The notes under the pieces: generated by a model
Database searches by the model: none
The model's input: only the letters and a program-made list of their open reading frames with translations
What the model was told of the DNA's origin: nothing
Shown here: in pieces, positions 1-64,000 of the stretch
Position numbering within the stretch: position 1 is the first letter of the stretch
Layout of the letters: the number at the start of each line of letters is the position of its first letter
Source: Naegleria gruberi
Taxonomy: Eukaryota
Direction: 5' to 3' (one strand)
Assembly: GCA_000004985.1 (NCBI GenBank)
Contig: GG738922.1
DNA length: 64,000 nt
Made by a program: the position numbers and the translations under genes

Positions 1-3000
1 TTGGGTCCTGATTTGTGTCAGTGTCCTTTAGGATATTTTGGTTTGAATTGCTCAATTCCTAAATGTTTCGGCTTACTGGGAAATGAAACTAATGTTTGTG
101 GAGCAAAGGGTTCTTGCATTGCTCCAGATAAGTGCTTGTGCCAATCTGATATTCTTGGAGATGTTTGTAATGTTTTCAAATGTTTCAACAAACTTTCGAA
201 TGAAACTAATGTCTGTGGAGGAAATGGGTCATGCATTGGATTAGACAAATGTTTGTGCAAAGATGGATTTTTTGGTGAGCTATGTGATAAGGTGAAATGT
301 TTCGGCAAGCTTTCGAATGAAACTGGAGTGTGTGGTTTGGGTCAATGTATTGGAACTGATTTGTGTCAGTGTCCTTTAGGATACTTTGGTTTGAATTGTT
401 CAATTCCTAAATGTTTCGGCTTACTGGGAAATGACACTAATGTTTGTGGAGGAAACGGTTCGTGTATTTCTCCTGATCAGTGTTTATGTAAAAGTGGCTT
501 ATTTGGAGATTTATGTGATAAGGTGAAGTGTTTCGGCAAGCTTTCGAATGAATCAGGTGTCTGTGGTTTCGGTCAATGTATTGGAACTGACCTATGTCAA
601 TGCTTACCTGGATACAGCGGAGAGAAATGTAATTTATTCAAATGTTTCAACAAATTCATGAACGATACCAATGTCTGCAACTTGGGAACTTGTTTGGGTC
701 CTGATGTGTGTCAATGTCCATTGAATAAGTTTGGTCTTGATTGTTCCCTTTCGAATTGTTTCGGCATTCTCTCAAACGAAACCAATGTTTGTGGAGGAAA
801 GGGCATTTGTACAGGACTAGATCAATGTCTATGTCAACCAGATGCCTTAGGTCCAGTTTGTAATGTTTTCAAGTGTTTCGGCCATTTATCCAACGAAACT
901 AATGTATGTGGTTTCGGCCAATGTGTAGGAGCTGATATCTGTAGCTGTTTACCAGGTTATGGTGGTGAAAGATGTGACATTCTCAAATGTGGCAATTTCC
1001 TAGCAAACGAAACTGGTGTCTGTAATGGATTAGGTTTATGTACTCAACCTGGAAAGTGTCTCTGTAATCAAGTTGGTGTTTTGGGAGATTTATGTAATGT
1101 ATTCGATTGTTTTGGAAAGTTATCGAATCAATCAGGAGTTTGTGGTTTAGGTTCATGTATTTTACCAAATATTTGTAATTGTCCACTTGATGTATTTGGT
1201 TTCGAATGCAATGACTTTAAATGTGGTTTATTATGGAAAAACGAAAGTTCTGTATGTAATTCGAAAGGTTCATGTATTGGCCCTAATTTGTGTCAATGTT
1301 TGAATGGATATGGTGGTCAATTCTGCCAAGATTTTTCATGTTTTGGAAAAGTAGCTGGTGCTTGTTCCAATCAAGGTCAATGTATTGGACCTAATCAATG
1401 TCTTTGTAATGACAATTACTTTGGAAGTTTTTGTAACATTACAACATGTTTTACAAAATGGTCAAATTCAAGTAATCCTGCAGAGGTTTGTTCTGGAAGA
1501 GGACAATGTGTTGGTCTTGATTTATGTCAATGTATTGATGGGTTTGATGGACAAAATTGTCAGGTTGATTTGAGAATGTTTGGAGTTCAATTGAATTCTT
1601 CACAAAATGTGAATGTCATGTGGAATGACAAGTCAGATGTCAATTTGGTATTTTCCACACTTCCTGAACTGATTATTGAGCCACCTGTGTCAAATCCTCG
1701 ATTGAGATTTGAAGTAACTTGTTTGACTAATTGTGTGGGTAAAGATTCCTTCCTAGTTTCATCCAGTGTCATTAACCAATTGACTGGTCAATTCAACGTC
1801 CAGCTCAATACTTCCTTCTTGTTAGATTTGGGACTTCCAAACTTCCAATTCAAAGTTAAAGCATATTATGCTAACAATGCTCCATACGCCGAAAGATTTT
1901 CCAATTATCTCTACTTTAACATCAATGTTTCAGGAGGTTTACAAAAGATGAGATCTTTGGGAATTCCACAATATTTCATCAAGTCAAGTTTCCAATCAAC
2001 TGAGATAATTAACATTGATTCGACGATATTCGGCATGTATTTGGATAGAATTACTTATTACAACTTGGTCAAAAGTGTTTGCTCTTGGGGTTCTTGTTTA
2101 ACTCCTAGTCAACCGTTGAAGTTTAGTTTCATAGTTGATGAGGAAAAGACAAATTCAACATTTTCCAATATTTTAAATCAATCTGGTGATTTAATCATCA
2201 ATTCTCTTTCTCCAATAATTAATAATGATGGATTCACTCTTGTTGAAATTACTTTCCATAAGAGAAATATTGAACTTTCCAGAGATTTGACTCTTTATCA
2301 GGAAACTAAACAATTTAATCTTGGATTGAATATTTCCAATACAGATGGAATGAATCTAGATAGTTGGTTCATATCCATTCCAGTTTATTCCTTTTCAATT
2401 CCGACAAGTCCGTTATTCCAAGTTTCTCCATCAAGTGGTTTGGCATTGGATGTAGAATTTGATATTCAAATTAAACCTTGGTCAGTACCATCAGGATCTG
2501 GTATTCAATTGCAATATGCTATTGGATTTAGAGATGGATTGACAAGTGTCAGATTGTCAGAGTTCAGTACAAATACTTCACTTGACACTTACTTGCCATT
2601 CATTAGGCAAACTGAATCCAAGCAATCAACATTAGCTATGGTTCTGTTTGTTAAAGATTCTATTGGAAATGTCAGAACATTTACCGAAATTTCACAACAA
2701 GTTTCCATTACTGCCTTTAATGGAAATATTGAACAATTATTGGAAAAACTGAATACCATTGATGTTGCTTCCTATGATGAATCTTTCTCCTTCTTTAGTT
2801 CCATTTCAGATAAGAGAGAATTTATTAAGGGAGTTTTGAATAACGGACTTGAAATTGATACAACGTATCCTTCGTCTAGTTTAGTCAGATTGAGAAAACT
2901 TTCTCAAAATCAAACTCTATTGGATGAAGGAATAGTTTCATCTGTTTCCAAGAAAGTTGAATCGTTTGTTAATTCAACAAGTTTGAGTTATTTGAATGAA

Positions 3001-5457
3001 AAGAAATTATTGGGAAGAGTTCTAAACAAATTGTCAAGTGACAATTTGAATTCAACCTTGACAGTTACATCAAATATTTTGTCAAGCAAGTTGAATTATA
3101 AGAAATCAATTCAAGTTACAGAAGAATTATCAAGTATGGTACTTTTGGGTGAGGAAGCTATTTCAGTTTCGAATAATGCATCTTTACCAATTGTGGAATA
3201 TTCTCTTCCATCATTTACAATTTCAGTTTCAAGCTTTAGATTGGAATCAAAATCCAATTCAACAACTTCCTTCTCATTCCAAAATAGTATTTCACTCAAT
3301 TTGAATGATATTTTAACCTCTTACAATGGATTTACAAAAGATTCAGGTGTTTCTCTACTTGTTTACAATGATAATCCAGTTTCTGAGGAAAATTCCACTC
3401 AAAGTTCTCACATTAAGAACTTTAAATTCTTTATCGATAACTCTTTAACCATTTTACAAAATTTGAAAGAACCAATCGTCTTGTCTTTCCCAATTTTGGT
3501 AACCAACACTACAGGTTTCAACTTTTCATGCAAATATCTGGATGAAGTTGCCAATTTATGGAAATCTGATGGTTGCTCTTTGATTGGATCTGATTCATCC
3601 AATGCCTATTGTGCATGTACTCACACAACCATGTTTTCTACATTTTTGGAAAGAACCACAACCACAACAATTACACCAGGAAAACCACTCGATAGTAATA
3701 CTGCTCTCCTGTTAGCTCAAATTGCCTTTGGTGTTGTATTTTCCATAATTTCACTTGTTGGTCTTGTTTTCATTTCGATTAATAGAAACAAGCAACCAAT
3801 TAAGAGTAGATTTGTAACTCCATATTTGGGATTGAGTGCCTTGTTGATTGAATGTGTTTTGGCGTTTATTGTGCAGAGAAGTGTCTTGGTTGCTAACTTG
3901 TACGAAACTGATTCGAATGCCAAGAAGAATAATGATTATGCAGCAAACATTTTGGCTAATATTGTTACAATTATTGTAAACACGATCAACCTGACAGCAA
4001 TTTTGAGCTATTTGATCCAAGTAAGCAGATTCCAAATATTGAAATACCTCTACCATATTATGAGATCTCGTTCTGATCAGGAAATGGCAAAACAAATCAA
4101 GCATGTGAGAAGAATTTCATCCAACAAATTATTTGCAACAATTCTCTCAATCTTTGCCGTATTGAATGTTATTTATTGGACAGTGCTAGTTATTTTGTTA
4201 AGAACTGGAGTGTTGACTGCTGAAATTTACACCTACATTGTCTCAATTTCCTATTCTGCAATTATCATTCTTTTAGGAATTTGCATTAGTTCAGTAATTT
4301 TATTTGATGGAATTTCCTACATGTCCATTGAAAAGAAGAGAAGAAATTTGATCGATGCAGCAATGAGTAGAATTATGGGAAATTTGGGTTCAGAAAATGG
4401 TCAAAAAACCACCAGAGAATTCTTCCTTGTTAGACTAAAGAATTGGTTCACTAGTTTGGATGGTCCACTCTACTTTAGAGCTGAAATGATTTGTTTCTTG
4501 ATTAGTTTCTTCTTCCTTTTGGCTAATCAAATTATTGGATTGTCAACACTTTCACTCAGAAATCTTTCGAATAGTTCACAGACAGCTATTACCAATATTT
4601 CCATTGATACTTCTTTAATTGTCACAGATTCCTTAATATTTGCCTTTGAAATTTTATATGCCATTTGGTATGTGTTAGTGTTTGGAGGTTTGGCTTCCTT
4701 TATTTTCACCAAGATGAATATTCGTGCTCTATTGGAAGGCAAACTAAACTCCAAGAAGAAACAAAATCAAGGAAATCAGGTTGCTCTTGAGGAGTCTTCA
4801 GAATTGGGAGAAGATATGAAACGTGTCTTTGACGACCAAGATGGATACAACTTGTTTGAAGTGTATTGTATTAAGGAAATGGCCTCGGAGAATTTATATC
4901 TCTTCAAGGAATTACAATCTTCAGTCAGCTTAACCAGATCAGCAACCATTTCAGTACCAGACTTGTATGATCTCTTAACCAATGTCAGGAAAGTTTATAT
5001 TGCTTCTGGAGCCACTTGCGAAGTTAATATTTCTGCAAAATGTAGAAAGGAATTTGAAGCATTCTATTTTAGAGTTGAAAGAATGAAGAAATCAGAAATT
5101 CATGAAATTTTCAACTCAAATTCTTCAACTCCTCCAAAATCTGCAAACAATAAGAAGTATGTTCTCACATCATGGATCCACAAATCTCCAAGAGAAACTC
5201 ATCATTCCATAAGTTCAGAAACTGCTCTTGTTAATGGTCCTCCATCACCAAAGAGTACTGACTCAATTGATACACTCAAGGAAGGTGAGATGTTGACAAG
5301 TAGACAAGTGACTGAAGGTATTGAAACATTGAAACAGGAGGTGATTATTAATCTTGGAGATACCTTCTCTCGTTTCATTTTCACAAAGGAGTATAAGTTG
5401 CTTCAACAAACTTCCTTACAAAAAACTCAATTATTAGAAACAACAAACTTGGTTTAA
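1..5457 (+). CDS. Giant adhesion-GPCR-like receptor, 5'-partial (ORF runs off the window start): tandem tenascin-type EGF modules, long N-glycosylated ectodomain, GAIN/GPS motif, 7TM, C-terminal RGS domain
   Basis: EGF modules of form C-x-C-x(5)-G-x(2)-C repeat about 40 times (nt 1-1560). GPS motif 'CKYLDEVANLWKSDGC...CACTHTTMFSTF' lies at about nt 3520-3650. Seven hydrophobic helices span about nt 3700-4730. RGS box 'LFEVYCIKEMASENLYLFKEL...EVNISAKCRKE' lies at about nt 4850-5080. Stop at 5455-5457. Confidence 0.7.
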   Translation: MGPDLCQCPLGYFGLNCSIPKCFGLLGNETNVCGAKGSCIAPDKCLCQSDILGDVCNVFKCFNKLSNETNVCGGNGSCIGLDKCLCKDGFFGELCDKVKCFGKLSNETGVCGLGQCIGTDLCQCPLGYFGLNCSIPKCFGLLGNDTNVCGGNGSCISPDQCLCKSGLFGDLCDKVKCFGKLSNESGVCGFGQCIGTDLCQCLPGYSGEKCNLFKCFNKFMNDTNVCNLGTCLGPDVCQCPLNKFGLDCSLSNCFGILSNETNVCGGKGICTGLDQCLCQPDALGPVCNVFKCFGHLSNETNVCGFGQCVGADICSCLPGYGGERCDILKCGNFLANETGVCNGLGLCTQPGKCLCNQVGVLGDLCNVFDCFGKLSNQSGVCGLGSCILPNICNCPLDVFGFECNDFKCGLLWKNESSVCNSKGSCIGPNLCQCLNGYGGQFCQDFSCFGKVAGACSNQGQCIGPNQCLCNDNYFGSFCNITTCFTKWSNSSNPAEVCSGRGQCVGLDLCQCIDGFDGQNCQVDLRMFGVQLNSSQNVNVMWNDKSDVNLVFSTLPELIIEPPVSNPRLRFEVTCLTNCVGKDSFLVSSSVINQLTGQFNVQLNTSFLLDLGLPNFQFKVKAYYANNAPYAERFSNYLYFNINVSGGLQKMRSLGIPQYFIKSSFQSTEIINIDSTIFGMYLDRITYYNLVKSVCSWGSCLTPSQPLKFSFIVDEEKTNSTFSNILNQSGDLIINSLSPIINNDGFTLVEITFHKRNIELSRDLTLYQETKQFNLGLNISNTDGMNLDSWFISIPVYSFSIPTSPLFQVSPSSGLALDVEFDIQIKPWSVPSGSGIQLQYAIGFRDGLTSVRLSEFSTNTSLDTYLPFIRQTESKQSTLAMVLFVKDSIGNVRTFTEISQQVSITAFNGNIEQLLEKLNTIDVASYDESFSFFSSISDKREFIKGVLNNGLEIDTTYPSSSLVRLRKLSQNQTLLDEGIVSSVSKKVESFVNSTSLSYLNEKKLLGRVLNKLSSDNLNSTLTVTSNILSSKLNYKKSIQVTEELSSMVLLGEEAISVSNNASLPIVEYSLPSFTISVSSFRLESKSNSTTSFSFQNSISLNLNDILTSYNGFTKDSGVSLLVYNDNPVSEENSTQSSHIKNFKFFIDNSLTILQNLKEPIVLSFPILVTNTTGFNFSCKYLDEVANLWKSDGCSLIGSDSSNAYCACTHTTMFSTFLERTTTTTITPGKPLDSNTALLLAQIAFGVVFSIISLVGLVFISINRNKQPIKSRFVTPYLGLSALLIECVLAFIVQRSVLVANLYETDSNAKKNNDYAANILANIVTIIVNTINLTAILSYLIQVSRFQILKYLYHIMRSRSDQEMAKQIKHVRRISSNKLFATILSIFAVLNVIYWTVLVILLRTGVLTAEIYTYIVSISYSAIIILLGICISSVILFDGISYMSIEKKRRNLIDAAMSRIMGNLGSENGQKTTREFFLVRLKNWFTSLDGPLYFRAEMICFLISFFFLLANQIIGLSTLSLRNLSNSSQTAITNISIDTSLIVTDSLIFAFEILYAIWYVLVFGGLASFIFTKMNIRALLEGKLNSKKKQNQGNQVALEESSELGEDMKRVFDDQDGYNLFEVYCIKEMASENLYLFKELQSSVSLTRSATISVPDLYDLLTNVRKVYIASGATCEVNISAKCRKEFEAFYFRVERMKKSEIHEIFNSNSSTPPKSANNKKYVLTSWIHKSPRETHHSISSETALVNGPPSPKSTDSIDTLKEGEMLTSRQVTEGIETLKQEVIINLGDTFSRFIFTKEYKLLQQTSLQKTQLLETTNLV

Positions 5458-5499
5458 ATACCAAATATACGAATAATAAATAATTACAATATTTACAAG

Positions 5500-6726
5500 T
5501 TAGTCTCTCAAACGTTTTACATTCTCGTGGAACCATTCCAAATCTAATGAATTGATTGAAGTTTTCCAAACATCTGCCCAATCCTCTCCAGTTAACATAT
5601 CACTAATTTCAATTTTCAAATTAAATAGAGAATCAAAGCTAAAGCTTTCAGATCCAAGAATGTCAAAACTTCTAACCACGCCATCATAGATGAGGTTTTT
5701 GTGATTTTGATCCAGCACTATACCAGTTATGGACTCCAAGTATTTAGCCAGACTATCAATGTGAGTGTATTCCCCAGCACTGATTGCTTTTTTGAAAATT
5801 CCAACTCTTTCCAAATAATTATCTCTATATTCTTGTCCTGAAATTACTGGGAATAGAGTTTGATCGATACAGACCAGTGATTTGTGAGTTTTAGAGAAGA
5901 GAACATTACCAGCATTTCCAGTATGTTCCCAAACATCCTTCAATGGAATTCTGTCACAATTATTACATAATAAATCCAAAACAAGCATTCTTCCTAATTC
6001 TTTCAATACAGTCTCCGAAGTTAACAATTCTCTTGAGAGCTCTGGTTGACCCATCAAATCCTCCAAAGTAATAGCTCCTTCCACAAATTCCATTATTAAA
6101 AAGAAAGCTCTATCTAATTGTTTGTTCACTTTCATTTCAATAATTTGATGATTTTTTTCCTTTGCAATTCTAACCATATTATCTTTCATAGCCCACCATT
6201 CTCTATCTGAGTATGAAAATAGCTTGGACTTGTCTCGTTTCGGGCAATATTCAACTAATCTTGTTGCAGGAGCTTTCAATTCCAACAATTGTGCAATTCT
6301 AGATCCAAAAATCTCTGCTGCAATTGATGAGGTTGCCTTAACCACAATAACCTTTCCAGATTCCTGTGTTTCCACAAAGAAAACTCCACTCGAAGTATTT
6401 TCACTAATTCCAATATTCCTTACACTATTCCAATCAATTTTCTCATCTAATGGCCAAGCCTTAGCATTTGCCATATCAATTTTTTCCTCAGTTTCAACAG
6501 TCCACTTTTTCTTGACCCTTCCCGATGCTGGTGGTTGTTGAATTATATGATTACCTCCTGGAGGAGGTGGAGGAACAGAAACACTCGAAGGTGGAGGAGG
6601 TGGTGGAACATTCTTCCTATTTATACAAGCAGCAATCATCGATGACGATGGAGGAAGAGGAACAGTCGATCCCGAAGGTGGTGGTGGAACATTGGTAGGT
6701 TCGTTTGGAGGTGGTGGCGGAATCAT
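5500..6726 (-). CDS. Pro-rich N-terminus followed by an atypical protein-kinase-like domain; function uncertain
   Basis: The 409-codon ORF begins at TTG; the first ATG is 6726..6724 (MIPPPPP...). It has PPPPP runs and a kinase-like core: 'GVFFVE...KVIVVK', 'LIMEFVEG', 'CDRIP...NAGNVLF', 'LVCIDQ'. Confidence 0.45.
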   Translation of the reverse strand: MIPPPPPNEPTNVPPPPSGSTVPLPPSSSMIAACINRKNVPPPPPPSSVSVPPPPPGGNHIIQQPPASGRVKKKWTVETEEKIDMANAKAWPLDEKIDWNSVRNIGISENTSSGVFFVETQESGKVIVVKATSSIAAEIFGSRIAQLLELKAPATRLVEYCPKRDKSKLFSYSDREWWAMKDNMVRIAKEKNHQIIEMKVNKQLDRAFFLIMEFVEGAITLEDLMGQPELSRELLTSETVLKELGRMLVLDLLCNNCDRIPLKDVWEHTGNAGNVLFSKTHKSLVCIDQTLFPVISGQEYRDNYLERVGIFKKAISAGEYTHIDSLAKYLESITGIVLDQNHKNLIYDGVVRSFDILGSESFSFDSLFNLKIEISDMLTGEDWADVWKTSINSLDLEWFHENVKRLRD

Positions 6727-6925
6727 CAAGTATTTATATTCTTATTTTTTTTAATATTTGTTATTTAATTTTGGATGAACTTGGCAAATATTTGTAAATT
6801 ACTATCATGTTCCAAGTTCTTTCTAACACGAATTGGCTCACCTTTATAATTTGGTGTTCTTATTAATTTTTTGTTCAATAAGCATTGAGGTGTATCGATC
6901 TTTCTTGGAGGTGCAATTTCAAATT

Positions 6926-9523
6926 ATGAAATGTTGCAGAAAGTTTACAAAAAAAATGAGAGAAGTGGGGCTGGCAAATCTTCCTTCAGAAATTCATCAC
7001 GAAATTTTATCGTGGCTTGATTATGTTCGGGATATTTGTGCTCATCCCTTGTTATTCGTTCCTAATTATCCAAGAATATCATCGAGTGAAGAATTGGAAA
7101 AATTGATGGATTCTGATGAATATTTAGAATTTGATCTTCCGAGTCGTCCTCTCTTTCTTGTATGCAAATCTTTTTTAGAGTCTTTTAAGAGTTACAAGCC
7201 ATCAGTAATTAATATAACTTATTTTGAAACAAGCAATGAAGCCTATCGTTCAATGTTTACTCTGGATTTGAAATATTCTTATAAGATTGTAAGATATCCT
7301 TGGGTTGAGTTGCCCAAAGCTAGAATGCACAAATATTGGAAACAAGATTCAATGGAAGTATTCTTTGATTTTTCAAAGAAGATGAAGAGATTGTGTAGAT
7401 GTAATCCCTTTAATCGAGTAGAGCTGGTGTCATTTTCCAAACATTTTGGTAAAAACTATTACATTGATTGTTTGGGTATTGGATTTACAATGAGTTTGCC
7501 TAAATTAAGGCGTATAATGCCGAGCGTAAAATATTATCACACAAATTTTAGAACAGGAATGAAACCTGTCATGTTAAGTAATGAATTCATGACTAATGTT
7601 TACGATAGTTTTCCTCATAAGCCACAACCAGCAAGAAATGAAAATGTTTTTTGGATATCTACCCAATATGAAAATCCAGCCAACAAGATTTCTATGGAAA
7701 GTTTTATTACTTCTTTACCTAAAATTTTCCTAAGAAACATTGAATTATTGCTATTTTGTTATATAGCTAATGGTAATGTAAACGATTGTAAGATGATTAT
7801 TGAAAATTTCCATTTTGATATAGATTATTTTTCTCACATATGGCATGAAAATATCTCTCAGAACCATATGTTCAAGTATGTCAGTATTTCAGTAACTACT
7901 GATATGCTCAAGTGCATTTATGAAAAGTATCCAAACTTTAAGATTTTCAAATTTCCTATTCATAGTGTAGCTTGTTTGAAAATTATTGAAAAACTTCCAT
8001 TTATACACATTAACGTAGCAAGGAACATAACAACCGAATTCATAGAATGCTCTCTTGAAAAGAATGACATTGCTTCGTTTTGTACACAGCACAGCATAGA
8101 CTTATCAGGGTTGGGAAAGTACAAATTTTCTGCTGCAAGTTTTGATAGAGATACTTTTCAGAAATGCAAGTTGGCATCCATTTCTCTCGACTTTAATATT
8201 GGAGATTTGATGGGTATTACACCATGCATGATTCATGTTGATGATTATTCCAAAGCTAAATGTAATATAGACACGCGAGACGTATACGGAAATAATATCT
8301 TACATTACTATCTTAGCAATAGCTATACTTATAATCGCTGGATGGATTCTCCTTATCACACAATTCCTTGTCTGTCTCATAACTCAGAAAAAGAATTGTC
8401 TAATTTATTAGATGAAGAAAATGTATTCGGTTTTACACCAAAAGAAATTGGCTTTTCAAAATGTTGTAATAGAGTATTTGAAAATTCTGAAAAGAAACTA
8501 TTCAATTATTACAATTTTGCTAGAACGTGTGTTGAGGATGCTAAATTGAGATTATTAGATGGACAACTGGTTGATTTAAGGATACTCTATGCCACAAGAA
8601 ATGAATTACTGAAAAATTGTAGTTATGATGAATTCAAAGACATTAATTACCGAGATGAAAACGGCAAGCATTTAGTTCACTACCTAAGTAATTGTTTGAC
8701 TAGTTTTTCTTCAAGTTTTCAATCCAAAATCAACAGTACCATAGTGGAAACAGTTCGAGAAGGATTAGGATTATCTTTGAAAGATATTGTATATTGCAAA
8801 GATATTAATGAAACAATGCCCATCCAAAAATGCTATTTACCATATTTTTCAATTCTTAAAGAATTGGCACCCTTAGGATTATTGAATATTAATTTCTTCT
8901 CCTACAGTGACAATTTTGGAATGTATAGATTTATGTATCTATTATTAAGTTATTCTAATTTGGACATCATTTTCAATGAATTGCATACAATTGCATTTGA
9001 TTATTCACAAAAGAAACCTCAACTTATATCCTTGTGCTGTGAATCCGATAATGAATTTTTTTACTTTTCATTAGAACAAAGTGATTTGACTCAGTTAACA
9101 AATGTATCTTATTTAGGATCTTGTTATGGAGATGATTTTTCCCATTGGATTATAAGATATTGCCTATTCATAATTGAAAATGATTATTATTATTACAATA
9201 GTCTTTTAGATTCTTTATTGCATTCACTTATCAAAAAAGGATTAAGGTTTGATGTGGTAAGAAATTGTTTTGGAAAAACTGCTTTCGACATTTTGAACGA
9301 GTATTCATGTGCCAAAACAGTAGAAAATTTCGAATCCATCAAAGAACTCAAAGATATTTGTAGAAAGGGTCTGCAAAACAACTCAAAAGCTTTACCACAT
9401 TTTATTCTCAAATATAACAAGTCTCAGAAACATTCAATCGTAGAAGAATCTGAAACTAAAATAATATCAACTGATTGTCCAAGAGTGAAAGTTGTAAGAG
9501 CACTCTACTTTCCAAAGCAGTAA
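6926..9523 (+). CDS. Hypothetical protein with N-terminal F-box-like motif and ankyrin-like repeats
   Basis: The ORF 6833..9523 starts at TTG; the first in-frame ATG is 6926. It has an 'LPSEIHHEILSWLD' F-box-like motif and 'YGNNILHYYLSN'/'ENGKHLVHYLSN' ankyrin-like turns. Confidence 0.5.
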   Translation: MKCCRKFTKKMREVGLANLPSEIHHEILSWLDYVRDICAHPLLFVPNYPRISSSEELEKLMDSDEYLEFDLPSRPLFLVCKSFLESFKSYKPSVINITYFETSNEAYRSMFTLDLKYSYKIVRYPWVELPKARMHKYWKQDSMEVFFDFSKKMKRLCRCNPFNRVELVSFSKHFGKNYYIDCLGIGFTMSLPKLRRIMPSVKYYHTNFRTGMKPVMLSNEFMTNVYDSFPHKPQPARNENVFWISTQYENPANKISMESFITSLPKIFLRNIELLLFCYIANGNVNDCKMIIENFHFDIDYFSHIWHENISQNHMFKYVSISVTTDMLKCIYEKYPNFKIFKFPIHSVACLKIIEKLPFIHINVARNITTEFIECSLEKNDIASFCTQHSIDLSGLGKYKFSAASFDRDTFQKCKLASISLDFNIGDLMGITPCMIHVDDYSKAKCNIDTRDVYGNNILHYYLSNSYTYNRWMDSPYHTIPCLSHNSEKELSNLLDEENVFGFTPKEIGFSKCCNRVFENSEKKLFNYYNFARTCVEDAKLRLLDGQLVDLRILYATRNELLKNCSYDEFKDINYRDENGKHLVHYLSNCLTSFSSSFQSKINSTIVETVREGLGLSLKDIVYCKDINETMPIQKCYLPYFSILKELAPLGLLNINFFSYSDNFGMYRFMYLLLSYSNLDIIFNELHTIAFDYSQKKPQLISLCCESDNEFFYFSLEQSDLTQLTNVSYLGSCYGDDFSHWIIRYCLFIIENDYYYYNSLLDSLLHSLIKKGLRFDVVRNCFGKTAFDILNEYSCAKTVENFESIKELKDICRKGLQNNSKALPHFILKYNKSQKHSIVEESETKIISTDCPRVKVVRALYFPKQ

Positions 9524-10231
9524 TTTAATTCAATTTGTATTAATATATAGAACAATTTATAGAAAATTAATTAACAAAGGGACAACCACTTGAAAACATT
9601 TCCCTCAATATTCAAACTACAACTACAAACATGCTGTCCTGTCAAATCATATGTAATACTTTCATAAATATTACCAGGAGATATGTGTTGAATAGGATGT
9701 AAGCATAACCAGGACCAACTGTTTCTGAAACCAATATTGGAGTTTAACACCGTATTGAGTATTAGCCACGTTCTCAGAACATTGTTGAATTGCTTCCATG
9801 TTGCATCTGCATCATGTCTGATAACTATGACTGTTGTAGTTCCGTAACGAAATTGTACCCACATGAATTTATATCCAACACTCACAATACTTTGGTCAAT
9901 AGCAATTGTACCACTCCCGATTCCAAAAGGATGATGTGGTTACATAGAAGATTTTGACGAATGAAACAATTGTATTATTTAATTTTCTATTGTAAAGCAT
10001 TTTGTAATAAAGTGCTCAGCAATGCTTGGTAATTTCCTTCTTCAGTTTCGTTCACACTTACCACATTCGCACTCCTACAATCTTCCATTAAGCAAACCAA
10101 CCCATCATTGACTGTTTTGCTTCCCATTACTTCATTATCCATTGAAAATGCATCCTCTGGTTGTCCAAATTACACACTTCTTCAATAGTTCCGTTGTGCA
10201 AAGTTGAATATTTGCTGAAAATTAAATAAAA

Positions 10232-11123
10232 ATGATGCAACCAACAAATCTATTGAAACCCATCTCGATAGTAGTGCTCATTGCTGCTTCCTTGCTGGTC
10301 TTGTGTGGAGTTTTCTTTTCTGTTCTGACAACTTTGTAAGTTTTTGTTGAACATTTTCATTTTGGACTTAATCCGAAAAAACAATGTTATTATTCGTTCA
10401 CTTTTTTGTGTTCACAATTTTCATCAAATCACCATCTACAATGATGACAATGAAAATCACACAATACATTCGGAATTTTAATAATATTTAATTAAATTCA
10501 AAAAAAGAGATGTCGATGAACATCCCTATAATATAGCCAATAATTGTACCATTATTCATCCGACATTGTCATGTAAACAAGTGACCAATGTTGGGGATAC
10601 CTGTTCGGCACTTGTTTGTTTATGGAATGTTAATGGTACTGTTGCTAACAATGTTTCGTCCACTTCTGAGGTTGTGGTATCAGTTGGAGAAATTCAATGT
10701 CCAAAGTCTAATTTGAGAACTGTTTTGGATTTTCCAAATGTTGATCCATATATTTCCTATTCATCAGGTGATAATGTCACTTGTTATACGAGTGATAATA
10801 ATTCGTACTTTGTTTCGTATTTAGTTTATTATAAGTCAAATGGAGCTCCTTGGATGGTACTTTCTGGATTGAGTTGGGGAGCACTTGTTGGAATAATTGG
10901 ACCAATTACAATTGTTGTCATAGTTTATTGGATTATGATTAGTTTTGGTGTGATAAAGAAGGATGTTTTCGTACAACAATTCGATAGCATTACTGAATCA
11001 AAACCAATTTCAAAACAACAATCAAATAATCATCATCACAATGGTCACATTCATTCCAAGAAATATGAAGGAGCTACTTATGAAGAAGAGCAAGATGAAG
11101 ACGAAGTTGTCATTCAAATTTAA
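10232..11123 (+). CDS. Hypothetical type-I membrane glycoprotein; proposed 2-exon model join(10232..10335,10508..11123)
   Basis: The ORF body 10566..11123 has no in-frame ATG (its listed start is TTG). It has N-glycosylation sites and a C-terminal TM helix 'WMVLSGLSWGALVGIIGPITIVVIVYWIMISF'. Upstream ATG 10232 encodes a 34-aa signal-peptide-like exon 'MMQPTNLLKPISIVVLIAASLLVLCGVFFSVLTT', ending at a GTAAGT donor (10336). An AG acceptor at 10506-10507 restores the frame. Confidence 0.35.
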
Positions 11124-11465
11124 TGTTATTGATATGATTTCAATACAATTTTGAATAAAATCAATTGTTGAACAACAATTTATCAGAAAATGCATTGCTA
11201 CGAAATCGAACAATCTTTTCATCTTTCCTTTCTTGTTCCGCTCCTTCCATATTTATTCGCTTAAAGAAGATGACTATTCACTTTACAGTTTTCCTTAATA
11301 TCCCACAACTTTCCCTTAATTCAATTATTCCTCTTTCAACAAATATCAACCAAATCTATTAATGAAATATCTCACTTTTCATTGTCCATCAAAACTTCCA
11401 TCAATTCCCATCAAATTTAAATTTACCTCCAAAACAGTAGTCGGTTTTTTCCTTACTTTAAAAAA

Positions 11466-12956
11466 ATGAGCAAACAATCAACGCCCCGAAGTGGTGGTGG
11501 CAGTAGTAGTAGTGGTTATAATTTAATTAATTCGGGTAACCCTAATCATTCAATATCGTCACCATCGTTAGCATCATCCTCATCAGCACTAAGGAGGAGT
11601 GGTGTGGAGAGTCCGGCAGGTTTGAGGTCACCTCCTGGTTCTGCCTTATCGAGAAAGAGTCGTTCGTCGACTGTTCATGTTTCTAGTAGTAGTAATGGAA
11701 GTTTTCAAGAAATGATGATGAATGGAAGTGTTGTTGGTTCCGGCAGTGGCAGTGTTGGACAAAAGAGTAAATTAACTGCATCTAATTTGAATGCTCATAA
11801 TGAACAAATTGCTGAGGATGAAAAGATGCAATCAAGGACAAAGAAAACAAGTTCGATAATGTCCCCTGGTTCTGTTGCTCCATCGAGTAATAGCAACAGT
11901 AGTAACAATTCAAGAAATAGAACCAACTCGGTAATGTCCAATACAAATAGACATATTTATCATCCAATTCCTTTGGAATTGAGTTCTAGAAATCTTTTAT
12001 ATTACCTTTACAATACTCAAAATGAAGAAGAGAAGGAGTTGATGGAACAACATTTTATTGACTCGAAATATATTGTTGCCATTGGAGATTTACATGGACA
12101 TTTGAGTGCATTGAAATTGTTAATGCTTAAATTGGAAGAAGCTCTAGGAAATGATTTACATCAAAAGTATCATTTAGTTTTTCTAGGAGATTATGTTGAT
12201 AGAGGACCTAAGATTAAGGAGACAATTGAATATTTAATACAATTGGAAAAGAGTAGAAAACCTGGAACTACTCACTTTTTGATGGGAAATCATGACTTTG
12301 CAATGGCAATGTTTTTAGGACTGTTTGATGATCAAGTTAAAGAAGGAGAATCACTAGGATCAACCTGTAAGGGGTATTTCAAAAATTATGAGTTATGGAA
12401 AGGAAACGGATCTGAACATATGCATTTACAAGGAAGAAGATGGGGACCTGGATTTACCTATTCCTCATTTAACACATTTTACAGTTATTGTACAAAGGAT
12501 GGACGCAAGGACAATGATGTTATTGGAGATCGAGACCTTCTCCTTAGAAGGATGCCAGAGTCTCACAAACAATTCTTTAGGAATATGCCTTGGATGCTGT
12601 ACAATGAGAAGAATATCTTTGTTCATGGAGGGTTTCAAACATCTTCATCCCTCAAAGAGCAAATGTTGCCACTCATGAGAAGAGACATCATGGTTCCAAG
12701 GATTAAGCCAATCTCAGAAAGAAACTTTTCCAGTATGGATGGACATGAAGATTCAACTCGAAGAATTGTCTCTGGCCACATGCAAGTGGATAGAGTTAAA
12801 GTTAGTCAAAAGAGAGCTCTAGTTGATGTAAGTGGAGGACTTACTGGAGAATTAGCTTGCGTAGTTCTTCCATCCTGCAAGGTTATCACAACTCAACCGC
12901 CAGTTGCAGCTCATGAAGAAGAAGAAGAATTCGACAGATTATTAAATAGTGATTAG
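11466..12956 (+). CDS. PPP-like metallophosphoesterase / Ser-Thr phosphatase-like protein with Ser-rich N-terminus
   Basis: Motifs 'GDLHGH' (about 12083), 'GDYVDRG' and 'GNHD' are present in canonical order and spacing. Confidence 0.7.
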   Translation: MSKQSTPRSGGGSSSSGYNLINSGNPNHSISSPSLASSSSALRRSGVESPAGLRSPPGSALSRKSRSSTVHVSSSSNGSFQEMMMNGSVVGSGSGSVGQKSKLTASNLNAHNEQIAEDEKMQSRTKKTSSIMSPGSVAPSSNSNSSNNSRNRTNSVMSNTNRHIYHPIPLELSSRNLLYYLYNTQNEEEKELMEQHFIDSKYIVAIGDLHGHLSALKLLMLKLEEALGNDLHQKYHLVFLGDYVDRGPKIKETIEYLIQLEKSRKPGTTHFLMGNHDFAMAMFLGLFDDQVKEGESLGSTCKGYFKNYELWKGNGSEHMHLQGRRWGPGFTYSSFNTFYSYCTKDGRKDNDVIGDRDLLLRRMPESHKQFFRNMPWMLYNEKNIFVHGGFQTSSSLKEQMLPLMRRDIMVPRIKPISERNFSSMDGHEDSTRRIVSGHMQVDRVKVSQKRALVDVSGGLTGELACVVLPSCKVITTQPPVAAHEEEEEFDRLLNSD

Positions 12957-12979
12957 GTCATTATCAAAAATATTCAAAT

Positions 12980-14533
12980 TTACTCGTTAACCTTTAAGAA
13001 TCTCTTTCTCATTGTCTTGACCTTTTCAATCTTGGCAGACATTGAGTTCTTCTTATCATCCTTCTTCTTTGTGAATCTTTCTCTGACCTTTTCTCTTCTT
13101 TCTTCTGCTTCACGTTCCTTTTGCATTTCCTTTGATTGAGTCTTGATTCTGTGAGGTAAATGTCTGTGTGCGGCAATCTTTCTGACATCTTCAACATTCT
13201 TGTAACGTTCAATAAGCTTTTGGTTGTATTCAATTTGTGCTTGTTCCTTCTTTGATAAACCACCTCCTCTGAGTGGAGCACTTCTTTCATTCTTCCAAAT
13301 ACGAATAGATTGATCGTCACTTCCACTATAAATATATCTACCATCACCAGAATATTTAACAGTGAATACACGTTGCATTCTCTTTGTGTGATAAACTTCA
13401 CGAGCCTTATAACTTGTACTATCTGTTTTGAAAATACGAACGGACTTATCATAACCAGCAGTTACAATTTCTGTACCTGAAGGATTATAGTCAACATCCA
13501 AAACTGCATTAATGTGACCAGAATGCATCATCAATGGTCCCTTTTCTAAAATTCTCATATCAAAAGTATATACATTACCATCTTCATTGGCAGCAGAGAA
13601 ATGGAATGGATTCATTGGATTCCAACAAACCTTATTTGATTTAGTTTGCATTGTCACAGCACGAATCATTTGATTAGTTCTCATATCATATAAACCAACA
13701 GTTCTATCTCTGGCACAATAAGCAATCAAATTCTTTTCAACCTTATTAAATTTAACACTGTAAATAGTTTCAGTAGATGTTGAAAGTTCATATTCTTGTT
13801 TACAGATCAATCTCGATGTACCTCCAGGAATTAAACTAGATGAAGAATGTCCAGAACAATCCCAAATGTGAATATATTCGTGACCACTAGTAACTACAAT
13901 AGGATCAGAATAGTGATGGTCAATACAGAGTAAAGCATTATGTGCCACAACATCTTGTAAAGGCGTTGCATATGATGGTAATTTCACACCACTATTTGAT
14001 TTTCCAATATAATCAGCTGTTGTGTATCCAATACTTCCTAATTGTGTACTTGCTTGGAAAGCATTTACATTAGCAACTTTCAAATTCAATTCCCATCGTT
14101 TCAAATGTTTATCAGTTCCTACAGAGAAATAATATGAATTTTCTGATGAATCAGATGAATGTCTATATGGTGGAATAACAATTCCATTAACAAATCCATT
14201 GTGAGCTCTATCAATTGCATAAATTGTTTTACGTTCAGTCAAATCCCAAACACGAATTTGCCCATCACAACTTCCCGAAAGAATGTGAATAAGTGAATTA
14301 GGATCTGTACAAATAGTTGTTGGTGTATCAGCATGTCCAGATAAATCTGCAAGAAAAGGTTTAGCATAAATATTATCAATCTTGGCAGCATTCATAGCTC
14401 TCATATATTCTCTTGGTTTTTCAAAACGATGAATAAGTTCCGGATTTGGATCGGAAAAGTGTCTTGTAGTTTCATAACTTGTCTGACGAGTGTGAGTATC
14501 GTCATCTCTTGATATTGTCTTTATTTTGACCAT
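12980..14533 (-). CDS. SOF1: Sof1/DCAF13, U3 snoRNP WD40-repeat protein
   Basis: N-terminus 'MVKIKTISRDDDTHTRQ...RHFSDPNPELIHRFEKPREYMRAMNAAKIDNIYAKPFL' matches the Sof1/DCAF13 N-terminus. It has WD repeats and a basic Sof1-type C-terminal tail. Confidence 0.85.
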   Translation of the reverse strand: MVKIKTISRDDDTHTRQTSYETTRHFSDPNPELIHRFEKPREYMRAMNAAKIDNIYAKPFLADLSGHADTPTTICTDPNSLIHILSGSCDGQIRVWDLTERKTIYAIDRAHNGFVNGIVIPPYRHSSDSSENSYYFSVGTDKHLKRWELNLKVANVNAFQASTQLGSIGYTTADYIGKSNSGVKLPSYATPLQDVVAHNALLCIDHHYSDPIVVTSGHEYIHIWDCSGHSSSSLIPGGTSRLICKQEYELSTSTETIYSVKFNKVEKNLIAYCARDRTVGLYDMRTNQMIRAVTMQTKSNKVCWNPMNPFHFSAANEDGNVYTFDMRILEKGPLMMHSGHINAVLDVDYNPSGTEIVTAGYDKSVRIFKTDSTSYKAREVYHTKRMQRVFTVKYSGDGRYIYSGSDDQSIRIWKNERSAPLRGGGLSKKEQAQIEYNQKLIERYKNVEDVRKIAAHRHLPHRIKTQSKEMQKEREAEERREKVRERFTKKKDDKKNSMSAKIEKVKTMRKRFLKVNE

Positions 14534-14853
14534 TTCAATTAAAGAGTTGTTGAATGGGAAAAGTTCTTGTTGTTATTGTGCTATTTTTTTAGCTTTTGGT
14601 TTTTTTGTTGTTTTAGCAAATAATTTCAATATTTTTGATGAAAGCTTTTTTGTCATCACCACAGGATTTTGAATTAATAATTAAATTATTTTCTAATTGA
14701 GAGTGATCATTCTTATTGTGAGTACTAAGGATTGGTGAGCAATTGTGTTTTTCTTCTGGATGTGAGGAGGCAAGCGGTATATGGAGATCTGTCTGTTCCG
14801 AAAATTATATAATATTTGTAAAAAGTCTTTGGATGTTTAAAGCAACAAATAAA

Positions 14854-15336
14854 CTACAAGTTGGAATAACGTTCATTGCTATGGGTGGATTCCTGCAAAA
14901 TAGACTGATGTAATTCTACAAAGTACCAATTGTCAGCAAAGAATTCATCATCCAACTTGTTTGTATTTCTATTGGGATTCGATGATGCTGAAGAAGAAGG
15001 ATTTGAAGAGTTTCCATGATTGCGTAGATAGATATCCTTCGCAGAGGCTGGCAATGGATTCAACAAATCAGCCCCAGCACTCTTATAATCATAATTTGGA
15101 GTGGAAGGCATTACTATAAGAGAGGCATTGCCGTTCACTTTGCAAATACCATTCTCTACCAAGAGACCCAAGCTTGCTCTCATATCACCAGATAGTTTGG
15201 CAAATTCGGAGAGTCCTATCTGTGGCATGAATTTTCCTCCATTGTTGTTATTATTCATTGCACTACTTCCGTTATTGCTTGTTGTTGTGCTTCTTCTGTT
15301 GGTGTTTGATGATGGTGAAAAGCCTTGTTGTTGCAT
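14854..15336 (-). CDS. Hypothetical N/S-rich protein
   Basis: 160-codon ATG ORF in an otherwise unused interval; low complexity. Confidence 0.3.
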   Translation of the reverse strand: MQQQGFSPSSNTNRRSTTTSNNGSSAMNNNNNGGKFMPQIGLSEFAKLSGDMRASLGLLVENGICKVNGNASLIVMPSTPNYDYKSAGADLLNPLPASAKDIYLRNHGNSSNPSSSASSNPNRNTNKLDDEFFADNWYFVELHQSILQESTHSNERYSNL

Positions 15337-15423
15337 TTTTCGACCGTTACATATTTTAATTGTTTTTTAAATTATTAAATATTATTTTAATAATTTAATA
15401 GTTTGGTTTTTAATTGTTGTTAT

Positions 15424-16620
15424 TTATCGTTCTTCTTCTTGACTGGATGATGATTTACTCTTGGACATGGACTCGAGAGCTTTCTTTCTCAGTGTTTCCG
15501 AAGTGGAATTTTCATTGGATTTTCTTCTTGAACTAATATAATTGTGACCATCAGAGTCAGAGTCATCGGATGATGAAGGAGGTGGTGTCGGCTCTGATCT
15601 CTCAGATGATGGTTTCCTAGAGTTGTAAGAATATTTAGAGTGCTTTCTTGGTGGTGATCTGTTTCTATCAGATGAATAGTATTGACGGTCGGAAGAGTTA
15701 TAATAATCATCATAGGAGGATGATTTACCAGAGGAACGATCATTGTATCTGCTGCTGTTATTGGTAGGGCTTGGATAAGATCTCTTTGAATAGTCCTTAG
15801 AGTAGTCCTTTCTGTAGGATTGATTAGATGATGATCCTCTAGAATCATAGGAAGAGGATGGTTTGTTCGTACTGATCTGGCTACTTGTAGAGGAACCTCT
15901 GCTACTGTTGTTATAATCAGATCCATTTCTTCCACTATTATTATTATCATTGTCACTTCTCTTGTTAAATCTTCTCTCTGATTTATCATCTTCATAGGAT
16001 TTAAAAGACTCAATTCCTCTTCTTTCTCCACTATTAGTTGATGATGAAGATTCAGAATTATGCTTAGGGTAGGATTGTTTGTTGTAATTTCTGTTATTAT
16101 TATTATTACTATAATTATCATTGGAATAGTCACGGCCATTATTATTACGAGAATAATATCTGTTATTGCCGTGTTGATTTGGAATAATCTTTTCATTGAT
16201 TTTTCTTCCGATTTTCTCTTGTTCTTCCTCTTGTTTCTTTCTAATCTCCATTTCAATTTCTAACAATCCCTCTGGTACACCACTTGTAGTGGATTGTGCT
16301 TCAACTAGTAATTTCCACAGCTCCTTCATAAAGATGGCCGATTTATCAATAGTCATAAACCCAGCCAACTGTATTTGCATTTGCTTCGGATCACAATCCT
16401 TCTCCATCAAAAGGCTATTTGCATATTCAGCAATCATGTCATCATCTGTTCCAGTCAATTCTTCAATTGTTTTATGAATCCATAATGTAAAAACTTCTAG
16501 ATTTACCTTGCTTATATCGACTTTGATATCGAAGCCTTTAGGAAATTTTGTTGATTGAACGAGAAGTTTGTCCTTGTTGGCAAATCGGACATCTTGCTCC
16601 AGCGAAGCTGTTCCTCTCAT
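15424..16620 (-). CDS. SRm160/SRRM1-like splicing coactivator with N-terminal PWI domain and RS/SY-rich tail
   Basis: 'KVNLEVFTLWIHKTIEELTG...DDDMIAEYANSLL' matches the PWI domain of SRRM1. The C-terminus is rich in RS/SY dipeptides. Confidence 0.8.
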   Translation of the reverse strand: MRGTASLEQDVRFANKDKLLVQSTKFPKGFDIKVDISKVNLEVFTLWIHKTIEELTGTDDDMIAEYANSLLMEKDCDPKQMQIQLAGFMTIDKSAIFMKELWKLLVEAQSTTSGVPEGLLEIEMEIRKKQEEEQEKIGRKINEKIIPNQHGNNRYYSRNNNGRDYSNDNYSNNNNNRNYNKQSYPKHNSESSSSTNSGERRGIESFKSYEDDKSERRFNKRSDNDNNNSGRNGSDYNNSSRGSSTSSQISTNKPSSSYDSRGSSSNQSYRKDYSKDYSKRSYPSPTNNSSRYNDRSSGKSSSYDDYYNSSDRQYYSSDRNRSPPRKHSKYSYNSRKPSSERSEPTPPPSSSDDSDSDGHNYISSRRKSNENSTSETLRKKALESMSKSKSSSSQEEER

Positions 16621-16781
16621 TTTTTTTGATTTTAAAAAATAAATTTAAATATTCAAAATAACTATTAAAATTGAAATTGAATCGAATTGAAAGAGAGTAA
16701 CCACAAGATGATAGATATAACCCAATATTTACACTACTAGTATTAAATCTGATAATAGACAATTTTAAAACCTGATCACAA

Positions 16782-16862
16782 GTTGAGGTGGCCGAGTGGT
16801 TAAGGCGCCAGCCTGCTAAGTTGGTGGAGTAATCCGCGTGGGTTCGAATCCCATCCTCAACG
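16782..16862 (+). tRNA. tRNA-Ser (anticodon GCT)
   Basis: GTTGAGGTGGCCGAGTGGTTAAGGCGCCAGCCTGCTAAGTTGG...GGTTCGAATCCCATCCTCAACG has a 7-bp acceptor stem, long variable arm, GCT anticodon loop and T-loop GGTTCGAATCC. Confidence 0.85.
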
Positions 16863-17003
16863 TTTTGTCTTGTTAACTTTTTCATTAATACACTAAATTA
16901 TCAGAATTTTGCTTGAAAATCTGGTCTCTGGGATACATGTCTATTCCAAATATTAAAATAGTAAGATACCTGATAACCGTTCAATTGTCAGAAATCAAAA
17001 AAA

Positions 17004-17321
17004 ATGTCTCAACTCTCAACCACTGTTGTCTACACAGTCATCACCTTTATTGTATTATGCCCTCCGCTTGCCATTTTGCTCATGAGATTCTACCCAAAGG
17101 ATCACTATGATGATTTGAAGAGTTTCAATCTACACATCCTAATTAGTTTTGTTTTATTGACAATTTGTTATTTTATTCCGGAAATTGATGGTGGATTCAG
17201 AACACAACTGAAACAATTTTACTTTTATCTCTTTCTGAAAGGGATTGTTTATATTCCTGCAATATTACATGCATCATTCATGTTCTTTGCTTGGGGACTC
17301 ACTGTTGAGAATCACAAGTGA
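17004..17321 (+). CDS. Hypothetical small multi-TM protein
   Basis: 105-codon ATG ORF with hydrophobic segments; no recognisable motif. Confidence 0.25.
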   Translation: MSQLSTTVVYTVITFIVLCPPLAILLMRFYPKDHYDDLKSFNLHILISFVLLTICYFIPEIDGGFRTQLKQFYFYLFLKGIVYIPAILHASFMFFAWGLTVENHK

Positions 17322-17720
17322 TAACAAGAAGTTTTAATTTTAATTAATTTAATTTTGGGTTGGCAATGTGAATTTACATTGCTTTGAGAATAATGGTTGG
17401 TTGAGTAGCAAGGGTGAAATAATTTGTGGAGATCGATGGGCACAGCGGAAGTGAGATTTACTTGTTCTAGAGCTATCAATATGCTTATCTTGGATCTGAA
17501 CTTGATTCTCAAATTCATGTAGAAAGTGAAACGTTACTAAAGGAATACGTTATAGGCTAAGAATTCTGTAATGTTGAGACCATGAGGAACGTGTTTCGCC
17601 ATTTTTTTTAACATGTTCGATAATTGACAGGATGGTATTACTTGTTAATAGTAGAATAGGTATTTTTAATAATTTAATGTTGGATGAAAATTTACAAAGA
17701 ATTGTGGCTGTTTTGTGACT

Positions 17721-18731
17721 CTATATTGCTTTGAAAATAACGACTGGTTGAGGAATGGTTGAATAATTTGTAGAGGATGACTTTCTTTTCATTAATTTGG
17801 AGAATGAATAATTGACAAACTTGGTGAAACAATTTGCAAACAAGTTGACCATTCTTCTTGGGATACTAATTTGTTCCAACATGCTGACATCTCTCTTTGG
17901 GAAAATATGATGATTGTCATGCTCATTGACATGATGAACGTGATATCCAATCAAAATTTCAAGAACAAGATTAATATCCACAGTTTGTTGGAAAGGATAA
18001 AAGTTGTCAACCAATGAATCGAACCATCCTTCTTCATGAGCTAATGTTGTGAAAACCATAAAAATTACAGTCATGACAAGTCTACACATTACCAAGTGAA
18101 TTAAATAAGCAATAGGATTCATTAACAAGAATGGAGCCAAGAGCAAAACCAATCTAGCAAAGGTCATTGGAGCATGCTTCCACTTCATGTCTCTCTTCTT
18201 CTTCAAATAAAAGCTGATATAATTAAAATCAAAGAGTGAACTTCTCATGAATAATACCCAACGATTTGGTGATGATTTACACCAATAATCAGCATCTCTT
18301 TGCATGATTTGCTTATGTCTGTAGAGAATATCTGATGGTGTCAAGTAATCTTGTGCAATGTCCATTGAGTACTTTCTGCTATCTTGGCCATAATTGAAAT
18401 GATGATGAGAATCGTGGCCAATTTTTCCTGGCTTGAAGGTTAACAAGTGACCGAAACCAACTCCAAGCAAGAGGTCAACAATTGGATTCAATGACTTTTC
18501 TTGGTGAAGTAAATTGTGATAGCACAATGTCCATCTTCCACCACAAATAAGATAGACTAGTGGTAAGATCAACATTTGAGCAGGAATGTTAACATTAAAG
18601 TGGCTCATTGCGAGCATGGTACCAAGAGGGATGAATTGAGTGATCATGTTGAAAAAGAGGGAGGCATATTTGCTGTAAGGAACTTCGGTTCCATGGACTG
18701 GATGTCTTCCGTGAATCAATTGTCTGGTCAT
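17721..18731 (-). CDS. Membrane fatty-acid desaturase/hydroxylase family protein (di-iron His-box type)
   Basis: His boxes 'HNLLH', 'HDSHHH' and 'HVHHVNEHDNHH' sit within a polytopic membrane protein. Confidence 0.55.
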   Translation of the reverse strand: MTRQLIHGRHPVHGTEVPYSKYASLFFNMITQFIPLGTMLAMSHFNVNIPAQMLILPLVYLICGGRWTLCYHNLLHQEKSLNPIVDLLLGVGFGHLLTFKPGKIGHDSHHHFNYGQDSRKYSMDIAQDYLTPSDILYRHKQIMQRDADYWCKSSPNRWVLFMRSSLFDFNYISFYLKKKRDMKWKHAPMTFARLVLLLAPFLLMNPIAYLIHLVMCRLVMTVIFMVFTTLAHEEGWFDSLVDNFYPFQQTVDINLVLEILIGYHVHHVNEHDNHHIFPKRDVSMLEQISIPRRMVNLFANCFTKFVNYSFSKLMKRKSSSTNYSTIPQPVVIFKAI

Positions 18732-19191
18732 TTGTAGTTTTGATGTTGTTGTTTGTTTTTTTTTGTTGTGGAAAAGAAAAACATTTTACCAGCGAGCTAA
18801 ATACTGTTTGCAAAGCAGAATTTTTTGCAGCAGCTATTTTTATTTTTTGTTGCAACAAAACTTGTTTTGCACAGAAACAAACAGATTTGCTCTAAAACAA
18901 ACGGAACCAACCGTATTGTAGATCCAGGTTTTGTAATAGGTTAGAAAATACTTTACAGTTTTCAAGGAATGATGAAGCGAATGAGAAAATTCATTATTTT
19001 ACCATGTTTTAAATAAAAAAAATCAAATTTCACAACTATTTCCAACATTATATATTTTGATAATGCAAAATCACTGAATGAAATAATACTATTCGTTCGC
19101 ACAATATTTAAACACAATCCAATAATTGGATATTAATAATTATTTGTAAAAAAATCTTAAAGAATGAAGTTGTTGAAAAAAAAAGTAAAAA

Positions 19192-20577
19192 ATGATAAAT
19201 AGGAGGAAGATCATCATCTTTGGAGGAGCTGTTGTTTTATTTATTTTAATGACCACGTTTTTGTATTATTCCGTATTTTCCACACCACATAAATACGAAA
19301 CATATCAACTTGAAAAACGAAACCAAACTAAACATAATAGTTCGGAGAAGGATCTTTTCATCATCAATTTACCAAAAGATGTCAATTTAGTACCTGTCAA
19401 ACCTGTAGGCCAAATCACTTTCAACACCATGCAAAATATGCAAAATAGTCAATGTAGTGCAACACGTGGAAATTTGAATCCTCCGAGAAGTTTCATTACG
19501 AAACCAGAAAATAGTCCATGGCCAAACTTCTCACCTTCAACATTTTCCATAGAAACTGATTTTATTCAGTGGAAAAATAATAATTCTGATTATTGGAATC
19601 GTATTTCTCGTGGATTGGATGGAGAAGCATTAAATAGTGAAAAATTAAAGATGAACGAAATGGGATTGACATTGAATTTACATTTGAAACCAAAGGAAGG
19701 GCATTTACCCATCTGGCTAAAAACATTCAAGAGAAGAACTCCTCTTGATATTGTTCTGGATGCAGTATGTAGAATTGATGACATTTCACACACGATTTTA
19801 TATGTTACCATTGATGGTGGAGATTTTGATCAAGTGGTAGAGGAATTAATCAAAGTCAAGTGTGTGAAAGTTAAAATTTATTTCCATCCAATTCTTAGTG
19901 ATTTGAGAAATTTAGGTTTAGACAAGAGAAATTTAGATACTGGATTGGTTTTAAATTCTCATTATGTGTATGGATTGTATTTGCTGACTCACAAATTGGA
20001 TTATCCCTATGTTATTACATTGGAGGACGATTTGGAACCAACTCCTGATTTTTATAGATTCCACTATAGTTTATATCATTTTGTGTTTGGGAAACAAGCA
20101 TCTTATTACAATAGTAAGAAAATATTTGCAATTGGTGCATTTTCTCATGGTCCAATTGTTGATTGCATTTCATTGGCTGCCAAATTATCAAACGATGAAA
20201 CACATAAATGTGGAAATAAGGCAGTCCATCAACTTGTGGAAGAAGATTATTTCCCTGGATGGGGCAGTGGTATTCCAAAGGAAAGCTTTTTAGAATATTG
20301 GGGTGATTGGAAGAGTAATAGACATATTTATGATTATGGAATGAGTATGCTTAGATCTGGAGAAAATCGATACACTCTCGTTCCATGTTCTCCTAGAGTT
20401 AGAACTGTTGCAAATGCTGGCATTAATGGTCAAAATTCTGGTAGATGGGATCATTACATTAGTCAATTTGCTCAGTGGAATGAAAAACCACTGAATAGAA
20501 TTTATTATGTTGATAGAAGAGATGGCGTTGTGAAGGCAGACGAAAAGGGAAAATTTTTATACAACAAGTTGACTTGA
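19192..20577 (+). CDS. GT13-family N-acetylglucosaminyltransferase I-like (MGAT1/POMGNT1-like), type-II membrane protein
   Basis: N-terminal signal anchor 'IIIFGGAVVLFILMTTFLYY'. Catalytic 'VITLEDDLEPTPDFYRF' (about 20024-20070) matches the GnT-I 'VVEDDLEVAPDFFEYF' segment. Confidence 0.6.
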   Translation: MINRRKIIIFGGAVVLFILMTTFLYYSVFSTPHKYETYQLEKRNQTKHNSSEKDLFIINLPKDVNLVPVKPVGQITFNTMQNMQNSQCSATRGNLNPPRSFITKPENSPWPNFSPSTFSIETDFIQWKNNNSDYWNRISRGLDGEALNSEKLKMNEMGLTLNLHLKPKEGHLPIWLKTFKRRTPLDIVLDAVCRIDDISHTILYVTIDGGDFDQVVEELIKVKCVKVKIYFHPILSDLRNLGLDKRNLDTGLVLNSHYVYGLYLLTHKLDYPYVITLEDDLEPTPDFYRFHYSLYHFVFGKQASYYNSKKIFAIGAFSHGPIVDCISLAAKLSNDETHKCGNKAVHQLVEEDYFPGWGSGIPKESFLEYWGDWKSNRHIYDYGMSMLRSGENRYTLVPCSPRVRTVANAGINGQNSGRWDHYISQFAQWNEKPLNRIYYVDRRDGVVKADEKGKFLYNKLT

Positions 20578-20747
20578 TTAATGAGGGTAAACTTCCACCA
20601 TCAAACAACAAGCAAGAAGCTTCTCAGGATGCTGATGATTGTTTCCATTTTTCAAACTCTCAAGTTCGAATGCTGACTGGAGGGCATGGTTCTGAGCGGT
20701 TGCTGTAACTATTGAAACAACACCCTTAATAAAAGTAGAACAAAAAA

Positions 20748-21128
20748 ATGACCAAAAATCATGACCGTTTCAACGATCTCATGTTTGAAAGTATAGAGAT
20801 TACATTGCGTGAAGATTTAGTTATGGATGACGAAGCCAAAGTATCTTTTGGAAAATCTTCAAGTATTCCTTATTTCCACGCTTTTAATGGAAGAATTATT
20901 TGTCATGCTACTCCAAAAGAACCATTAAAGTTATACCCCAAATATGATTGGGCAATCGTTGAGCTAGACATCACAAGTAGAGAACTCGACTCATTATTCG
21001 CAGAGAGTTGTCACTTTCCACCAATCCCCAAGTTTATCATTCCAACACCTTCCAAAGTTGAAACATCCATTCAATCTGATATATATAAATATTTTTCGGT
21101 ACTTTGGTTTACAATTATTGAAGAATGA
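20748..21128 (+). CDS. Hypothetical protein
   Basis: ATG ORF of 126 codons; may be part of the same gene as 21233..21733. Confidence 0.3.
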   Translation: MTKNHDRFNDLMFESIEITLREDLVMDDEAKVSFGKSSSIPYFHAFNGRIICHATPKEPLKLYPKYDWAIVELDITSRELDSLFAESCHFPPIPKFIIPTPSKVETSIQSDIYKYFSVLWFTIIEE

Positions 21129-21232
21129 AGTTTTGATATTTAAGTTTCCAAAAACATTAAAATTCCGAAACGTGATAGAGTGTAAAAATAATAAATGTAA
21201 CAGTTCACACAATCAAGCACAAGTCAAAAAAA

Positions 21233-21733
21233 ATGTCAAATTCAAATCTGCTTTCAGAATTCAAAACCAAAGTTATTGTTGACAAGATTGCTCATATTTT
21301 TCTTGTAGGACCTCCTCCTCACTCCAGAAGTTGGGGATTTCCAGCCATTCTATTGATGAATGAGCAAATAATGGCATCTATTCTCAAAGATTCGTATGAA
21401 CCCTATTCTAAAATGAATAACCAAGAGAAGAAGGAGGCAAGAGATTGGTATGAAACATGTGGAGCTATTGTCAATAAAATGATTGGTATGATCGATTGGG
21501 AGGATTGGGATGGTCATTCTGCTGTTGAATGTGATGTCTTATCCTTTGAAATTGACCATCCACATCTGTATCAACTCGTTGTTGATGATATGATCAAAAA
21601 AGCATTTTCCAGTCAGAGTGAGGAAGAAAGAGAAGTTGTTAAGAGTACAGTCTTTTCAGATCCACCAACTTTTGCCTATTACTTGTCTCAGAATTTACCT
21701 ACTCTCATTGTAAAGCATGTTCCCACAAATTAG
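21233..21733 (+). CDS. Hypothetical protein
   Basis: ATG ORF of 166 codons. Confidence 0.35.
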   Translation: MSNSNLLSEFKTKVIVDKIAHIFLVGPPPHSRSWGFPAILLMNEQIMASILKDSYEPYSKMNNQEKKEARDWYETCGAIVNKMIGMIDWEDWDGHSAVECDVLSFEIDHPHLYQLVVDDMIKKAFSSQSEEEREVVKSTVFSDPPTFAYYLSQNLPTLIVKHVPTN

Positions 21734-21940
21734 TAAAAGATCAAGTTGTGGCCATATCTCAACGACAATATAAATAGATCCATTTTGTAATTTTTGGTCT
21801 AAATATTCTCAATTCTTGTTTTTCCTTTTCAGTGTTCAAAACTGGAATACTATCATCAATGAAATCGTCCCTGTCTGCAATGGTGTAGCTGCACTAATAG
21901 AGTTGTAAAGTAGTTCAATCAATATATAGTTCAAATGTAA

Positions 21941-22829
21941 CTATAGTCCTTTACTTGTTTCGATGTAAATGTCTCCTCTCCAAACATGTTTACCAAATAC
22001 ATTACTTTCCAAAGTTTTAAATAGTGTAATAGTTTTGCGTAATAGGATTGATTCAATATCTATATCCATTTCCTGAGCTGCCTCTTCGCATTTTTCATCC
22101 ACAAGTGCACCATTATAAAGTAAACATTCAATTATCTCAATATAATTTCCCATAATTGCAGCGTAGAGAGGAGAAACCTCCCCTTCATTGACACTAATAT
22201 TTCTGAATTGCAATAATAATTTGACAATTTCCAAATATCCTCTTTTGCATGCTGCATAAAGTGGCGTAGTTAAATAAGGATAATCACTACTATCGTGCTC
22301 TAAAGTACTATAAACATATTCATTATTCGTTGGTTCCTGACACAATGAAAAAATTACTAAAAAGGAACTATCCACTTACATCATAATTGAAAATAGCTCT
22401 GTTAACTTCAATATCCTCAAATTTCAATAACCATTTAACCATTTCATAATCACCTATTTTACAAGCATAATACAGTGGAAAATCTTGTTTATCATAATGT
22501 TGAAATGAAGTACTCATTAGATAACAACCATCATTAACATTTATGCCATCAATTGTTAATAATAACTTTACAATATCTCTAAAACCCCGCGTATAGGCAG
22601 CAAATAGATTTGAACAATAATCTGTATAGCAGTGCACTCCCTTGTTGATATTGACTCGTCGTCCCGTAGCTAATAATAATTCAACAATTGCAATATTTCC
22701 GAGTTTACAAGCAGCATATAATGGAGAGGAATAGGAATATTGATCATTAATATCAACTACTTCATCACCTGATAATATTAATTGAACTTGCGAAACATCA
22801 CCATTCATACAGGCTTTGTTGAGAGACAT
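21941..22829 (-). CDS. Ankyrin-repeat protein, 2 exons: join(complement 22380..22829, 21941..22336)
   Basis: ORFs 22368..22871 and 21941..22375 both encode ANK repeats ('PLYAACKLGNIAIVELLL', 'PLYAACKRGYLEIVKLLL'). They join in frame (phase 0) by removing a 43-nt intron 22337..22379 (GTAAGTGG...TGTGTCAG on the minus strand). The first ATG is 22829. Confidence 0.65.
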
Positions 22830-23002
22830 TTTTTTAATTAGTAATTTTACTGCAAATTTGAGACTTAACACTCGATAACTGAACCTTTAGTTTGGGTTTT
22901 TTGTACTTGTGGCACTAACAAGTTCAGCATTGACTGGTTTTGTTTTGCTTGAACTTAACATACATTAATTTATTAAGAACTAATAGAATTACTGAATAAG
23001 AT

Positions 23003-23075
23003 GCCGACATAGCTCAGTTGGGAGAGCGTAAGACTGAAGATCTTAAGGTCCCTGGTTCGATCCCTGGTGTCGGCA
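23003..23075 (+). tRNA. tRNA-Phe (anticodon GAA)
   Basis: GCCGACATAGCTCAGTTGGGAGAGCGTAAGACTGAAGATCTTAAGGTCCCTGGTTCGATCCCTGGTGTCGGCA, 73 nt, classic Phe cloverleaf. Confidence 0.9.
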
Positions 23076-23169
23076 AATTTTAGTGTCTTTGATAACAGGA
23101 TTCAATTTGCAATAAATCAAATCTGAAATGAAAAGTTGAATATTTATTAATTTTTAAAAAAATAGCACG

Positions 23170-24075
23170 ATGAGTCCTTGCTTGTTAACCGATAACGAAT
23201 TGATGTGTTCCGATACATTGATGCACTCATTTCTATTTCTTGATTTATCAACCATGATTGCTTCATGCTCTCTAGTTTCCAAACAATTCAATCGAGTGGC
23301 AAAGAGCAATCCAATATGGCAAATATTATATGACAAGTGGATGTTTGATAATATGAATGAATTTTACTGGACTTTTAATCATGAGGAATTTATTAATTGT
23401 TTTAAATTATCAAGTGATCAGGAAAATCGGGAAAATCTAGAAGATTGGACTGAACCAAATGACATGGGCCCTTTTTATTGGTTTCGTAAATGTATGGAAA
23501 TATTAGAATGTTTGCCAAGATTGGATTTGAAAGATGAGGAAGGTGAATATGAAACATTTTACTACCAACTGAATAATCGTAATGCAGCAACTGAATCCCA
23601 CTTAAAGTTGGCTACCATTTTGGCAATAATTTATGGTGACTATTCTTTTTCACTTCTTTCAGATTCTGTTGTGATTGCATTGAGAGGTTATTTGACAGAG
23701 AGTGAACAGGAGATTGTTTGTCCTCTTGCGACCTTTTGCATTATGATTTTGAAATCGTCCTATCTGGATTGCTTGGAACTACGAGAAACAGAGAATACTA
23801 ATCTTTGTGTGGCTCCATTTGTGAGTGGAATGTGGATGAATGGATTGATTGATGTTAAGGAATGTTGTTTCTTCAATGTTATGGACGCATGTGGCTATTA
23901 TAATCCATTAAATGGAGAGCTTTCCTATACAAATGAATCAGATGAAGGAGGATTTTCATGGTGTCCCAGATTCTTCAATGCAGGTGGTAGATATTATATC
24001 AACACGATTTGTGCATCCAATATTGGACCTAGTTCTATTAAAGTGGAGAAATCAGAACGTTTCGACTATTACTAG
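23170..24075 (+). CDS. F-box domain protein
   Basis: N-terminal 'LMHSFLFLDLSTMIASCSLVSKQFNRVAKSNPIWQILYDKW' F-box-like motif. Confidence 0.6.
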   Translation: MSPCLLTDNELMCSDTLMHSFLFLDLSTMIASCSLVSKQFNRVAKSNPIWQILYDKWMFDNMNEFYWTFNHEEFINCFKLSSDQENRENLEDWTEPNDMGPFYWFRKCMEILECLPRLDLKDEEGEYETFYYQLNNRNAATESHLKLATILAIIYGDYSFSLLSDSVVIALRGYLTESEQEIVCPLATFCIMILKSSYLDCLELRETENTNLCVAPFVSGMWMNGLIDVKECCFFNVMDACGYYNPLNGELSYTNESDEGGFSWCPRFFNAGGRYYINTICASNIGPSSIKVEKSERFDYY

Positions 24076-24333
24076 ATATGGATGCACCAATATTTGAAGA
24101 TCTTTGAAAATTGAGTTCTGCATCAAGTAACAGATCCTTTCATTAGATTAAATTCACATTTATTTGAAAAATTAGTTTACAATGAACTTTAGGAGAGAAC
24201 TCTATCGGAAGAATTTGTCATCATTACCGATAATAGAACGATACGATTCGAGTCGAATATTAAAAATTTATGTAATTTTGAATTAATTTCCAAGCAATTA
24301 AAGGTTCGGGAATATTTGGAGAAGTATTGGAAG

Positions 24334-25198
24334 ATGGTCTTGTATCAATTTATTCATATTAGATTGGAAATTAATGAGGATGGAAAGGAGATGATTCAAC
24401 CAATCAATCCTTGGGATGTTTGGAAGAAAAAGGATCAAACATTACAGGAATTTGTGGAGAGGAAGAGGTCGTTTAAGAGAAGTTTTGCAATTTTGAATGA
24501 AATGGAAAGGAGAAACTATTTGAATACCAATAAGGCTAATTTTAAACTTTGCATAACTGGACCTGGTGGATCAGGAATTCATAGTTTCATTCATAGATAT
24601 TTAAATGATGTATTTTATGATCAATATGATTATTCAATAGATGACATATTTTACAAAACTATCCTATTTAATGAGAGAAAAGTTGAATTAGAAATTTGGG
24701 AGACTGGTTTTAGGAGTTCTGATTATTACTTGTTCCTGGAATGTAAGTTTCTATAATGTTGTGCAGTATTTACATGAATTAGCAAAACTAAAAGGAGCAA
24801 GGGGATATATTGTGCTTTTACCGATACATGCAGATGTTGACAAGTATGGGGTTTTTGAAAGAATTATTAAATCTATTGTATACATGCATGATGACGAATC
24901 AGTACCTTTATTAATAGGTATCACTCAAATTGATAAGTTGGAGACCAATAGCTCACTAAATTTGGATCAAGTTAAACAAAAAGTTACTGATATAATGAAT
25001 ATGTACTCGTGTTTGGATTTTGAAATTATTGAAACAAGTTCCAAGAGTAATATTAATATTCGTACAGTCATAGAAAAAGCCCTTCTAAAAGGATATTTCT
25101 TCGAAGGATCCAAATATTGCAATAGAAGATTATTATTGGAGAGGGTTATTAAATTAGATACCAAAGTATTCAATTCAAAAAAATGTTTAATTTCGTGA
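24334..25198 (+). CDS. Degenerate Ras/Rab-like small GTPase (pseudo-GTPase); proposed join(24334..24742,24783..25198)
   Basis: P-loop-like 'GPGGSGIHSF', switch-II-like 'WETGFRS', 'ARGYIVLL' and NKxD-like 'TQID'. The two ORFs (24316..24756, 24761..25198) are bridged in phase by a 40-nt GTAAGT...TTAG intron 24743..24782. Confidence 0.45.
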
Positions 25199-25245
25199 TT
25201 ATACTCCAATACCAGCTCTATAATTATTAATTCAGACTGTTGTTT

Positions 25246-26499
25246 CTAAAATTGAATTGAAATATCAGAAAAATAAATGTCACCCAACTTATTTCTGAAT
25301 GCATAGGATGGCACACTGTAATCCAATTTCAAGATAAACAAGACATCATTGTTGGTAATATATACTATTTGATTTTCGTCCTTTCTTGTCTTGAAGAAGG
25401 CCATGAATGGAGGAAATAATTTGTGATGTTTCATTATAATTGCAGATTTCGAACATTTCAATAATTTTGTCTTTCTATCAACAATATTGCACTTGTAAAA
25501 CGAACCAGATGTGGAAACTAATAGTTGTTGCTTTGATTTGAATTCCCTCAAATGAGGTGGAATTTCCAAAATGTATGAATTTTCTGGATATTCAAATTGA
25601 ATAAACTGTCTCTTGTCAATATTTTCTGCAAAATCCATAATGTGAATCTTTTGACAATCGTAAAATGTCGAACCATAAAGAGCTACCTTATTTCCATCTG
25701 AAATAGGAGCTGCCATTTTTGACTGAATCTCACTATTTTCCACTAGAATAGGTTCCTCAATACTGATCAAGCCCACTCTCACCTCTTCATCCATGAACAT
25801 ATTTTCCAAATCTCTAAAACTGCACAATGAAATATAGAATGGTCCATAGTATTGAGAGGCAGAATGGCAAATTAGAAATTGATCATCATTTTGAGAAATT
25901 GCAAATTTCACTTGATCGTAATGATGATTGATGGAAACATCTTTCATTTTCCAAGAAAGAGTTTTTAAACTTAGACTGGCAACCCATGATTTGGACCATC
26001 CTCTTCCAAAAACATAGATTGCTTGGTTTCGTTTAGAATAGATCATATTTCCAAATATGCATGTGAAATTTTCCTTCTCAAAAACTTGATTATTTGTTGT
26101 CTGAATCGGTTTCCAATCATATTCAAAACTTGTATCTAATCCTCCATCTTTTGAATATTTGGTGGCAGGATCCAAGTCAAGCATTAACAATGTTTTCTGA
26201 TATCCCAATTCGAAACTCGATCCACCAAACGAAACTAATGTAGGACTCTTTGTAAGAATGTTTTCTCTGTCCAATAACGTCAAAACTGTCAAATTTCTAT
26301 TCAATCCGTAATGAATATATGGAACTAGGAGCATATCATTGGCAAGACTCATCAACGGAGGTTTTGGAATGAAAGGATTATTATACGAATCTTGATCCGA
26401 TTGTTGCGAAGATTCAACAGGAGCCAATTCGAATCTTTTCTTTCGTTTACGTTGTTCAGACAATGTGATAGAGGCCTGTGGGGGAGGTGGTGGAATCAT
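25246..26499 (-). CDS. Hypothetical protein (Pro-rich N-terminus MIPPPPP)
   Basis: The 423-codon ORF starts at TTG; the first ATG is 26499. Confidence 0.5.
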   Translation of the reverse strand: MIPPPPPQASITLSEQRKRKKRFELAPVESSQQSDQDSYNNPFIPKPPLMSLANDMLLVPYIHYGLNRNLTVLTLLDRENILTKSPTLVSFGGSSFELGYQKTLLMLDLDPATKYSKDGGLDTSFEYDWKPIQTTNNQVFEKENFTCIFGNMIYSKRNQAIYVFGRGWSKSWVASLSLKTLSWKMKDVSINHHYDQVKFAISQNDDQFLICHSASQYYGPFYISLCSFRDLENMFMDEEVRVGLISIEEPILVENSEIQSKMAAPISDGNKVALYGSTFYDCQKIHIMDFAENIDKRQFIQFEYPENSYILEIPPHLREFKSKQQLLVSTSGSFYKCNIVDRKTKLLKCSKSAIIMKHHKLFPPFMAFFKTRKDENQIVYITNNDVLFILKLDYSVPSYAFRNKLGDIYFSDISIQF

Positions 26500-26618
26500 T
26501 TTTTTTAATATTTTCAAAGTTCTTTAGTTCATTTACTTTCAATGGTTGACTTTTGACGTGTGTTTTATTACAAATTTAATGGCCAAACATTTACAAAGAA
26601 ACCTGTGGGATGCATCAA

Positions 26619-27668
26619 TTAATCACTAGTCGATGCACTTGCAACAATGAAAACTTCCTTATCATAATTATAACTAGTCATTGCATGACAGCCCCAAAAT
26701 TCCATTCCTGTACACCAATATCTCGACCATGTTTCATCACCATTTTGTAAGTAATGATTCCATGAATAGTGTTCTGAATTATTTCCATACAAGTATTCTA
26801 TTAAATTTTGAGTTTCTTTGGATGCATCTTGCATTCCATAAGGTGGTGATGAACAATCTTTGAAAATGTTTTCCCATCCTTCTTCTGGTTCAGCATTTTG
26901 TAAAGTTTCATTAAATGAAATTACAATTTCATTGTTGAATGATAATGAAACATATTTTGGCAATTTCCGATTTGAAGTTAGTTGTTTAAAGTTATTTAAC
27001 ATGGATAGAAATGCATTTCCAATATTCATCCTTTTTGAATGTCTAAAATCAGAAATTTTGTAAACAATTGTTGATTTCCAATCGAAAGAAACCTCTGATT
27101 TGGAAAGTAAAATCAAAACTTGACTAGCATCATAATAATTATATGGATTACCAAGTTGTGAACAGACGTGTTTCATTAGCATGAATTTGTGTAAGGAAAT
27201 TATCAAATTTTCCTTCACAATTCCTTTCTCATTATTACAATGATAGAATTTCAATAATTTTTTCAATAGCTCACATGGAGAATAAAGTGAAATTCCAACA
27301 ACACCTCCCTTTTCAGAATATTTAGTATAATCTTCATGAATAAATTCCTCCTCACTCAATAATTTCAATACAAAATCCTTCATTAATGCTTTACAATGAG
27401 TCTCATTATTTTTTGAACAATTGTCGTAAATTAGTGAATTGAATAATTCATCATCACCAGCACGATCGGAAGGAAAATTCAATAAATTATTTAAAAATTG
27501 TTTAAAGTGATAAGAAAATAATAATTTATCCAATTTTGGATTTGTTACTAGTTCATTAAAGGTTCTACACGTCAACGGAATGGAATTTAGCAATGATCTT
27601 AAATCTAGATATGAAAATATAAGAATAAATAGGTCGGCATTCAAGTTGTTATAAAGCGATGGCGACAT
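26619..27668 (-). CDS. F-box domain protein
   Basis: 'LNADLFILIFSYLDLRSLLNSIPLTCRTFNELV' F-box at the N-terminus. Confidence 0.6.
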   Translation of the reverse strand: MSPSLYNNLNADLFILIFSYLDLRSLLNSIPLTCRTFNELVTNPKLDKLLFSYHFKQFLNNLLNFPSDRAGDDELFNSLIYDNCSKNNETHCKALMKDFVLKLLSEEEFIHEDYTKYSEKGGVVGISLYSPCELLKKLLKFYHCNNEKGIVKENLIISLHKFMLMKHVCSQLGNPYNYYDASQVLILLSKSEVSFDWKSTIVYKISDFRHSKRMNIGNAFLSMLNNFKQLTSNRKLPKYVSLSFNNEIVISFNETLQNAEPEEGWENIFKDCSSPPYGMQDASKETQNLIEYLYGNNSEHYSWNHYLQNGDETWSRYWCTGMEFWGCHAMTSYNYDKEVFIVASASTSD

Positions 27669-27732
27669 TTTTTTAAAGATCAGATTTGTTCTGAAAATGC
27701 ACGAATAAAAATTTCATGGCTCGCCACGTTTA

Positions 27733-27803
27733 CCGTCTCGGGAGGAATCGAACCTCCGTCAATGGATTCAAAGTCCACTATGCTACCATTACACCACGAG
27801 ACG
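27733..27803 (-). tRNA. tRNA-Gln (anticodon TTG)
   Basis: Minus-strand CGTCTCGTGGTGTAATGGTAGCATAGTGGACTTTGAATCCATTGACGGAGGTTCGATTCCTCCCGAGACGG: perfect 7-bp acceptor stem, TTG anticodon loop CTTTGAA, T-loop TTCGATT. Confidence 0.8.
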
Positions 27804-27906
27804 AGCTCATTGATCTGAAATTGTATGTTATGAAAAATACTTTACCATAGCTGGAATAAAAATATATTTGTTTGTTTTCTCTTTTATCTTGTTTCAATAT
27901 GATTTG

Positions 27907-29240
27907 TTACCACTCAAGAGAAAGGTCAATCAACTGTGGCATACTTTCGAATAATTGATAATCATCTTCTATTAGCTGATTATCCCTAATTTCAAGCGTT
28001 GCTAAATGACTCAAATTAGCAGAGCATAATGATTTGACACCCTCAACTCCAATATTATTCTCTTCCAAATGCAAACTAGTCAATGATTTCAATTCACACA
28101 AATACTTTACACCCTCATCTCCAATATCATTTTCATTAATCCACAACTCTTTCAACTGCTTCATTCCACTAACAATCTTACAACCTTCAACACCAAATAA
28201 ATTAGTATTGACGTTGAGCTTTGTTAATTGTTTCAATTCTGTTAAGTATGAAAGCCCTTCAATATCTAAATAAATTTCGTATACTTCAAGTGCCGTCAAC
28301 TGTTTCATTTCAGATAAATACTTTGCACCTTCGTTTCTAATATCATTATACGATATATTGAGATACGTCAATTTAGGTAACTCGTTAGAAATCAATTCTG
28401 CACTTTTTTTTGTTATTCCAGTATTCCGCAAGTCAAGATGGGTTAACTGTTTCATTTTACATAAATGAACTAAGCCTTCATCAGTAATTATATTATTACT
28501 AATGCACAACAATGTTAAATTTTTCAATTTGGTTAGTGAGATACCACCTTCAACTGTCAAATTGTTGTTTTGTATGTGTAATTCTCTTAAATTATCCAAT
28601 TCACTAATAATTTTAGCTCCTTCATTTCCAATTTAATTGTAACCAACTTCGAGTGTTGTTAATTTTTTCAAATTTCCTAAATATCTAGCTCCTTCAAGAC
28701 CTATATCAGGGCCATGGAATACATAGTGCTCATTATAATGCAAATCTAGAAACGCTAATGTATCTTACTCCTTCACCTCGAATATTATTCCCAGAAATAT
28801 CAAGATAGGTCAATTGATCCATTTTCCCAATAAATACAGCTCCTTCAGCTCCAATATTATTGAAATCAATATCAAGCTTGGTTAAATGTTTCAATTGACT
28901 AATGAATCTAGCACCTGCAGTACCAATTTCACTACTTGTAATATCCAAACTTTTCAACTGTTCAAATTGAGTAATATTTGTTAATTCCGTAATATTCTTA
29001 TAATCAATTTTCAAATCTACGACACAATTCTTAAATTTACTCTTGCTCATCAAGTGCAATTTTTGATCATTGAATTGTATTTTGTTAAAATCGATTGATA
29101 ATTTTATCATGTCAATAATCAATTCGTTCCACTCCTTGGAAATTAATGAACATTTAGAAATAATGATATGTGAATCGAGGAAGGACATGATTTCACATAC
29201 ATATCATTTGGCAATCGGAGAGGTGGTAGTGTATTCATCA
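27907..29240 (-). pseudogene. F-box / RNI-type LRR gene with three coding lesions
   Basis: The LRR units follow 'NxIGxEGxKYLSEMKQLTxLxI'. They are intact in ORF 27907..28599 and ORF 28733..29188, but the linking 130 nt needs a frameshift after 'GEGVRYIS' plus an in-frame TAA (GYN*IGNEG, about 28636-28638). An upstream ATG at 29240 encodes an F-box, 'LPND|YVCEIMSFLDSHIIISKCSLISKEWNELI', only across a -1 frameshift near 29195-29205. Confidence 0.5.
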
Positions 29241-29729
29241 TTATTTTTTTTAAATTTTTAAAAATTATAATTTTTTAAAAAATACTGGATTAAATTCTTC
29301 CTCCGATTCAATATGATGTTGAGACAAATGAGGTGATGAACCTCCATTCACCTGTTAGTTATTGTAAGGAATGAGGTTGCGGACTAGATTCTTGTAGAGA
29401 TGAGGTGCTGTCATCATTGAATTGTTTATGGATAAATACCATCAAAATCTTTTAGCCTGATTCCTGGCCAATTTTGTGGTTTCTGTACGGATTCGGAAGT
29501 AGCTGTTGTTGATAAAGTTGTCTCCCATTTTCCAGCTCTACAAGGCAACTTGCATTTTCTGAACACGTTTGGGGTAATTACCAATCTACTAATTGCTAAT
29601 GTGCCAAAGACTTTAGGCTAATTGAGAGGACTATTTATTTTGTTGGCTTGGACCACACGATAATGTGTATGAATCACTCACTTTGTGTGTTGTAAATAAT
29701 GAAAAAACAAACAAATTTACTTTATAGAA

Positions 29730-32700
29730 ATGTCAAACAAGTTTATAAGAGATTGGTTGGCTTGTGTGGTGATTCTATTCCTTCTTTGTTCTGTTTCAAA
29801 TGCTGGTAGCTTGGCAATTGTTTGTATTCCTGGCGAGTACATTAGTGGTAGTGCTTGTCTAGATTGTCCAGGAGGCACCTATTCAAGTGGCATGACGACA
29901 TCTTGCTCTGATTGTTCAGCTGGTTATTATTCTGAAGTAGGCTCAACAAGTTCTGACTGCTCTATATGTGCTGCTGGAACTTACTCAAATAATAGAGCCT
30001 CAAGTTGTACTAACTGTGCAGGTGGAACATATTCAGCTGGTGGAGCTTCGAGTTGTACCAGTTGCTCAGCAGGTTATTATTCAAGTGCTGGCTCGTCATC
30101 ATGTTATCAATGTGGAGCTGGAACTTATTCAACTGGTGGAGCTTCAAGTTGTACTAACTGTGCAGCTGGTTATTATTCATCGACTGTTGGAGCAACAAGT
30201 TCCTCAGTTTGTTTGATGTGCAGTGCAGGAACATATTCCACAATATCAGTTGCTGGTGGAGCTTCGAGTTGTACTAGTTGCTCAGCTGGTTACTATTCAA
30301 GTGCTGGAGCATCATCATGTTCTCAATGTGGAGCTGGTACTTATTCAGCTGTTAGCTCATCAAGTTGTACCAATTGTGCAGCTGGTTCATATTCAAGTGC
30401 TGGCTCATCCAGCTGTACTAGTTGTTCAGCTGGTTATCGTTCAAGTGCTGGGTCTTCTTCTTGCTCCCAATGTGGTGCTGGTACTTACTCAGCTGGTGGA
30501 GCTTCGAGTTGTACCAGTTGTTCAGCAGGTTATTATTCAAGTGCTGGCTCGTCATCATGTTCTCAATGTGGAGCTGGAACATACTCAGCTGGTGGAGCTT
30601 CAAGTTGCACTAATTGTGGAGCAGGTACTTATTCTTCGACAGTTGGAGGAACAAGCTCCTCAGTTTGCTTAAATTGTGTAGCTGGTACTTATTCCACAAT
30701 TTCAGGAGCAACTAGTGCCACAGTGTGTCAAAATTGTAATGCAGGAAGTTTTTCAACTGGTGGCTCATCCAGTTGTACCAATTGTGCAGCAGGTTATTAT
30801 TCAGCTTCAGGTTCCTCATCATGTTCTCAATGTGGAGCTGGAACATATTCAACTGGTGGTTCATCAAGTTGTGCAAGTTGTGCAGCTGGTTCATATTCAA
30901 GTGCTGGTTCTTCCAGCTGCACTAGTTGTTCAGCAGGTTACTATTCAAATCCTGGTTCGTCATCATGTTCCCAATGTGGAGCTGGTACTTATTCAAGTAC
31001 TGGCTCATCTAGTTGTACTAGTTGCTCAGCAGGTTATTATTCAAACTCAGGTTCTTCATCATGTTCTCAATGCGGAGCTGGAACATATTCGACTGGAGGG
31101 TCCTCAGGTTGTACCAGTTGCTCTGCAGGTTATTATTCAAGCGCTGGTTCTTCTTCTTGCTCTCAATGTGGAGCTGGTACTTATTCAACTGGTGGAGCTT
31201 CCAGCTGTACTAGTTGCTTAGCTGGTTATTATTCAAGTGCTGGCTCTTCCTCTTGCTCCCAATGTGGAGCTGGAACTTACTCAACTGGTGGCTCATCCAG
31301 TTGCACTAATTGTGGAGCAGGTACTTATTCATCAACACCTGGCGCCACAAACGCTGGAGTTTGCTTGACATGTTCTGCTGGTTACTATTCAAGCGTTGGT
31401 GCCTCGTCTTGCTCTAAATGTTCTGCTGGTACTTATTCAAGTAGTGGCTCATCAAGTTGTACTAATTGTGCAGCTGGATATTATTCAACCTCAGGTTCTT
31501 CATCATGTTCTCAATGTGGGGCAGGAACATATTCGACTGGAGGGTCCTCAAGTTGTACCAGTTGCTCAGCTGGTTATTATTCAAGTGCTGGCTCGTCATC
31601 ATGTTCTCAATGTGGAGCTGGTACTTATTCAAGTACTGGCTCATCTAGTTGTACTAGTTGCTCAGCAGGTTATTATTCAACTTCAGGTTCTTCATCATGT
31701 TCTCAATGCGGAGCTGGAACATATTCGACTGGAGGGTCCTCGAGTTGTACCATTTGCTCAGCTGGTTATCGTTCAAGTGCTGGGTCTTCTTCTTGCTCTC
31801 AATGTGGAGCTGGAACATTTTCGACTGGTGGCTCTTCAAGTTGTGCAAATTGTACAGCTGGTTCATATTCAAGTGTGGGCTCTTCCAACTGTACTAGCTG
31901 CTTAGCAGGTTATTATTCAAGCACTGGTTCGTCATCATGTTCTCAATGTGGAGCTGGTACTTATTCAACTAGTGCCTCATCAAACTGTTCCAGTTGTGGA
32001 GCTGGTTCATATTCGAGTGCTGGAGCATCATCATGTTCTCAATGTGGAGCTGGAACATACTCAGCTGGTGGAGCTTCAAGTTGCACTAATTGTGGAGCAG
32101 GTACTTATTCTTCGACAGTTGGAGGAACAAATTCCTCAGTTTGCTTGAATTGTGTAGCTGGTACTTATTCATTCGAGACAGGAGCTGCAAGTGCTAATGT
32201 TTGCCAAAGTTGTAGAGCTGGAACTTATTCGTCGATGGGCTCTTCTAATTGCACCAATTGCACACCTGGTTTCTATTCAACCACTGTAAATGCAACCAGT
32301 TCAGCTACCTGCATACCTTGTTCTGCAGGTACCTTTAGTAATTCAACTGGTGCATCTTATTGCTTTCAATGTCCTGAAGGTACTAACAGTGCTTCAGGAT
32401 CTTCTTTATGCAACTCATTTTCTTGTTTCCAATATAATAATTGCTCTGGAAACGGTGTTTGTGTTTCGAATAACACTTGCTCCTGTTTTGAAGGATTTGA
32501 CGGATTGAATTGCAATATCTCTCTACCGTTCTCGATTAATCTTAACTCCTCATATGTTACCTTATCCACTACAAAAATATTCACAGTACTAGTTGTTGGA
32601 AATTATTCAGATATTATCAGATATGATGTCTTTTGTATGAATTGTTCTTTTCTCAATTTCACAACATCGAATAATTTGATAACTATTGACATGACTGGAC

Positions 32701-35700
32701 AAAATATTGGAAAATTTACATTGATGGTTGTGGCTACAATGAATAATAGTAGAATATCAGCTCCTAGTTCTTTGATTGTAGAAATAGTTCCCCTTATCAA
32801 TCCACCAAGTACAGGGAAATTTGGATTTTTGAGCATTCCCAAGATTGTGGAGAGGAATAACCCAAAACTTGATGTCATCATCTCGAATTTAACAGATGTA
32901 GATGAATCCTTTGTTGGAAACTGTGGGTTGCAAACAATGTGTTCTTTTAAGTTGACAACTTATTTAGTGGAACAAACTGAAAGTTCCAGCTTGACCCTTT
33001 GGACTCAATCGCAAGTAGTTGTTGGATCCAACAAGTATACAACTATATTCTTTACTCCACTTGTTTCTTTAAATCCATCGCTTACCTTTACAACTGTAAA
33101 TTCTACAACATTACTTCTTTATATGACACTTGAGTCTTCAAATGGAAACAATAGTTATAGTACTGCCATTCCTATTGTTGATTCGGCATTTGCACCAACA
33201 AACATCAATTTCACTAGTATGCCTCAGTCAGGTCCAGCAATCCAACAGATTTTCTCAATTAGTTCGTCACCTTGGAATGCACCATTACAAATTCAACCTT
33301 TGTTCTATTCCTATGGTATCTACCTTAGTGATACACAACAATATATTCAACTTTCTCCATTCACTCAATCAACTCAAGCATACATTCCTTTACCCTATTT
33401 GTCAGATGGCCCAGTTTCGGTTGCCATTTTTGTTAAGAATTCTTTAGGAAATATAATATCAAAAGTTCTTGGGCAAGTAACAGTCATTAAGTCAATTGGA
33501 AATGTGGACTACTTGAATCTTACTGATACGCAATTAGCAGTATCAGTGTTTGATCAATCTAGTCAACTCACCACTTCAGATATTTCAACAATTATTAGAA
33601 GAATTGATATTGGCTCTAATCCGGACTCACCCTTACTTTATTTAAATACATTGGTACTCAATAATATCTTGGATGGTTCACAATTAGGTCTATTATCAAA
33701 CAAACTTTATCATTTCCTTAATAACTCTGCAGCTTCCTACGAACAAGAAATGGTAAACTTTGGATTTGTCAAGAGCAAACTCTCAGAAGAGGCCCTGAAT
33801 TCAACATTTTCTATTATTTCAACTATTATAAGCAACTCAACCTTTGATGGATTATTAACTTCATTCTCTCAACTTGTTATTCAAAGCTCAATTCCTAAAG
33901 TCGTCTCTGATTCAGATATGACTTTTATTTCATACTCTTCAAATTTTGCTAAAGCTTCACTTGTATCTTTTGTGTTGCCATCTACCAATTATGGATACAA
34001 TTCAAACAGTTATTTTGTCAGCCCCACAGGAATGAATTTTTCTGTAACCCTGAATTTTACAGAAATTACATCTATCGGAGAGGCCAACACCCACGGATTG
34101 TCCATAATAACATTTTCTAATAATTCTAAATTGGATAACTATTCTATCAGCAATCAAATGCTGTCTAATGTGGCAGATTTTAAATATTTCCTGAATAATT
34201 CTTATGTGAAATTGAGAAATCTTAACAATCCTATTATTCTGAAATTTGATGTACAATCTGAAGTAATTGGAAATATCTCAAATCCATCTCTGATATCTTG
34301 TATGTATTGGGATGAAACATTCTCAATTTGGAGCACTGAAGGCTGCACTCTGGTTGGCTGGTCTAACAGTTCTGTTTTCTGTGGTTGTAATCACACCACT
34401 TCATTTGCAACCTTTATTGATTACAACCTATCTTCCATTGCAACAATAGGGGAAAAGACACAAGTTTCTGGACTATTTATCGCACAAATATTTTTTGGTT
34501 GTTTATTTGCTGTCATTTCCTTTGTCATGTTAATTCTGTTAGTCATATTTAGAAAACATCAACCTGTTTCAAGTAGGTTAATAACTCCTTACATGGGGAT
34601 GATAGCACTACTTGTGGAATGTATCAGTATTTTCATTATTCAGAGAAGTGTACTTGTTGACTATTTATGGAATAATAACATTGATTGGAGTTCAGGAACT
34701 AATGCTCCAAATGTAATCGCCAATATTACATTGATAATTGTGAATAGCTTGAATATTACTGCAATATTTTGTTACGTTTGGCAAACCATCAGATATGAAG
34801 TAATGAAGTATTTGTATGATTTGATTTCCAAAAGAACTGACAATCACCCAACAGGAATGAAAGTATTAAGAAGATTTGTCTCACAAACTCTATTTATTTC
34901 ATTAACAGCTATATGTCTTACTCTAAATATTGCATATTGGCTATTGTGGGTTATCTTGAGAAGAACAGAAGCCATTTCAGCAACTGCCTTCACCCAAATT
35001 ACTTCAATCTCATACACTGTTATTATTTTCGTATTCAGTGCCATTATTTCAGTTACTACAATTGTAGATGTCATTGCAGCATTGATTGGACAGGATATTT
35101 ACTTCAAAAGAAAAGTGCATTCCAATAACAAAATATTGAAAGAAAGTACTTCCTCTTTGGAAATGCAACTCGCATTAGCTCCACATCCTAAAAACAAGTT
35201 TTTCCACACTGATGCTCCGCTCTATTTTAGAACTGAGATGATTGCTTATGTGATTTGTTTTGCATTAATGATCGTTCAACAAGTAACAGGTTTAAGTGTT
35301 TATTCCAACTCAGATGCAATTGTAAATATTGAAATTGTCAATTTGGTCTTTCAATTACTGTACTATATTTCATTCATTGGAGTGTTTGGAGGTTTTTCAT
35401 TGACAGTTTTGTTAATTTATAGAAAAAAATCAAAGAAATCATCCCACGATGCCTCTGAACTGAATGAAATTATCAATGAGGTTATTGGATTACAATTATT
35501 CGAAGTGTTTTGTGAATCAGAATTTTCCACTGAAAATCTTTACTTGTATCAATTACTGAAAGAAAATGAGAATATAAATTCAGAAGCAAATATCATGAAA
35601 TTATCAACTTTCGTAAGAACTATTTTCGAATTGTTCATTCAAAGAAATTCCAAGTACGAGGTTAACATTCCATCAAGTGTTTCAACAAATTTCAAACATT

Positions 35701-35927
35701 TGATAAACATATTAGAAAGTACAAACATTGAACTGCAACAAGATGAAACCAATTCACCTTTGAAACTAAAGTCAAAGGAGGTATTTAGTGACCTTTTGGA
35801 TCAAATTTTATTGAACTTGGAGGATACCTTTTCAAGGTTTGTAACATTGGACGTTTATGAAAGATACAAAGAAAAGAAAGATTGGAAGACAAACATGTTA
35901 GCACAATCAAATATAAGCGTTCAATAA
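29730..35927 (+). CDS. Giant adhesion-GPCR-like receptor: signal peptide, about 45 ephrin-receptor-like (GCC2/GCC3-type) Cys-rich modules, EGF module, GAIN/GPS, 7TM, C-terminal RGS domain
   Basis: Signal peptide 'VVILFLLCSVSNA'. Modules 'C..C.AG.YS..G.SSC' span about nt 29830-32420. EGF 'CSGNGVCVSNNTCSCFEGFDGLNC'. GPS 'CMYWDETFSIWSTEGC...CGCNHTTSFATF' lies at about 34300-34420. Seven TM helices span about 34470-35425. RGS box 'LFEVFCESEFSTENLYLYQLL...KYEVNIPSSV' lies at about 35495-35720. Confidence 0.8.
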   Translation: MSNKFIRDWLACVVILFLLCSVSNAGSLAIVCIPGEYISGSACLDCPGGTYSSGMTTSCSDCSAGYYSEVGSTSSDCSICAAGTYSNNRASSCTNCAGGTYSAGGASSCTSCSAGYYSSAGSSSCYQCGAGTYSTGGASSCTNCAAGYYSSTVGATSSSVCLMCSAGTYSTISVAGGASSCTSCSAGYYSSAGASSCSQCGAGTYSAVSSSSCTNCAAGSYSSAGSSSCTSCSAGYRSSAGSSSCSQCGAGTYSAGGASSCTSCSAGYYSSAGSSSCSQCGAGTYSAGGASSCTNCGAGTYSSTVGGTSSSVCLNCVAGTYSTISGATSATVCQNCNAGSFSTGGSSSCTNCAAGYYSASGSSSCSQCGAGTYSTGGSSSCASCAAGSYSSAGSSSCTSCSAGYYSNPGSSSCSQCGAGTYSSTGSSSCTSCSAGYYSNSGSSSCSQCGAGTYSTGGSSGCTSCSAGYYSSAGSSSCSQCGAGTYSTGGASSCTSCLAGYYSSAGSSSCSQCGAGTYSTGGSSSCTNCGAGTYSSTPGATNAGVCLTCSAGYYSSVGASSCSKCSAGTYSSSGSSSCTNCAAGYYSTSGSSSCSQCGAGTYSTGGSSSCTSCSAGYYSSAGSSSCSQCGAGTYSSTGSSSCTSCSAGYYSTSGSSSCSQCGAGTYSTGGSSSCTICSAGYRSSAGSSSCSQCGAGTFSTGGSSSCANCTAGSYSSVGSSNCTSCLAGYYSSTGSSSCSQCGAGTYSTSASSNCSSCGAGSYSSAGASSCSQCGAGTYSAGGASSCTNCGAGTYSSTVGGTNSSVCLNCVAGTYSFETGAASANVCQSCRAGTYSSMGSSNCTNCTPGFYSTTVNATSSATCIPCSAGTFSNSTGASYCFQCPEGTNSASGSSLCNSFSCFQYNNCSGNGVCVSNNTCSCFEGFDGLNCNISLPFSINLNSSYVTLSTTKIFTVLVVGNYSDIIRYDVFCMNCSFLNFTTSNNLITIDMTGQNIGKFTLMVVATMNNSRISAPSSLIVEIVPLINPPSTGKFGFLSIPKIVERNNPKLDVIISNLTDVDESFVGNCGLQTMCSFKLTTYLVEQTESSSLTLWTQSQVVVGSNKYTTIFFTPLVSLNPSLTFTTVNSTTLLLYMTLESSNGNNSYSTAIPIVDSAFAPTNINFTSMPQSGPAIQQIFSISSSPWNAPLQIQPLFYSYGIYLSDTQQYIQLSPFTQSTQAYIPLPYLSDGPVSVAIFVKNSLGNIISKVLGQVTVIKSIGNVDYLNLTDTQLAVSVFDQSSQLTTSDISTIIRRIDIGSNPDSPLLYLNTLVLNNILDGSQLGLLSNKLYHFLNNSAASYEQEMVNFGFVKSKLSEEALNSTFSIISTIISNSTFDGLLTSFSQLVIQSSIPKVVSDSDMTFISYSSNFAKASLVSFVLPSTNYGYNSNSYFVSPTGMNFSVTLNFTEITSIGEANTHGLSIITFSNNSKLDNYSISNQMLSNVADFKYFLNNSYVKLRNLNNPIILKFDVQSEVIGNISNPSLISCMYWDETFSIWSTEGCTLVGWSNSSVFCGCNHTTSFATFIDYNLSSIATIGEKTQVSGLFIAQIFFGCLFAVISFVMLILLVIFRKHQPVSSRLITPYMGMIALLVECISIFIIQRSVLVDYLWNNNIDWSSGTNAPNVIANITLIIVNSLNITAIFCYVWQTIRYEVMKYLYDLISKRTDNHPTGMKVLRRFVSQTLFISLTAICLTLNIAYWLLWVILRRTEAISATAFTQITSISYTVIIFVFSAIISVTTIVDVIAALIGQDIYFKRKVHSNNKILKESTSSLEMQLALAPHPKNKFFHTDAPLYFRTEMIAYVICFALMIVQQVTGLSVYSNSDAIVNIEIVNLVFQLLYYISFIGVFGGFSLTVLLIYRKKSKKSSHDASELNEIINEVIGLQLFEVFCESEFSTENLYLYQLLKENENINSEANIMKLSTFVRTIFELFIQRNSKYEVNIPSSVSTNFKHLINILESTNIELQQDETNSPLKLKSKEVFSDLLDQILLNLEDTFSRFVTLDVYERYKEKKDWKTNMLAQSNISVQ
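29830..32330 (+). repeat. Coding tandem repeat array (about 75/150-nt units, many copies over 90 percent identical) encoding ephrin-receptor-like Cys modules
   Basis: Sequence blocks such as 'tgctcagcaggttattattcaagtgctggctcgtcatcatgttctcaatgtggagctggaac' recur directly. The periodicity also creates the shadow ORFs seen in other frames. Confidence 0.85.
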
Positions 35928-36184
35928 ATTATTACCTAGGTTTAGAATCAATATTCGAGATTACTTCTTCAATATTCCATTTTGTTAGATTCCAAACACA
36001 TAGAGTTATTCAAAACTAAACGAAATTATGGTCAACCGTGCAATAGTTCACCAAGTTCTCCATTTGAAATGCAATGAAACATTAGAGGCAATTCAAATTG
36101 TTAGTGATAAAACAATGTTTTCATGAACATAAAGATTTCAAGTTCACAGTTCCAAACCAACGAAAATCTTCAAATACCAAAAGA

Positions 36185-37489
36185 ATGCAAATTTTAAAAA
36201 TAAATCACAACGAAAAAAAACAACTCAAAAACTCGCAGCAGCGAAAAATCATAAACGAAAAAGTGAAGAAAATGAACAGCGATAATTTTTTCTTTGAAGA
36301 AAGCCTTTTGCAAGAATTGTCCAACAATTTGATGGAAAGCTTTGATCAGGCTGCCTACTCTGCTTGTTCATCATCCGATACTTGTTCATCCACTAATACT
36401 GATGATGAATCTATTTTACAATTCTTTAATTTTAATAATCAATTGATGACATCGATATCATGTCAATGCGAAGGTGGTTTTGAATTGAATAATAATACTA
36501 AAGTTTCAAGACCAAGAGGAGCTCCATTTTCTATCTACGTTAACGACAAGTTGAACGTTACCATTTCTACTCAATTTTTGAGTGAAAATAATTTAAATCA
36601 ATCATCAGTGACAATTTCCTTGAAGACCTTCTTGTTTGAAGATGTCTCATCACTCGATAGTTTAGAAGAATATACTATCAATTTGAACCAAGCTAAAATG
36701 GTCAATAATCAATTACAAATAACAATTCCTATCAGAAGAGATAACACCACTAGAAGAAAGACTAGAAAGTCAACTGCCAAGTCAATCAAGGGTGAAGAAA
36801 CTGCTGAAGATTTGGAAAGAAAGAAAAAGATGAGAAGAAGCTTGAATCAAGAAGCTACCAAGAAGGTTTCCTATATTCAAGTTATTGCTAATCAACAAGT
36901 TTTAGCCACTTCTCAAAATATGTGGTGTAGATCCAAGACAAGATCCGAAATGGAAAAGAAGAAGGGTCGTAAAACTTCTACTCCAAAGAAGAATCCAAGC
37001 ACCAAGAGAAAGTCATCTGATTTGATTCCTTTGGAAATTGATGCACAAATGATTAATACTCATTTGAAGTCTGCCAAACGTGTCAAGCAAACTGCTCCTA
37101 CTGTTGTTGTTGAAACTCAACCAATTTCAATGGTGGAAGAAGAAATTCCAGAATACATGATGCAAATGATTCCAACCAATTGGCAAGAAGTTTGTGGTGT
37201 TACAACTGTTGATGGTGCCAAACAAGTGCAAACTGTCACAGTCAACAATGATGAAGATGATGTCTTTGCCTTATTCGATAATGATTTCATGTTCCAAGAA
37301 CCAATGCCATCTCCATCATCTGCTATTCCTTCAATGGGTATTAATTTGGATTTGGATGATTTGTTCCCACTCGAAAGTATCCAACAACCAGCATCTGCTA
37401 TTAATGGTCACATGATGTTCGCCAAGCCAGTTTGTCTTGATGATTTGGATTTCGATACCTTCTTAACTGAACAAGAAATAAACATGTAA
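36185..37489 (+). CDS. Hypothetical basic/acidic protein (possible nuclear factor)
   Basis: The track ORF 36098..37489 starts at TTG; the first ATG is 36185. It has a K/R-rich stretch 'KKKGRKTSTPKKNPSTKRK' and an acidic C-terminus 'DDLDFDTFLTEQEINM'. Confidence 0.5.
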   Translation: MQILKINHNEKKQLKNSQQRKIINEKVKKMNSDNFFFEESLLQELSNNLMESFDQAAYSACSSSDTCSSTNTDDESILQFFNFNNQLMTSISCQCEGGFELNNNTKVSRPRGAPFSIYVNDKLNVTISTQFLSENNLNQSSVTISLKTFLFEDVSSLDSLEEYTINLNQAKMVNNQLQITIPIRRDNTTRRKTRKSTAKSIKGEETAEDLERKKKMRRSLNQEATKKVSYIQVIANQQVLATSQNMWCRSKTRSEMEKKKGRKTSTPKKNPSTKRKSSDLIPLEIDAQMINTHLKSAKRVKQTAPTVVVETQPISMVEEEIPEYMMQMIPTNWQEVCGVTTVDGAKQVQTVTVNNDEDDVFALFDNDFMFQEPMPSPSSAIPSMGINLDLDDLFPLESIQQPASAINGHMMFAKPVCLDDLDFDTFLTEQEINM

Positions 37490-37565
37490 ATAATCCAAAT
37501 GAATGAAAATATGAATTGCAAATTTTGTAACTAGTTCAATTCTAGAAAAACAATATCAAAAAAAA

Positions 37566-38354
37566 ATGTCTAAAAATCCACCTTCATCTTCACCAACACA
37601 ACAACTCCAACCCTATGCCCAATCCAAATTGGATATCTCTGGTTCATGTGTTGTTTGTTCAATAGCCTACACAATCAATTCAAAACTCTCACAAGAAAAA
37701 AAACCACAAGTACCCATCGAAAAATTTCTTCAAACAGCAATCAAACATAAATTCTTCTCTACCAAAGGACATGGCATTCACTCGAAAGGAAGTGCAAATC
37801 TTGGAAGGTTATTTGGAAAAGTAGAGTGGGGATTCTTTGGAAATTCTCAAGAGGAAGACGAATTTTCAGATGACGACGATGAAATAGATCCACAATGTAG
37901 GAAGAGACAATTCTTTGATTGTGAAAAGGATTCGTATAGAGATGGACCTGAACTGATTAGAGAAAAATTGAGAGAGGCAGGAGGTTATGTTGTGGTTGGT
38001 GTGAGATCGTGCATGAGTTCGATGAGTAGGGCAACCACTCATGCAGTAGTTGTGCTTGGAATTGATGATTCGAATAGAGTAACTATTGCAGATTCTTATT
38101 CACATTTTACAAAAAGAAATGAACCTAATGCAATGTTTCCTTATGGAAAACCAAATTGGGAATTTTCACCTGGAATTTATACAGTTGAGTGGAGTGAATT
38201 TGATGCATCTTGGAATTCAAGAGATGATTATGCAGGAGAGGATGATTTGGAAAATGATGAAGCATTTTCAGATTTTAATGTTAAAGAGGAAGGATTCAGA
38301 TTTTGGATGATTATTAAACATGACCACAAGTTAATTTCCAAAAATTGTAAATAA
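37566..38354 (+). CDS. Hypothetical protein (possible Cys/His hydrolase-like core)
   Basis: ATG ORF of 262 codons; 'GVRSCMSSM...TTHAVVVLGIDD' Cys...His arrangement, no firm family call. Confidence 0.5.
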   Translation: MSKNPPSSSPTQQLQPYAQSKLDISGSCVVCSIAYTINSKLSQEKKPQVPIEKFLQTAIKHKFFSTKGHGIHSKGSANLGRLFGKVEWGFFGNSQEEDEFSDDDDEIDPQCRKRQFFDCEKDSYRDGPELIREKLREAGGYVVVGVRSCMSSMSRATTHAVVVLGIDDSNRVTIADSYSHFTKRNEPNAMFPYGKPNWEFSPGIYTVEWSEFDASWNSRDDYAGEDDLENDEAFSDFNVKEEGFRFWMIIKHDHKLISKNCK

Positions 38355-38513
38355 AAAGTTTATGGAATAATTTATTAAGGTTGTAAACTCTATAATACCC
38401 AGGTTGACCTATCGAATATGTTTCTAAAGTCAATGAACTGTGAACTTACCATAGTTCATAGTTAGTTTTACAACACAATTCAATAATAAAAATTCAAAAA
38501 TTCAAAAAAAAAA

Positions 38514-39296
38514 ATGGATCTAAACTACTACGATCACTACATCAACAAGGAGAATGGTTCCTATGTGGTCTGGCGAGATTTGACCTTCAATAACCAATCC
38601 ACCTTTGACATTATCAATTTCGGCCTCTCGGAAAAGAAGTTACAATTATCTGATGATACAACTCATCAATTCCGAAGAAATTTAAATGAATTTTCTCTCT
38701 CTGCAGCCTTTAATAAGGTTCCCCAACGTACGAATCCGATAGTTAATGGAGAATCCGATCAGAAGAGAGTTTCTCTCTATATTGAAAATTGCCACTATCA
38801 AATATTCGATTTTTCCAAACAATATTTCAAGAGAATTGTTTTTGAAAATTGTTCAAATTGTGAAATTTATTTAGGAAAAACATTTGGTGGATATGAATTC
38901 AGTAATTGTTCCAATCTTACTATTCAATTTACTAAAAATGTTGAGAATTTGAGTACTATTCTAGAGGATTCTAAATTCATTTCCATTATTTTCCATTTTA
39001 AATTATCAGAAATGAATGAAATGAGAATAGTTTCGACTAATTTATTTGGAGTCAAAGTCATGTATCAGAGTGATCCCTCATCAAAGAGAAAAAACGATTC
39101 AATTGTAAATATTAATCATTCAACTTATGAATTTGTAAATTTGGATCAAATTGGAATTTCCAATCGATTTGTAGAGATTACAAAAAAACAATTACAATCA
39201 AATTTACAATCAAATACTTTTCATAGAAAATTCTTTCACGATTCATTGAATGATATTAACATTATTACACAATTCTCACATGACTCTGATGAATAA
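38514..39296 (+). CDS. Hypothetical protein
   Basis: ATG ORF of 260 codons preceded by an A-rich leader. Confidence 0.5.
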   Translation: MDLNYYDHYINKENGSYVVWRDLTFNNQSTFDIINFGLSEKKLQLSDDTTHQFRRNLNEFSLSAAFNKVPQRTNPIVNGESDQKRVSLYIENCHYQIFDFSKQYFKRIVFENCSNCEIYLGKTFGGYEFSNCSNLTIQFTKNVENLSTILEDSKFISIIFHFKLSEMNEMRIVSTNLFGVKVMYQSDPSSKRKNDSIVNINHSTYEFVNLDQIGISNRFVEITKKQLQSNLQSNTFHRKFFHDSLNDINIITQFSHDSDE

Positions 39297-39476
39297 TTCC
39301 CTTTCAATACCGTTCAGTACTATTTAACCTTTACAAAAAAATGTATTTAAATATTTAAATGTTTGTATTTTAAAAAAAAATGTAAATAATTCAATGCTAG
39401 AATTTACCTCAATTTCCAAACCAACAACCTTCAAGTGTTCAATATTCAATATTTAATTAATTCAATTTATTAAAAA

Positions 39477-41066
39477 ATGTTTCCACTCATAAAAAGCCTT
39501 TCCGATATTCAAGCTTGTTTTTCTTCGGCAATTAACCAACAAGAAGATGTCCATCATCTTCATACAAAATCAAACTCTATTATCGGAGGCTTTTCTAACA
39601 ATAATTTAATGGATCAATTCAAGATTGAACGTGATGGTGGTTACATCTTTATCAAATATAAACATGCTATATCGATGAAAGATACTTTTCCTGATCCGAA
39701 TGATGAATTTCTATCTGCAGAGGAACGTTTGAATTATCAACTCAGAAGGGAATGTAGAGGAATTGTATTTCGGAATGATCAAGATGATGATGAAGTAAAT
39801 ATTCAGCAGGAAAATATACAAAATGATGAAAAGAAGGTGAAAGGAAGAATCATTTCGAGAAAGTTTCACAAGTTTTTCAATATTAATGAGAGGGAGGAGA
39901 GTAATGTGGAGAGTATAAATTGGAGAAGAGGTTTTATTGTGATGGAAAAGATGGATGGATCATTGGTTTCGCCACTGAGGATTATTCGAAACGATGATTT
40001 GAATGATGGGATAGAAGATTCGAATAGAGTGTGGACATTTACTTCAATGTTGGGATTTACAGAAACTGGACAAGCTGTGGATGAGTTCATCTATCAAGAA
40101 ATGGAGGGAAGAAAGAGAGACAAATTATTCGAATTGTGTGAATATTGTGAAGAGAGTGGAATAACTCCATTATTTGAATTTTGTTCAAAGGAAAACAAGG
40201 TTGTTATTGAACATGAAAAGACAAGTTTAATCCTTTTGGCATTTAGAAATATAGAATCTGGAGAATATATGTCCTTCAAAGATACTGTTAACACTCTCAA
40301 CAAGTTCAATAACCCGGTTCCTATTGTAAAACTGTGGAAGGAATATCCTAATGGATTGAAAGGAGTAGAGGATGCAAACAAGCTCTTGAAGGAAATTTAT
40401 GCCCAAAAGAATGTTGAAGGATATGTCATTAGATTTTATGAAGGTGACATGTATAAGGTAAAGACCACATGGTACACAAGCTTGCATGGATTGGAAACTA
40501 CAGGAAAGTTTATTAGAGATCGACACGTTATTAAGGGAATTTTGGAGAATAATGTTGATGATATCATTTCTAGTTCCTTCTTTAACGGAGAGGAAAAGAA
40601 GAGGAAAGCTCTTCAATTATTCAGAGATGAAGTTGAAAGAAGGATACTCCTTAAAATTGCTGAAACCACAAAGGAATTGAAGGAGAAATCAATTGATGAC
40701 ATTTCACCAGATTCAATCACTGGTAAATTTTACTATTATCTCACTTCAGAGCATCCACAAGAAGCTATCAACAATTCAGATCTCATAACATCCGTATACT
40801 ATTCATTCCTCATTGAATATTTTAAGCTTAATGGAAGAGAATTCGATAGACACCGAAAATTATTCTACAAGTATCTCTCTATTGATTTCTCAGTCATGAA
40901 ACCTTACCATTTCACACATGAAGGAATTTTATCAGAACCAAGCAGCAGCAGCACTCCACCTAAAAAACAAGCACAACCACCAAGATATGCCGCTTCCAAA
41001 AACGATTCCACAAACCAATCATCAAACTCTGCAAAACCATCAGTTGACAAGAAGAAACGCAAGTAA
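39477..41066 (+). CDS. ATP-dependent RNA ligase-like protein (T4 Rnl1 / Trl1 ligase-domain type nucleotidyltransferase) with basic C-terminal tail
   Basis: Motif I 'EKMDGSLVS' (KxDG, about 39947-39970; compare T4 Rnl1 KEDGSLVS). Motif IV 'EGYVIRF' (about 40426). Motif V 'YKVKTTW' (KxK). The order and spacing match the covalent nucleotidyltransferase fold. Confidence 0.6.
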   Translation: MFPLIKSLSDIQACFSSAINQQEDVHHLHTKSNSIIGGFSNNNLMDQFKIERDGGYIFIKYKHAISMKDTFPDPNDEFLSAEERLNYQLRRECRGIVFRNDQDDDEVNIQQENIQNDEKKVKGRIISRKFHKFFNINEREESNVESINWRRGFIVMEKMDGSLVSPLRIIRNDDLNDGIEDSNRVWTFTSMLGFTETGQAVDEFIYQEMEGRKRDKLFELCEYCEESGITPLFEFCSKENKVVIEHEKTSLILLAFRNIESGEYMSFKDTVNTLNKFNNPVPIVKLWKEYPNGLKGVEDANKLLKEIYAQKNVEGYVIRFYEGDMYKVKTTWYTSLHGLETTGKFIRDRHVIKGILENNVDDIISSSFFNGEEKKRKALQLFRDEVERRILLKIAETTKELKEKSIDDISPDSITGKFYYYLTSEHPQEAINNSDLITSVYYSFLIEYFKLNGREFDRHRKLFYKYLSIDFSVMKPYHFTHEGILSEPSSSSTPPKKQAQPPRYAASKNDSTNQSSNSAKPSVDKKKRK

Positions 41067-41097
41067 TGAACTCCCATTGTAAACACTTTAAAAAAAA

Positions 41098-41952
41098 ATG
41101 CACCATCACAAACCACTGTTCCCACTCGAAAACCTTCCCTCACAAGTTGTATCACACTTCCTGATGAATAATAAAAAGTTACAAGAGGAGAGAATCGAGT
41201 GGATAGAATCAGAGACGAGAAAAATTGATGAATTTACAGAAAAAATTACAAAACACACTTTACTTATCCCGACTACGAATGGTGATGATCAAAAAGCACA
41301 AGAAAAGATTATTAAATTAAATGTTGGTGGAAGTGTTTTCACTACCAATTTGAAAACATTGCTGAATGAAAAGGATACATTCTTTAGTGGATTTTTTAGT
41401 GATCGATTCTTACCACAAATACAAAAGGTGGAAAGTGAAAGTGGAGTAGAGGATGTCTATTTCATTGACAGGAATGGAAAGAATTTTTCATTAATTTTGG
41501 ATCATTTGCGAGGACATAAAATTGGACCAAAGATTCAAAATTTGACTGGAATTGAATTATTTGAATTTGTGGAAGATGTTGCTTTCTATCAAGTTCGCTC
41601 TATTTATCCTTTATTGAATGATGAATCTAAGGAAATGTTAAGGGAACATTTTTCAATTGAGTTGGAGGAAGCACCTAAAGTGAAAGAAACAATACCAATT
41701 GCAAATAATAGACTAAAGCTTACATCACATGCTTTAGCGAATATTCCTCAAGAGTATAAGAGAATGGTGTTGGGCGAAACTTTACATCCTTTTGTTCTCG
41801 AATTGGAACCTACAAACGCCGGCAAGATTACAGGAATGCTTCTAGAAATGGAAACAAACATGATCTTGAATTGGATTGAGAATGATGATGAATTGAAGAA
41901 GATTGTTGAACAAGCAGTTACAGTTTTAAAAGGGAGTTCTTTATATAATTAA
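41098..41952 (+). CDS. BTB/POZ (T1/KCTD-type) domain fused to PABC/MLLE domain
   Basis: BTB 'IIKLNVGGSVFTTNLKTLLN...VYFIDRNGKNFSLILDHLRGHKI' lies at about 41305-41640. MLLE 'LGETLHPFVLELEPTNAGKITGMLLEMETNMILNWIENDDELKKIVEQAVTVLK' lies at about 41740-41940. Confidence 0.75.
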   Translation: MHHHKPLFPLENLPSQVVSHFLMNNKKLQEERIEWIESETRKIDEFTEKITKHTLLIPTTNGDDQKAQEKIIKLNVGGSVFTTNLKTLLNEKDTFFSGFFSDRFLPQIQKVESESGVEDVYFIDRNGKNFSLILDHLRGHKIGPKIQNLTGIELFEFVEDVAFYQVRSIYPLLNDESKEMLREHFSIELEEAPKVKETIPIANNRLKLTSHALANIPQEYKRMVLGETLHPFVLELEPTNAGKITGMLLEMETNMILNWIENDDELKKIVEQAVTVLKGSSLYN

Positions 41953-41978
41953 TTATTTATCATATACTTGAATAAACT

Positions 41979-44900
41979 TTATTTTTTATCATAAACTTGC
42001 ACAAACTCAGTCTTACTTCTTCCAAAGCATTCAGGAGAATACATTTCTTCCATATAGGTTGAAGGTGCTACAAACGAACCTAAAGTAGTAGCTCTGCAAA
42101 TATAGCTGTAAACATGTGTGCCTTCATATAAAATTCTTGCAAATGCTTCAACTCTTTCATCTCTAATATTTTGATTTTCGAACCATTTGAAATAATGGTT
42201 ATTTGCCAATTCATTTTCGTTACCCCCATTTCCAAAATTAGTGAGCTGTGTATCGATTTCTGGATTGACAACTTCTAAACCTGCTGGCAGTTTATCAACA
42301 AGAGCAACATTATATCTTCTAGTAGGATTACATATTGTAATATTAACTCTGACCAATTCGCCTGACTTCACCTTCCATGTCTTGGTATTCTTATCAAACT
42401 TGACATCGTCAGGATTGGTGATTGCTTCATATACTCTAGAAATTGAGAATCCTCTATCTAAAGATTTGAGAGTAAATTCTTGAGGAGTGTAAGATAGAGC
42501 AATTCTATAATAAAGTCTTCCAGTACCATTCTTTGTCAAGAGGAATGATTTCTTTGAGTCATTTTCATCTGGATTGATGACTTCCTTATTAATATCAGCT
42601 CTTGGAACAAAAGCAGTTACCGGTAATGATGTAATCTTCTTTTCTCTACTTCTTCCTTTCCAAGATTGATTGCCCATAAAGAAAGTCTCCTCTGGCCTTG
42701 TAGAATCAACAAGCCATGTATTAACATTCATATCTGGAACTTCCTTCTCGAATATCTTGAAATAATCGGTGAGGGAAATGAGACAGATAGAGTTTTCTTG
42801 AGTATTATACCAACGACCATATCTATTTGCATTTCTGGCAGCCAACAGGCTTCTTACCAATTTTTGGATAATATCACTACTATCTTCTCTATCAATTTCC
42901 ATTAAACATCCCAAAACAACAGCATCAGTTCTTGTATTTGAATGCAGCATGACCATTTGTGCAAGTTCATTATCTTCATATCTAGTGATAAAGTGTGCAT
43001 AGATACCAGAGTCAATTGTGACATTTTCCTTAAAGTATGACTTGATGGCTTCCAACCATTGATAAACTGAAATCTTTTCATTGATGAATTTTGCAAAGAA
43101 ACCCTTCTTCTCTTCAACTTGTTCCTTCTTACATCTGTGAATAGACATTGCAAGATAAGCAGCAGATTCTGGATTCAATTCTTGAGTCAACTCTGTTAGG
43201 GTATTGTAGTGGTCAAGAATACCTTCACACAAGGAAATTACCTGTTCCTTGTCAGTTTCACTATCAGCTAACAATGAGAGAATATAAAAAGCGTATGCTT
43301 TGATAGTGTCTTTAACAGATCTTGGCCAAATAAATCCAAAGAAGAATAAACTTGAAATATTCTTCAAAATGGATTTTGTTCTGGACAGTATTTGATCTGG
43401 AATTTTGTATCCTTCAGATTTACATTTGGCAAAACAAAAAGCAACATGGCATGTCAAGAATGGATCTCCAATCAAATTATTACTCCAATAAGAGAAGGCA
43501 CCATCATATCTTTGACGCTCAAATAATCTGGCAAGATTGGTATCAATGAAAGTGTCAATCTCTTCTCTTCCAGAAATGTCCATCAATTTTTTGAGTTCCT
43601 CAGGTGTGTAGAATTGCAAAATCATTTCCTTCATGGAAACAATACCTAAAAGCTTTGAGGCAATTTGTTCATTACATTCATATGGATATGAGTAGAGATA
43701 AATGAGAGAATCAGTCAATGTTGAAAGGGCTGTTGTGGAGGTACTAACACTAAATTCACCGAAATGAGCCAAGATATTCTTTGATGGAAGTGAAATTGGT
43801 TGTAATACATTATCATTAGTTTCACTAACATCTCCATAAGTTGCAAAAGCCTCATTAGTTGCTGGAGTGAAAATTTTAAAGTCATTCTTTACAGCATCAG
43901 ACCATCCAACCATTTCGTCAGCAATGCCTTGTTTTTCAGGATTCTTAGCAACAGCTCTAACTACTCTAACTCCAATATTGATAAGAGCCTTACCACATTT
44001 GAGAACTTGAACTGGAATTCTAACTTCTTTTCTTCCTTGAGCTGGAATAACCACTGAAAATCCCTTCTTTCGTTGATTCTTGTTCTTTCCATTGAAAATT
44101 CTGAGATTTGTTACTTGGCAAACGAGTGATAGTGTCAAATCTGAATCTGTTTGATTTTGTAGAATATATGTCAAATCACACAAATCGCCATAATTCAAAA
44201 ATCTTGGAAGGGATGGTCTTACGGCAATAGGTAAATTGGTTGTAATTGCAGAACTACCAATACCAATTAAATCTTCTTTGGCATTCACTACAGCAGTTAC
44301 TTTGAATTTGGTGAGTGCATCAGTCAATTTGAAATCAAGTGTTATAGATCCATTTTCATCCGTTTGAGCGAATCCAATAAATGCAGCATCTGGTTTGAAA
44401 TTATTTCTTATTTGGAATACATCTTTTCTGTCATTCATTGATGGCATTGCACAACCACGACAACCACCACATATAGCACTGCTACTACTGCTACAAGTAC
44501 ATTCACATTCATTACAACTATGTTTTCTACAACAAGAAAACGAAGGAAGGAATAAACAAGCTGCCTTCTTATGAAATCTGACGCTTTGACAAGACATGTC
44601 ACAACATTGATTTTCCAAATCATCTAAAACTTGAATTTGTCGCCCGGACCCGTCATACCCTGCCCTATTTGATAATCTGAGTGATGTTTGAGTTTGCTCC
44701 ATGATTTCTGCATCTCGTTGGTTCTTTCTAGGGTAAAGCCAGTATCTCACGCTCTCCCTGATTGAATCACAATTGAAACTGCACGAATTATTAATTACAA
44801 ATAATGAGAGCGGGTCTTCAATCGAATGATTTGCCATATCCAATACAGCTTGATCACAAACAATCAAACAAACCTCAGAATTTGGTACAGTATTTCCTTG

Positions 44901-47900
44901 CTTATCTTTCACAAGAACAGTGACTGATGTCTCTTTTCCAGGGCTAAGTATAGTATCCTTTGGAGTGACAGTAACATCAAGCTCGTGGGAGCTCTTAGAA
45001 ATTTGAATATCAATAGATCCAGAAGCCTGAGTTGGATTAACTCTTGTCATGTCATCAATATCAACATAGTTCTCCTTACCAACCAATTGTACCTTAACTT
45101 GTATATTTGGTCTATATTCCTTCTTGATTGGAATTGTCAACTCGTACATTCCTACATCACTACTAATATCAAATGTTTCCTGTTTGATTAGCCTATTACA
45201 TAAAATCCAAGCGACTCCTGTACAATCACCACTAAAAGGAGAGACAATATAGACTTTGGCATCCTCTCCAGGTTGGTATTCATCATTTTCAAATTTGTTG
45301 GTAATTAGTTCGATACCAGATGTATTCAGAGATGCATAACCCTTTGATGTTAAATGTTCCCTATAGCCCAATTTACGAATAGGAATACTGCATCTGTTAA
45401 TACCTGATCTGTGCTTTGGTGTTTCATCTTCTTTTACTTCGCACAAAATGGCATACTCTCCATAAGCAGTGTCCTTGTTTTCCTCACTAAGCTTAAATGT
45501 ATGTAAAAGTGGTTGATCTTGTGAAGTGAGTTTGATTTCCTTGATTGGATTTGTGGTTTCCCATTTTTCATAACCCTTCGAATCGTAACCAAACTGAACT
45601 AATTTTACAGATATTGGAACGTCCTTCACCACCTTACCCTTGATATCTGTAACAACAAAGAAACAGTCGATATTTTCATCAGATTTCATAACTACTCTTT
45701 TAGTGCAACGAACTCCAATGTAATATTTGCAAGAGTGGAGAATAACCTCACTAGATGTTCTTTGTGTTTGTCTATTGATGTCCTGAACATTGGCATTGCA
45801 ACTGACACTAATAGGACTAGTTACCAACTTTTCTGGATCCCATAATATTATTGACAGATGATCATCACCATTGGAATCAGTTGTCCCATTAATATTACTG
45901 TAAAGTCTGGTTTTTGATTTTACACTATTTAAAAGTCTATCCAGTTTGTAATTATTTCTAAGATCTGTTTCTTGGAAAATGTAATTACTCCATCCTTCTG
46001 GGGTGAAATTTTTAGAAGTGGTATTGAGAGAATAGTTCACAGTTGAATTAGAGAGGCCTCCTCCACTATAATATTTGGCACTGACCTTATTGATGAACTT
46101 TTCACCAACAAACAAATCAACCTTTTCTGATGAAGGAATAATACTGCTACTGACAGTATATTCTCTAGTTCTAAACTCTTCAACTTTAAAAGTATGATTC
46201 CAGCATACTGTTTGCTGGAATCGTTGACCGTCAAAACTAAATGTGACTGAGTGAGAACCTAAATTAACATTATCTGGTATAACCAAATCCAAAACAAAAG
46301 ATCCATTCGCACTCAATTCAACTTTACCATCCAAGTATTTAACTCTGCTATTGTCGAAAACTTCATAAGTTACCTCTTTCTTACTTATTTGAGTGGTGAT
46401 TGCATAGGTACCATAATTCTCAGAATCCTTGTTAGTGTCGTATATCAAGTTTCTGATGAAACCCTTAATATGTACAGTTTCATTTGGCTTGTATAACCCA
46501 CGATCATTAAAAATGTGAGCAATATTAGTGTCTTGACGAGTTGAGTGAACATAAACGCTTGGATTAGTGTAGACAACTTGATCTGTGTCTTTAGATACAG
46601 CAATGGAAACGTGATGATAACCCTGTATGCATGTAAAATAGGCCATACCCCTTTCATTTGTTTTTTCAGTAACTGATCTAACGTCCATTGTTCTAGTCTC
46701 CTTATCAGGATAATAGTTCTTGGTGTCAAACATTGTTACTTCAGCATTGTCAACAGGTTTTCCCGTTGAGAAATCAGTTACAAATACACCTAATTTTTCT
46801 CCAGCGATACTCACAACATCGACACACAAATTTGAAACTTGCACCCATCTAGCTTGATATCCAGAAAATAATGAGTATAAAATTGATCTTTTTGGTTTGA
46901 AATGTACCAATACACTGCCTGTTTTTCCATTTTGAAGAAATTCTGGCAACATAATCTTGGTAGAAACAGTTCTGTCCTTTACAAAGTTTTCAGTTTGTAC
47001 TTTTTGATCAAAAACTTGCTTTCCAAAACTATGAGGTTTTCTTGGGTTCCAATCAAAATGTGCATAATTATCATAGGAATTAAAGAATGTTTTTGGAGCA
47101 AACTTTGGGTATACACATTCTTTGTACATTTCTATAGGATCAACTTGATTGATAATAACATGAGTTTCTTGAATATTTACAGAATCAAAGTAAAGAAATG
47201 GTTCATTGTTATCAAAAAGGCATGGTGGCATGACACTAAAGGTAGGGAGTGTCATGTTGAATTCCCTATCCTCACCTGAGACTTCGAAAGTGGCTGAATA
47301 ATCACTTTCCATGATTTGGTTATAAATATCTGGAACTCCTTTTAAAATTTTAACACTATATTTCTCCCTAGCGAGAGTATCACCTGCGATTATAATAGTA
47401 TTACCATCAGCTTTTACCTTGTAATTATTAAGGACTGGTTCAAGTTGAACAAATTTTTCAATGCTGTCTACCTTTTCCAAATCAATAGGATTGTTGAATC
47501 TGAATGTAAATGAGCAACCTGGATAAATTTCATTAAAGAAAAAATGTTTCTTTGGATAATGATCAGAAACTACCATTTTGGAATAGCCACGCACACCAGT
47601 GGATGTTTCATGAGTAGATACAAGTGGACCTTCCAAACTCTTGAATCCTGGTCTCAACCAAACACTCAAATATTCTCCTAATCCAATTTTACGATAATTC
47701 TTTCCAGCATGTAAAGTATCGTTTGCAACAAGTAACTTGATCCACATACATCTCTTTGGATCATGAACATTTTTGAGACTTCTGTAATACAAGTTATAAA
47801 CATATGGGAACTTTTTGGAATAATCTGTTTCTGCCAACATTTTGGAAATTATTGAGGTGTCTTCCAATAATTCCACACCAATTTTGTAGCTAGAAACTTT

Positions 47901-48800
47901 CATTTCCAACTTTTCTAAAACACTTTGCTTGTCAATATCTTGATCAAATTGGAAGAACATGAATGGGAGTTGAGAAATTGGAAAGCTGTTACCTGAAGGG
48001 ATACAACTGAGAATTCTAGCTGTTGGTGTCTTAAACGTTGCTGATAAATCATCTCCTAAAGTATGTCCATGCACGGACTTGGTCTTTTCTTTTATAACCT
48101 TGTAGGAAAACTCGGTTGATCTGTCAAATCTGAATCGAGGTTGAAACACTAAAGATTTAGTACCAATCCATTTCCACTTTCCTTCTTTAACATTTTCTGT
48201 TACTGGACTAATTTCAATAAAATCAATCTCTTCAAATGATTTAGTTTCTCCATCAAATTCTTCAATCATGTCATGACTAAATGTAATGGAAATGAATGGC
48301 ACAGATGCAACTTCTGAATTTTGTTTACCAGTTGGCACTGCTCTAACAATTCTAAACTTCTCTTCCTTCTTCTTTTCCAAAGCATTTTGAGCAAGTTGAT
48401 TTCCGATACTATTCACCATTTCATCAACTGCATTCACAGATTTTGGAGGAAATTCAATTTGATTTTTGACTTGGAAAGTACCAGGTTCTGGTGGTTTGAG
48501 AGTTTGTTCTCTGATCAGGTAATTTTCTTGAAGAGATTGTTCTTGATCCTGTTGATCCTTCATCAATTCTCCCAACAAGTTTTCCAAACTCTCCTCATCT
48601 AAATCTTCAATTTTAAATACTGAATCATCAATTATTTTGTTTTCTAGAGAGGCTTGTTCATCATGATCGGATGCAAATTGTTGATCATCATTCTCTCGGA
48701 TCAGAGCAGATACAACATCCTTGCTGTCTCCCTTCTTTACATGGAGAACCAATTGTTGATAATCGAGCAATTCGCTATCAATTTCTTCTTCAATCTTCAT
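41979..48800 (-). CDS. Alpha-2-macroglobulin / thioester-containing protein family member, 2273 aa, acidic N-terminal extension
   Basis: 'LIYLYSYPYECNEQIASKLLG' (about 43655-43690) corresponds to the A2M thioester segment 'PYGCGEQ' and the bacterial 'YPYGCLEQ'. The overall length and beta-rich N-terminal two-thirds fit the family. A Cys-rich bait-like insertion lies at about 44430-44640. Confidence 0.7.
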   Translation of the reverse strand: MKIEEEIDSELLDYQQLVLHVKKGDSKDVVSALIRENDDQQFASDHDEQASLENKIIDDSVFKIEDLDEESLENLLGELMKDQQDQEQSLQENYLIREQTLKPPEPGTFQVKNQIEFPPKSVNAVDEMVNSIGNQLAQNALEKKKEEKFRIVRAVPTGKQNSEVASVPFISITFSHDMIEEFDGETKSFEEIDFIEISPVTENVKEGKWKWIGTKSLVFQPRFRFDRSTEFSYKVIKEKTKSVHGHTLGDDLSATFKTPTARILSCIPSGNSFPISQLPFMFFQFDQDIDKQSVLEKLEMKVSSYKIGVELLEDTSIISKMLAETDYSKKFPYVYNLYYRSLKNVHDPKRCMWIKLLVANDTLHAGKNYRKIGLGEYLSVWLRPGFKSLEGPLVSTHETSTGVRGYSKMVVSDHYPKKHFFFNEIYPGCSFTFRFNNPIDLEKVDSIEKFVQLEPVLNNYKVKADGNTIIIAGDTLAREKYSVKILKGVPDIYNQIMESDYSATFEVSGEDREFNMTLPTFSVMPPCLFDNNEPFLYFDSVNIQETHVIINQVDPIEMYKECVYPKFAPKTFFNSYDNYAHFDWNPRKPHSFGKQVFDQKVQTENFVKDRTVSTKIMLPEFLQNGKTGSVLVHFKPKRSILYSLFSGYQARWVQVSNLCVDVVSIAGEKLGVFVTDFSTGKPVDNAEVTMFDTKNYYPDKETRTMDVRSVTEKTNERGMAYFTCIQGYHHVSIAVSKDTDQVVYTNPSVYVHSTRQDTNIAHIFNDRGLYKPNETVHIKGFIRNLIYDTNKDSENYGTYAITTQISKKEVTYEVFDNSRVKYLDGKVELSANGSFVLDLVIPDNVNLGSHSVTFSFDGQRFQQTVCWNHTFKVEEFRTREYTVSSSIIPSSEKVDLFVGEKFINKVSAKYYSGGGLSNSTVNYSLNTTSKNFTPEGWSNYIFQETDLRNNYKLDRLLNSVKSKTRLYSNINGTTDSNGDDHLSIILWDPEKLVTSPISVSCNANVQDINRQTQRTSSEVILHSCKYYIGVRCTKRVVMKSDENIDCFFVVTDIKGKVVKDVPISVKLVQFGYDSKGYEKWETTNPIKEIKLTSQDQPLLHTFKLSEENKDTAYGEYAILCEVKEDETPKHRSGINRCSIPIRKLGYREHLTSKGYASLNTSGIELITNKFENDEYQPGEDAKVYIVSPFSGDCTGVAWILCNRLIKQETFDISSDVGMYELTIPIKKEYRPNIQVKVQLVGKENYVDIDDMTRVNPTQASGSIDIQISKSSHELDVTVTPKDTILSPGKETSVTVLVKDKQGNTVPNSEVCLIVCDQAVLDMANHSIEDPLSLFVINNSCSFNCDSIRESVRYWLYPRKNQRDAEIMEQTQTSLRLSNRAGYDGSGRQIQVLDDLENQCCDMSCQSVRFHKKAACLFLPSFSCCRKHSCNECECTCSSSSSAICGGCRGCAMPSMNDRKDVFQIRNNFKPDAAFIGFAQTDENGSITLDFKLTDALTKFKVTAVVNAKEDLIGIGSSAITTNLPIAVRPSLPRFLNYGDLCDLTYILQNQTDSDLTLSLVCQVTNLRIFNGKNKNQRKKGFSVVIPAQGRKEVRIPVQVLKCGKALINIGVRVVRAVAKNPEKQGIADEMVGWSDAVKNDFKIFTPATNEAFATYGDVSETNDNVLQPISLPSKNILAHFGEFSVSTSTTALSTLTDSLIYLYSYPYECNEQIASKLLGIVSMKEMILQFYTPEELKKLMDISGREEIDTFIDTNLARLFERQRYDGAFSYWSNNLIGDPFLTCHVAFCFAKCKSEGYKIPDQILSRTKSILKNISSLFFFGFIWPRSVKDTIKAYAFYILSLLADSETDKEQVISLCEGILDHYNTLTELTQELNPESAAYLAMSIHRCKKEQVEEKKGFFAKFINEKISVYQWLEAIKSYFKENVTIDSGIYAHFITRYEDNELAQMVMLHSNTRTDAVVLGCLMEIDREDSSDIIQKLVRSLLAARNANRYGRWYNTQENSICLISLTDYFKIFEKEVPDMNVNTWLVDSTRPEETFFMGNQSWKGRSREKKITSLPVTAFVPRADINKEVINPDENDSKKSFLLTKNGTGRLYYRIALSYTPQEFTLKSLDRGFSISRVYEAITNPDDVKFDKNTKTWKVKSGELVRVNITICNPTRRYNVALVDKLPAGLEVVNPEIDTQLTNFGNGGNENELANNHYFKWFENQNIRDERVEAFARILYEGTHVYSYICRATTLGSFVAPSTYMEEMYSPECFGRSKTEFVQVYDKK

Positions 48801-49202
48801 TTATATAGTTAGTGTTGTTATCTTGATGATCACAACCTGGTCGGGGGTATATTTACAAAGGTGAGAATATTGTTTTTGTTTTTTTTAAAAAGAAAGTTCA
48901 CTGTTTGGTTTTTGTTTGATAGTAAACATGAAGACCTATTATTGATAAGGATGACCAGGCACATGACATCATAATTTACAATGATATCGTGGAACAGTTC
49001 TCAGTTACAATAGTGATAGAATAATAAACAAGTATTGAGTGTGTAAAATGAAGTGAGATTGCAAAGTTTCTCAACAGAGGCAATTCTTCAGACCAATTTG
49101 CAAGATAAAACCTCAATATTTCTACCATCTATAGATTATATCAAATACTTCCAAAGAAACAAAAATCATGCAAAACTATCAAGGACTATATGAGAAAAAA
49201 GC

Positions 49203-49283
49203 TGCAGAAGGTGGGATTTGAACCCACGAAGCTTGCACAGTAGAACTTGAGTCTACCCCCTTTGACCACTCGGGAACCCCTGC
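49203..49283 (-). tRNA. tRNA-Leu (anticodon CAA)
   Basis: Minus-strand GCAGGGGTTCCCGAGTGGTCAAAGGGGGTAGACTCAAGTTCTACTGTGCAAGCTTCGTGGGTTCAAATCCCACCTTCTGCA: long variable arm, CAA anticodon loop CTCAAGT, T-loop TTCAAAT. Confidence 0.8.
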
Positions 49284-49398
49284 TTCACATTAAAAATGAA
49301 AATAAACCAAATTTATCACATTTCGGAATGTTCGGCAAAGCATTTAATGTCAAATAGCTCATTATTTCAAGATTTGAAATGATAAAATAGTTTGATAT

Positions 49399-51059
49399 TT
49401 ATTTGAAACACTTGTTGACAATATTCATAAAGAATCCACCAACTGGAAGAATATAACGAGTAATAATATTATCACCAAGGGTGGTGAGCAAGAGATTTCT
49501 CTTAGTATCAGAGAATGGTGGATATCTGAGATCCAAATCAAGCCAGTACTTCTTCTTCAAGACAGACTTTTGGTGAGTGAAAGTATTGAAAGAGGCATCA
49601 CCATGATAAGCTCCCATACCACTGTGTCCAACACCACCAAATGGAAGATGTTCTTCACCAACTTGGAGAACACATTCATTGATACCAACAGCACCAGATT
49701 GAGTAACCTTCATGATTCTTTCAACCAATTGTTGATTCTTTGAATAAATATACAATGCCAATGGCTTAGATCTTTGATTAATGAATTTCAAACCAGCATC
49801 AAGATCTTTCAAAACGCTTGGATATTCAGTTGATTTAGATTCTCCATAAATAATGATTGGCAAAAGAGGTCCGAAAAGTTCTTCTTGCATGACAATATCA
49901 TTTTCCATATCAGGATTGAGGATCAAGGTTGGTTGTACGTACTTGGCTGATTCATCTGCATTACCACCATAGATAACCTTATCCTTGACTTGATCAATAA
50001 TTGCCTTAAGACGTTTTACATGTGTACCTGTGACAATTCTGGAATAGTCTGGAGATTTGGATGGATCTTCACCATACATTTTAGTGATGGCTTCCTTGAG
50101 GGCTGGAATGAATTTGTCAGCAATTCTACCATCCAACAAGACATAATCTGGAGCAACACAAGTTTGTCCATTATTGAATGTCTTACCCCAGGCAATTCTG
50201 TTGGCAGCAACTGAAATATCAATATCCTTGTCAATAATGAGTGGTGATTTACCTCCAAGTTCTATTAAATATTATCCACAATTCCAATAATTTAAATCAT
50301 TTGTTATTGAAATTTGCATTATGTGTGATAGTTCATTAATATCAACTTTGATCAACTAAACTTACCCAAAGTTACAGGAGTCAAATGTTCAGCAGCAGCA
50401 CGCATAACAATCTTTCCGACTCTAATGCTGCCAGTGTAGAAAATGTGATCATATGGTTCCTTCAACAAGTTGGTTGTCACAGTTGCATCACCTTCAATGA
50501 CACGAACATATTTCTCATCAAAATATTTAGGAATTAGTTTAGCAAAGGTAGAGGAAACATTTGGAGAAACTTCGGAAGGTTTCAAAATAACCAAATTACC
50601 AGCTGCCAAAGCACCAGAAAGTGGAATAGCCAACAAACTGATTGGATAATTCCATGGAGCAATAATCAGAACAACACCCAAAGGTTCCTTTCTAATAAAG
50701 CCTTCTGAAGGAAGATTGGCAGGATTGACAATATTAACATATTCATCCTTCATCAATCTCTTCAAATCACCCTTCAAGAATTGAGCAGATCCCACAGACA
50801 AACCAACTTCAATGGTTTTTAATGGTTCTGTTTGTCCCAAATCCTTGACTTGAGCTTCCTTCCAATCCTCCTTATTTTCCTCGAACATGGCAATAAACTT
50901 GTCCAATTGTTCTTCTCTCCATTCACGATCTCTAGTGATACCAGTTTGAAAAGTAGCCTTCATTGATTCAACCAATTCGGCATATGGTCTATCACTCTTA
51001 TCATCAACAATAACATTGTTTTGTTCCTTGTTTTGAAACACTGCAGATCCTCCGATCAT
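49399..51059 (-). CDS. Aldehyde dehydrogenase, ALDH3 / fatty-aldehyde dehydrogenase type, 2 exons: join(complement 50366..51059, 49399..50260)
   Basis: Exon 1 ends 'AAAEHLTPVTL' and exon 2 begins 'ELGGKSPLIIDKD...NGQTCVAPDY', rebuilding the invariant 'PVTLELGGKSP'. The 105-nt intron 50261..50365 runs GTAAGTTTAG...TTTAATAG in phase 1. Downstream 'EELFGPLLPI' and 'PFGGVGHSGMGAYHG' match ALDH3A2. Confidence 0.85.
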
Positions 51060-52003
51060 CTCTCTGTTATTTAATTATCTAGTCGTAAAATAAAAATTAA
51101 TTGAAAACTGTGGTGCACAACAATCGAGAGTCTCGTTGTATGGTTGTTTGTTGAGGTTTTTTTTAGTTGTTGATTCTTTTTGTGGCCCTCTCGTTAACTT
51201 CATTAATAAATCAAATTTGCGCGGAGAACTTTGAGAATTGTCCCTTAAAAAAATTCCTTGTTTACTGGCGCTTAGTTGTCCTCCTCTCACACCATCATCC
51301 ACAACCACCATTCGTTCCGAAACACGCTACTAAAGAAGATCGTTGCATTGTATACAGAGAAAAATGTCGTAAATTGTGTATGCTCGGTTAAGGAGTGCAA
51401 GACGACAATAATGCGAGCTTGAGGATGAAAAAATCCATTTCCTGATTGAATTTTGAAGTTGGTGGGTTATTTGGAAATGTGGTTAGCCTGGGATGGAATG
51501 TTTAGGGAGAAGTTTGATAGGTTGGTTGTGGAAGGCAAATTGATTTTCGGAATGATGATGATATGAACGGCAAAAGAGGAAGTACATGGTTAGTTTGTCA
51601 TGTATTTTGGTATATGAAAGGTTCAAGATAGTGGCTTGTCATCAATGTGCACCTTAGAAACAATGTTTTTTACATTCATCTACAGTTTCTTCCAAAATAA
51701 TTGTGACCAATTTGAATTCACAAGTGAGCTTTTTGGATGGTTTACTGTATGCCGAATCCTCAAGATAATCCTATTACCAAGTTGCAACACACTGTAATCA
51801 TTAATGTGCCCATCCCCTAGTCCGCATCTCCCAAATAACCAATCAACAAATTTCACACTCCTCACAATTACGAACTGAAACCTCTCTTACAAAATATTCG
51901 CGAGAAATTATCGCTTGTTGTAAACGCCAAAAGTCGGAGCCTTCAATAGCAGTTCACAACATACTTCACACAACGAATACCATCAAACCAACCACACAAA
52001 AAA

Positions 52004-53123
52004 ATGAACAAATTAATTACCCTCTTTGCGGTTGTCTTTTTGGCAGCTGTCACTTTTGCTGGTCGTATTGAACTTAGAGGACCAAACAAATCCTCTCCAT
52101 TGACCAAATTGAACAAGTATAACATTGCTCAAGATTCTGTTTCCGTTAGTGGTGTTTCTGGTAGGTTTTCGATTTGTTGTTTATGATTTTTAACATTAAA
52201 AGCTGGTGGTTTCTTTGCTGTTCAATTCCAAGTTGCCTACAGTAAATCATTGGTTGGTGCTGGTATCTTTGCTGGTAAGTTTTTTTAAACACAATAGAAT
52301 GATGATTTAACACAATTCTAAAGCTGGTCCATATTACTGTGCTCAAGGAAGTTTGATGACTGCTGAAGAACAATGTATGGCTGGATTTGCTAATGTTGAT
52401 TTGAATACTATTCAATCTACTATTACTCAATATCAATCACAAGGTTTGATTGATAGCACTTCTAACTTGGCTCGTCACAAGGTATTCCTCTACTCTGGAA
52501 CCTTTGATTACACTGTTAAACAATCAGTTGTTCAACAATTGGCTACTCAATATCAACAATTGGGTATTCCACAAAAGAATATTGTTACTAATTTCACTGT
52601 TGCTTCTGGTCACGCCTGGATCACCAATAATTATGGTAGTTTGTGTTATTTGACTATGACTCCTTATATTAATAATTGTAATTTGGATGGTGCCTATCAA
52701 GTTTTGAACACAATTTACGGATATATCAAACCAAAGAAGGAAGCTATTGCTGCTAACTTGATTACTTTCGAACAAACTGGTAACTTCTCTGCCAATTACA
52801 TGACTGGTAATGGCTATGTCTATGTTCCTTCATCATGTCAAAGAGGTGTCTCTTGCCGTTTGCATGTTGTTTTCCATGGTTGTGAACAAGGAGCTTCTAT
52901 TCTCGGAACTACCTTTGTTGAAAATATTGGAATGAATGAATATGCTGAAAGTAACAATATCATTATGGTTTATCCACAAGTCACTACTGGACTCCTTAAC
53001 GAAGCTGGTTGTTTCGATTGGATTAACTTCTCTTACACTGATAGTAATTATGCCAATAAGCAAGGTGGACAAATGAAGGCTGTTGCCAATATTTTGGCTG
53101 CTCTCGGTGCTAAGGTTTACTAA
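52004..53123 (+). CDS. Secreted PHB-depolymerase-family esterase, 3 exons: join(52004..52160,52203..52274,52324..53123)
   Basis: Signal peptide 'MNKLITLFAVVFLAAVTFA'. Introns 52161..52202 (GTAGGT...AAAAG, 42 nt) and 52275..52323 (GTAAGT...CTAAAG, 49 nt) restore the frame to 'AGGFFAVQFQVAYSKSLVGAGIFAGGPYYCAQGS...'. 'LHVVFHGCEQ' matches the esterase_PHB 'LHGCxQ' signature. Confidence 0.7.
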
Positions 53124-53200
53124 ATTATTTCAAATTCATGAAATGAAAAATAAACTAATCCTATATTGTGGAGCCATTAATAGCAAGATTTTGTGTCTTT

Positions 53201-53611
53201 CCAATGATGCGATTGTTAGAGTATTGTTACATGGATGAATTTTACATTTATTTTGCAAAGGAAAGTGACGATTTGTTAAATGAAAGATTTCTCAAGCCAC
53301 AAATGAACTTGACAAAATTGGAAAGTGCTCGATGTTTCATTTACAAATTTCTTGGAAAGAATCAAACTGGGAAAGTGTTTGGATCTCAATATTTGGTGGA
53401 TAATATTCTCTCAATTATTGTATCAAAAGTGAAAAGTTATGAACTATCTCCAAAACAATTTATTCCTTATTGGTGCTTAATATTCTCATTCATATTATAT
53501 ACCATTGATGGTGATATTGGAATACCCAAAGAATTGATCAAACACTATCCCAATTTCATTTCAAACAAATATTGTCACTCATTGACAAACATCCATCCTG
53601 GATACGTATGA
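53201..53611 (+). CDS. Hypothetical protein
   Basis: The ORF 53168..53611 starts at GTG; the first ATG is at 53201. No motifs. Confidence 0.2.
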   Translation, partial: PMMRLLEYCYMDEFYIYFAKESDDLLNERFLKPQMNLTKLESARCFIYKFLGKNQTGKVFGSQYLVDNILSIIVSKVKSYELSPKQFIPYWCLIFSFILYTIDGDIGIPKELIKHYPNFISNKYCHSLTNIHPGYV

Positions 53612-53949
53612 GTCAAATCCTCCACCATTAGGAAATACTCCACATGAAATTACATCCCAAATGGAATTACTTTCGCAATTCAATACCTTCTCTATTATCC
53701 AATTTATTTGTCGTTAATCCTACTGTTTCAACATGAATGATAATGAAAAACTGCAAATCAATCATCTTTCCTTTTCCAGAATTTGCAAATTCATGAATAA
53801 TAATAATAATATGGATATGAACTCATAAAAGTTATTGTGGATTACAAATTTAAAAGACCTTTCCAAATTATTGATAATGATCATGCCGATCACTTTCTCA
53901 ATTAATGGCAATTGCACATTATCATCATCATCATGAATTTATTCCTATT

Positions 53950-54132
53950 TTATTTTCTATATTTATAATACCAAAACATGCCCAATGCAACAAGTGAAAT
54001 TCCAAAATAGGCAATCAGGAATTGATTGGCTCTTTCTTTTCTCTTTTTAATATCGTCGAGTGTTTTTTTGAAAGATTCCGACTCGGCCAAAAGCTCCTCA
54101 TCAGTATTTTCTATGGTCTTTGATAGATCCAT
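53950..54132 (-). CDS. Hypothetical small C-terminally anchored protein
   Basis: 60-codon ATG ORF with a single C-terminal TM 'FLIAYFGISLVALGMFWYY'; weak. Confidence 0.2.
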   Translation of the reverse strand: MDLSKTIENTDEELLAESESFKKTLDDIKKRKERANQFLIAYFGISLVALGMFWYYKYRK

Positions 54133-54315
54133 TTTTTTTTAATTTCTGATGTTTAAATTTAATTTTGAAAAACTTTACAATACTTTACAATGGAACTTTG
54201 TTTGAACTAATTCATCTCATTAAGAGCTCTGGAGCAGTTGTGAAAAGATCAGGAGCAGTTGGCTGAATGACATTTTTGTGTCAGCACTCAAAATAAAAGA
54301 AAAAAAAAGAGAAAA

Positions 54316-55827
54316 ATGAAGAGAAGCGAATTTTCAGCAATTCCTGATGAAGTTATCTTTCATAGAATTCTTCCGTATTTCGAATATAGATGGATACTAA
54401 ATGTTGGAAGATTAGTTTGTAAATATTGGAATGAAAATTACAAATCAATAGAAACTTTCGACTTTTCTGTCAATTATTACGGAAATGATAATTATTGGGA
54501 AAGATTATTGAATGATGTGCATTCTGGCGAATTAGAAAAAGTAACGGGATTGAATTTTCGATTACCACTTGCATGGAATTATGATTTGGAATTGCAACAA
54601 AAATTAATTACCAAATTAAGTAATTTGAAAGAATTGTCTTTAGGCCCATGTGCATGTGAATATCCCTTGATTATGACTAAATTGGAACATTTGGAAAGGG
54701 TTGTTTTAAATTTGAGATACATTAACATTGTTGAATTTTTGAAAAATTGCAAATCAAAAATCAAATCCTTTGACATTTCAAGTGTGGAATACAAACAAGA
54801 TTTCAGTTTTGATATTGAATGGCCATTAGAACACCTCTCTGTCTCTGGTCTCTCCACAAATTCATGGATTTCCTTGTTGAACAGCAAATTTGCAAGGAAT
54901 TCCTTAAAAAGTCTAAAGATTTGTAATTGTGGAATACTTCCAAATGAGGCAGTGTTTGATTTGATTGGAAATTTGGATTGTCTGACCGAGTTGGATTGTT
55001 CTGAAAAAGTTTTATGGAAACACATGAGAAAAATTGGGAAATTGAAGAAATTGACTTGCAATAAGGTGTTTCGTGGGGCAGAATCTGAATTGGACTTGTC
55101 ATTATTAACAAATTTGGAATACTTATGTTTAATGAGTAATGATTTGGTGGGAAGTTCATTTAAACATTTACAAAATATGAATCATCTCACGGAATTAATA
55201 TTGGCCAATAACAAAATAGAAAATGCTGCTGCTTTGAGCTCTGTCACTAGCTTGACTCATTTGGATCTTTCGAATAATTATATTCGAGATGAAGGATTGA
55301 AAGATTTTTGCCAACTTGTTAATTTGAAATATCTATCGTTGGAATACAATCAAATTGGCAGTATTGGAGCTAATTATCTTTCCAAGATTGTCCAGCTAGA
55401 GCAATTGAATCTTGCACGTAATTATATTGGAGAAATAGGTGTGGAAAATTATGGAAATTTACAAGCATTGAGAATTCTGAATTTGAATGCAAATAATATT
55501 GGAGATGGATTGAAATTCCTGGCTTGTTGTAACTCCTTGAATCAGTTATATGTTGCCTCGAACAAAATTAGTAGTAAGGGATTAATTGATTTTTGCAAAG
55601 TTTCAATGCCAAATTTGAAAGTATTGACCATTTCTAATAATAATGTTGGAAAGGCAGTTGCTCTGTTGGTATGTTTTAAAGGGACAGAAGTGAGAGCAGA
55701 TAACTGTAATATTGGATTGACTGATGCTGTGCAATATGTGGCAGAAAAAGGCATATCCAGTTTCTCAAACCAATTAATCAACACAAAGAACAAATTATTA
55801 TCAATATTCGATTCCTCAATGTTTTAA
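54316..55827 (+). CDS. F-box / RNI-type leucine-rich-repeat protein
   Basis: F-box 'IPDEVIFHRILPYFEYRWILNVGRLVCKYWNENY'. C-terminal LRRs 'LTHLDLSNNYIRDEGLKDF...LKYLSLEYNQIGSIGANYL'. Confidence 0.7.
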   Translation: MKRSEFSAIPDEVIFHRILPYFEYRWILNVGRLVCKYWNENYKSIETFDFSVNYYGNDNYWERLLNDVHSGELEKVTGLNFRLPLAWNYDLELQQKLITKLSNLKELSLGPCACEYPLIMTKLEHLERVVLNLRYINIVEFLKNCKSKIKSFDISSVEYKQDFSFDIEWPLEHLSVSGLSTNSWISLLNSKFARNSLKSLKICNCGILPNEAVFDLIGNLDCLTELDCSEKVLWKHMRKIGKLKKLTCNKVFRGAESELDLSLLTNLEYLCLMSNDLVGSSFKHLQNMNHLTELILANNKIENAAALSSVTSLTHLDLSNNYIRDEGLKDFCQLVNLKYLSLEYNQIGSIGANYLSKIVQLEQLNLARNYIGEIGVENYGNLQALRILNLNANNIGDGLKFLACCNSLNQLYVASNKISSKGLIDFCKVSMPNLKVLTISNNNVGKAVALLVCFKGTEVRADNCNIGLTDAVQYVAEKGISSFSNQLINTKNKLLSIFDSSMF

Positions 55828-55893
55828 AGTCAATTTCAGGTGATATTGAGGAGATGGCAATGATGTGATTTAATAATTATTAAACAAAATAAT

Positions 55894-58275
55894 TTATTTA
55901 CTATTATTATTTTGTTTAATTCGATGTCCACATAGAAATCCCAACCTAAAGCCCTCCACAACAAGATCCATATCCCTAGCTTCTCTTATTTGTGATTGAA
56001 TATTTTGGAATAGATCAGCAAAATCCTTTTCAGTACTGCAGATATTTCTCAATATTGTCAAGTATTCTACGAGGGCTGGATTTGATCTCATTGTGGAACC
56101 ATTATTTTGTTGTTGAGATTGTTGTTGTTGAACATTTTGATTGTTATCCATTATTGTTACAAAATTATTGTTTACAAATCCTAGTTGATTGTTATTTTCA
56201 TTAACTCGCTGAAAATTATTGCCATTATTTGTTTGTAACATGGCTGATTGAATATTTCCAAAATTGATATTCATTGCATTATTAACCTGCAATTGGCTGT
56301 GATTAGAAATTGAATTTGAATTGGTAGAGTATTCTGAATTTCTTCGTTGTTGTTGTACAAAGAGTGGTACTGTAGTTGCTGATTTTGGTGATGGTGGTGT
56401 CAAATTTTGATAATTGTTGGCAACTGGTGATACCTTTTGCGTATTATTATTTGTACCCAAAGGTTTATCCAAATTGGCAAGAAGTCTGGACAAGTAACTT
56501 GGATCGAATAATTGAGAGCTACCTGGCGGGCTATTTGTCCTATTTTGATTATTCATTGGATTACCATTTGTAGCAGTATTCACTACTCCATTTGTCGTTA
56601 TGCTCAGTGGTAGTGCAGAGCTGCATGTTGATGGTGGTGGTAATGATACATTGGAAGTATTTGGAATAGATGATGCAGATACTTGATTAGAAGCAGTAAT
56701 ACTGCTGGTTGTTGTGGTTGCTGCTGTTACAGATGGAATATTAGCAGTTGAGGTCGTTGTTGTTGTTGGATTTTCTTCCTTATCATCATTCTTCTTCTTC
56801 TTTGGTTTCCTCTTTGATTTGGTTAGTGAGCTGGAACTACCCAATGATCTTTTTAATGAAGGAAGATGAACGCCCTCTTGTTGTGCCTTCTTTTTCAAGT
56901 GGGTTCTATACTTTTGCAAGTGGGATTTGATATGTGTGGTTGTGAGAAAGTCCACATTCATAATCTTTTTAATTTCCTTTGGTCTTGCATCGTAAACTCC
57001 CAAACTCTCAACCACTTGTACAAAGTGTTGATGTAATTCATCAGACCACATTAACCTGTCCTTAATTCTTCGTTTTCTTTTGGTGGTTGTTTCTTCTTGA
57101 TTTCCACCACCACTGTCACTTCTCCTTCTGCCCTTCTTCTTTTCTGATGGTTCATCTGCAGCATTAGCTTCGAGCTTTTCGTTACTCGAACATGTTGATG
57201 AGGACTCTGATGAACTATGAGAAGAAATAGGAGAAGAAGACCTCATGGTGTGTGGAATGTCGAATATGTCTGAAAAACTAAAGTGCTCCGACTGATTAAA
57301 TCCTTGTTGCATGCCATTTCCATTGGCAGCAGCCATGTTCATCGAAGAAGCATTTGAATCCTTTCCCATGTGGTTCAAATCATTCTCTGTCATTATGTTT
57401 GCTTCAAAATTGGTGTTTGTTTGGTGTTGTTGCATGTTCGGATTAATATTATTACCCACTACTACATGTTGCATATCGAAAGGCGAAGCTCCTTCGAGAA
57501 GAGATGGATTATTCAGGAGTAGTCTTAGCATGGCTTCTGTATCATTATTTGCATTGTTGTGGAATGTCACTGAATTGGTGCTTGTTATTGTAGTGGCTGC
57601 AGTATTGTTGTTATTGTTATTAAAACTAAGAGATGGTGATGATGTATGATTGCCATTCACCATCTGTAAATGATTGTTAGAGTTTGATGCACCACTGTTG
57701 TTGTTAGTTGAAACAGTGTTATTATTAAACATGGATTGGAACAATGATGAGGCATGCTGGTGTTGTTGTTGCATCAATAGTGTCGAAGAGTTGGTATTCA
57801 AATTATTATTATTGATAGTAGCAGAAGTAGAGGCACCTGATGATGATGATGCAACAGGCAGTGTTGAGGTATTGTTATTGTTATTATTATTATTTGATGG
57901 AGAAAGTTGAAGTAATTGCTGGATGGACAAGTCAACGACACGATTCGCATTAGATAATTCTAGAGAGGTAACAGGATTGCCAGGTTTAATAGATTGACTG
58001 CCTATCATGGTGGGGTTTGCTCCTTCTGGAAAGCCTTGATTGTTAAGAGTTGCCGAAAAGTGTTGTTGTTGTTGTGGATGGTACAAGATATTGTTGGGTG
58101 ATGGCATTGAGGAATGCTGCTGTTGATGTTGCATGGAAGATGCTGTTCTTTGCAAATATATGGATTGAAAGGAAGCTGGTTGTTGTTGCTGCTGTTGGGA
58201 AGTAGATGGAAGTTGGGTGGATAACAATGTTCTGTTATTAGTGTTATTATTCCTGGGAGAACCACTTCCACCCAT
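55894..58275 (-). CDS. SHAQKYF-class (GARP-like) Myb transcription factor with long poly-Q/poly-N tracts
   Basis: Myb repeat 'RLMWSDELHQHFVQVVESLGVYDARPKEIKKIMNVDFLTTTHIKSHLQKYR' lies at about 56895-57075. Extensive Q/N/S/T low-complexity sequence surrounds it. Confidence 0.75.
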   Translation of the reverse strand: MGGSGSPRNNNTNNRTLLSTQLPSTSQQQQQQPASFQSIYLQRTASSMQHQQQHSSMPSPNNILYHPQQQQHFSATLNNQGFPEGANPTMIGSQSIKPGNPVTSLELSNANRVVDLSIQQLLQLSPSNNNNNNNNTSTLPVASSSSGASTSATINNNNLNTNSSTLLMQQQHQHASSLFQSMFNNNTVSTNNNSGASNSNNHLQMVNGNHTSSPSLSFNNNNNNTAATTITSTNSVTFHNNANNDTEAMLRLLLNNPSLLEGASPFDMQHVVVGNNINPNMQQHQTNTNFEANIMTENDLNHMGKDSNASSMNMAAANGNGMQQGFNQSEHFSFSDIFDIPHTMRSSSPISSHSSSESSSTCSSNEKLEANAADEPSEKKKGRRRSDSGGGNQEETTTKRKRRIKDRLMWSDELHQHFVQVVESLGVYDARPKEIKKIMNVDFLTTTHIKSHLQKYRTHLKKKAQQEGVHLPSLKRSLGSSSSLTKSKRKPKKKKNDDKEENPTTTTTSTANIPSVTAATTTTSSITASNQVSASSIPNTSNVSLPPPSTCSSALPLSITTNGVVNTATNGNPMNNQNRTNSPPGSSQLFDPSYLSRLLANLDKPLGTNNNTQKVSPVANNYQNLTPPSPKSATTVPLFVQQQRRNSEYSTNSNSISNHSQLQVNNAMNINFGNIQSAMLQTNNGNNFQRVNENNNQLGFVNNNFVTIMDNNQNVQQQQSQQQNNGSTMRSNPALVEYLTILRNICSTEKDFADLFQNIQSQIREARDMDLVVEGFRLGFLCGHRIKQNNNSK

Positions 58276-60148
58276 AATGCCAATAGAATTTGAATTGAAT
58301 TGTTGTTGTTGTGGTGGTGTGGATTCATTGCTATATTATACTATTATATACAGCTTCAGAGTTTTGTATTTTTCAATGCGTAGTAGGGGACTAATGTTGT
58401 CTTTTTAAAATATCACACAATGATAGTTGTTTGTGAGGAAGTTATTGTTGAGGTGGAAAATCCTTGCCCGCACAATTTGGACACAATAAGGCTAGTTTTA
58501 ATAAGGAGGTAAAAAACAGATTTGGCCTTTATGAAAGAACATCACGATCGTTGTGAATGTTGTTGAGGGTATCGCACCGATATGAGTATCATCGCAATAA
58601 GGAAGAATATTTTAATCTCTATGTTTACTGTTGTAAAACTTACTCTCAATAATATAAGTGGTGTGTGTGGTGATTTCGAAAGTGCGCAAAATTATTGTTG
58701 GTACCATACACTATCAAATATTATGTTGTTGCCAAGATATATGTGAAGAAGAAAACTGCAGGTGGGTGTTGTGAGGTTTTTTTAGACTTTGAAAAGGATC
58801 TTGGAAAGCAACTAAACAAACAATTTTATCAAAGTCGTCAAGTTAAGGTTGCGAAGTTGTCGGTGAAATCTCTCTTATTTGTTTGTATGCGTAGCAACAT
58901 TAAATATATATGGAAAGTCTGGGTTCCTAAATTTATCCTTAGACCATGTGACCAGGCGCAATTATTTTTCCAATAATCGCGATGTAAAACATTTGTCTTG
59001 TAAAAATCTAATAAATTACCTACGAACTAAAACAGTTGTAATCCAATGCATTGCATCACCAAACATTGCAACTAGATCCATGTAAGGACAAATCATCCAA
59101 AGAGTTTGAATTTCGTATGGATCATGCAATATAGGAAGCAAACCTCGTTTTCAATACTGATTTGAGAATATCAGAGATACAATATATTAATTTATGAAAA
59201 ACAGTGCAATTTACGCTGCTGTTCGGTTCCCTGACTATGGTGCTTAATAAACAAGCAGAATAAAAAAAGTGTTTGCGAAATCCAACATTGCATTCATTCT
59301 GTTGCATTGATGCACCTCTTTTCTTTTATAACCGAGAGATAGCAGCCAAATATAATGATGATTCTTCATTCCGAGGTCATTTTGTAAAACGGTTAATGAT
59401 GAAAATTTGTTGTGATCATCACAAGATATTTATCGATTAATTAATATTAATTGTCCTATTGGTGTGTTATGTAAATTTACCGAAGGATTATTGTATGATC
59501 CTTGCTAGAACACACACATGTAAAGGATTTATGCATATTATAATAGTGGGACAACTAATATTGTATTTGTGATCCGAAACAAAGACATCAACATCAATGA
59601 TGCTGATGGTTGTATACTATCGGGTGTTGTTGTTGTATAAATTGATTAATAGTGGAGAATAACAATTTTAATCGAATGATGACGAAAGATTTGATGTTGG
59701 AAGAAGGAGGAGGTTGGAATCATCCATAAGGGTTTGATTGCCATTGTATTAAAAGACTCTTGAGAATTGATAATATCTATATTTCTATTTGCGGGTTGGA
59801 TCCTACCACTTTTGGTTTATTCCAGTTTCGAATAGTTAACGAACCGACTGGTAAAATATCCAATTGCTTTATATTAATTGGCATTTACACTTTCCGAGAA
59901 TGTATTTTTCAATTAATTACAGAAAGAACGCCAAGTTAAACAACTACAGTTTTTGCAACACTTCCATTCTAATTGTACAATAATTCGAAATTACTGTAGT
60001 TGAATTGAGGAATTATTCAATAATGGAATTCAAACTAACGATTGCCAACATTACACTTTAGAATGAGATTTGGACTTGTTTACAATTTATTATTATTGCT
60101 TTCAGATTTAATGGTTTGGATAGGGAAGGACTATTTCGGATATGTGAA

Positions 60149-61318
60149 ATGAAACAATTAACTAGTCTTGATATTTATGGACATTTATTTGATTATTTTA
60201 AGGTTCGGTCGAGTGATGAGAAGGAGGATGATTCCTCAACAGCAATTAAACTTCCGAACCACAACAACAATAACATATTGAACCAATCGGAAGATGTGCA
60301 TAGAATACATGATTCCGATGAAGATGAAGATGATGGGTATGGAGTTTATGATGATGAGGAAATTGATGAGGTGAAGGAAATTTGTAAAATTGATGAGAAA
60401 ATCCTTAAAGATCCAATTCAATTTATGGAAATTTTGCAAGTGGTAAGGGATTCAGTGTTGGATTATTTTGCATTGCATGAATTGGTGGAATTGCAGTTGA
60501 GTTGTAAATATTTTAATGAGATGGTGGATTTGTTTATTGTAACGAGAAGTGCAGTGTGGTGGTCTGCTTGTTGGAGGAGAACTTTCAATTACATGTATGG
60601 AGGCGAGGCAGTTAATAATCGAATAAGATTTGGGTCTATTCATTCCCATACTGAGAATACTTCAACATTCAATCATTTTTATGCCTCGTCATTATCAATT
60701 GAGGAGGAAATGAAACTATTTCCATTCGTGCTGGAAGGTAGTGAGGAGGAGGTTGCACTGGTGAAGGAGGAAGAAGAAAAAGCTGCAGCTCAACTCAAAC
60801 TCAGGAGGTATAATCCAAGAGAGTTGCAAGGTAAATTTATTGGAAAGGAGACACAGCATGAAAGTTTCAAAATTACAAAGAGTAAGGTCACAAAATTAAT
60901 GAGAAAGTCTGGACTGCTAACTCAATTCATTTCCATGAGTTATTCATCAACAGGAAAGAGTGGATCAGCAAATGGTAATTTTGATAAGCAATTTCTCACA
61001 AAGAAAGTGAAAAGGAATTACTTTGAGGAACAACAAAGATCGAAAGGTCAATCTAAACTTGTTAAGCTTGCCAATAGTTCACTAAGGTTTATTTTTTGGT
61101 CAATATTTAACAAATGGTGGTTGAAAAGCAAATCCAAGGAAGAAAAACTCATAGCACATACTTCAACCATTAATAGAAAAAGATTGGCTTCCTATGATCG
61201 TTATGGACCTGTAAATAGAACTGAAACTGTTGAATTACTTTCATTAGTTCATCAAGTAGAAGGAAAACCAGATACTATCATTGGTACCTATGTAAAACAT
61301 CACTCCTATTATGCATAA
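60149..61318 (+). CDS. Hypothetical acidic protein (5' end uncertain)
   Basis: The ORF 60116..61318 begins at TTG; the first ATG is 60149. The frame stays open upstream to an in-frame TAG (60059-60061) and encodes an LRR-like remnant. Confidence 0.45.
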   Translation: MKQLTSLDIYGHLFDYFKVRSSDEKEDDSSTAIKLPNHNNNNILNQSEDVHRIHDSDEDEDDGYGVYDDEEIDEVKEICKIDEKILKDPIQFMEILQVVRDSVLDYFALHELVELQLSCKYFNEMVDLFIVTRSAVWWSACWRRTFNYMYGGEAVNNRIRFGSIHSHTENTSTFNHFYASSLSIEEEMKLFPFVLEGSEEEVALVKEEEEKAAAQLKLRRYNPRELQGKFIGKETQHESFKITKSKVTKLMRKSGLLTQFISMSYSSTGKSGSANGNFDKQFLTKKVKRNYFEEQQRSKGQSKLVKLANSSLRFIFWSIFNKWWLKSKSKEEKLIAHTSTINRKRLASYDRYGPVNRTETVELLSLVHQVEGKPDTIIGTYVKHHSYYA

Positions 61319-61357
61319 ATATATCTCAAATAATTGTAAATAGAATTAAAAACAATT

Positions 61358-62122
61358 TTAATTCTTCTTCTTTCTGGTATTGGAAAGTGGATAGAGAGGT
61401 TCAGGATATTTTGCCAGATAATTCTTGACATATTCATCCAATTCTCCAGCTTTTTTCATTTCCAATAATTCAACAAGAGTATCACCATGACAATGACATG
61501 ATGCGTCCACTTTACACCAACATCCCAAAACTTTTCCATCAAGCTCATCCAAATCTTTCAATAAATCATCTCTTCTCAAGATGTAATCTCTATATTTCTG
61601 ACAAGCCACTTCTGCACTTCCACCACAAGTAGATACAGGATATGGATTTCCCCACTTGGATTGTGGCAAACTCCAACCACCCTTATTCAAAGCTCTTCCA
61701 ATATAAACTTCACAATCCTGAACAACTTTACCATCCTTTCTTTGTAACTTGACTACACTAGTTGTTCTTTTCAAAGATAAAGGTGTTAGTGAGGATGATA
61801 CTTTTGGAGTGCTTGTTGAAATTTCTCCCAAAGTTGTTGTTGTTATTGTTTGTAATGCTGGTTTCTGAGCAAAGAACTTGGATTTCTTCACTTGTTGTTG
61901 TTGAGTAGTCTTACCAGATGATGATGATGATTCCGATTCGGAGGTAGCAGTAGATTTAAATGGTCGCTTTTGATTTGCTGATTTTACATTATTTTGCTTC
62001 TGTTGTTGCTGAGAAGTTGTACTTGATGAAGAGGAAGTAGATGATGATGATGAACTTTGATTGGCAGAAGTAGTACCAGCAGCAGGAACCGAAAAGAAAT
62101 TAAAGGATCGTTGTTGAGACAT
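61358..62122 (-). CDS. DUF4326-like domain protein with S/T/Q-rich N-terminus
   Basis: C-terminal 'KWGNPYPV...EVACQKYRDYIL...LGCWCKVDASCHCHGDTLVELL' resembles the DUF4326 W-G-N-P...C-W-C...C-H-G-D signature. Confidence 0.5.
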   Translation of the reverse strand: MSQQRSFNFFSVPAAGTTSANQSSSSSSTSSSSSTTSQQQQKQNNVKSANQKRPFKSTATSESESSSSSGKTTQQQQVKKSKFFAQKPALQTITTTTLGEISTSTPKVSSSLTPLSLKRTTSVVKLQRKDGKVVQDCEVYIGRALNKGGWSLPQSKWGNPYPVSTCGGSAEVACQKYRDYILRRDDLLKDLDELDGKVLGCWCKVDASCHCHGDTLVELLEMKKAGELDEYVKNYLAKYPEPLYPLSNTRKKKN

Positions 62123-62800
62123 TTTTTGAAGATTGTTTTTTAATATCTACACAAGTTCACATCTGAAATAGTTGGTGAGAAGAGAGGTAAACTTTGAAAT
62201 TGAAATGTCATAATCTTAATGACTCAACTTCTAATAAGATCTAGAGACTGCATGAATACATGGTCGTAGAATCATAGGGAAAGATAGGCCATGTAGAACT
62301 ATTAAGGACAGACAGATTGTTATTATGTTGAGCAGCTGAATTTTTAATAAATAATTTATTAATATTGTTGTTGAACAGTGGTAGTTTGAACTGTTTGTTG
62401 AACGTATGCTTGTGGAGGAACATACCCAACAATAGGTTGTTGAACAATGACTGGTTGTTGGACATAGACAGGTTGTTGGGCCATAACTGGTTGAGCAGTG
62501 GTGGTAATGACAACTTGCTTTTGATTGTTATATTTGAGATTGCAACCATCAACCATACCAGGAATCAGAACTGTTTAAATATTAATAGTAAAATTATGAA
62601 TATTGTTCATATAACTATTGAATAGTATTAATTTACTTACTAAGATCGACCAATTGGCCAATACCGAACAAACCTCCAGTAACCAACCAGACAATACCCA
62701 AGATAAAGGAGTCCAAATAGAAACGATGCAATCCAAACAATCCAATACAACAACCTAACCAAAGAAGATACGCCTATATTCATCAAGTTATCCATACACC

Positions 62801-62826
62801 CCATCATCATCATCATCATCATCATT
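62801..62826. repeat. (CAT)8 microsatellite, encoding Met8 on the minus strand
   Basis: 'ccatcatcatcatcatcatcatcatt' read directly; it lies inside ORF 62640..62849. Confidence 0.8.
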
Positions 62827-62956
62827 GTATCAGTAAAACACAAGCACAATCATCACAAATTCATTCATAACCATGGTCAACACCTTAAACCTTCCTTAAT
62901 TTGCACTCAATAACTTACAACACCTTGTTCTCTCATTTTTTTAATCGATCTGCACT

Positions 62957-63289
62957 CTATGGTTGTGTTGCAAACAGCCATGACTGTAAAGTCTCCCTTA
63001 CAGAGTCACATTGTTGCTTGGAGAGCTTTTTTAACGGTTTGGATTGTTGGCGCCACCACAACTGTTTCTGTTGGTGGTTCATTGCATGGATTTGAGGCAA
63101 GTCCATATACAGTAGAGGGAGGAGTTTACAATGAAAAGTTTGTTGAATAAAGTTAAGGATGTCTTTATTTGAATGTGTCCATACTTGATCCAAGAATGGA
63201 ATTAAATAGAGGTAAGAAAAGTTGATTGGTTTACAAATTTTAGCATCTGAGCAAGTGCTGAGGAATTTTTCATTTGAATATAAACTCAA
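62957..63289 (-). CDS. Hypothetical protein
   Basis: 110-codon ATG ORF; no motifs. Confidence 0.2.
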   Translation of the reverse strand: MSLYSNEKFLSTCSDAKICKPINFSYLYLIPFLDQVWTHSNKDILNFIQQTFHCKLLPLLYMDLPQIHAMNHQQKQLWWRQQSKPLKKLSKQQCDSVRETLQSWLFATQP

Positions 63290-63343
63290 AAGATGATGTT
63301 TATTGACTCAATAATCTCTGCCAAATTCCTCACACTATTTAAA

Positions 63344-63829
63344 TTATGGATTGACAATGAAAATTTCACCCATTACTTCCTTCAATTCATTTACACGCGT
63401 TTCACCAAGTCTACTTCTTGAATACTCACACTGATTCACAATCTCTATTGTATCTTTTAATTGATCCAAATTGGCGTGTAACAAATAGGTAATACATGAT
63501 TCAATCTTATCTAATGAATAGGTGCTACTTGGTGAAGGTGTTTTACCCTTGAAAATCAAGCTCAATATGTCGTGAGCAATGTCTTTGATCTTTTTAGATC
63601 GATGAAGGATAGAGCTTTGTCTCTGAGTTAATTGTTGTTTTGAAGATAGTGCAACGGAAGAGGATTGAGTACTTTGAATGAGAGAAGACAATTCAGAATA
63701 CAATTCTCTTAAAGCAGCCAAACATGGATTATGAGAGTTTGGATTATTGTTTATAATTAGTGGTTCAACATATTCTCTGCTTCTTGAAAGAATGTTGGAA
63801 TCAACAGAGTCTTGTTTAGTTTCTACCAT
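63344..63829 (-). CDS. Hypothetical protein
   Basis: 161-codon ATG ORF with plausible AT-rich flanks. Confidence 0.4.
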   Translation of the reverse strand: MVETKQDSVDSNILSRSREYVEPLIINNNPNSHNPCLAALRELYSELSSLIQSTQSSSVALSSKQQLTQRQSSILHRSKKIKDIAHDILSLIFKGKTPSPSSTYSLDKIESCITYLLHANLDQLKDTIEIVNQCEYSRSRLGETRVNELKEVMGEIFIVNP

Positions 63830-64000
63830 GTTTTTATTATTTATAACAGTGGTAATGGTAATTTTTTAAATGTGAATAGAACCATTATATATGAATGTAA
63901 TAGTCAATTTTCTAAAAATGGCAATCTTCCATTGTTGAACTTCCTTCTGTTAGAGATTAGCGGAAAGCAATACAATAGTACAAAACGGTAACTAGATTAT

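What the first reader, a model, noticed from the sequence alone, without database searches (positions are those of the whole stretch)
1..5457. Second, paralogous GPS-7TM-RGS receptor with an EGF rather than ephrin-like ectodomain
The 5'-truncated ORF at the window start has the same C-terminal architecture as the 29730..35927 gene: GPS 'CACTHTTMFSTF', seven TMs and the RGS box 'LFEVYCIKEMASENLYLFKEL'. Its ectodomain, however, is built from about 40 tenascin-type EGF modules. Two such genes within 30 kb suggest a lineage-specific family whose ectodomains evolved by module swapping.
Basis: seen in the sequence. Interest (0 to 1): 0.55.

Follow-up and report, generated by a model that had tools for sequence, protein, structure and literature searches.

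The report
Naegleria GPS-7TM-RGS receptor, EGF ectodomain
This is the C-terminal 1818 residues of an already catalogued but uncharacterised Naegleria gruberi gene (NAEGRDRAFT_59845), an ordinary member of the amoeba's large published family of adhesion-receptor-like seven-transmembrane proteins that carry a G-protein-inactivating RGS domain on their tail.

Summary
ORF 1..5457 (+) is open from base 1. It encodes an EGF array, a long stalk, a GPS motif (CACTHTTMFSTF), seven hydrophobic helices and a C-terminal RGS domain. It aligns with the gene at 29730..35927 over about 1070 residues (30% identity, E = 3e-107). The window holds 13 complete EGF modules plus one partial module, not about 40; the full protein has 16.

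The window is Naegleria gruberi. The ORF is an exact suffix of XP_002669791.1 (2091 aa, "predicted protein"), and the second gene is XP_002669798.1.

The family is published. Bosch et al. 2022 (PMC9283941) describe 28 "7TM RGS" proteins in N. fowleri. Several have GPS motifs, EGF-like repeats and lectin domains, and three RGS domains were shown to be GAPs for Naegleria Gα subunits.

At least 15 N. gruberi members lie on contigs of 14 different lengths. Relatives occur in N. fowleri, Willaertia magna and environmental contigs. Across the family the core is conserved while the N-terminal modules vary (EGF, NHL, RCC1, Ephrin_rec_like and others), which supports module shuffling. The two window genes are distant paralogs (32% core identity) and are not sisters in a rough tree.

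Most likely function: an adhesion-type surface receptor whose cytoplasmic RGS domain accelerates Gα GTP hydrolysis. It is a new member of a known kind and of low interest.

The parts
1..5457 (+). 5'-truncated single-exon ORF. It is the C-terminal 1818 aa of N. gruberi NAEGRDRAFT_59845 (XP_002669791.1, 2091 aa); the stop codon is at 5455-5457.
   Evidence: ORF list and translation. Exact suffix match to P0004, with 273 aa missing upstream. Accession and organism.
1..1560 (+). EGF array: one 5'-cut module (aa 1-17) plus 13 complete six-cysteine tenascin/teneurin-type modules (aa 22-520). Modules are 38-43 aa, and 12 of 13 carry an N-x-S/T sequon between Cys1 and Cys2.
   Evidence: Pfam EGF_TEN, EGF_2 and EGF_Teneurin. 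Cysteine pattern count. Module alignment with mean identity 49% and maximum 74%. TRF finds no DNA-level tandem repeat.
1561..2727 (+). Extracellular stalk (aa 521-909), Ser/Thr/Asn-rich and mostly beta-strand in the model. Colinear with the stalk of the paralog and of the N. fowleri relative. REJ-like only by homology to relatives.
   Evidence: Alignment A2. BLAST/tblastn homology from aa 774 onward. Pfam REJ at 28.2 bits in N. fowleri P0151 and in 2 of 26 members, but not in this protein. The model here is low-confidence.
2728..3657 (+). GAIN-like domain (aa ~910-1219): six helices (subdomain A) followed by about eleven strands (subdomain B) ending in the GPS.
   Evidence: AlphaFold secondary structure: helices at model residues 151-291 and strands at 312-460, offset +759. 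The top two Foldseek hits are BAI3 GAIN (E = 6.3e-4) and the GPR110 ectodomain (E = 1.7e-3), on a low-pLDDT model. All 15 PDB profile hits are adhesion-GPCR GAIN/GPS regions; ADGRL3 scores E = 2.3e-5 over about 130 residues.
3529..3645 (+). GPS motif (aa 1177-1215): C1177, W1187, G1191-C1192, C1204, C1206, H1208-T1209|T1210, F1212, F1215. The predicted autoproteolysis site lies between T1209 and T1210, leaving a Stachel-like TMFSTFLE about 24 residues before TM1.
   Evidence: Positions. These columns are invariant or nearly invariant in 26 members. The motif aligns in register with ADGRL3 CSCNHLTNFAVLM and ADGRF1 CQCTHLTSFSILM. H-x-S/T is the canonical GPS motif (abstract of PMC13062082). Cleavage itself is inferred.
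3694..4716 (+). Seven-transmembrane domain (aa 1232-1572). Family-invariant motifs are 'QPxxSRxxTP' after TM1, 'PLYFRxE' before TM6 and 'FGG' in TM7.
   Evidence: Kyte-Doolittle segments. Seven long helices in the AlphaFold model at pLDDT 60-85. Invariant columns. No Pfam 7tm family matched.
4798..5445 (+). Cytoplasmic RGS domain (aa ~1600-1815). It keeps the family-invariant E1630-N1631, N1676 (in 'EVN') and D1787/R1791 (in 'NLGDTFSRF').
   Evidence: Pfam RGS at 21.1 bits, E = 4e-4, below the cutoff. Profile hits to RGS5/4/16 at E = 1e-8 to 4e-6. AlphaFold model with helices at pLDDT 83-96. The best Foldseek hits are nearly all RGS domains, led by RGS16, RGS8, RGS17 and RGS4. Invariant columns.
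5119..5277 (+). Disordered Ser/Thr/Pro-rich insert inside the RGS domain (aa ~1707-1759), at a site of variable length across the family.
   Evidence: pLDDT below 50 for model residues 118-170. Gap against the paralog and P0001 in alignment A1. The region is in frame, has the same GC content as the rest of the gene and lies inside the public single-exon model.
29730..35927 (+). Paralog NAEGRDRAFT_75241 (XP_002669798.1, 2065 aa): signal peptide, Ephrin_rec_like repeat array, one EGF module, stalk, GPS (CGCNHTTSFATF), 7TM and RGS.
   Evidence: Translation. Pfam Ephrin_rec_like with 14 stretches, E = 1e-65, and RGS at 37.8 bits. Identical to P0005. Seven hydrophobic segments.

Best explanation
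The ORF is the C-terminal 87% of Naegleria gruberi NAEGRDRAFT_59845. It is a single-exon, type-I-oriented surface protein of the heterolobosean '7TM RGS' family.

Full architecture: signal peptide, a possible B-lectin-like module, 16 glycosylatable tenascin/teneurin-type EGF modules, a long stalk, a GAIN-like domain with a GPS motif (H-T|T), seven transmembrane helices, and a cytoplasmic RGS domain with a disordered insert.

Most likely mechanism: the ectodomain binds an extracellular, surface or matrix ligand. The GAIN/GPS-7TM unit passes that event across the membrane. The RGS domain, held at the membrane, acts as a GTPase-accelerating protein on Naegleria G-alpha subunits. Ligand state therefore sets how strongly G-alpha-GTP is switched off, as in a receptor-GAP of the AtRGS1 type.

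Shown here: the identity, the architecture, the homology to the family, and retention of the RGS residues that are invariant across the family.

Inferred: GAP activity (demonstrated only for three N. fowleri family members), GPS cleavage, tethered-agonist behaviour and the ligand.
For: Identity:
- Exact suffix of XP_002669791.1.

Family:
- The profile search returns 93 representatives at E <= 1e-30, most of them covering GPS through RGS.
- Named members come from N. gruberi, N. fowleri and Willaertia magna.
- 25 of 26 members match Pfam RGS and 20 of 26 match GPS.

GPS/GAIN:
- Alignment in register with the GPS of ADGRL3 and ADGRF1; all 15 PDB hits are adhesion-GPCR GAIN regions.
- The model shows six helices followed by a beta-sandwich, and its top fold hits are GAIN domains.

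7TM:
- Hydropathy and the model agree on seven helices.

RGS:
- Family profile against RGS5/4/16.
- Confident helical model whose best matches are nearly all RGS domains.
- The family-invariant E-N, EVN-Asn and D..R columns align with the RGS4 segments 'SEEN' and 'EVN'. From Tesmer et al. 1997, recalled from memory, these segments contact G-alpha.

Topology:
- Signal peptide in the full protein, 32 N-glycosylation sequons in the ectodomain, and an odd number of TM helices, which places the RGS in the cytoplasm.

Function by analogy:
- The RGS domains of Nf 7TM RGS2-4 bind Nf G-alpha subunits and accelerate their GTP hydrolysis. The same paper describes GPS motifs, EGF-like repeats and lectin domains in the family (PMC9283941).
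Against: - This protein's RGS domain alone scores below Pfam's gathering threshold, is invisible to a single-sequence PDB search and carries an insert of about 55-90 residues. It could be a weak or inactive GAP.
- The GAIN-7TM model is poor (mean pLDDT 52), so the fold matches are only suggestive.
- No evidence here bears on expression, cleavage, ligand or G-alpha partner.
- TM2-TM7 show no detectable sequence similarity to any solved GPCR, and the fold hits spread over classes A, B1 and F. Whether the 7TM can also act as a GEF is open.
Confidence: 0.8

Rival explanations
1. It is a true adhesion-type GPCR. After GPS cleavage and removal of the ectodomain, the exposed Stachel (TMFSTFLE...) activates the 7TM, which acts as a GEF for a G protein. 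The fused RGS then serves as a built-in terminator, so the protein is both GEF and GAP.
For: The GPS is in register with animal adhesion GPCRs, including H-x-T and hydrophobic residues at Stachel positions 3, 6 and 7 (TMFSTFL against TNFAVLM). About 24 residues separate the site from TM1. The alignment with ADGRL3 extends past the GPS towards TM1 (profile positions 16-129). Bosch et al. report Naegleria G-alpha subunits with slow nucleotide exchange, which would need a GEF (PMC9283941).
Against: No Pfam 7tm_2 or other GPCR family matches this protein, and none appears among the 25 most frequent families for the 26 members. There is no PDB sequence similarity beyond TM1. Fold hits are not specific to class B2. 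No 7TM-RGS protein is shown to have GEF activity in the literature read here.
Confidence: 0.25
2. The RGS domain of this particular member is a degenerate RGS-homology module. It scaffolds or localises rather than acting as a GAP, and the protein works mainly as an adhesion or matrix-binding molecule.
For: Pfam RGS is below threshold at 21.1 bits. The single-sequence PDB search is negative. There is a long disordered insert inside the domain. Non-GAP RGS-homology domains are known (stated in PMC3971589).
Against: All RGS columns that are invariant across 26 family members are kept in this protein. Helices on both sides of the insert are modelled at pLDDT above 90 and match RGS folds. Inserts at the same site occur in other family members (and the sequences).
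Confidence: 0.15
3. The two genes in the window are a recent local tandem duplication whose ectodomains were then exchanged.
For: Same strand, about 24 kb apart, and the same architecture.
Against: Core identity is only 31.9%, lower than gene 1's identity to about 25 other members, including N. fowleri proteins. In the NJ tree each groups with a different partner. The two genes are separated by more than ten unrelated ORFs. At least 13 other N. gruberi members lie on other contigs.
Confidence: 0.05

Closest known systems
Naegleria fowleri '7TM RGS' proteins (28 genes; Nf 7TM RGS1-4 studied; Bosch et al. 2022, J Biol Chem, PMC9283941)
   Same: Same architecture (GPS motif, EGF-like repeats, a possible lectin module, 7TM, C-terminal RGS) and direct sequence homology. 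The core is 37-41% identical to N. fowleri FDP41_004429, which pairs with this gene in the NJ tree.
   Different: It comes from another species, N. gruberi, and this gene has not been studied. Its RGS domain carries a long disordered insert and scores below Pfam's threshold. Which of the 28 N. fowleri genes corresponds to it under the paper's naming could not be mapped.
Animal adhesion GPCRs (class B2; e.g. latrophilin-3/ADGRL3, ADGRF1, BAI3)
   Same: A large modular ectodomain with EGF modules. A GAIN-like domain whose GPS aligns in register (four Cys, Trp, H-x-T, Phe at +3). A Stachel-like hydrophobic pattern, and similar spacing to TM1.
   Different: The P1 residue is Thr (H-T|T) in nearly all family members rather than Leu. 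The 7TM does not match Pfam 7tm_2 or any solved GPCR beyond TM1. The C-terminal RGS domain is absent from animal adhesion GPCRs; de Mendoza et al. report that metazoans lack 7TM-RGS proteins (PMC3971589).
Arabidopsis AtRGS1 and other 7TM-RGS receptor-GAPs (plants, Trichomonas)
   Same: A seven-TM domain fused to a C-terminal RGS domain. The proposed logic is a membrane receptor that regulates GTP hydrolysis on G-alpha rather than, or in addition to, nucleotide exchange (PMC9283941; PMC3971589).
   Different: From general knowledge, AtRGS1 has no large ectodomain, GAIN or GPS. Sequence relatedness of the two 7TM domains was not tested here.
Polycystin-1 / PKDREJ REJ-GAIN module
   Same: A GPS/GAIN preceded by a long stalk. 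The Pfam REJ model matches the N. fowleri relative (28.2 bits) and two of 26 family members (best E = 3.8e-27).
   Different: REJ is not detected in this protein itself. There is no PLAT domain or 11-TM channel-type membrane region; instead there is a 7TM plus RGS.

Membership tests
Heterolobosean (Naegleria) 7TM RGS family | Seven transmembrane helices | tested here: met
   Seven hydropathy segments at aa 1232-1572, and seven long helices at the same positions in the AlphaFold model.
Heterolobosean (Naegleria) 7TM RGS family | RGS domain C-terminal to TM7 | tested here: met
   Pfam RGS at E = 4e-4 but below the cutoff. Family profile against RGS5/4/16 at E = 1e-8 to 4e-6. The RGS-fold model's best matches are nearly all RGS domains. 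25 of 26 relatives match Pfam RGS.
Heterolobosean (Naegleria) 7TM RGS family | Sequence homology to N. fowleri members across the 7TM-RGS core | tested here: met
   N. fowleri P0003 at E = 1.5e-115, and P0002 (whose cluster includes FDP41_004429) at E = 3e-163, with the family profile. Core identity 33-42%.
Heterolobosean (Naegleria) 7TM RGS family | GAP activity on G-alpha subunits | not testable with these tools
   Shown biochemically only for the RGS domains of Nf 7TM RGS2-4 (PMC9283941). Here, only the conserved residues could be checked.
Adhesion GPCR (class B2) | GAIN domain ending in a GPS motif (four Cys, Trp, H-x-S/T) | tested here: met
   All motif residues are present. The profile aligns in register with ADGRL3 and ADGRF1, and all 15 PDB hits are adhesion-GPCR GAIN regions. 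Fold support is weak because the model is poor. Pfam GPS misses this protein but hits 20 of 26 relatives.
Adhesion GPCR (class B2) | Secretin-like 7TM (Pfam 7tm_2) | tested here: not met
   No 7tm_2 hit at E <= 1 for the full-length protein, and none among the families listed for 26 members. No PDB sequence similarity beyond TM1. Foldseek hits to the 7TM are weak and spread over classes A, B1 and F.
Adhesion GPCR (class B2) | Autoproteolysis at the GPS and tethered-agonist activation | not testable with these tools
   Only the sequence prerequisites are seen: H1208, T1210 and the Stachel-like TMFSTFL.
AtRGS1-type plant 7TM-RGS | 7TM plus C-terminal RGS architecture | tested here: met
AtRGS1-type plant 7TM-RGS | Sequence homology of the 7TM domain to AtRGS1 | not tested
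   No AtRGS1 sequence was available through the tools. The representative library carries no names, and the named hits were all Naegleria or Willaertia.
Polycystin-1/PKDREJ-type REJ-GAIN proteins | REJ domain N-terminal to the GAIN | tested here: inconclusive
   Not detected in this protein at E <= 1. Detected in N. fowleri P0151 (28.2 bits against a cutoff of 25) and in 2 of 26 family members. The stalk is homologous to those relatives.
Tenascin/teneurin-type EGF repeats | Six-cysteine EGF_2/EGF_TEN modules above Pfam thresholds | tested here: met
   EGF_TEN 93.5 bits (cutoff 65), EGF_2 67.3 (22.1) and EGF_Teneurin 60.1 (24.3). 13 complete modules in the window.

The most novel reading that the evidence does not exclude
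The GAIN/GPS with its conserved Stachel-like TxFxxFL is a working tethered-ligand switch. It is coupled not to a class B2 GPCR but to a distinct 7TM class found, in this search, only fused to RGS, with signature motifs RKxQPxxSR, DPLYFRxE and FGG. On this reading heteroloboseans have a mechanically or adhesion-gated receptor-GAP, and the GAIN-7TM partnership either predates, or arose independently of, animal adhesion GPCRs.
Probability: 0.25. Interest if true: 0.6.

Novelty: new member of a known kind. Interest (0 to 1): 0.2.

Why it matters
For genome annotation, two N. gruberi 'predicted proteins' (XP_002669791.1 and XP_002669798.1) can be named as GPS-containing 7TM-RGS receptors. At least one family gene model (P0001) appears to be truncated at the GPS.

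Biologically the family is a natural experiment: an adhesion-GPCR-type ectodomain and GPS joined to a G-protein off-switch instead of the usual on-switch, in a lineage far from animals. It also supplies many ectodomain variants on one conserved core. That idea is already in the literature (Bosch et al. 2022), so this window adds another member and a module-level description, not a new principle.

Tried and rejected
- The look-up of encoding contigs with the 2065-aa paralog returned nothing on record, so the contig could not be extended that way. The missing N-terminus came instead from the representative search (P0004).
- The word-indexed homolog search was nearly blind here, returning 1, 3 and 4 hits. 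The third search, meant to name the GPS-less 7TM-RGS relatives, returned only unnamed JGI metagenome proteins. The distribution outside Heterolobosea therefore stays unknown.
- Tandem Repeats Finder found no DNA-level array in 1..5457. The EGF modules are at most about 76% identical at the DNA level, so there has been no recent repeat expansion.
- A single-sequence phmmer search of the RGS region against the PDB found no RGS hit.
- Unspliced in-frame intron as an explanation for the RGS insert: rejected. The insert is in frame, has the same GC content as the gene and lies inside the public single-exon model, and relatives have inserts at the same site.
- Recent tandem duplication: rejected.
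- The B-lectin reading of the N-terminus, which lies outside the window, is only weakly supported (pyocin L1 and lectin hits at E = 0.004-0.013; no Pfam hit).
- The GAIN-7TM structure prediction used only five sequences and came out poor (pLDDT 52). The 7TM class could not be assigned from it.
Full report
**1. What is in the sequence**

ORF 1..5457 on the + strand is open from the first base and ends at a stop codon at 5455-5457 (1818 codons). An ORF of this length in DNA of about 34% GC cannot arise by chance.

The translation has the following parts, in order.
- A cysteine-rich N-terminal 520 aa.
- A Ser/Thr/Asn-rich stretch of about 700 aa.
- The string CACTHTTMFSTF at aa 1204-1215 (nt 3610-3645).
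- Seven hydrophobic segments between aa 1232 and 1572.
- LFEVYCIKEMASENLYLFKEL at aa 1618-1638 (nt 4852-4914).

The one wrong number is the EGF count. The 81 cysteines in aa 1-520 form 13 complete six-cysteine modules plus one module cut by the window edge, not about 40. Pfam assigns them to the tenascin/teneurin EGF types: EGF_TEN 93.5 bits, EGF_2 67.3 and EGF_Teneurin 60.1, all above their cutoffs. The modules are 38-43 aa long and on average 49% identical (maximum 74% at the protein level, at most about 76% at the DNA level). Twelve of the 13 carry an N-x-S/T sequon between Cys1 and Cys2. Tandem Repeats Finder sees no DNA-level array, so the array is not a recent expansion.

**2. Where it comes from**

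A profile of the GPS-to-RGS core, searched against 1.84 billion representative proteins, returned a 2091-aa protein (P0004) and a 2065-aa protein (P0005) as best hits.
- The window ORF is an exact suffix of P0004, so 273 aa are missing upstream.
- The 29730..35927 product is identical to P0005.
- Both are Naegleria gruberi records: XP_002669791.1 / NAEGRDRAFT_59845 and XP_002669798.1 / NAEGRDRAFT_75241. Both are labelled 'predicted protein' and sit on a 209,908-bp scaffold.

The missing N-terminus holds a signal-peptide-like segment, a small cysteine motif, about 130 aa with weak similarity to B-lectin-type proteins (pyocin L1 and others, E = 0.004-0.013; no Pfam hit), and 2.5 more EGF modules. 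That gives 16 EGF modules in all.

The neighbouring ORFs are ordinary eukaryotic genes with no evident functional link: an actin-fragmin kinase, Sof1/WD40, PWI, F-box, LRR, BTB-MLLE, an RNA ligase and an alpha-2-macroglobulin-like giant.

**3. Paralogy of the two window genes**

BLASTP aligns aa 774-1817 of the ORF with aa 1130-2062 of the second gene: 30% identity over 1072 columns, E = 3e-107. A further segment joins the last EGF module of gene 1 to the single EGF module that precedes the stalk of gene 2. The shared core is therefore EGF, stalk, GAIN/GPS, 7TM and RGS, and only the N-terminal repeat arrays differ. Gene 2 carries Ephrin_rec_like repeats (14 stretches, E = 1e-65). tblastn finds only these two copies in the window.

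**4. Each domain, tested**

*GPS/GAIN.* Pfam's GPS model misses this protein but hits 20 of 26 full-length relatives.
- A three-sequence profile of the stalk and GPS hits only adhesion-GPCR GAIN/GPS regions in the PDB (15 of 15 hits). ADGRL3 scores E = 2.3e-5 over about 130 residues.
- The alignment places CaCnHTTmFstfl in register with CSCNHLTNFAVLM (ADGRL3) and CQCTHLTSFSILM (ADGRF1).
- The four cysteines, the Trp, His, Thr and Phe are invariant or nearly so in 26 members.
- Nearly all family members with a GPS have H-T-T rather than the animal H-L-T. This still fits the H-x-S/T motif given in the abstract of PMC13062082.
- The AlphaFold model of aa 760-1600 is poor (mean pLDDT 52, from five sequences). 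It nevertheless shows six helices, then about eleven strands, then seven long helices. Its two best Foldseek hits are the BAI3 GAIN domain (E = 6.3e-4) and the GPR110 ectodomain (E = 1.7e-3).

*7TM.* Hydropathy and the model agree on seven helices.
- No Pfam GPCR family matches.
- The PDB profile search finds nothing beyond TM1.
- The fold hits are weak and spread over classes A, B1 and F.

The 7TM class is therefore unassigned. The family has its own invariant motifs: QPxxSRxxTP after TM1, PLYFRxE before TM6 and FGG in TM7. GPS-less 7TM-RGS relatives from metagenomes also carry them.

*RGS.* On its own the domain scores 21.1 bits against a cutoff of 23.9 and finds no RGS in the PDB. Other evidence secures it.
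- The family profile hits RGS5, RGS4 and RGS16 at E = 1e-8 to 4e-6.
- 25 of 26 relatives match Pfam RGS.
- The AlphaFold model of aa 1590-1818 has helices at pLDDT 83-96, and its best Foldseek matches are nearly all RGS domains.
- The low score is explained by a disordered Ser/Thr/Pro-rich insert (aa ~1707-1759, pLDDT below 50) at a site whose length varies among relatives.
- The family-invariant E1630-N1631, N1676 and D1787/R1791 align with the 'SEEN' and 'EVN' segments of RGS4. From Tesmer et al. 1997, recalled from memory, these segments contact G-alpha.

**5. The family**

The profile search gives 1145 representatives at E <= 1e-3, 207 at <= 1e-10 and 93 at <= 1e-30. Most of the top 80 or so cover the whole GPS-7TM-RGS profile.

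Of the hits that could be named:
- 15 are N. gruberi proteins, on contigs of 14 different lengths;
- others are from N. fowleri and Willaertia magna;
- the rest are unnamed environmental or Logan contigs.

One N. gruberi member is already annotated 'G protein coupled receptor proteolytic domain-containing protein'.

The ectodomains of 26 full-length members carry EGF types (13), NHL (6), RCC1 (5), REJ (2), Ephrin_rec_like (1; gene 2, the only listed member with CxxCxxGxY repeats), beta-helix, PKD or Kelch domains. This is what module shuffling on a conserved core predicts.

A neighbour-joining tree of 39 cores (no bootstrap) pairs window gene 1 with N. fowleri FDP41_004429, and window gene 2 with other members. 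The two window genes share 31.9% core identity, the lowest of gene 1's comparisons within the closer clade. They are old paralogs, and their proximity does not reflect recent tandem duplication.

**6. What is known**

Bosch et al. 2022 (PMC9283941) report the following.
- N. fowleri encodes 28 '7TM RGS' proteins.
- Several have GPCR proteolytic site motifs, EGF-like repeats and lectin or carbohydrate-binding domains, 'reminiscent of the adhesion GPCRs'.
- The isolated RGS domains of Nf 7TM RGS2-4 bind several Nf G-alpha subunits and accelerate their GTP hydrolysis. Some of these subunits are self-activating.
- The RGS-insensitivity Gly-to-Ser mutation abolishes this effect.

De Mendoza et al. 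2014 (PMC3971589) note 7TM-RGS architectures in many bikonts and some unicellular opisthokonts, but not in metazoans.

**7. Mechanism**

The best-supported reading is an adhesion-type surface receptor whose membrane-tethered RGS domain acts as a GAP on Naegleria G-alpha subunits, so that the ligand state of the ectodomain modulates G-alpha-GTP lifetime (AtRGS1-type logic).
- Shown here: architecture, topology indicators, homology and conserved residues.
- Inferred: GAP activity, GPS cleavage, tethered-agonist behaviour and the ligand.

Rivals:
- a bifunctional GEF plus GAP adhesion GPCR (0.25);
- a degenerate, scaffold-only RGS in this member (0.15);
- recent tandem duplication as the origin of the pair (0.05).

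**8. Verdict**

The gene is a new member of a known kind, and interest is low (0.2).

The most novel reading not excluded is that the conserved GAIN/Stachel is a working tethered switch coupled to a distinct 7TM class found here only fused to RGS. Its probability is about 0.25 and its interest if true about 0.6.

Noticed in passing
P0001 (N. gruberi, 523 aa; found): This public gene model starts at the Met inside the GPS motif (HTT|MFSTF...). It is probably a 5'-truncated annotation that lacks its whole ectodomain.
   Followed up: partly
window 3622-3630 (H1208-T1209-T1210) and about 80 family members: The GPS reads H-T|T in nearly all family members instead of the animal H-L|T. Whether a Thr at P1 allows autoproteolysis is unknown.
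   Followed up: partly
window 3694-4716; metagenome proteins P0099, P0108, P0103: The motifs RKxQPxxSR (after TM1), DPLYFRxE (before TM6) and FGG (TM7) are family-invariant. They also occur in GPS-less 7TM-RGS proteins from unnamed environmental contigs, so the 7TM-RGS core seems older than its fusion to GAIN. The organisms could not be identified.
   Followed up: partly
window 41979-48800 (-): A 2272-aa alpha-2-macroglobulin-like protein (MG2, A2M bait region, A2M) whose C-terminus matches the bacterial-type MG10 domain (PF17973, E = 2e-28). This is a possible bacterial-like A2M in a protist.
   Followed up: no
window 39477-41066 (+): A 529-aa protein with a T4 Rnl1-type RNA ligase domain (PF09511, E = 2e-32).
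   Followed up: no
window 5500-6729 (-): A gene with an actin-fragmin kinase catalytic domain (PF09192, E = 3e-38) lies immediately downstream of the receptor gene, convergently oriented.
   Followed up: no
window 30001-32000: A local GC peak (0.447 against about 0.33) is caused by the Ser/Gly/Cys/Ala-rich Ephrin_rec_like repeat array of the second receptor gene.
   Followed up: yes
P0058 (JGI metagenome, 2174 aa): A full GPS-7TM-RGS family member is labelled 'tellurite resistance protein' by its source, which is very likely a mis-annotation.
   Followed up: no
P0004 aa 45-175 (upstream of the window): The missing N-terminus shows weak similarity to lectin-like bacteriocins and B-lectins (pyocin L1 and others, E = 0.004-0.013). 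This fits the 'lectin domains' reported for N. fowleri family members, but Pfam gives no hit.
   Followed up: partly

What the first reader, a model, noticed from the sequence alone, without database searches (positions are those of the whole stretch)
39477..41066. Stand-alone T4 Rnl1 / Trl1-ligase-type RNA ligase domain protein
Nucleotidyltransferase motifs I ('KMDGSLVS', almost identical to T4 Rnl1 'KEDGSLVS'), IV ('EGYVIR') and V ('KVK') occur in the right order and spacing. There is no attached kinase or CPD module as in fungal or plant tRNA ligase. A basic Lys-rich tail suggests nucleic-acid binding or nuclear localisation. This could be an RNA repair or tRNA-splicing ligase of a type uncommon in eukaryotes, possibly viral or bacterial in origin.
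Basis: partly seen in the sequence, partly recalled or inferred. Interest (0 to 1): 0.55.

Follow-up and report, generated by a model that had tools for sequence, protein, structure and literature searches.

The report
Naegleria stand-alone Rnl1-type RNA ligase
This is an intact Naegleria gruberi gene for a phage-T4-type RNA-joining enzyme that the literature already lists but nobody has tested, and its one unusual feature is that a normally essential active-site lysine seems to have moved to a different position in the protein.

Summary

The organism is Naegleria gruberi. The protein is EFC37058.1, one of seven Rnl1-family accessions listed by Unciuleac and Shuman (2015), so the identification is already published, although I found no biochemistry on it.

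New details:
- The GenBank model lacks the first 44 residues.
- The motif Ia lysine (T4 Lys119, Trl1 Lys169) is Met191 here and throughout a Heterolobosea-type clade. It is always paired with a clade-specific Lys60, at a position that covaries repeatedly with 191 across the family.
- The clade shares a C-terminal extension and a polybasic, NLS-like tail.
- N. fowleri and N. lovaniensis have an Rnl2 gene directly upstream; N. gruberi does not.

No end-healing enzyme lies in the window.

The parts
39477..41066 (+). Complete intron-less gene for a 529-aa Rnl1-family RNA ligase (N. gruberi NAEGRDRAFT_75245 / EFC37058.1, extended by 44 aa at the N-terminus)
   Evidence: ORF. 100% identity to P0001 over aa 45-529. 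Accessions. Start supported by orthologs beginning MFPTIK and by an independent 531-aa gene call, P0121, beginning MFPLIK.
39609..39611 (+). Met45, the start codon used by the truncated GenBank model (485 aa)
39477..40493 (+). Adenylyltransferase domain (Rnl1-specific N-subdomain plus NTase core), aa 1-339
39654..39656 (+). Lys60, a clade-specific lysine next to invariant Tyr61. Asn, Asp or Ser occupies this position elsewhere in the family. Candidate replacement for the lost motif Ia lysine.
   Evidence: Best covarying site with position 191 (normalised MI 0.79). K60 never co-occurs with K/R191. D60-R191 pairing recurs in 9 separate tree positions.
39750..39761 (+). ECRG (aa 92-95). Arg94 is the equivalent of T4 Arg54, an ATP gamma-phosphate contact.
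   Evidence: Near-invariant to invariant across 62 homologs. Alignment to T4. Role of Arg54 from PMC6379707.
39867..39881 (+). HKFFN (aa 131-135). Lys132 and Phe133/Phe134 correspond to T4 Lys75 and Phe76/Phe77 (gamma-phosphate and adenine contacts).
   Evidence: roles from PMC6379707
39948..39962 (+). Motif I KMDGS (aa 158-162). Lys158 is the predicted AMP-attachment nucleophile (T4 Lys99).
   Evidence: K158, D160 and G161 are invariant in 62/62 sequences. Aligned to T4 KEDGS.
40041..40055 (+). Motif Ia region TSMLG (aa 189-193). Ser190 is kept, but Met191 replaces the signature basic residue (T4 Lys119, CthTrl1 Lys169).
   Evidence: Function of the motif Ia Lys from PMC6379707 and PMC12440814.
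40173..40181 (+). Motif III FEF (aa 233-235). Glu234 corresponds to T4 Glu159.
   Evidence: E234 invariant in 62/62; aligned to T4 FEF
40230..40268 (+). Motif IIIa region ILLAFR...GEY (aa 252-264) with invariant Arg257, Gly262 and Tyr264
   Evidence: aligned to T4 IILLNVRENETGEY
40416..40433 (+). Motif IV EGYVIR (aa 314-319). Glu314/Gly315 correspond to T4 Glu227/Gly228.
   Evidence: Invariant; alignment
40452..40463 (+). Motif V YKVK (aa 326-329). Lys327/Lys329 correspond to T4 Lys240/Lys242.
   Evidence: K327 in 62/62 and K329 in 61/62 sequences; alignment
40494..40976 (+). All-helical C-terminal domain (aa 340-500). It is Rnl1-type but remodelled, includes the invariant Asp361-Asp362 (T4 Asp272-Asp273), and carries a clade-specific terminal extension (aa ~450-492).
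40977..41063 (+). Disordered S/T/P/N/Q-rich tail ending in the polybasic DKKKRK. Predicted nuclear-localisation or RNA-binding tail, conserved in the Heterolobosea-type clade.
   Evidence: pLDDT below 50 for aa 505-529. Composition. Polybasic ends in orthologs, paralogs and environmental relatives.
39531..39602 (+). N. gruberi-specific low-complexity insertion, aa 19-42
   Evidence: Absent from orthologs. pLDDT below 50.
39771..39842 (+). N. gruberi-specific acidic/low-complexity insertion, aa 99-122, in a hairpin of the N-subdomain
   Evidence: Absent from all other aligned sequences. pLDDT below 50 for aa 108-117.

Best explanation
The gene encodes a stand-alone, sealing-only ATP-dependent RNA ligase of the Rnl1 family proper: the T4 Rnl1 architecture of N-subdomain, NTase core and Rnl1-type helical C-domain.

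By homology it should work through the classic three steps. (1) Lys158 attacks the ATP alpha-phosphate to form ligase-(lysyl-N)-AMP, assisted by Arg94, Lys132, Glu234, Glu314, Lys327 and Lys329. (2) AMP is transferred to an RNA 5'-PO4 to give AppRNA. (3) An RNA 3'-OH attacks AppRNA to seal the break.

Because it has the Rnl1-type C-domain, the most likely substrates are broken RNA stem-loops such as nicked tRNA anticodon loops, after separately encoded enzymes have healed the ends. The conserved C-terminal polybasic tail suggests it works in the nucleus or nucleolus.

The canonical motif Ia lysine, which normally holds the PPi leaving group and the RNA 5'-PO4, is Met191 here. I infer that the clade-specific Lys60 on the neighbouring N-subdomain strand supplies that positive charge instead.

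Shown: family, fold, conservation of catalytic residues, the Met191/Lys60 pairing, and absence of fused healing domains. Inferred: activity, substrate, localisation, and the compensating role of Lys60.

For: Catalytic residues: K158, D160, G161, E234, R257, G262, Y264, E314, G315, K327, Y333, D361 and D362 are invariant, and R94, K132, F133, F134 and K329 are near-invariant, in 62 homologs. They map onto T4 residues K99, E159, E227/G228, K240/K242, R54 and K75.

Genuine eukaryotic gene: GC 0.346 against 0.341 for the window. Neighbours are eukaryotic-type genes. There are orthologs in N. fowleri and N. lovaniensis, relatives in Willaertia, and a second paralog lineage.

Met191/Lys60.

Tail.

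Literature: the accession is listed as Rnl1-family. Families are defined by their appended domains. [quoted passage not shown]
Confidence: 0.75

Rival explanations
1. It is a Trl1/Rnl6-type tRNA-splicing ligase that has been separated from its kinase-CPD partner, as in Mucorales and Branchiostoma. It would require a 3'-OH,2'-PO4 end and act with Tpt1 in tRNA and HAC1-type splicing.
Confidence: 0.08
2. It is a catalytically crippled or re-purposed ligase. Loss of the motif Ia lysine blocks RNA 5'-adenylylation (step 2), so the protein would self-adenylylate and seal only pre-adenylylated RNA, or would act as an RNA/AMP-binding pseudo-enzyme.
For: Met191 replaces the basic residue that is present in 214 of 238 family members. 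[quoted passage not shown] Motif Ia mutations in MthRnl disturb steps 2 and 3.
Against: Every other catalytic residue is strictly conserved in the Met clade, across two paralog lineages that predate the Naegleria/Willaertia split. That pattern argues for selection on catalysis. The tightly coupled Lys60 offers a plausible replacement. A few bacterial lineages also lack a basic residue at 191, so it is not absolutely required for the family to persist.
Confidence: 0.12
3. It is a DNA ligase or an mRNA capping enzyme rather than an RNA ligase.
Against: Those matches are far weaker than to every RNA ligase family. There is no OB-fold domain or DNA-ligase/capping Pfam hit. The Rnl1-specific N-subdomain residues and C-domain are present.
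Confidence: 0.01
4. It is a bacterial or phage contaminant, or a very recent horizontal transfer, and not a functional eukaryotic gene.
For: Most of the roughly 3,000 family representatives look bacterial or phage-like at about 390 aa. Distribution in eukaryotes is patchy.
Against: Gene GC and GC3 match the surroundings. The gene is embedded among eukaryotic genes on a 210-kb scaffold. Orthologs and paralogs occur in three Naegleria species and Willaertia. It has lineage-specific eukaryote-like additions: low-complexity inserts and an NLS-like tail. The related environmental contig L002 carries eukaryotic genes.
Confidence: 0.02

Closest known systems
Bacteriophage T4 RNA ligase 1 (Rnl1, gp63; PDB 2C5U, 5TT6, 9DO4)
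   Different: Only about 21-23% identity. 529 aa against 374 aa. Motif Ia Lys119 is Met191, and T4 Ser36 is Lys60. The C-domain is remodelled, with an extra terminal extension and a disordered polybasic tail. There are species-specific low-complexity inserts. It scores below the NCBIfam equivalog cutoff. It is a cellular eukaryotic gene, with no link to phage tail-fibre attachment or to anti-PrrC counter-defence.
Uncharacterised bacterial, phage and amoebozoan 'T4 RnlA family' proteins (~385-445 aa; e.g. Legionella MAG P0026, Caulobacter phage Cr30, Physarum P0024, Pelomyxa P0038)
   Same: Closest sequence relatives outside Heterolobosea at 28-37% identity. They share the FPxI N-terminus, an extra helix before ECRG, and the same motif set.
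   Different: They keep the canonical T-K-x-G motif Ia with Asn, Asp or Ser at position 60, and the conserved C-domain 'RKxFA' basic pair. They lack the C-terminal extension and the polybasic tail.
Fungal and plant tRNA ligase Trl1 ligase domain (Rnl6 clade; CthTrl1-LIG 6N0T/6N67) and the stand-alone versions in Mucorales and Branchiostoma
   Different: Trl1 has a unique C-domain carrying the 2'-PO4-recognising arginines. The Naegleria C-domain matches T4 Rnl1 instead. Trl1 keeps the motif Ia SK(H)S lysine.
NgrRnl (Rnl5 family), the one biochemically characterised RNA ligase of the same organism
   Same: Same genome, same covalent nucleotidyltransferase superfamily, and the same classic three-step chemistry.

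Membership tests
Rnl1 family (T4 RNA ligase 1-like ATP-dependent RNA ligases) | Covalent nucleotidyltransferase motifs I (KxDG), III, IIIa, IV (EGxV) and V (xKxK) in order | tested here: met
   KMDG 158-161, FEF 233-235, ILLAFR..GEY 252-264, EGYVIR 314-319 and YKVK 326-329. These positions are invariant across 62 homologs and aligned to T4 Rnl1.
Rnl1 family (T4 RNA ligase 1-like ATP-dependent RNA ligases) | [quoted passage not shown] | tested here: not met
   Ser190 is present but Lys is replaced by Met191. 214 of 238 family members have K or R here. A possible surrogate, Lys60, is inferred only from covariation.
Rnl1 family (T4 RNA ligase 1-like ATP-dependent RNA ligases) | Rnl1-specific N-terminal subdomain with essential Arg54, Lys75 and Phe77 equivalents | tested here: met
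   ECRG (R94) and HKFFN (K132, F133/F134) are near-invariant to invariant. Roles are taken from PMC6379707.
Rnl1 family (T4 RNA ligase 1-like ATP-dependent RNA ligases) | Rnl1-type all-helical C-terminal domain (families are defined by the domain appended to the NTase core, PMC6379707) | tested here: met
Rnl1 family (T4 RNA ligase 1-like ATP-dependent RNA ligases) | Curated profile thresholds | tested here: met
   Pfam PF09511 scores 113.2 bits against a gathering cutoff of 28.3. The stricter NCBIfam equivalog model TIGR02308 is NOT reached (99 against 242.25 bits), so this is a family member but not an equivalog of phage RnlA.
Rnl1 family (T4 RNA ligase 1-like ATP-dependent RNA ligases) | ATP-dependent self-adenylylation and sealing of 3'-OH/5'-PO4 RNA ends, with a preference for tRNA-like stem-loops | not testable with these tools
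   No biochemical data were found in the literature searches. This needs recombinant protein.
Trl1 / Rnl6 tRNA ligase | Trl1-specific C-domain carrying the 2'-PO4-binding arginines (Cth R334/R337) | tested here: not met
Trl1 / Rnl6 tRNA ligase | Fusion to, or pairing with, a GTP-dependent kinase and a 2H cyclic phosphodiesterase | tested here: not met
   There are no such domains in the protein or in any ORF of at least 200 aa in the 64-kb window. The rest of the genome could not be searched.
Trl1 / Rnl6 tRNA ligase | Requirement for a 3'-OH,2'-PO4 end | not testable with these tools
   This is a biochemical property. See decisive next steps.
ATP-dependent DNA ligase / mRNA capping enzyme | NTase domain followed by an OB-fold domain, with best structural similarity to these enzymes | tested here: not met

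The most novel reading that the evidence does not exclude
The Heterolobosea-type Rnl1 clade is a mechanistic variant in which the motif Ia lysine has been relocated. That lysine is the residue thought to hold the pyrophosphate leaving group and then the RNA 5'-phosphate during RNA adenylylation. Here Lys191 became Met, and a new Lys60 on the adjacent N-subdomain strand took over its role. Positions 60 and 191 covary three ways across the family (N-K, D-R, K-M), as expected for contacting side chains. Together with the loss of conserved C-domain basic residues and the gain of others, this could mark a change in step-2 chemistry or in RNA substrate specificity, in a nuclear RNA-repair ligase of free-living and pathogenic amoebae.
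Probability: 0.35. Interest if true: 0.45.

Novelty: already known. Interest (0 to 1): 0.28.

Why it matters
Naegleria has the largest known set of RNA ligases in any eukaryote: 13 classic ligases plus 2 RtcB reported in PMC4408790, and the extra paralog found here suggests that count is slightly low. Only one of them, the Rnl5 enzyme, has been characterised.

This gene is one of the untested Rnl1-type members. Confirming its architecture, correcting its start codon and spotting the Met191/Lys60 swap gives a defined construct and specific point mutants for asking what these paralogs do. It would also be a natural experiment on how essential the motif Ia lysine really is in Rnl1-type ligases.

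An ortholog exists in the pathogen N. fowleri, and humans have no Rnl1-type ligase, so the enzymes could be of some interest as selective targets. Whether they are essential is unknown.

As a discovery, the finding itself is not new.

Tried and rejected
1. Primary T4 Rnl1 papers. I tried to read Wang 2003, Wang 2006 (PMC1664720 and PMC1664725) and Unciuleac 2017 (DOI and PMC5347617) to confirm the role of Lys119 and check whether Ser36/Tyr37 lie at the triphosphate site. None is held. Englert 2010 (PMC2947901) is not held either. The step-2 role of T4 Lys119 therefore rests on my memory plus the Trl1 and MthRnl papers.

2. Position 60 versus the Trl1 metal ligand. I tried to link position 60 to the metal-2 ligand Asp86 of CthTrl1 through a profile search against PDB. 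The alignments start only at ECRG, so the link stays untested.

3. 3-D distance between Lys60 and Met191. The structure tool gives no coordinates, so I used covariation instead.

4. Synteny. The Rnl2-Rnl1-P450 arrangement of N. fowleri and N. lovaniensis has no counterpart in the window. tblastn matches only the ligase itself.

5. Giant-virus origin of the environmental relatives. Rejected for P0009, whose contig carries kinase, NAC, MAGE, ankyrin and RRM genes.

6. In-frame intron in the aa 99-122 insertion. The only GT..AG candidate is 39-42 nt, which is implausibly short. An independent gene call, P0121 (531 aa against 529), does not remove it, and P0121 retains the aa 19-42 insert with substitutions. 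Without RNA-seq this is not formally excluded.

7. Healing enzymes in the window. None found. The only phosphoesterase is a generic calcineurin-like ORF about 27 kb away.

8. Opposite-strand ORFs under the gene. They are short (at most 129 aa) mechanical ORFs and were disregarded.

9. Phylogeny. The NJ tree has no support values, so I draw no conclusion on whether the heterolobosean and amoebozoan genes share one origin.
Full report
OBSERVATION. Window 39477-41066 (+) is a single uninterrupted ORF of 529 codons with an ATG start and a TAA stop. An in-frame stop lies just upstream, so Met1 is the first possible start. A T4-type phage Rnl1 fetched for comparison reads TKEDGSLVST at the same place. 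The resemblance is not chance. Pfam RNA_lig_T4_1 (PF09511) matches end to end (profile 1-227, aa 92-333) at E=2.2e-32 and 113 bits, against a gathering cutoff of 28.3. phmmer against all PDB sequences finds only the three T4 Rnl1 entries, at E about 1e-15.

ORGANISM AND PRIOR KNOWLEDGE. The protein is 100% identical over aa 45-529 to a Naegleria gruberi 'predicted protein' of 485 aa, with accessions EFC37058.1 / XP_002669802.1, NAEGRDRAFT_75245. Unciuleac and Shuman (RNA 2015, PMC4408790) state that N. gruberi encodes 13 classic RNA ligases plus two RtcB. They list seven Rnl1-family accessions, and EFC37058.1 is one of them. So the family assignment is already in print, as a list entry only. 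My literature searches found no biochemical, structural or genetic work on this protein or its paralogs. The gene is compositionally native (GC 0.346 against 0.341 for the window). It sits among ordinary eukaryotic genes.

GENE MODEL. The orthologs in N. lovaniensis (P0002) and N. fowleri (P0003) are 48% identical by BLASTP and begin MFPTIK..., which aligns with Met1 (MFPLIK...) of the ORF. Even bacterial homologs share the FPxI N-terminus. An independent gene call from another assembly (P0121, 531 aa) also begins MFPLIK. The GenBank model, which starts at Met45 (39609), is therefore N-terminally truncated by 44 residues. Two low-complexity insertions (aa 19-42 and 99-122) are specific to N. 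gruberi and are modelled as disordered.

WHICH LIGASE FAMILY. RNA ligase families are defined by the domain appended to the shared nucleotidyltransferase core. Fungal Trl1-LIG is set apart as 'Rnl6' because of its unique C-domain (PMC6379707).

- Rnl3: 15.4
- Rnl5 (NgrRnl): 13.6
- Rnl2: 11.4
- DNA ligases: at most 9.5
- capping enzymes: at most 7.6

It is not an equivalog of the phage enzyme, because it scores 99 bits against a 242-bit cutoff for NCBIfam TIGR02308.

ACTIVE SITE. Across 62 homologs the following positions are invariant: K158, D160 and G161 (motif I); E234 (motif III); R257, G262 and Y264 (IIIa region); E314 and G315 (motif IV); K327 (motif V); Y333; and D361/D362. R94 (in ECRG), K132, F133, F134 and K329 are near-invariant. 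They align to T4 R54, K75/F76/F77, K99, E159, E227/G228, K240/K242, Y246 and D272/D273. The roles of R54, K75 and F76 as gamma-phosphate and adenine contacts are stated in PMC6379707. The roles of the other residues I take from my knowledge of the T4 Rnl1 literature, because those papers are not held.

The exception is motif Ia. T4 has S118-K119, Trl1 has S168-K169, and most homologs have T-K-x-G. Naegleria has S190-M191. The motif Ia basic residue contacts the ATP gamma-phosphate and is the proposed ligand of the RNA 5'-PO4 in step 2. It touches the 3' exon, the 5'-adenylylated strand, in the Trl1-AppRNA crystal. Its alanine mutant is lethal in yeast Trl1 (Table 2). Motif Ia mutants of MthRnl derange steps 2 and 3.

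THE 60/191 COUPLING. I combined the best 150 representatives of an exhaustive search (2,971 clusters at E<=1e-3 and 1,611 at E<=1e-10) with the earlier hits. Of the 238 sequences usable at this column, 214 have K or R at position 191 and 24 do not. Twenty of those 24 fall in one clade containing Naegleria, Willaertia and environmental protist-like sequences. Every member of that clade that is readable at position 60 has Lys there, whereas the rest of the family has Asn (165), Asp or Ser.

Position 60 is the single best covarying site with the basic/non-basic state of 191 (normalised MI 0.79). In the first 62-sequence set, positions 58, 60 and 191 were the only core positions that cleanly separate the clade. 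That is one evolutionary event, so on its own it is weak evidence. Among sequences that keep a basic residue, however, Asp60 goes with Arg191: 10 of 15 R191 sequences have D60, against 5 of 196 K191 sequences. Fisher p=2e-10, uncorrected for phylogeny. The D60/R191 combination sits in nine separate places in an NJ tree built without those columns.

Three different matched pairs (N-K, D-R, K-M) are what one expects of two side chains in contact. I therefore infer that Lys60 supplies the charge lost at 191. This is an inference. Lys60 is also adjacent to invariant Tyr61 on a strand, which could point it the other way.

The same clade also lost basic residues that are conserved in bacterial and phage C-domains (positions 343 and 416, the latter in the 'RKxFA' segment that is DRKTYA in T4). 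It gained others (K311, R347, R383, R389). RNA specificity may therefore differ from T4 Rnl1.

CLADE-SPECIFIC ADDITIONS. Beyond the Rnl1-like C-domain there is a well-modelled extension (aa ~450-492: F-D/E-x-x-R-x-x-x-Y-x-W-L...P-x-x-F). It is conserved in orthologs, paralogs and environmental relatives. A disordered S/T/P/N/Q-rich tail follows and ends in a polybasic run: KKKRK, KKKK, NKKRK or KKKKKRK. No bacterial homolog has this tail. A C-terminal monopartite NLS is the simplest reading, and non-specific RNA binding is the alternative. The N-terminus is part of the fold, so there is no room for an organellar presequence.

DISTRIBUTION AND CONTEXT. Stand-alone Rnl1 homologs occur in Heterolobosea (three Naegleria species and Willaertia) as two paralog lineages. 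One is the window gene with P0002 and P0003. The other contains P0007 and P0008, P0013 (whose cluster includes the N. fowleri protein P0122) and the Willaertia protein P0005. The second Willaertia sequence, P0004, branches next to that lineage. They also occur in Amoebozoa: Physarum, Pelomyxa, Copromyxa, Soliformovum, Cochliopodium and Cavostelium. The bulk of the family is bacterial or phage-like proteins of about 390 aa. The environmental relative P0009 lies on a contig with kinase, NAC, MAGE, ankyrin and RRM genes, so it is a protist and not a giant virus. The paralog P0007 (EFC41021.1) is not among the seven published accessions.

In N. fowleri and N. lovaniensis the ortholog lies 72-92 bp downstream of an Rnl2-family ligase gene on the same strand (PF09414 + T4_Rnl2_C), with a P450 gene after it. 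In N. gruberi none of these neighbours is in the 64-kb window. No kinase-phosphatase, 2H/CPD or Tpt1 gene is in the window either.

MECHANISM (best estimate). The protein is a sealing-only ATP-dependent RNA ligase. Lys158 is adenylylated, AMP is passed to an RNA 5'-PO4, and a 3'-OH attacks to seal the break. The Rnl1-type C-domain points to breaks in structured RNA loops such as tRNA anticodon loops, healed in trans by other enzymes. The tail points to the nucleus. T4 Rnl1 seals 2'-OH,3'-OH ends and Trl1-type ligases need a 2'-PO4. Given the C-domain, I expect the former, but this is untested. Conservation of every other catalytic residue across two old paralog lineages argues that the Met191 proteins are active enzymes.

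My confidence is about 0.9 for family and fold, about 0.75 for activity, about 0.4 for tRNA-loop repair as the physiological role, and about 0.35 for Lys60 as a functional surrogate.

VERDICT. The thing itself is already recorded in the literature, so novelty is low. The residual interest lies in the corrected gene model and in the Met191/Lys60 active-site variant, which is cheap to test.

Noticed in passing
window 39477-39611: The GenBank/RefSeq model EFC37058.1 / XP_002669802.1 (485 aa) starts at Met45. Orthologs and an independent assembly support Met1 at 39477, so the deposited protein lacks 44 N-terminal residues, including the conserved FPxI start of the fold.
   Followed up: yes
L003:6616-9401 (N. 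fowleri) and L004:6668-9398 (N. lovaniensis): In both species an Rnl2-family RNA ligase gene (PF09414 + T4_Rnl2_C) sits 72-92 bp upstream of the Rnl1 ortholog on the same strand, followed by a P450 gene. This echoes phage T4, which carries both Rnl1 and Rnl2. The arrangement is absent from the N. gruberi window.
   Followed up: partly
P0007 (EFC41021.1, NAEGRDRAFT_80833; not in the window): This second N. gruberi Rnl1-type paralog (613 aa, same Met191/Lys60 signature and polybasic tail) is not among the seven Rnl1-family accessions listed in PMC4408790, so the published count is probably an underestimate.
   Followed up: partly
Family-wide, alignment positions 60 and 191 (window codons 39654-39656 and 40047-40049): Apart from the Naegleria clade, Asp60 pairs with Arg191 in nine scattered bacterial lineages. 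A few bacteria (P0059, P0129, P0238, P0179) have lost the motif Ia basic residue without gaining Lys60.
   Followed up: partly
P0014 (environmental, 629 aa, on a 1,983-bp contig): An Rnl1 domain fused to Pre-PUA/PUA RNA-binding domains, according to precomputed Pfam hits. It belongs to the Lys60 group, with Ile at position 191.
   Followed up: no
window 41979-48800 (-): A 2,273-aa intron-less ORF encoding a bacterial-type alpha-2-macroglobulin (MG2, A2M bait region, A2M, bacterial MG10 domain). This is an unusual protein for a eukaryote and a possible old horizontal acquisition.
   Followed up: no
window 41098-41952 (+): A 284-aa protein combining a BTB/POZ (K-tetramerisation type) domain with a C-terminal MLLE (PABC) domain. 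It starts only 31 bp after the ligase stop codon. I found no evidence of a functional link.
   Followed up: no
window 49399-51059 (-): An aldehyde dehydrogenase is split into two ORFs covering Pfam profile positions 29-234 and 279-461. This is most simply one gene with an intron.
   Followed up: no
window 29730-35927 (+): A 2,065-aa ORF with many ephrin-receptor-like cysteine-rich repeats, an NCD3G domain and a C-terminal RGS domain. It coincides with the local GC peak (0.447 at 30001-32000).
   Followed up: no
window 16782-16862, 23002-23076, 27732-27804, 49203-49283: Four tRNA genes: Ser-GCT, Phe-GAA, Gln-TTG and Leu-CAA. ARAGORN reported no intron in any of them, so none is an obvious splicing substrate.
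   Followed up: no
window 11466-12956 (+): A 496-aa ORF with a calcineurin-like metallophosphoesterase domain. It is the only phosphoesterase in the window, it is generic, it lies about 27 kb from the ligase, and nothing marks it as an RNA end-healing enzyme.
   Followed up: no
window 39531-39602 and 39771-39842: Two N. gruberi-specific low-complexity insertions in the ligase (aa 19-42 and aa 99-122), predicted to be disordered. The first differs by substitutions in another N. gruberi assembly (P0121).
   Followed up: partly

Follow-up and report, generated by a model that had tools for sequence, protein, structure and literature searches.

The window analysed here, a stretch of 64,000 nucleotides from contig GG738922.1 of Naegleria gruberi, holds a very long open reading frame whose product had been predicted, from its letters, to carry the thioester motif CNEQ and to be either a protease trap or opsonin-like tagging factor outside animals or a bacterial-type alpha-2-macroglobulin (A2M) acquired horizontally. 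The locus thus raises the question of which branch of the superfamily the protein belongs to, how it came to a protist and what it would do there. The protein belongs, at full length, to the bacterial alpha-2-macroglobulin family (COG2373), within its ~2000-aa Big_5 subfamily, and we consider it likely that the gene was gained from bacteria by an amoeboid eukaryote and that its product works, by analogy, as a covalent protease trap.

A nuclear gene among eukaryotic neighbours

The predicted giant frame is present as one unbroken ORF of 2273 aa with an ATG start (ORF list and translation), and NAEGRDRAFT_59848, deposited for N. gruberi, has the same length and is 100% identical to it end to end. 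A TAA stands in frame immediately 5' of the ATG, and a tRNA-Leu gene lies about 400 nt from it. The protist host was also rightly named, as the flanking genes on both sides are eukaryotic (PWI, Sof1/WD40, actin-fragmin kinase, RGS, MLLE/BTB and an intron-split aldehyde dehydrogenase). The family is overwhelmingly bacterial and the gene is intronless, as one would see if the sequence came from bacterial contamination or a chimeric assembly, but this reading is contradicted by the eukaryotic genes that flank it on one contig (210 kb as deposited), by a GC content the same as that of host genes (GC3 0.274, against 0.21-0.32 in neighbouring host genes) and by copies in four other independently sequenced heteroloboseans, one of them a transcriptome. 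The loss of the signal peptide and a cysteine content 4-10 times that of bacterial relatives also speak against it, and we give it practically no credence. N. gruberi itself carries the ORF as a true nuclear gene, and the match of its GC3 to that of host genes indicates that the transfer is old as well as that the gene is no contaminant.

Domain architecture and relatives

Matches to five Pfam families (Big_5, MG2, A2M_BRD, A2M and bMG10) were found in the protein, and the last four of these confirm its predicted membership of the A2M/TEP superfamily. The domains follow the order Big_5, MG domains, BRD, bait, MG8, TED and bMG10 (Table 1).

Table 1. Features of the N. gruberi macroglobulin gene and its product (positions in the window)
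Feature	Residues	Position	Strand	Basis
Complete single-exon gene NAEGRDRAFT_59848	2273 codons + stop	41979..48800	-	Translation, database identity
Polar acidic N-terminus, no signal peptide	1-100	48501..48800	-	Hydropathy, charge count, alignment
Big_5 (bacterial Ig-like domain)	430-505	47286..47513	-	Pfam PF13205, E 1.9e-07
MG2 macroglobulin domain	761-862	46215..46520	-	Pfam PF01835, E 1.4e-13
A2M bait-region domain (BRD)	1170-1322	44835..45293	-	Pfam PF07703, E 2.5e-17
Hypervariable bait segment, flanked by invariant R1348 and R1465	1349-1465	44406..44756	-	Position between BRD and MG8
Cys cluster in bait	1399-1450	44451..44606	-	13 Cys/52 residues: CCDMSC...C...CC...C..C.C.C...C..C..C
A2M family domain (MG8 equivalent)	1474-1558	44127..44381	-	Pfam PF00207, E 3.6e-10
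Thioester domain (TED), all-helical alpha/alpha toroid	~1693-2017	42750..43724	-	AF2 model, Foldseek, phmmer
Thioester motif YPYECNEQ (Cys1709 + Gln1712, shielding Tyr1705 + Tyr1707)	1705-1712	43665..43688	-	phmmer alignment
Bacterial MG10 (CTMG) domain	2117-2257	42030..42452	-	Pfam PF17973, E 2.1e-28, full model 1-131 covered

By phmmer, the BRD aligns with residues 751-913 of Salmonella A2M, in a region where the AF2 model is confident, and the bMG10 domain aligns with its residues 1517-1635, including M1625/Y1626. The MG8 equivalent is a beta-sandwich that both AF2 models predict with confidence. The Pfam TED model PF07678 has no match in the protein at E<=0.1, so that the TED assignment rests on alignment to PDB entries and on predicted fold: phmmer aligns the domain to the Salmonella A2M TED, and its helices occupy residues 224-548 of an AF2 fragment, with pLDDT mostly above 85 (86.8 for the model of aa 1470-2273).

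The closest structural relatives are bacterial. Foldseek places 4u48, 4ziu and 5a42 (E 1e-36 to 1e-35), together with 4ziq, at the top. It also returns animal A2M, CD109, C3, C5 and TEP1 (E 1e-32 to 1e-27) at lower rank, and these hits, with the thioester Cys and Gln, are what could be said for an animal-type, TEP/CD109/complement-like opsonin inherited vertically, which would make thioester immunity older than animals. The fold is, however, common to the whole superfamily: animal A2M, A2ML1, CD109, insect TEP1 and C3/C4 share it along with the Cys...Gln thioester chemistry. Animal thioester proteins are activated by proteolysis of an exposed loop. They differ from the Naegleria protein in having GCGEQ (here ECNEQ) and a receptor-binding or C345C domain in place of bMG10, and in being secreted glycoproteins of ~1450-1650 aa with conserved disulfides. 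No A2M receptor-binding domain is among the Pfam results for the Naegleria protein, sequence and fold searches alike rank bacterial structures first, and animal structures show 9-14% identity to the Naegleria model, against 27-36% over the full length for bacterial relatives. In addition, no animal or other opisthokont sequence occurs among the best 150 of 10183 matches. We therefore hold animal-type inheritance to be very improbable, and the opsonin-like alternative of the original prediction, for a protein that groups with bacterial proteins and has neither receptor-binding domain, GCGEQ nor signal peptide, found no support.

Compared with E. coli ECAM/YfhM (5a42, 4ziq, 4rtd) and Salmonella SaA2M (4u48), the protein has a like array of MG domains, a BRD with a disordered bait, a helical TED and bMG10, at ~17-18% identity to the solved structures. 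It exceeds them by ~620 residues, adding a Big_5-containing region at the N-terminus, and it differs in its eukaryotic host, its Cys-rich bait and the lack of a signal peptide or lipobox. The nearer counterpart is a subfamily of ~2000 aa, known from Pyrinomonadaceae, Blastocatellia, Chloroflexota and Armatimonadota, mostly from Acidobacteriota and Chloroflexota and common in soil members of both. Big_5 is the hallmark of this subfamily and is recorded in the bacterial relatives, which have the same Pfam set and are collinear with the Naegleria protein at 27-36% identity over 93-100% of its length; the alignments that speak for a bacterial origin cover 93-97%. Their source labels read "alpha-2-macroglobulin family protein", "Ig-like domain-containing protein" or "YfaS", and no pbpC-like gene was found beside A2M at the closest bacterial relatives examined. 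The protein had been called far longer than animal A2Ms; this is so, but its length is not exceptional beside bacterial relatives of 1900-2200 aa.

N. fowleri, N. lovaniensis, Willaertia magna and a transcriptome of Percolomonas also have orthologues and paralogues, with 35-50% overall identity among heterolobosean proteins and 74% between the two CNEQ copies of N. gruberi. In neighbour-joining trees, the only kind built, Naegleria, Willaertia and Percolomonas form a clade apart from bacteria (bootstrap 100/100, five sequences), which is recovered with paralogues and two to four unlabelled metagenomic sequences at 99-100/100, and at 92/100 after Dayhoff-6 recoding. Every relative retrieved from outside this amoeba group is bacterial, and the branching of the eukaryotic clade relative to particular bacterial groups has 31-49% bootstrap, so that no donor can be named. 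Domain matches, fold search and trees agree in placing the protein with the bacterial type and not with animal TEP or complement; bMG10, the bacterial best matches in the PDB and the tree position favour the horizontal acquisition that had been offered as an alternative. The gene would have passed from bacteria to an amoeboid eukaryote and then duplicated, with Naegleria, Willaertia and Percolomonas each keeping at least one copy. A bacterial COG2373-type macroglobulin in an amoeboid protist has a precedent in Dictyostelium DdiCPRas2, an A2M-like protein into which a circularly permuted RAS domain is inserted (Elias & Novotny 2008, PMC2430557). The cpRAS GTPase insertion is absent from the Naegleria protein, and DdiCPRas2 was not found among the close relatives retrieved.

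The thioester site

The prediction that CNEQ lies in the thioester loop with Cys and Gln retained was correct: phmmer sets "lysYPYeCNEQiaS" column-exact on "lkaYPYgCLEQttS" of 4u48 (Salmonella A2M) and 5a42/4ziq (E. coli YfhM), with whole-sequence E-values of 6e-20 to 7e-18, far beyond chance. The thioester motif thus stands in the same column as in ECAM and SaA2M (CLEQ there, with Gly in place of Glu before the Cys), and the Tyr-x-Tyr, RDDR-like and ExMY motifs are alike. The roles of the shielding Tyr and of the RDER-like and ExMY motifs are known from ECAM (PMC4498604). In the Naegleria protein, the motifs capping the thioester pocket are both in bMG10: RDER at aa 2213-2216 and EEMY at aa 2251-2254. 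An alignment of 13 sequences has C1709, E1711, Q1712, R2213, R2216, E2251, E2252, M2253 and Y2254 invariant; judged from these alignments, the pocket residues (Y-x-Y, RDER, EEMY) are all kept. The motif is no oddity of this protein, as had been supposed. The consensus of the donor subfamily is E-C-x-E-Q (YPYECSEQ; YP[YF]ECxEQ), and in a census of 167 relatives a Glu precedes the thioester Cys in 88, while the x of CxEQ is S in 77, A in 35, V in 17, T in 15 and N in 14, bacteria with CNEQ included.

CxEQ could also be a relic in a protein acting non-covalently, like the thioester-less bacterial YfaS/MagD macroglobulins. Loss is tolerated, since 29 of ~196 relatives are without CxEQ, and in the eukaryotic clade Cys and/or Gln are missing from Willaertia P0071 ("YESNEH") and Sappinia P0165, which implies that the scaffold can persist without a thioester. 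Against this, CNEQ is common to both N. gruberi copies and the N. fowleri orthologue, and 11 of 12 heterolobosean proteins retain CxEQ, with Cys, Glu, Gln, the two shielding aromatics and EEMY/RDER (RDER-like and ExMY motifs are present in all 12). Such conservation despite low overall identity indicates purifying selection on the site, and makes the relic reading improbable.

A protease-triggered covalent trap, proposed by analogy, is the most likely mechanism, because no residue of the thioester pocket has been lost. The Cys1709-Gln1712 thioester would form on folding and lie buried between TED and MG10, as in ECAM and Salmonella A2M. Cleavage of the bait, or another perturbation of it, would free MG10 and uncover the thioester, and the carbonyl of Gln1712 would then capture the attacking protease covalently through one of its nucleophiles, giving a trap of single use.

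N-terminus and bait

Two features set the Naegleria protein apart from the known family, and both were missed by the original prediction: every eukaryotic copy has apparently lost the signal peptide, and the bait, by its sequence, is rich in cysteine. The most hydrophobic 15-residue stretch (Kyte-Doolittle) within the first 70 aa peaks at 0.35 in the N. gruberi protein, against >2 in most bacterial relatives, and no signal peptide or lipobox was seen there. The other amoeba proteins, transcript-derived ORFs included, reach 0.2-0.55, again with no signal peptide seen. The predicted acidic N-terminal extension is indeed acidic (29 D+E against 9 K+R in aa 1-100), but it is not a novel extension: in the 13-sequence alignment it matches the beginning of the bacterial protein in its mature form, a homologous linker with lineage-specific insertions and no new domain. 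Since all eukaryotic copies appear to lack a signal peptide, synthesis probably takes place in the cytosol, and the protein may also act there or on the cytosolic side of a membrane. A cytosolic location would be unusual within the A2M superfamily. The signal-less N-terminus may also reflect secretion by an unconventional route or a 5' exon that was overlooked.

The bait is 116 aa long (27-130 in bacteria), and the segment of the ECAM protein equivalent to it holds the disordered bait Arg923-Leu942 (PMC4498604). Between two confident domains, aa 1387-1470 are coil with pLDDT below 50 in the AF2 model and are predicted to be disordered. Bacterial members of the ~2000-aa subfamily have a signal peptide or lipobox and 4-10 Cys in all, with none in the bait (35/35), in contrast to 47-58 Cys and lineage-specific insertions in Naegleria, where the bait has gained a cysteine-string-like cluster. 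Baits of six Naegleria paralogues hold 11-17 Cys each, and the range is 11-19 once EukProt P0224 and the unlabelled P0189 are included.

These observations could instead point to a sensor or tagging factor, cytosolic or anchored in a membrane, that keeps the thioester but traps no protease. Its Cys-rich bait would respond to metals, oxidation or S-acylation, or the thioester would tag non-protease targets as C3 and TEP1 do. Signal peptides are absent from all eukaryotic copies, cysteine-string-like clusters are found only in eukaryotic baits, no conserved disulfide framework was found, and thioester-less and thioester-bearing paralogues coexist. We nevertheless think this unlikely, although less so than the relic reading, as all elements of the trap are conserved and the bait is still long and, in the model, disordered and protease-accessible. 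The Cys-rich insert searched alone against Pfam gave no match at E<=10, to metal-binding and acylation domains or otherwise. The cluster is small or missing in Willaertia, Percolomonas, Sappinia and Dracoamoeba, and is thus dispensable within the eukaryotic clade.

Gene and domain order

The macroglobulin gene is an uninterrupted ORF of 2273 codons, whose translation is identical to, and of equal length with, the Naegleria gruberi protein NAEGRDRAFT_59848. This confirms the observation from which the analysis started, as the frame is intact and the motif YPYECNEQ occupies aa 1705-1712. The protein carries the automatic UniRef label 'Alpha-2-macroglobulin domain-containing protein'; it adds an uncharacterised member to a known family, and its likeness to alpha-2-macroglobulin (A2M) had been flagged earlier by that annotation. 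The genes of the window are eukaryotic throughout (PWI, Sof1/WD40, actin-fragmin kinase, RGS-containing receptors, BTB-MLLE and an aldehyde dehydrogenase probably split by an intron), and the GC3 of the macroglobulin gene (0.274) is like that of its neighbours (0.21-0.32). On these two grounds we dismiss contamination, and the original attribution to a protist was right. A 125-aa ORF on the opposite strand within the gene was taken as a chance ORF.

Domain searches support the A2M assignment, with Pfam matches to macroglobulin (MG) domain MG2 (PF01835, E 1.4e-13), the bait-region domain A2M_BRD (PF07703, E 2.5e-17), A2M (E 3.6e-10), an Ig-like Big_5 domain (E 1.9e-07) and, at the C-terminus, bMG10 (CTMG; PF17973, E 2.1e-28), of which the full model was covered. 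There was also a weak match to bMG3, and an NCBIfam scan of the protein matched zero families. The A2M receptor-binding domain (PF07677), named in the original prediction as one to look for, gave no Pfam match at E<=0.1, and neither did C345C, the C-terminus being bMG10. Since the Pfam model of the thioester domain (TED; PF07678, TED_complement) likewise had no match at E<=0.1, the TED was assigned from alignment to solved structures and from the predicted fold. A phmmer search of all PDB chains matched bacterial A2Ms only, namely the Salmonella protein SaA2M (4u48) and E. coli YfhM, or ECAM (5a42, 4ziq, 4rtd), with E 6e-20 to 1e-17. The AF2 model of aa 1470-2273, predicted with homologues supplied as an alignment, has a pLDDT of 86.8 and a pTM of 0.71, and shows beta-sandwiches flanking a helical domain. 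Its top PDB matches by Foldseek were 4u48, 4ziu, 4u4j, 5a42 and 4ziq (E 1e-36 to 1e-34), with animal A2M, CD109, C3/C5 and TEP1 ranking below the bacterial A2Ms. Beta-sandwich domains appear in both AF2 models of the protein, so that the MG beta-sandwich array is present.

The protein is therefore best compared with the ECAM/SaA2M type (COG2373), with which it shares an MG array including MG2, a BRD followed by a bait loop predicted to be disordered, a helical TED with CxEQ at the conserved column, and a bMG10 with RDER (their RDDR) and EEMY (their ExMY). The export signal of that type is absent. Animal A2M, TEP and complement proteins differ in having GCGEQ where the Naegleria protein has ECNEQ, a PF07677 or C345C C-terminus where it has bMG10, and a signal peptide and conserved disulfides, neither of which it possesses. 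With GCGEQ, PF07677 and a signal peptide all missing, and with its grouping among bacterial A2Ms, an animal-like TEP is not borne out. The YfaS/MagD type lacks CxEQ, whereas CNEQ is present and conserved here; where JGI calls relatives 'YfaS', it uses a generic COG name. The length of the protein, singled out at the outset as giant, is real and is typical of its subfamily, whose bacterial members have 1900-2200 aa.

Thioester site and bait segment

In the phmmer alignment, the YPYgCLEQ of 4u48 and YfhM/ECAM fell exactly on YPYeCNEQ, which, with the bacterial fold matches, places CNEQ at the thioester position (Cys1709 and Gln1712), as had been proposed. In ECAM, the thioester is buried by the two Tyr before the Cys and by the RDDR and ExMY of the C-terminal MG domain (PMC4498604); the pocket residues are all present in the Naegleria protein (Y1705, Y1707, RDER 2213-2216 and EEMY 2251-2254). 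In a census of 167 motif-bearing, non-heterolobosean relatives, the residue preceding the Cys was Glu in 88, Gly in 41 and Asp in 13, and the x of CxEQ was S (77), A (35), V (17), T (15) or N (14). YPYECSEQ is the consensus among the closest bacterial proteins, and the motif, described as non-canonical, is unusual only by comparison with animals. CNEQ occurs in the two N. gruberi copies as well as in the N. fowleri orthologue FDP41_007782, and other heterolobosean paralogues have CTEQ, CSEQ, CCEQ or CAEQ; of the two close relatives found in N. fowleri, one carries CNEQ.

Within the eukaryotic clade, loss of the thioester Cys and/or Gln is seen in one Willaertia magna paralogue (P0071, ABK040_013894, with YESNEH), in the protein of Sappinia pedata (P0165) and in the metagenomic P0215 and P0184, yet P0071 keeps the RDER/EEMY of MG10. 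Thioester-bearing and thioester-less paralogues occur within one species, comparable to the YfhM and YfaS types in bacteria.

The bait segment is bounded by the invariant R1348 and R1465, at the position of the ECAM bait, and aa 1387-1470 are predicted by AF2 to be disordered coil (pLDDT <50). Thirteen Cys are found within aa 1399-1450. Baits of six Naegleria paralogues contain 11-17 Cys, those of one EukProt protein and one metagenomic protein 15 and 19, and those of bacteria none (35/35); the total Cys content is 47-58 in Naegleria versus 4-10 in bacteria. The Cys-rich inserts of three paralogues, scanned alone against Pfam, gave no match at E<=10. Only the thioester Cys and C1024 are common to the paralogue groups, so that a conserved disulfide framework is lacking. 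The cluster may act as a membrane anchor through S-acylation, serve in redox or metal sensing or, should the protein be secreted despite the missing signal, form disulfides.

Origin, export signal and possible role

The nearest relatives outside amoebae are all bacterial: proteins of ~2000 aa from Pyrinomonadaceae, Blastocatellia, Chloroflexota, Armatimonadota and others, 27-36% identical and collinear across 93-100% of the length. Exhaustive searching by phmmer, with the TED-MG10 portion as query, returned 10183 relatives at E<=1e-3, the best of which were further heterolobosean paralogues. Heterolobosean relatives recovered in this way comprise N. fowleri FDP41_007782, N. lovaniensis C9374_013396 and C9374_010557, Willaertia magna ABK040_013894, ABK040_000474 and ABK040_000516 (additional to ABK040_003915), and a Percolomonas cosmopolitus transcript. 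In neighbour-joining (NJ) trees with a bootstrap of 100, the heterolobosean clade was recovered in 100/100 replicates with 5 sequences, in 99-100/100 when all paralogues and two to four metagenomic sequences without labels were included, and in 92/100 after Dayhoff-6 recoding. The NJ trees place the eukaryotic clade inside the bacterial radiation; the retrieved proteins P0040 and P0042 branch outside, as do bacterial groups of greater distance. A larger clade joins the Heterolobosea to Amoebozoa, represented by Sappinia pedata, Dracoamoeba jomungandri (MMETSP0439 transcriptome, source label 'Stereomyxa') and one more EukProt transcriptome. We treat this union as tentative, because its support of 93/100 by amino-acid distances falls to 59/100 on recoding. 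How the eukaryotic clade branches with respect to the bacterial groups received 31-49% support, too little for a donor lineage to be named.

The proposal that a bacterial-type A2M was acquired horizontally holds in the light of bMG10, the bacterial best matches in sequence and fold, and the NJ placement, and makes this a well-supported case of gene transfer in a known family. The simplest reading of the sequences would be one old transfer from a bacterium to an amoeba, followed by duplications. The only published precedent that we found is a COG2373-type protein in Dictyostelium (COG2373/cpRAS; PMC2430557), and our literature search found no publication describing Naegleria macroglobulin proteins. 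The gene neighbourhoods of two close bacterial relatives contained no pbpC or YfaS-operon partners, and therefore gave no functional clue. Two metagenome contigs of 7.4-8 kb (L004 and L005), from two independent samples, encode P0075, a macroglobulin that is rich in Cys, lacks a signal peptide and has the motif YKFSCNEQ; since 96/100 bootstraps unite it with paralogue group B of the Heterolobosea, its source is probably an uncultured heterolobosean.

In most bacterial relatives the N-terminus bears a signal peptide or lipobox, which serves export to the periplasm or cell surface. Neither was found in NAEGRDRAFT_59848, which has no hydrophobic N-terminal segment: its top 15-residue hydrophobic stretch at the N-terminus scores 0.35, versus >2 in most bacterial relatives. 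Judged by N-terminal hydrophobicity (0.2-1.2), a signal peptide is also absent from the heterolobosean proteins (0/12) and from the Amoebozoa transcripts. The acidic N-terminal region noted in the original prediction exists, and alignment identifies it as the homologous N-terminal linker with insertions, minus the signal peptide, rather than as a new domain. A missed upstream exon encoding a signal peptide is unlikely, since a tRNA-Leu gene ~400 nt upstream of the ATG leaves little room for an unannotated 5' exon, a 15-codon ORF (MIFVSLEVFDIIYRW*) is the only one in these ~400 nt, and a TAA in frame directly precedes the ATG. The absent signal makes export of the protein by the classical route improbable.

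Our data establish the family, the domain order, a reactive motif that is intact along with the residues shielding it, and the predicted disorder of the bait. If the protein works as ECAM and SaA2M do, its thioester would form on folding and be buried between TED and MG10; cleavage of the bait would displace MG10 and expose the thioester, which would then be covalently joined to the attacking protease. Animal innate immunity (complement, insect TEPs, A2M) and the defence of the bacterial envelope both depend centrally on thioester-containing proteins, which are generally regarded as extracellular or periplasmic. Here, bacterivorous amoebae stably retain and duplicate a bacterial-type thioester macroglobulin and conserve its reactive site, and the export signal is lost in all eukaryotic copies. 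If the proteins are active, protists would provide a simple example of thioester-based capture that is genetically independent, with relevance to the handling of foreign or own proteases by amoebae, the pathogen N. fowleri among them; if the proteins act in the cytosol, they would widen the range of compartments for thioester chemistry. The two peculiarities, consistent loss of the export signal and a Cys-rich bait, make an intracellular thioester defence in amoebae conceivable. A more specific proposal, which we consider rather improbable, is that free-living amoebae (Heterolobosea, possibly also Amoebozoa such as Sappinia and Dracoamoeba) have a clade of intracellular thioester macroglobulins that are synthesised in the cytosol and carry no signal peptide. 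The Naegleria copies would be tethered or regulated via the cysteine-string-like bait (perhaps by S-acylation, or redox or metal sensing). The proteins of the clade would covalently capture proteases or tag invaders, which may include Legionella-like bacteria or giant viruses. If true, a thioester defence that is cell-autonomous and derived from bacteria would exist beyond animals and apart from the secretory pathway.

Other features of the window

Positions and strands of the macroglobulin gene and other features of the window
Feature	Position	Strand	Content
ORF running off the window start	1-5457	+	teneurin-type EGF repeats
tRNA-Ser-GCT	16782-16862	+	
tRNA-Phe-GAA	23002-23076	+	
tRNA-Gln-TTG	27732-27804	-	
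2065-aa ORF	29730-35927	+	eight Ephrin_rec_like repeats, NCD3G (family-3 GPCR cysteine-rich), C-terminal RGS
529-aa ORF	39477-41066	+	T4 Rnl1-type RNA ligase domain (PF09511, E 2.2e-32)
284-aa ORF	41098-41952	+	BTB_2 (potassium-channel tetramerisation type), C-terminal MLLE/PABC
Macroglobulin gene	41979-48800	-	NAEGRDRAFT_59848
Chance ORF within the macroglobulin gene	46902-47279	+	125 aa
tRNA-Leu-CAA	49203-49283	-	
Aldehyde dehydrogenase, C-terminal part	49399-50139	-	profile 279-461
Aldehyde dehydrogenase, N-terminal part	50352-51059	-	profile 29-234

The RNA ligase ORF may be another transfer candidate in the Naegleria genome, because domains of this type are known chiefly from phages and bacteria. 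The pairing of BTB_2 with MLLE/PABC is unusual; the stops of that ORF and of the macroglobulin gene lie 26 nt apart, which makes the two convergent. The two aldehyde dehydrogenase ORFs match different parts of one protein and so imply a single gene, with a putative intron of ~212 nt, and the four tRNA genes are dispersed among the protein genes. The only GC spike of the window (0.447 at 30-32 kb; GC2 0.55) comes from the Cys/Gly-rich repeats of the 2065-aa ORF. The ORF at the window start has a weak RGS match (E 4e-4, below Pfam's cut-off), and may be a second large receptor-like RGS protein in the window.
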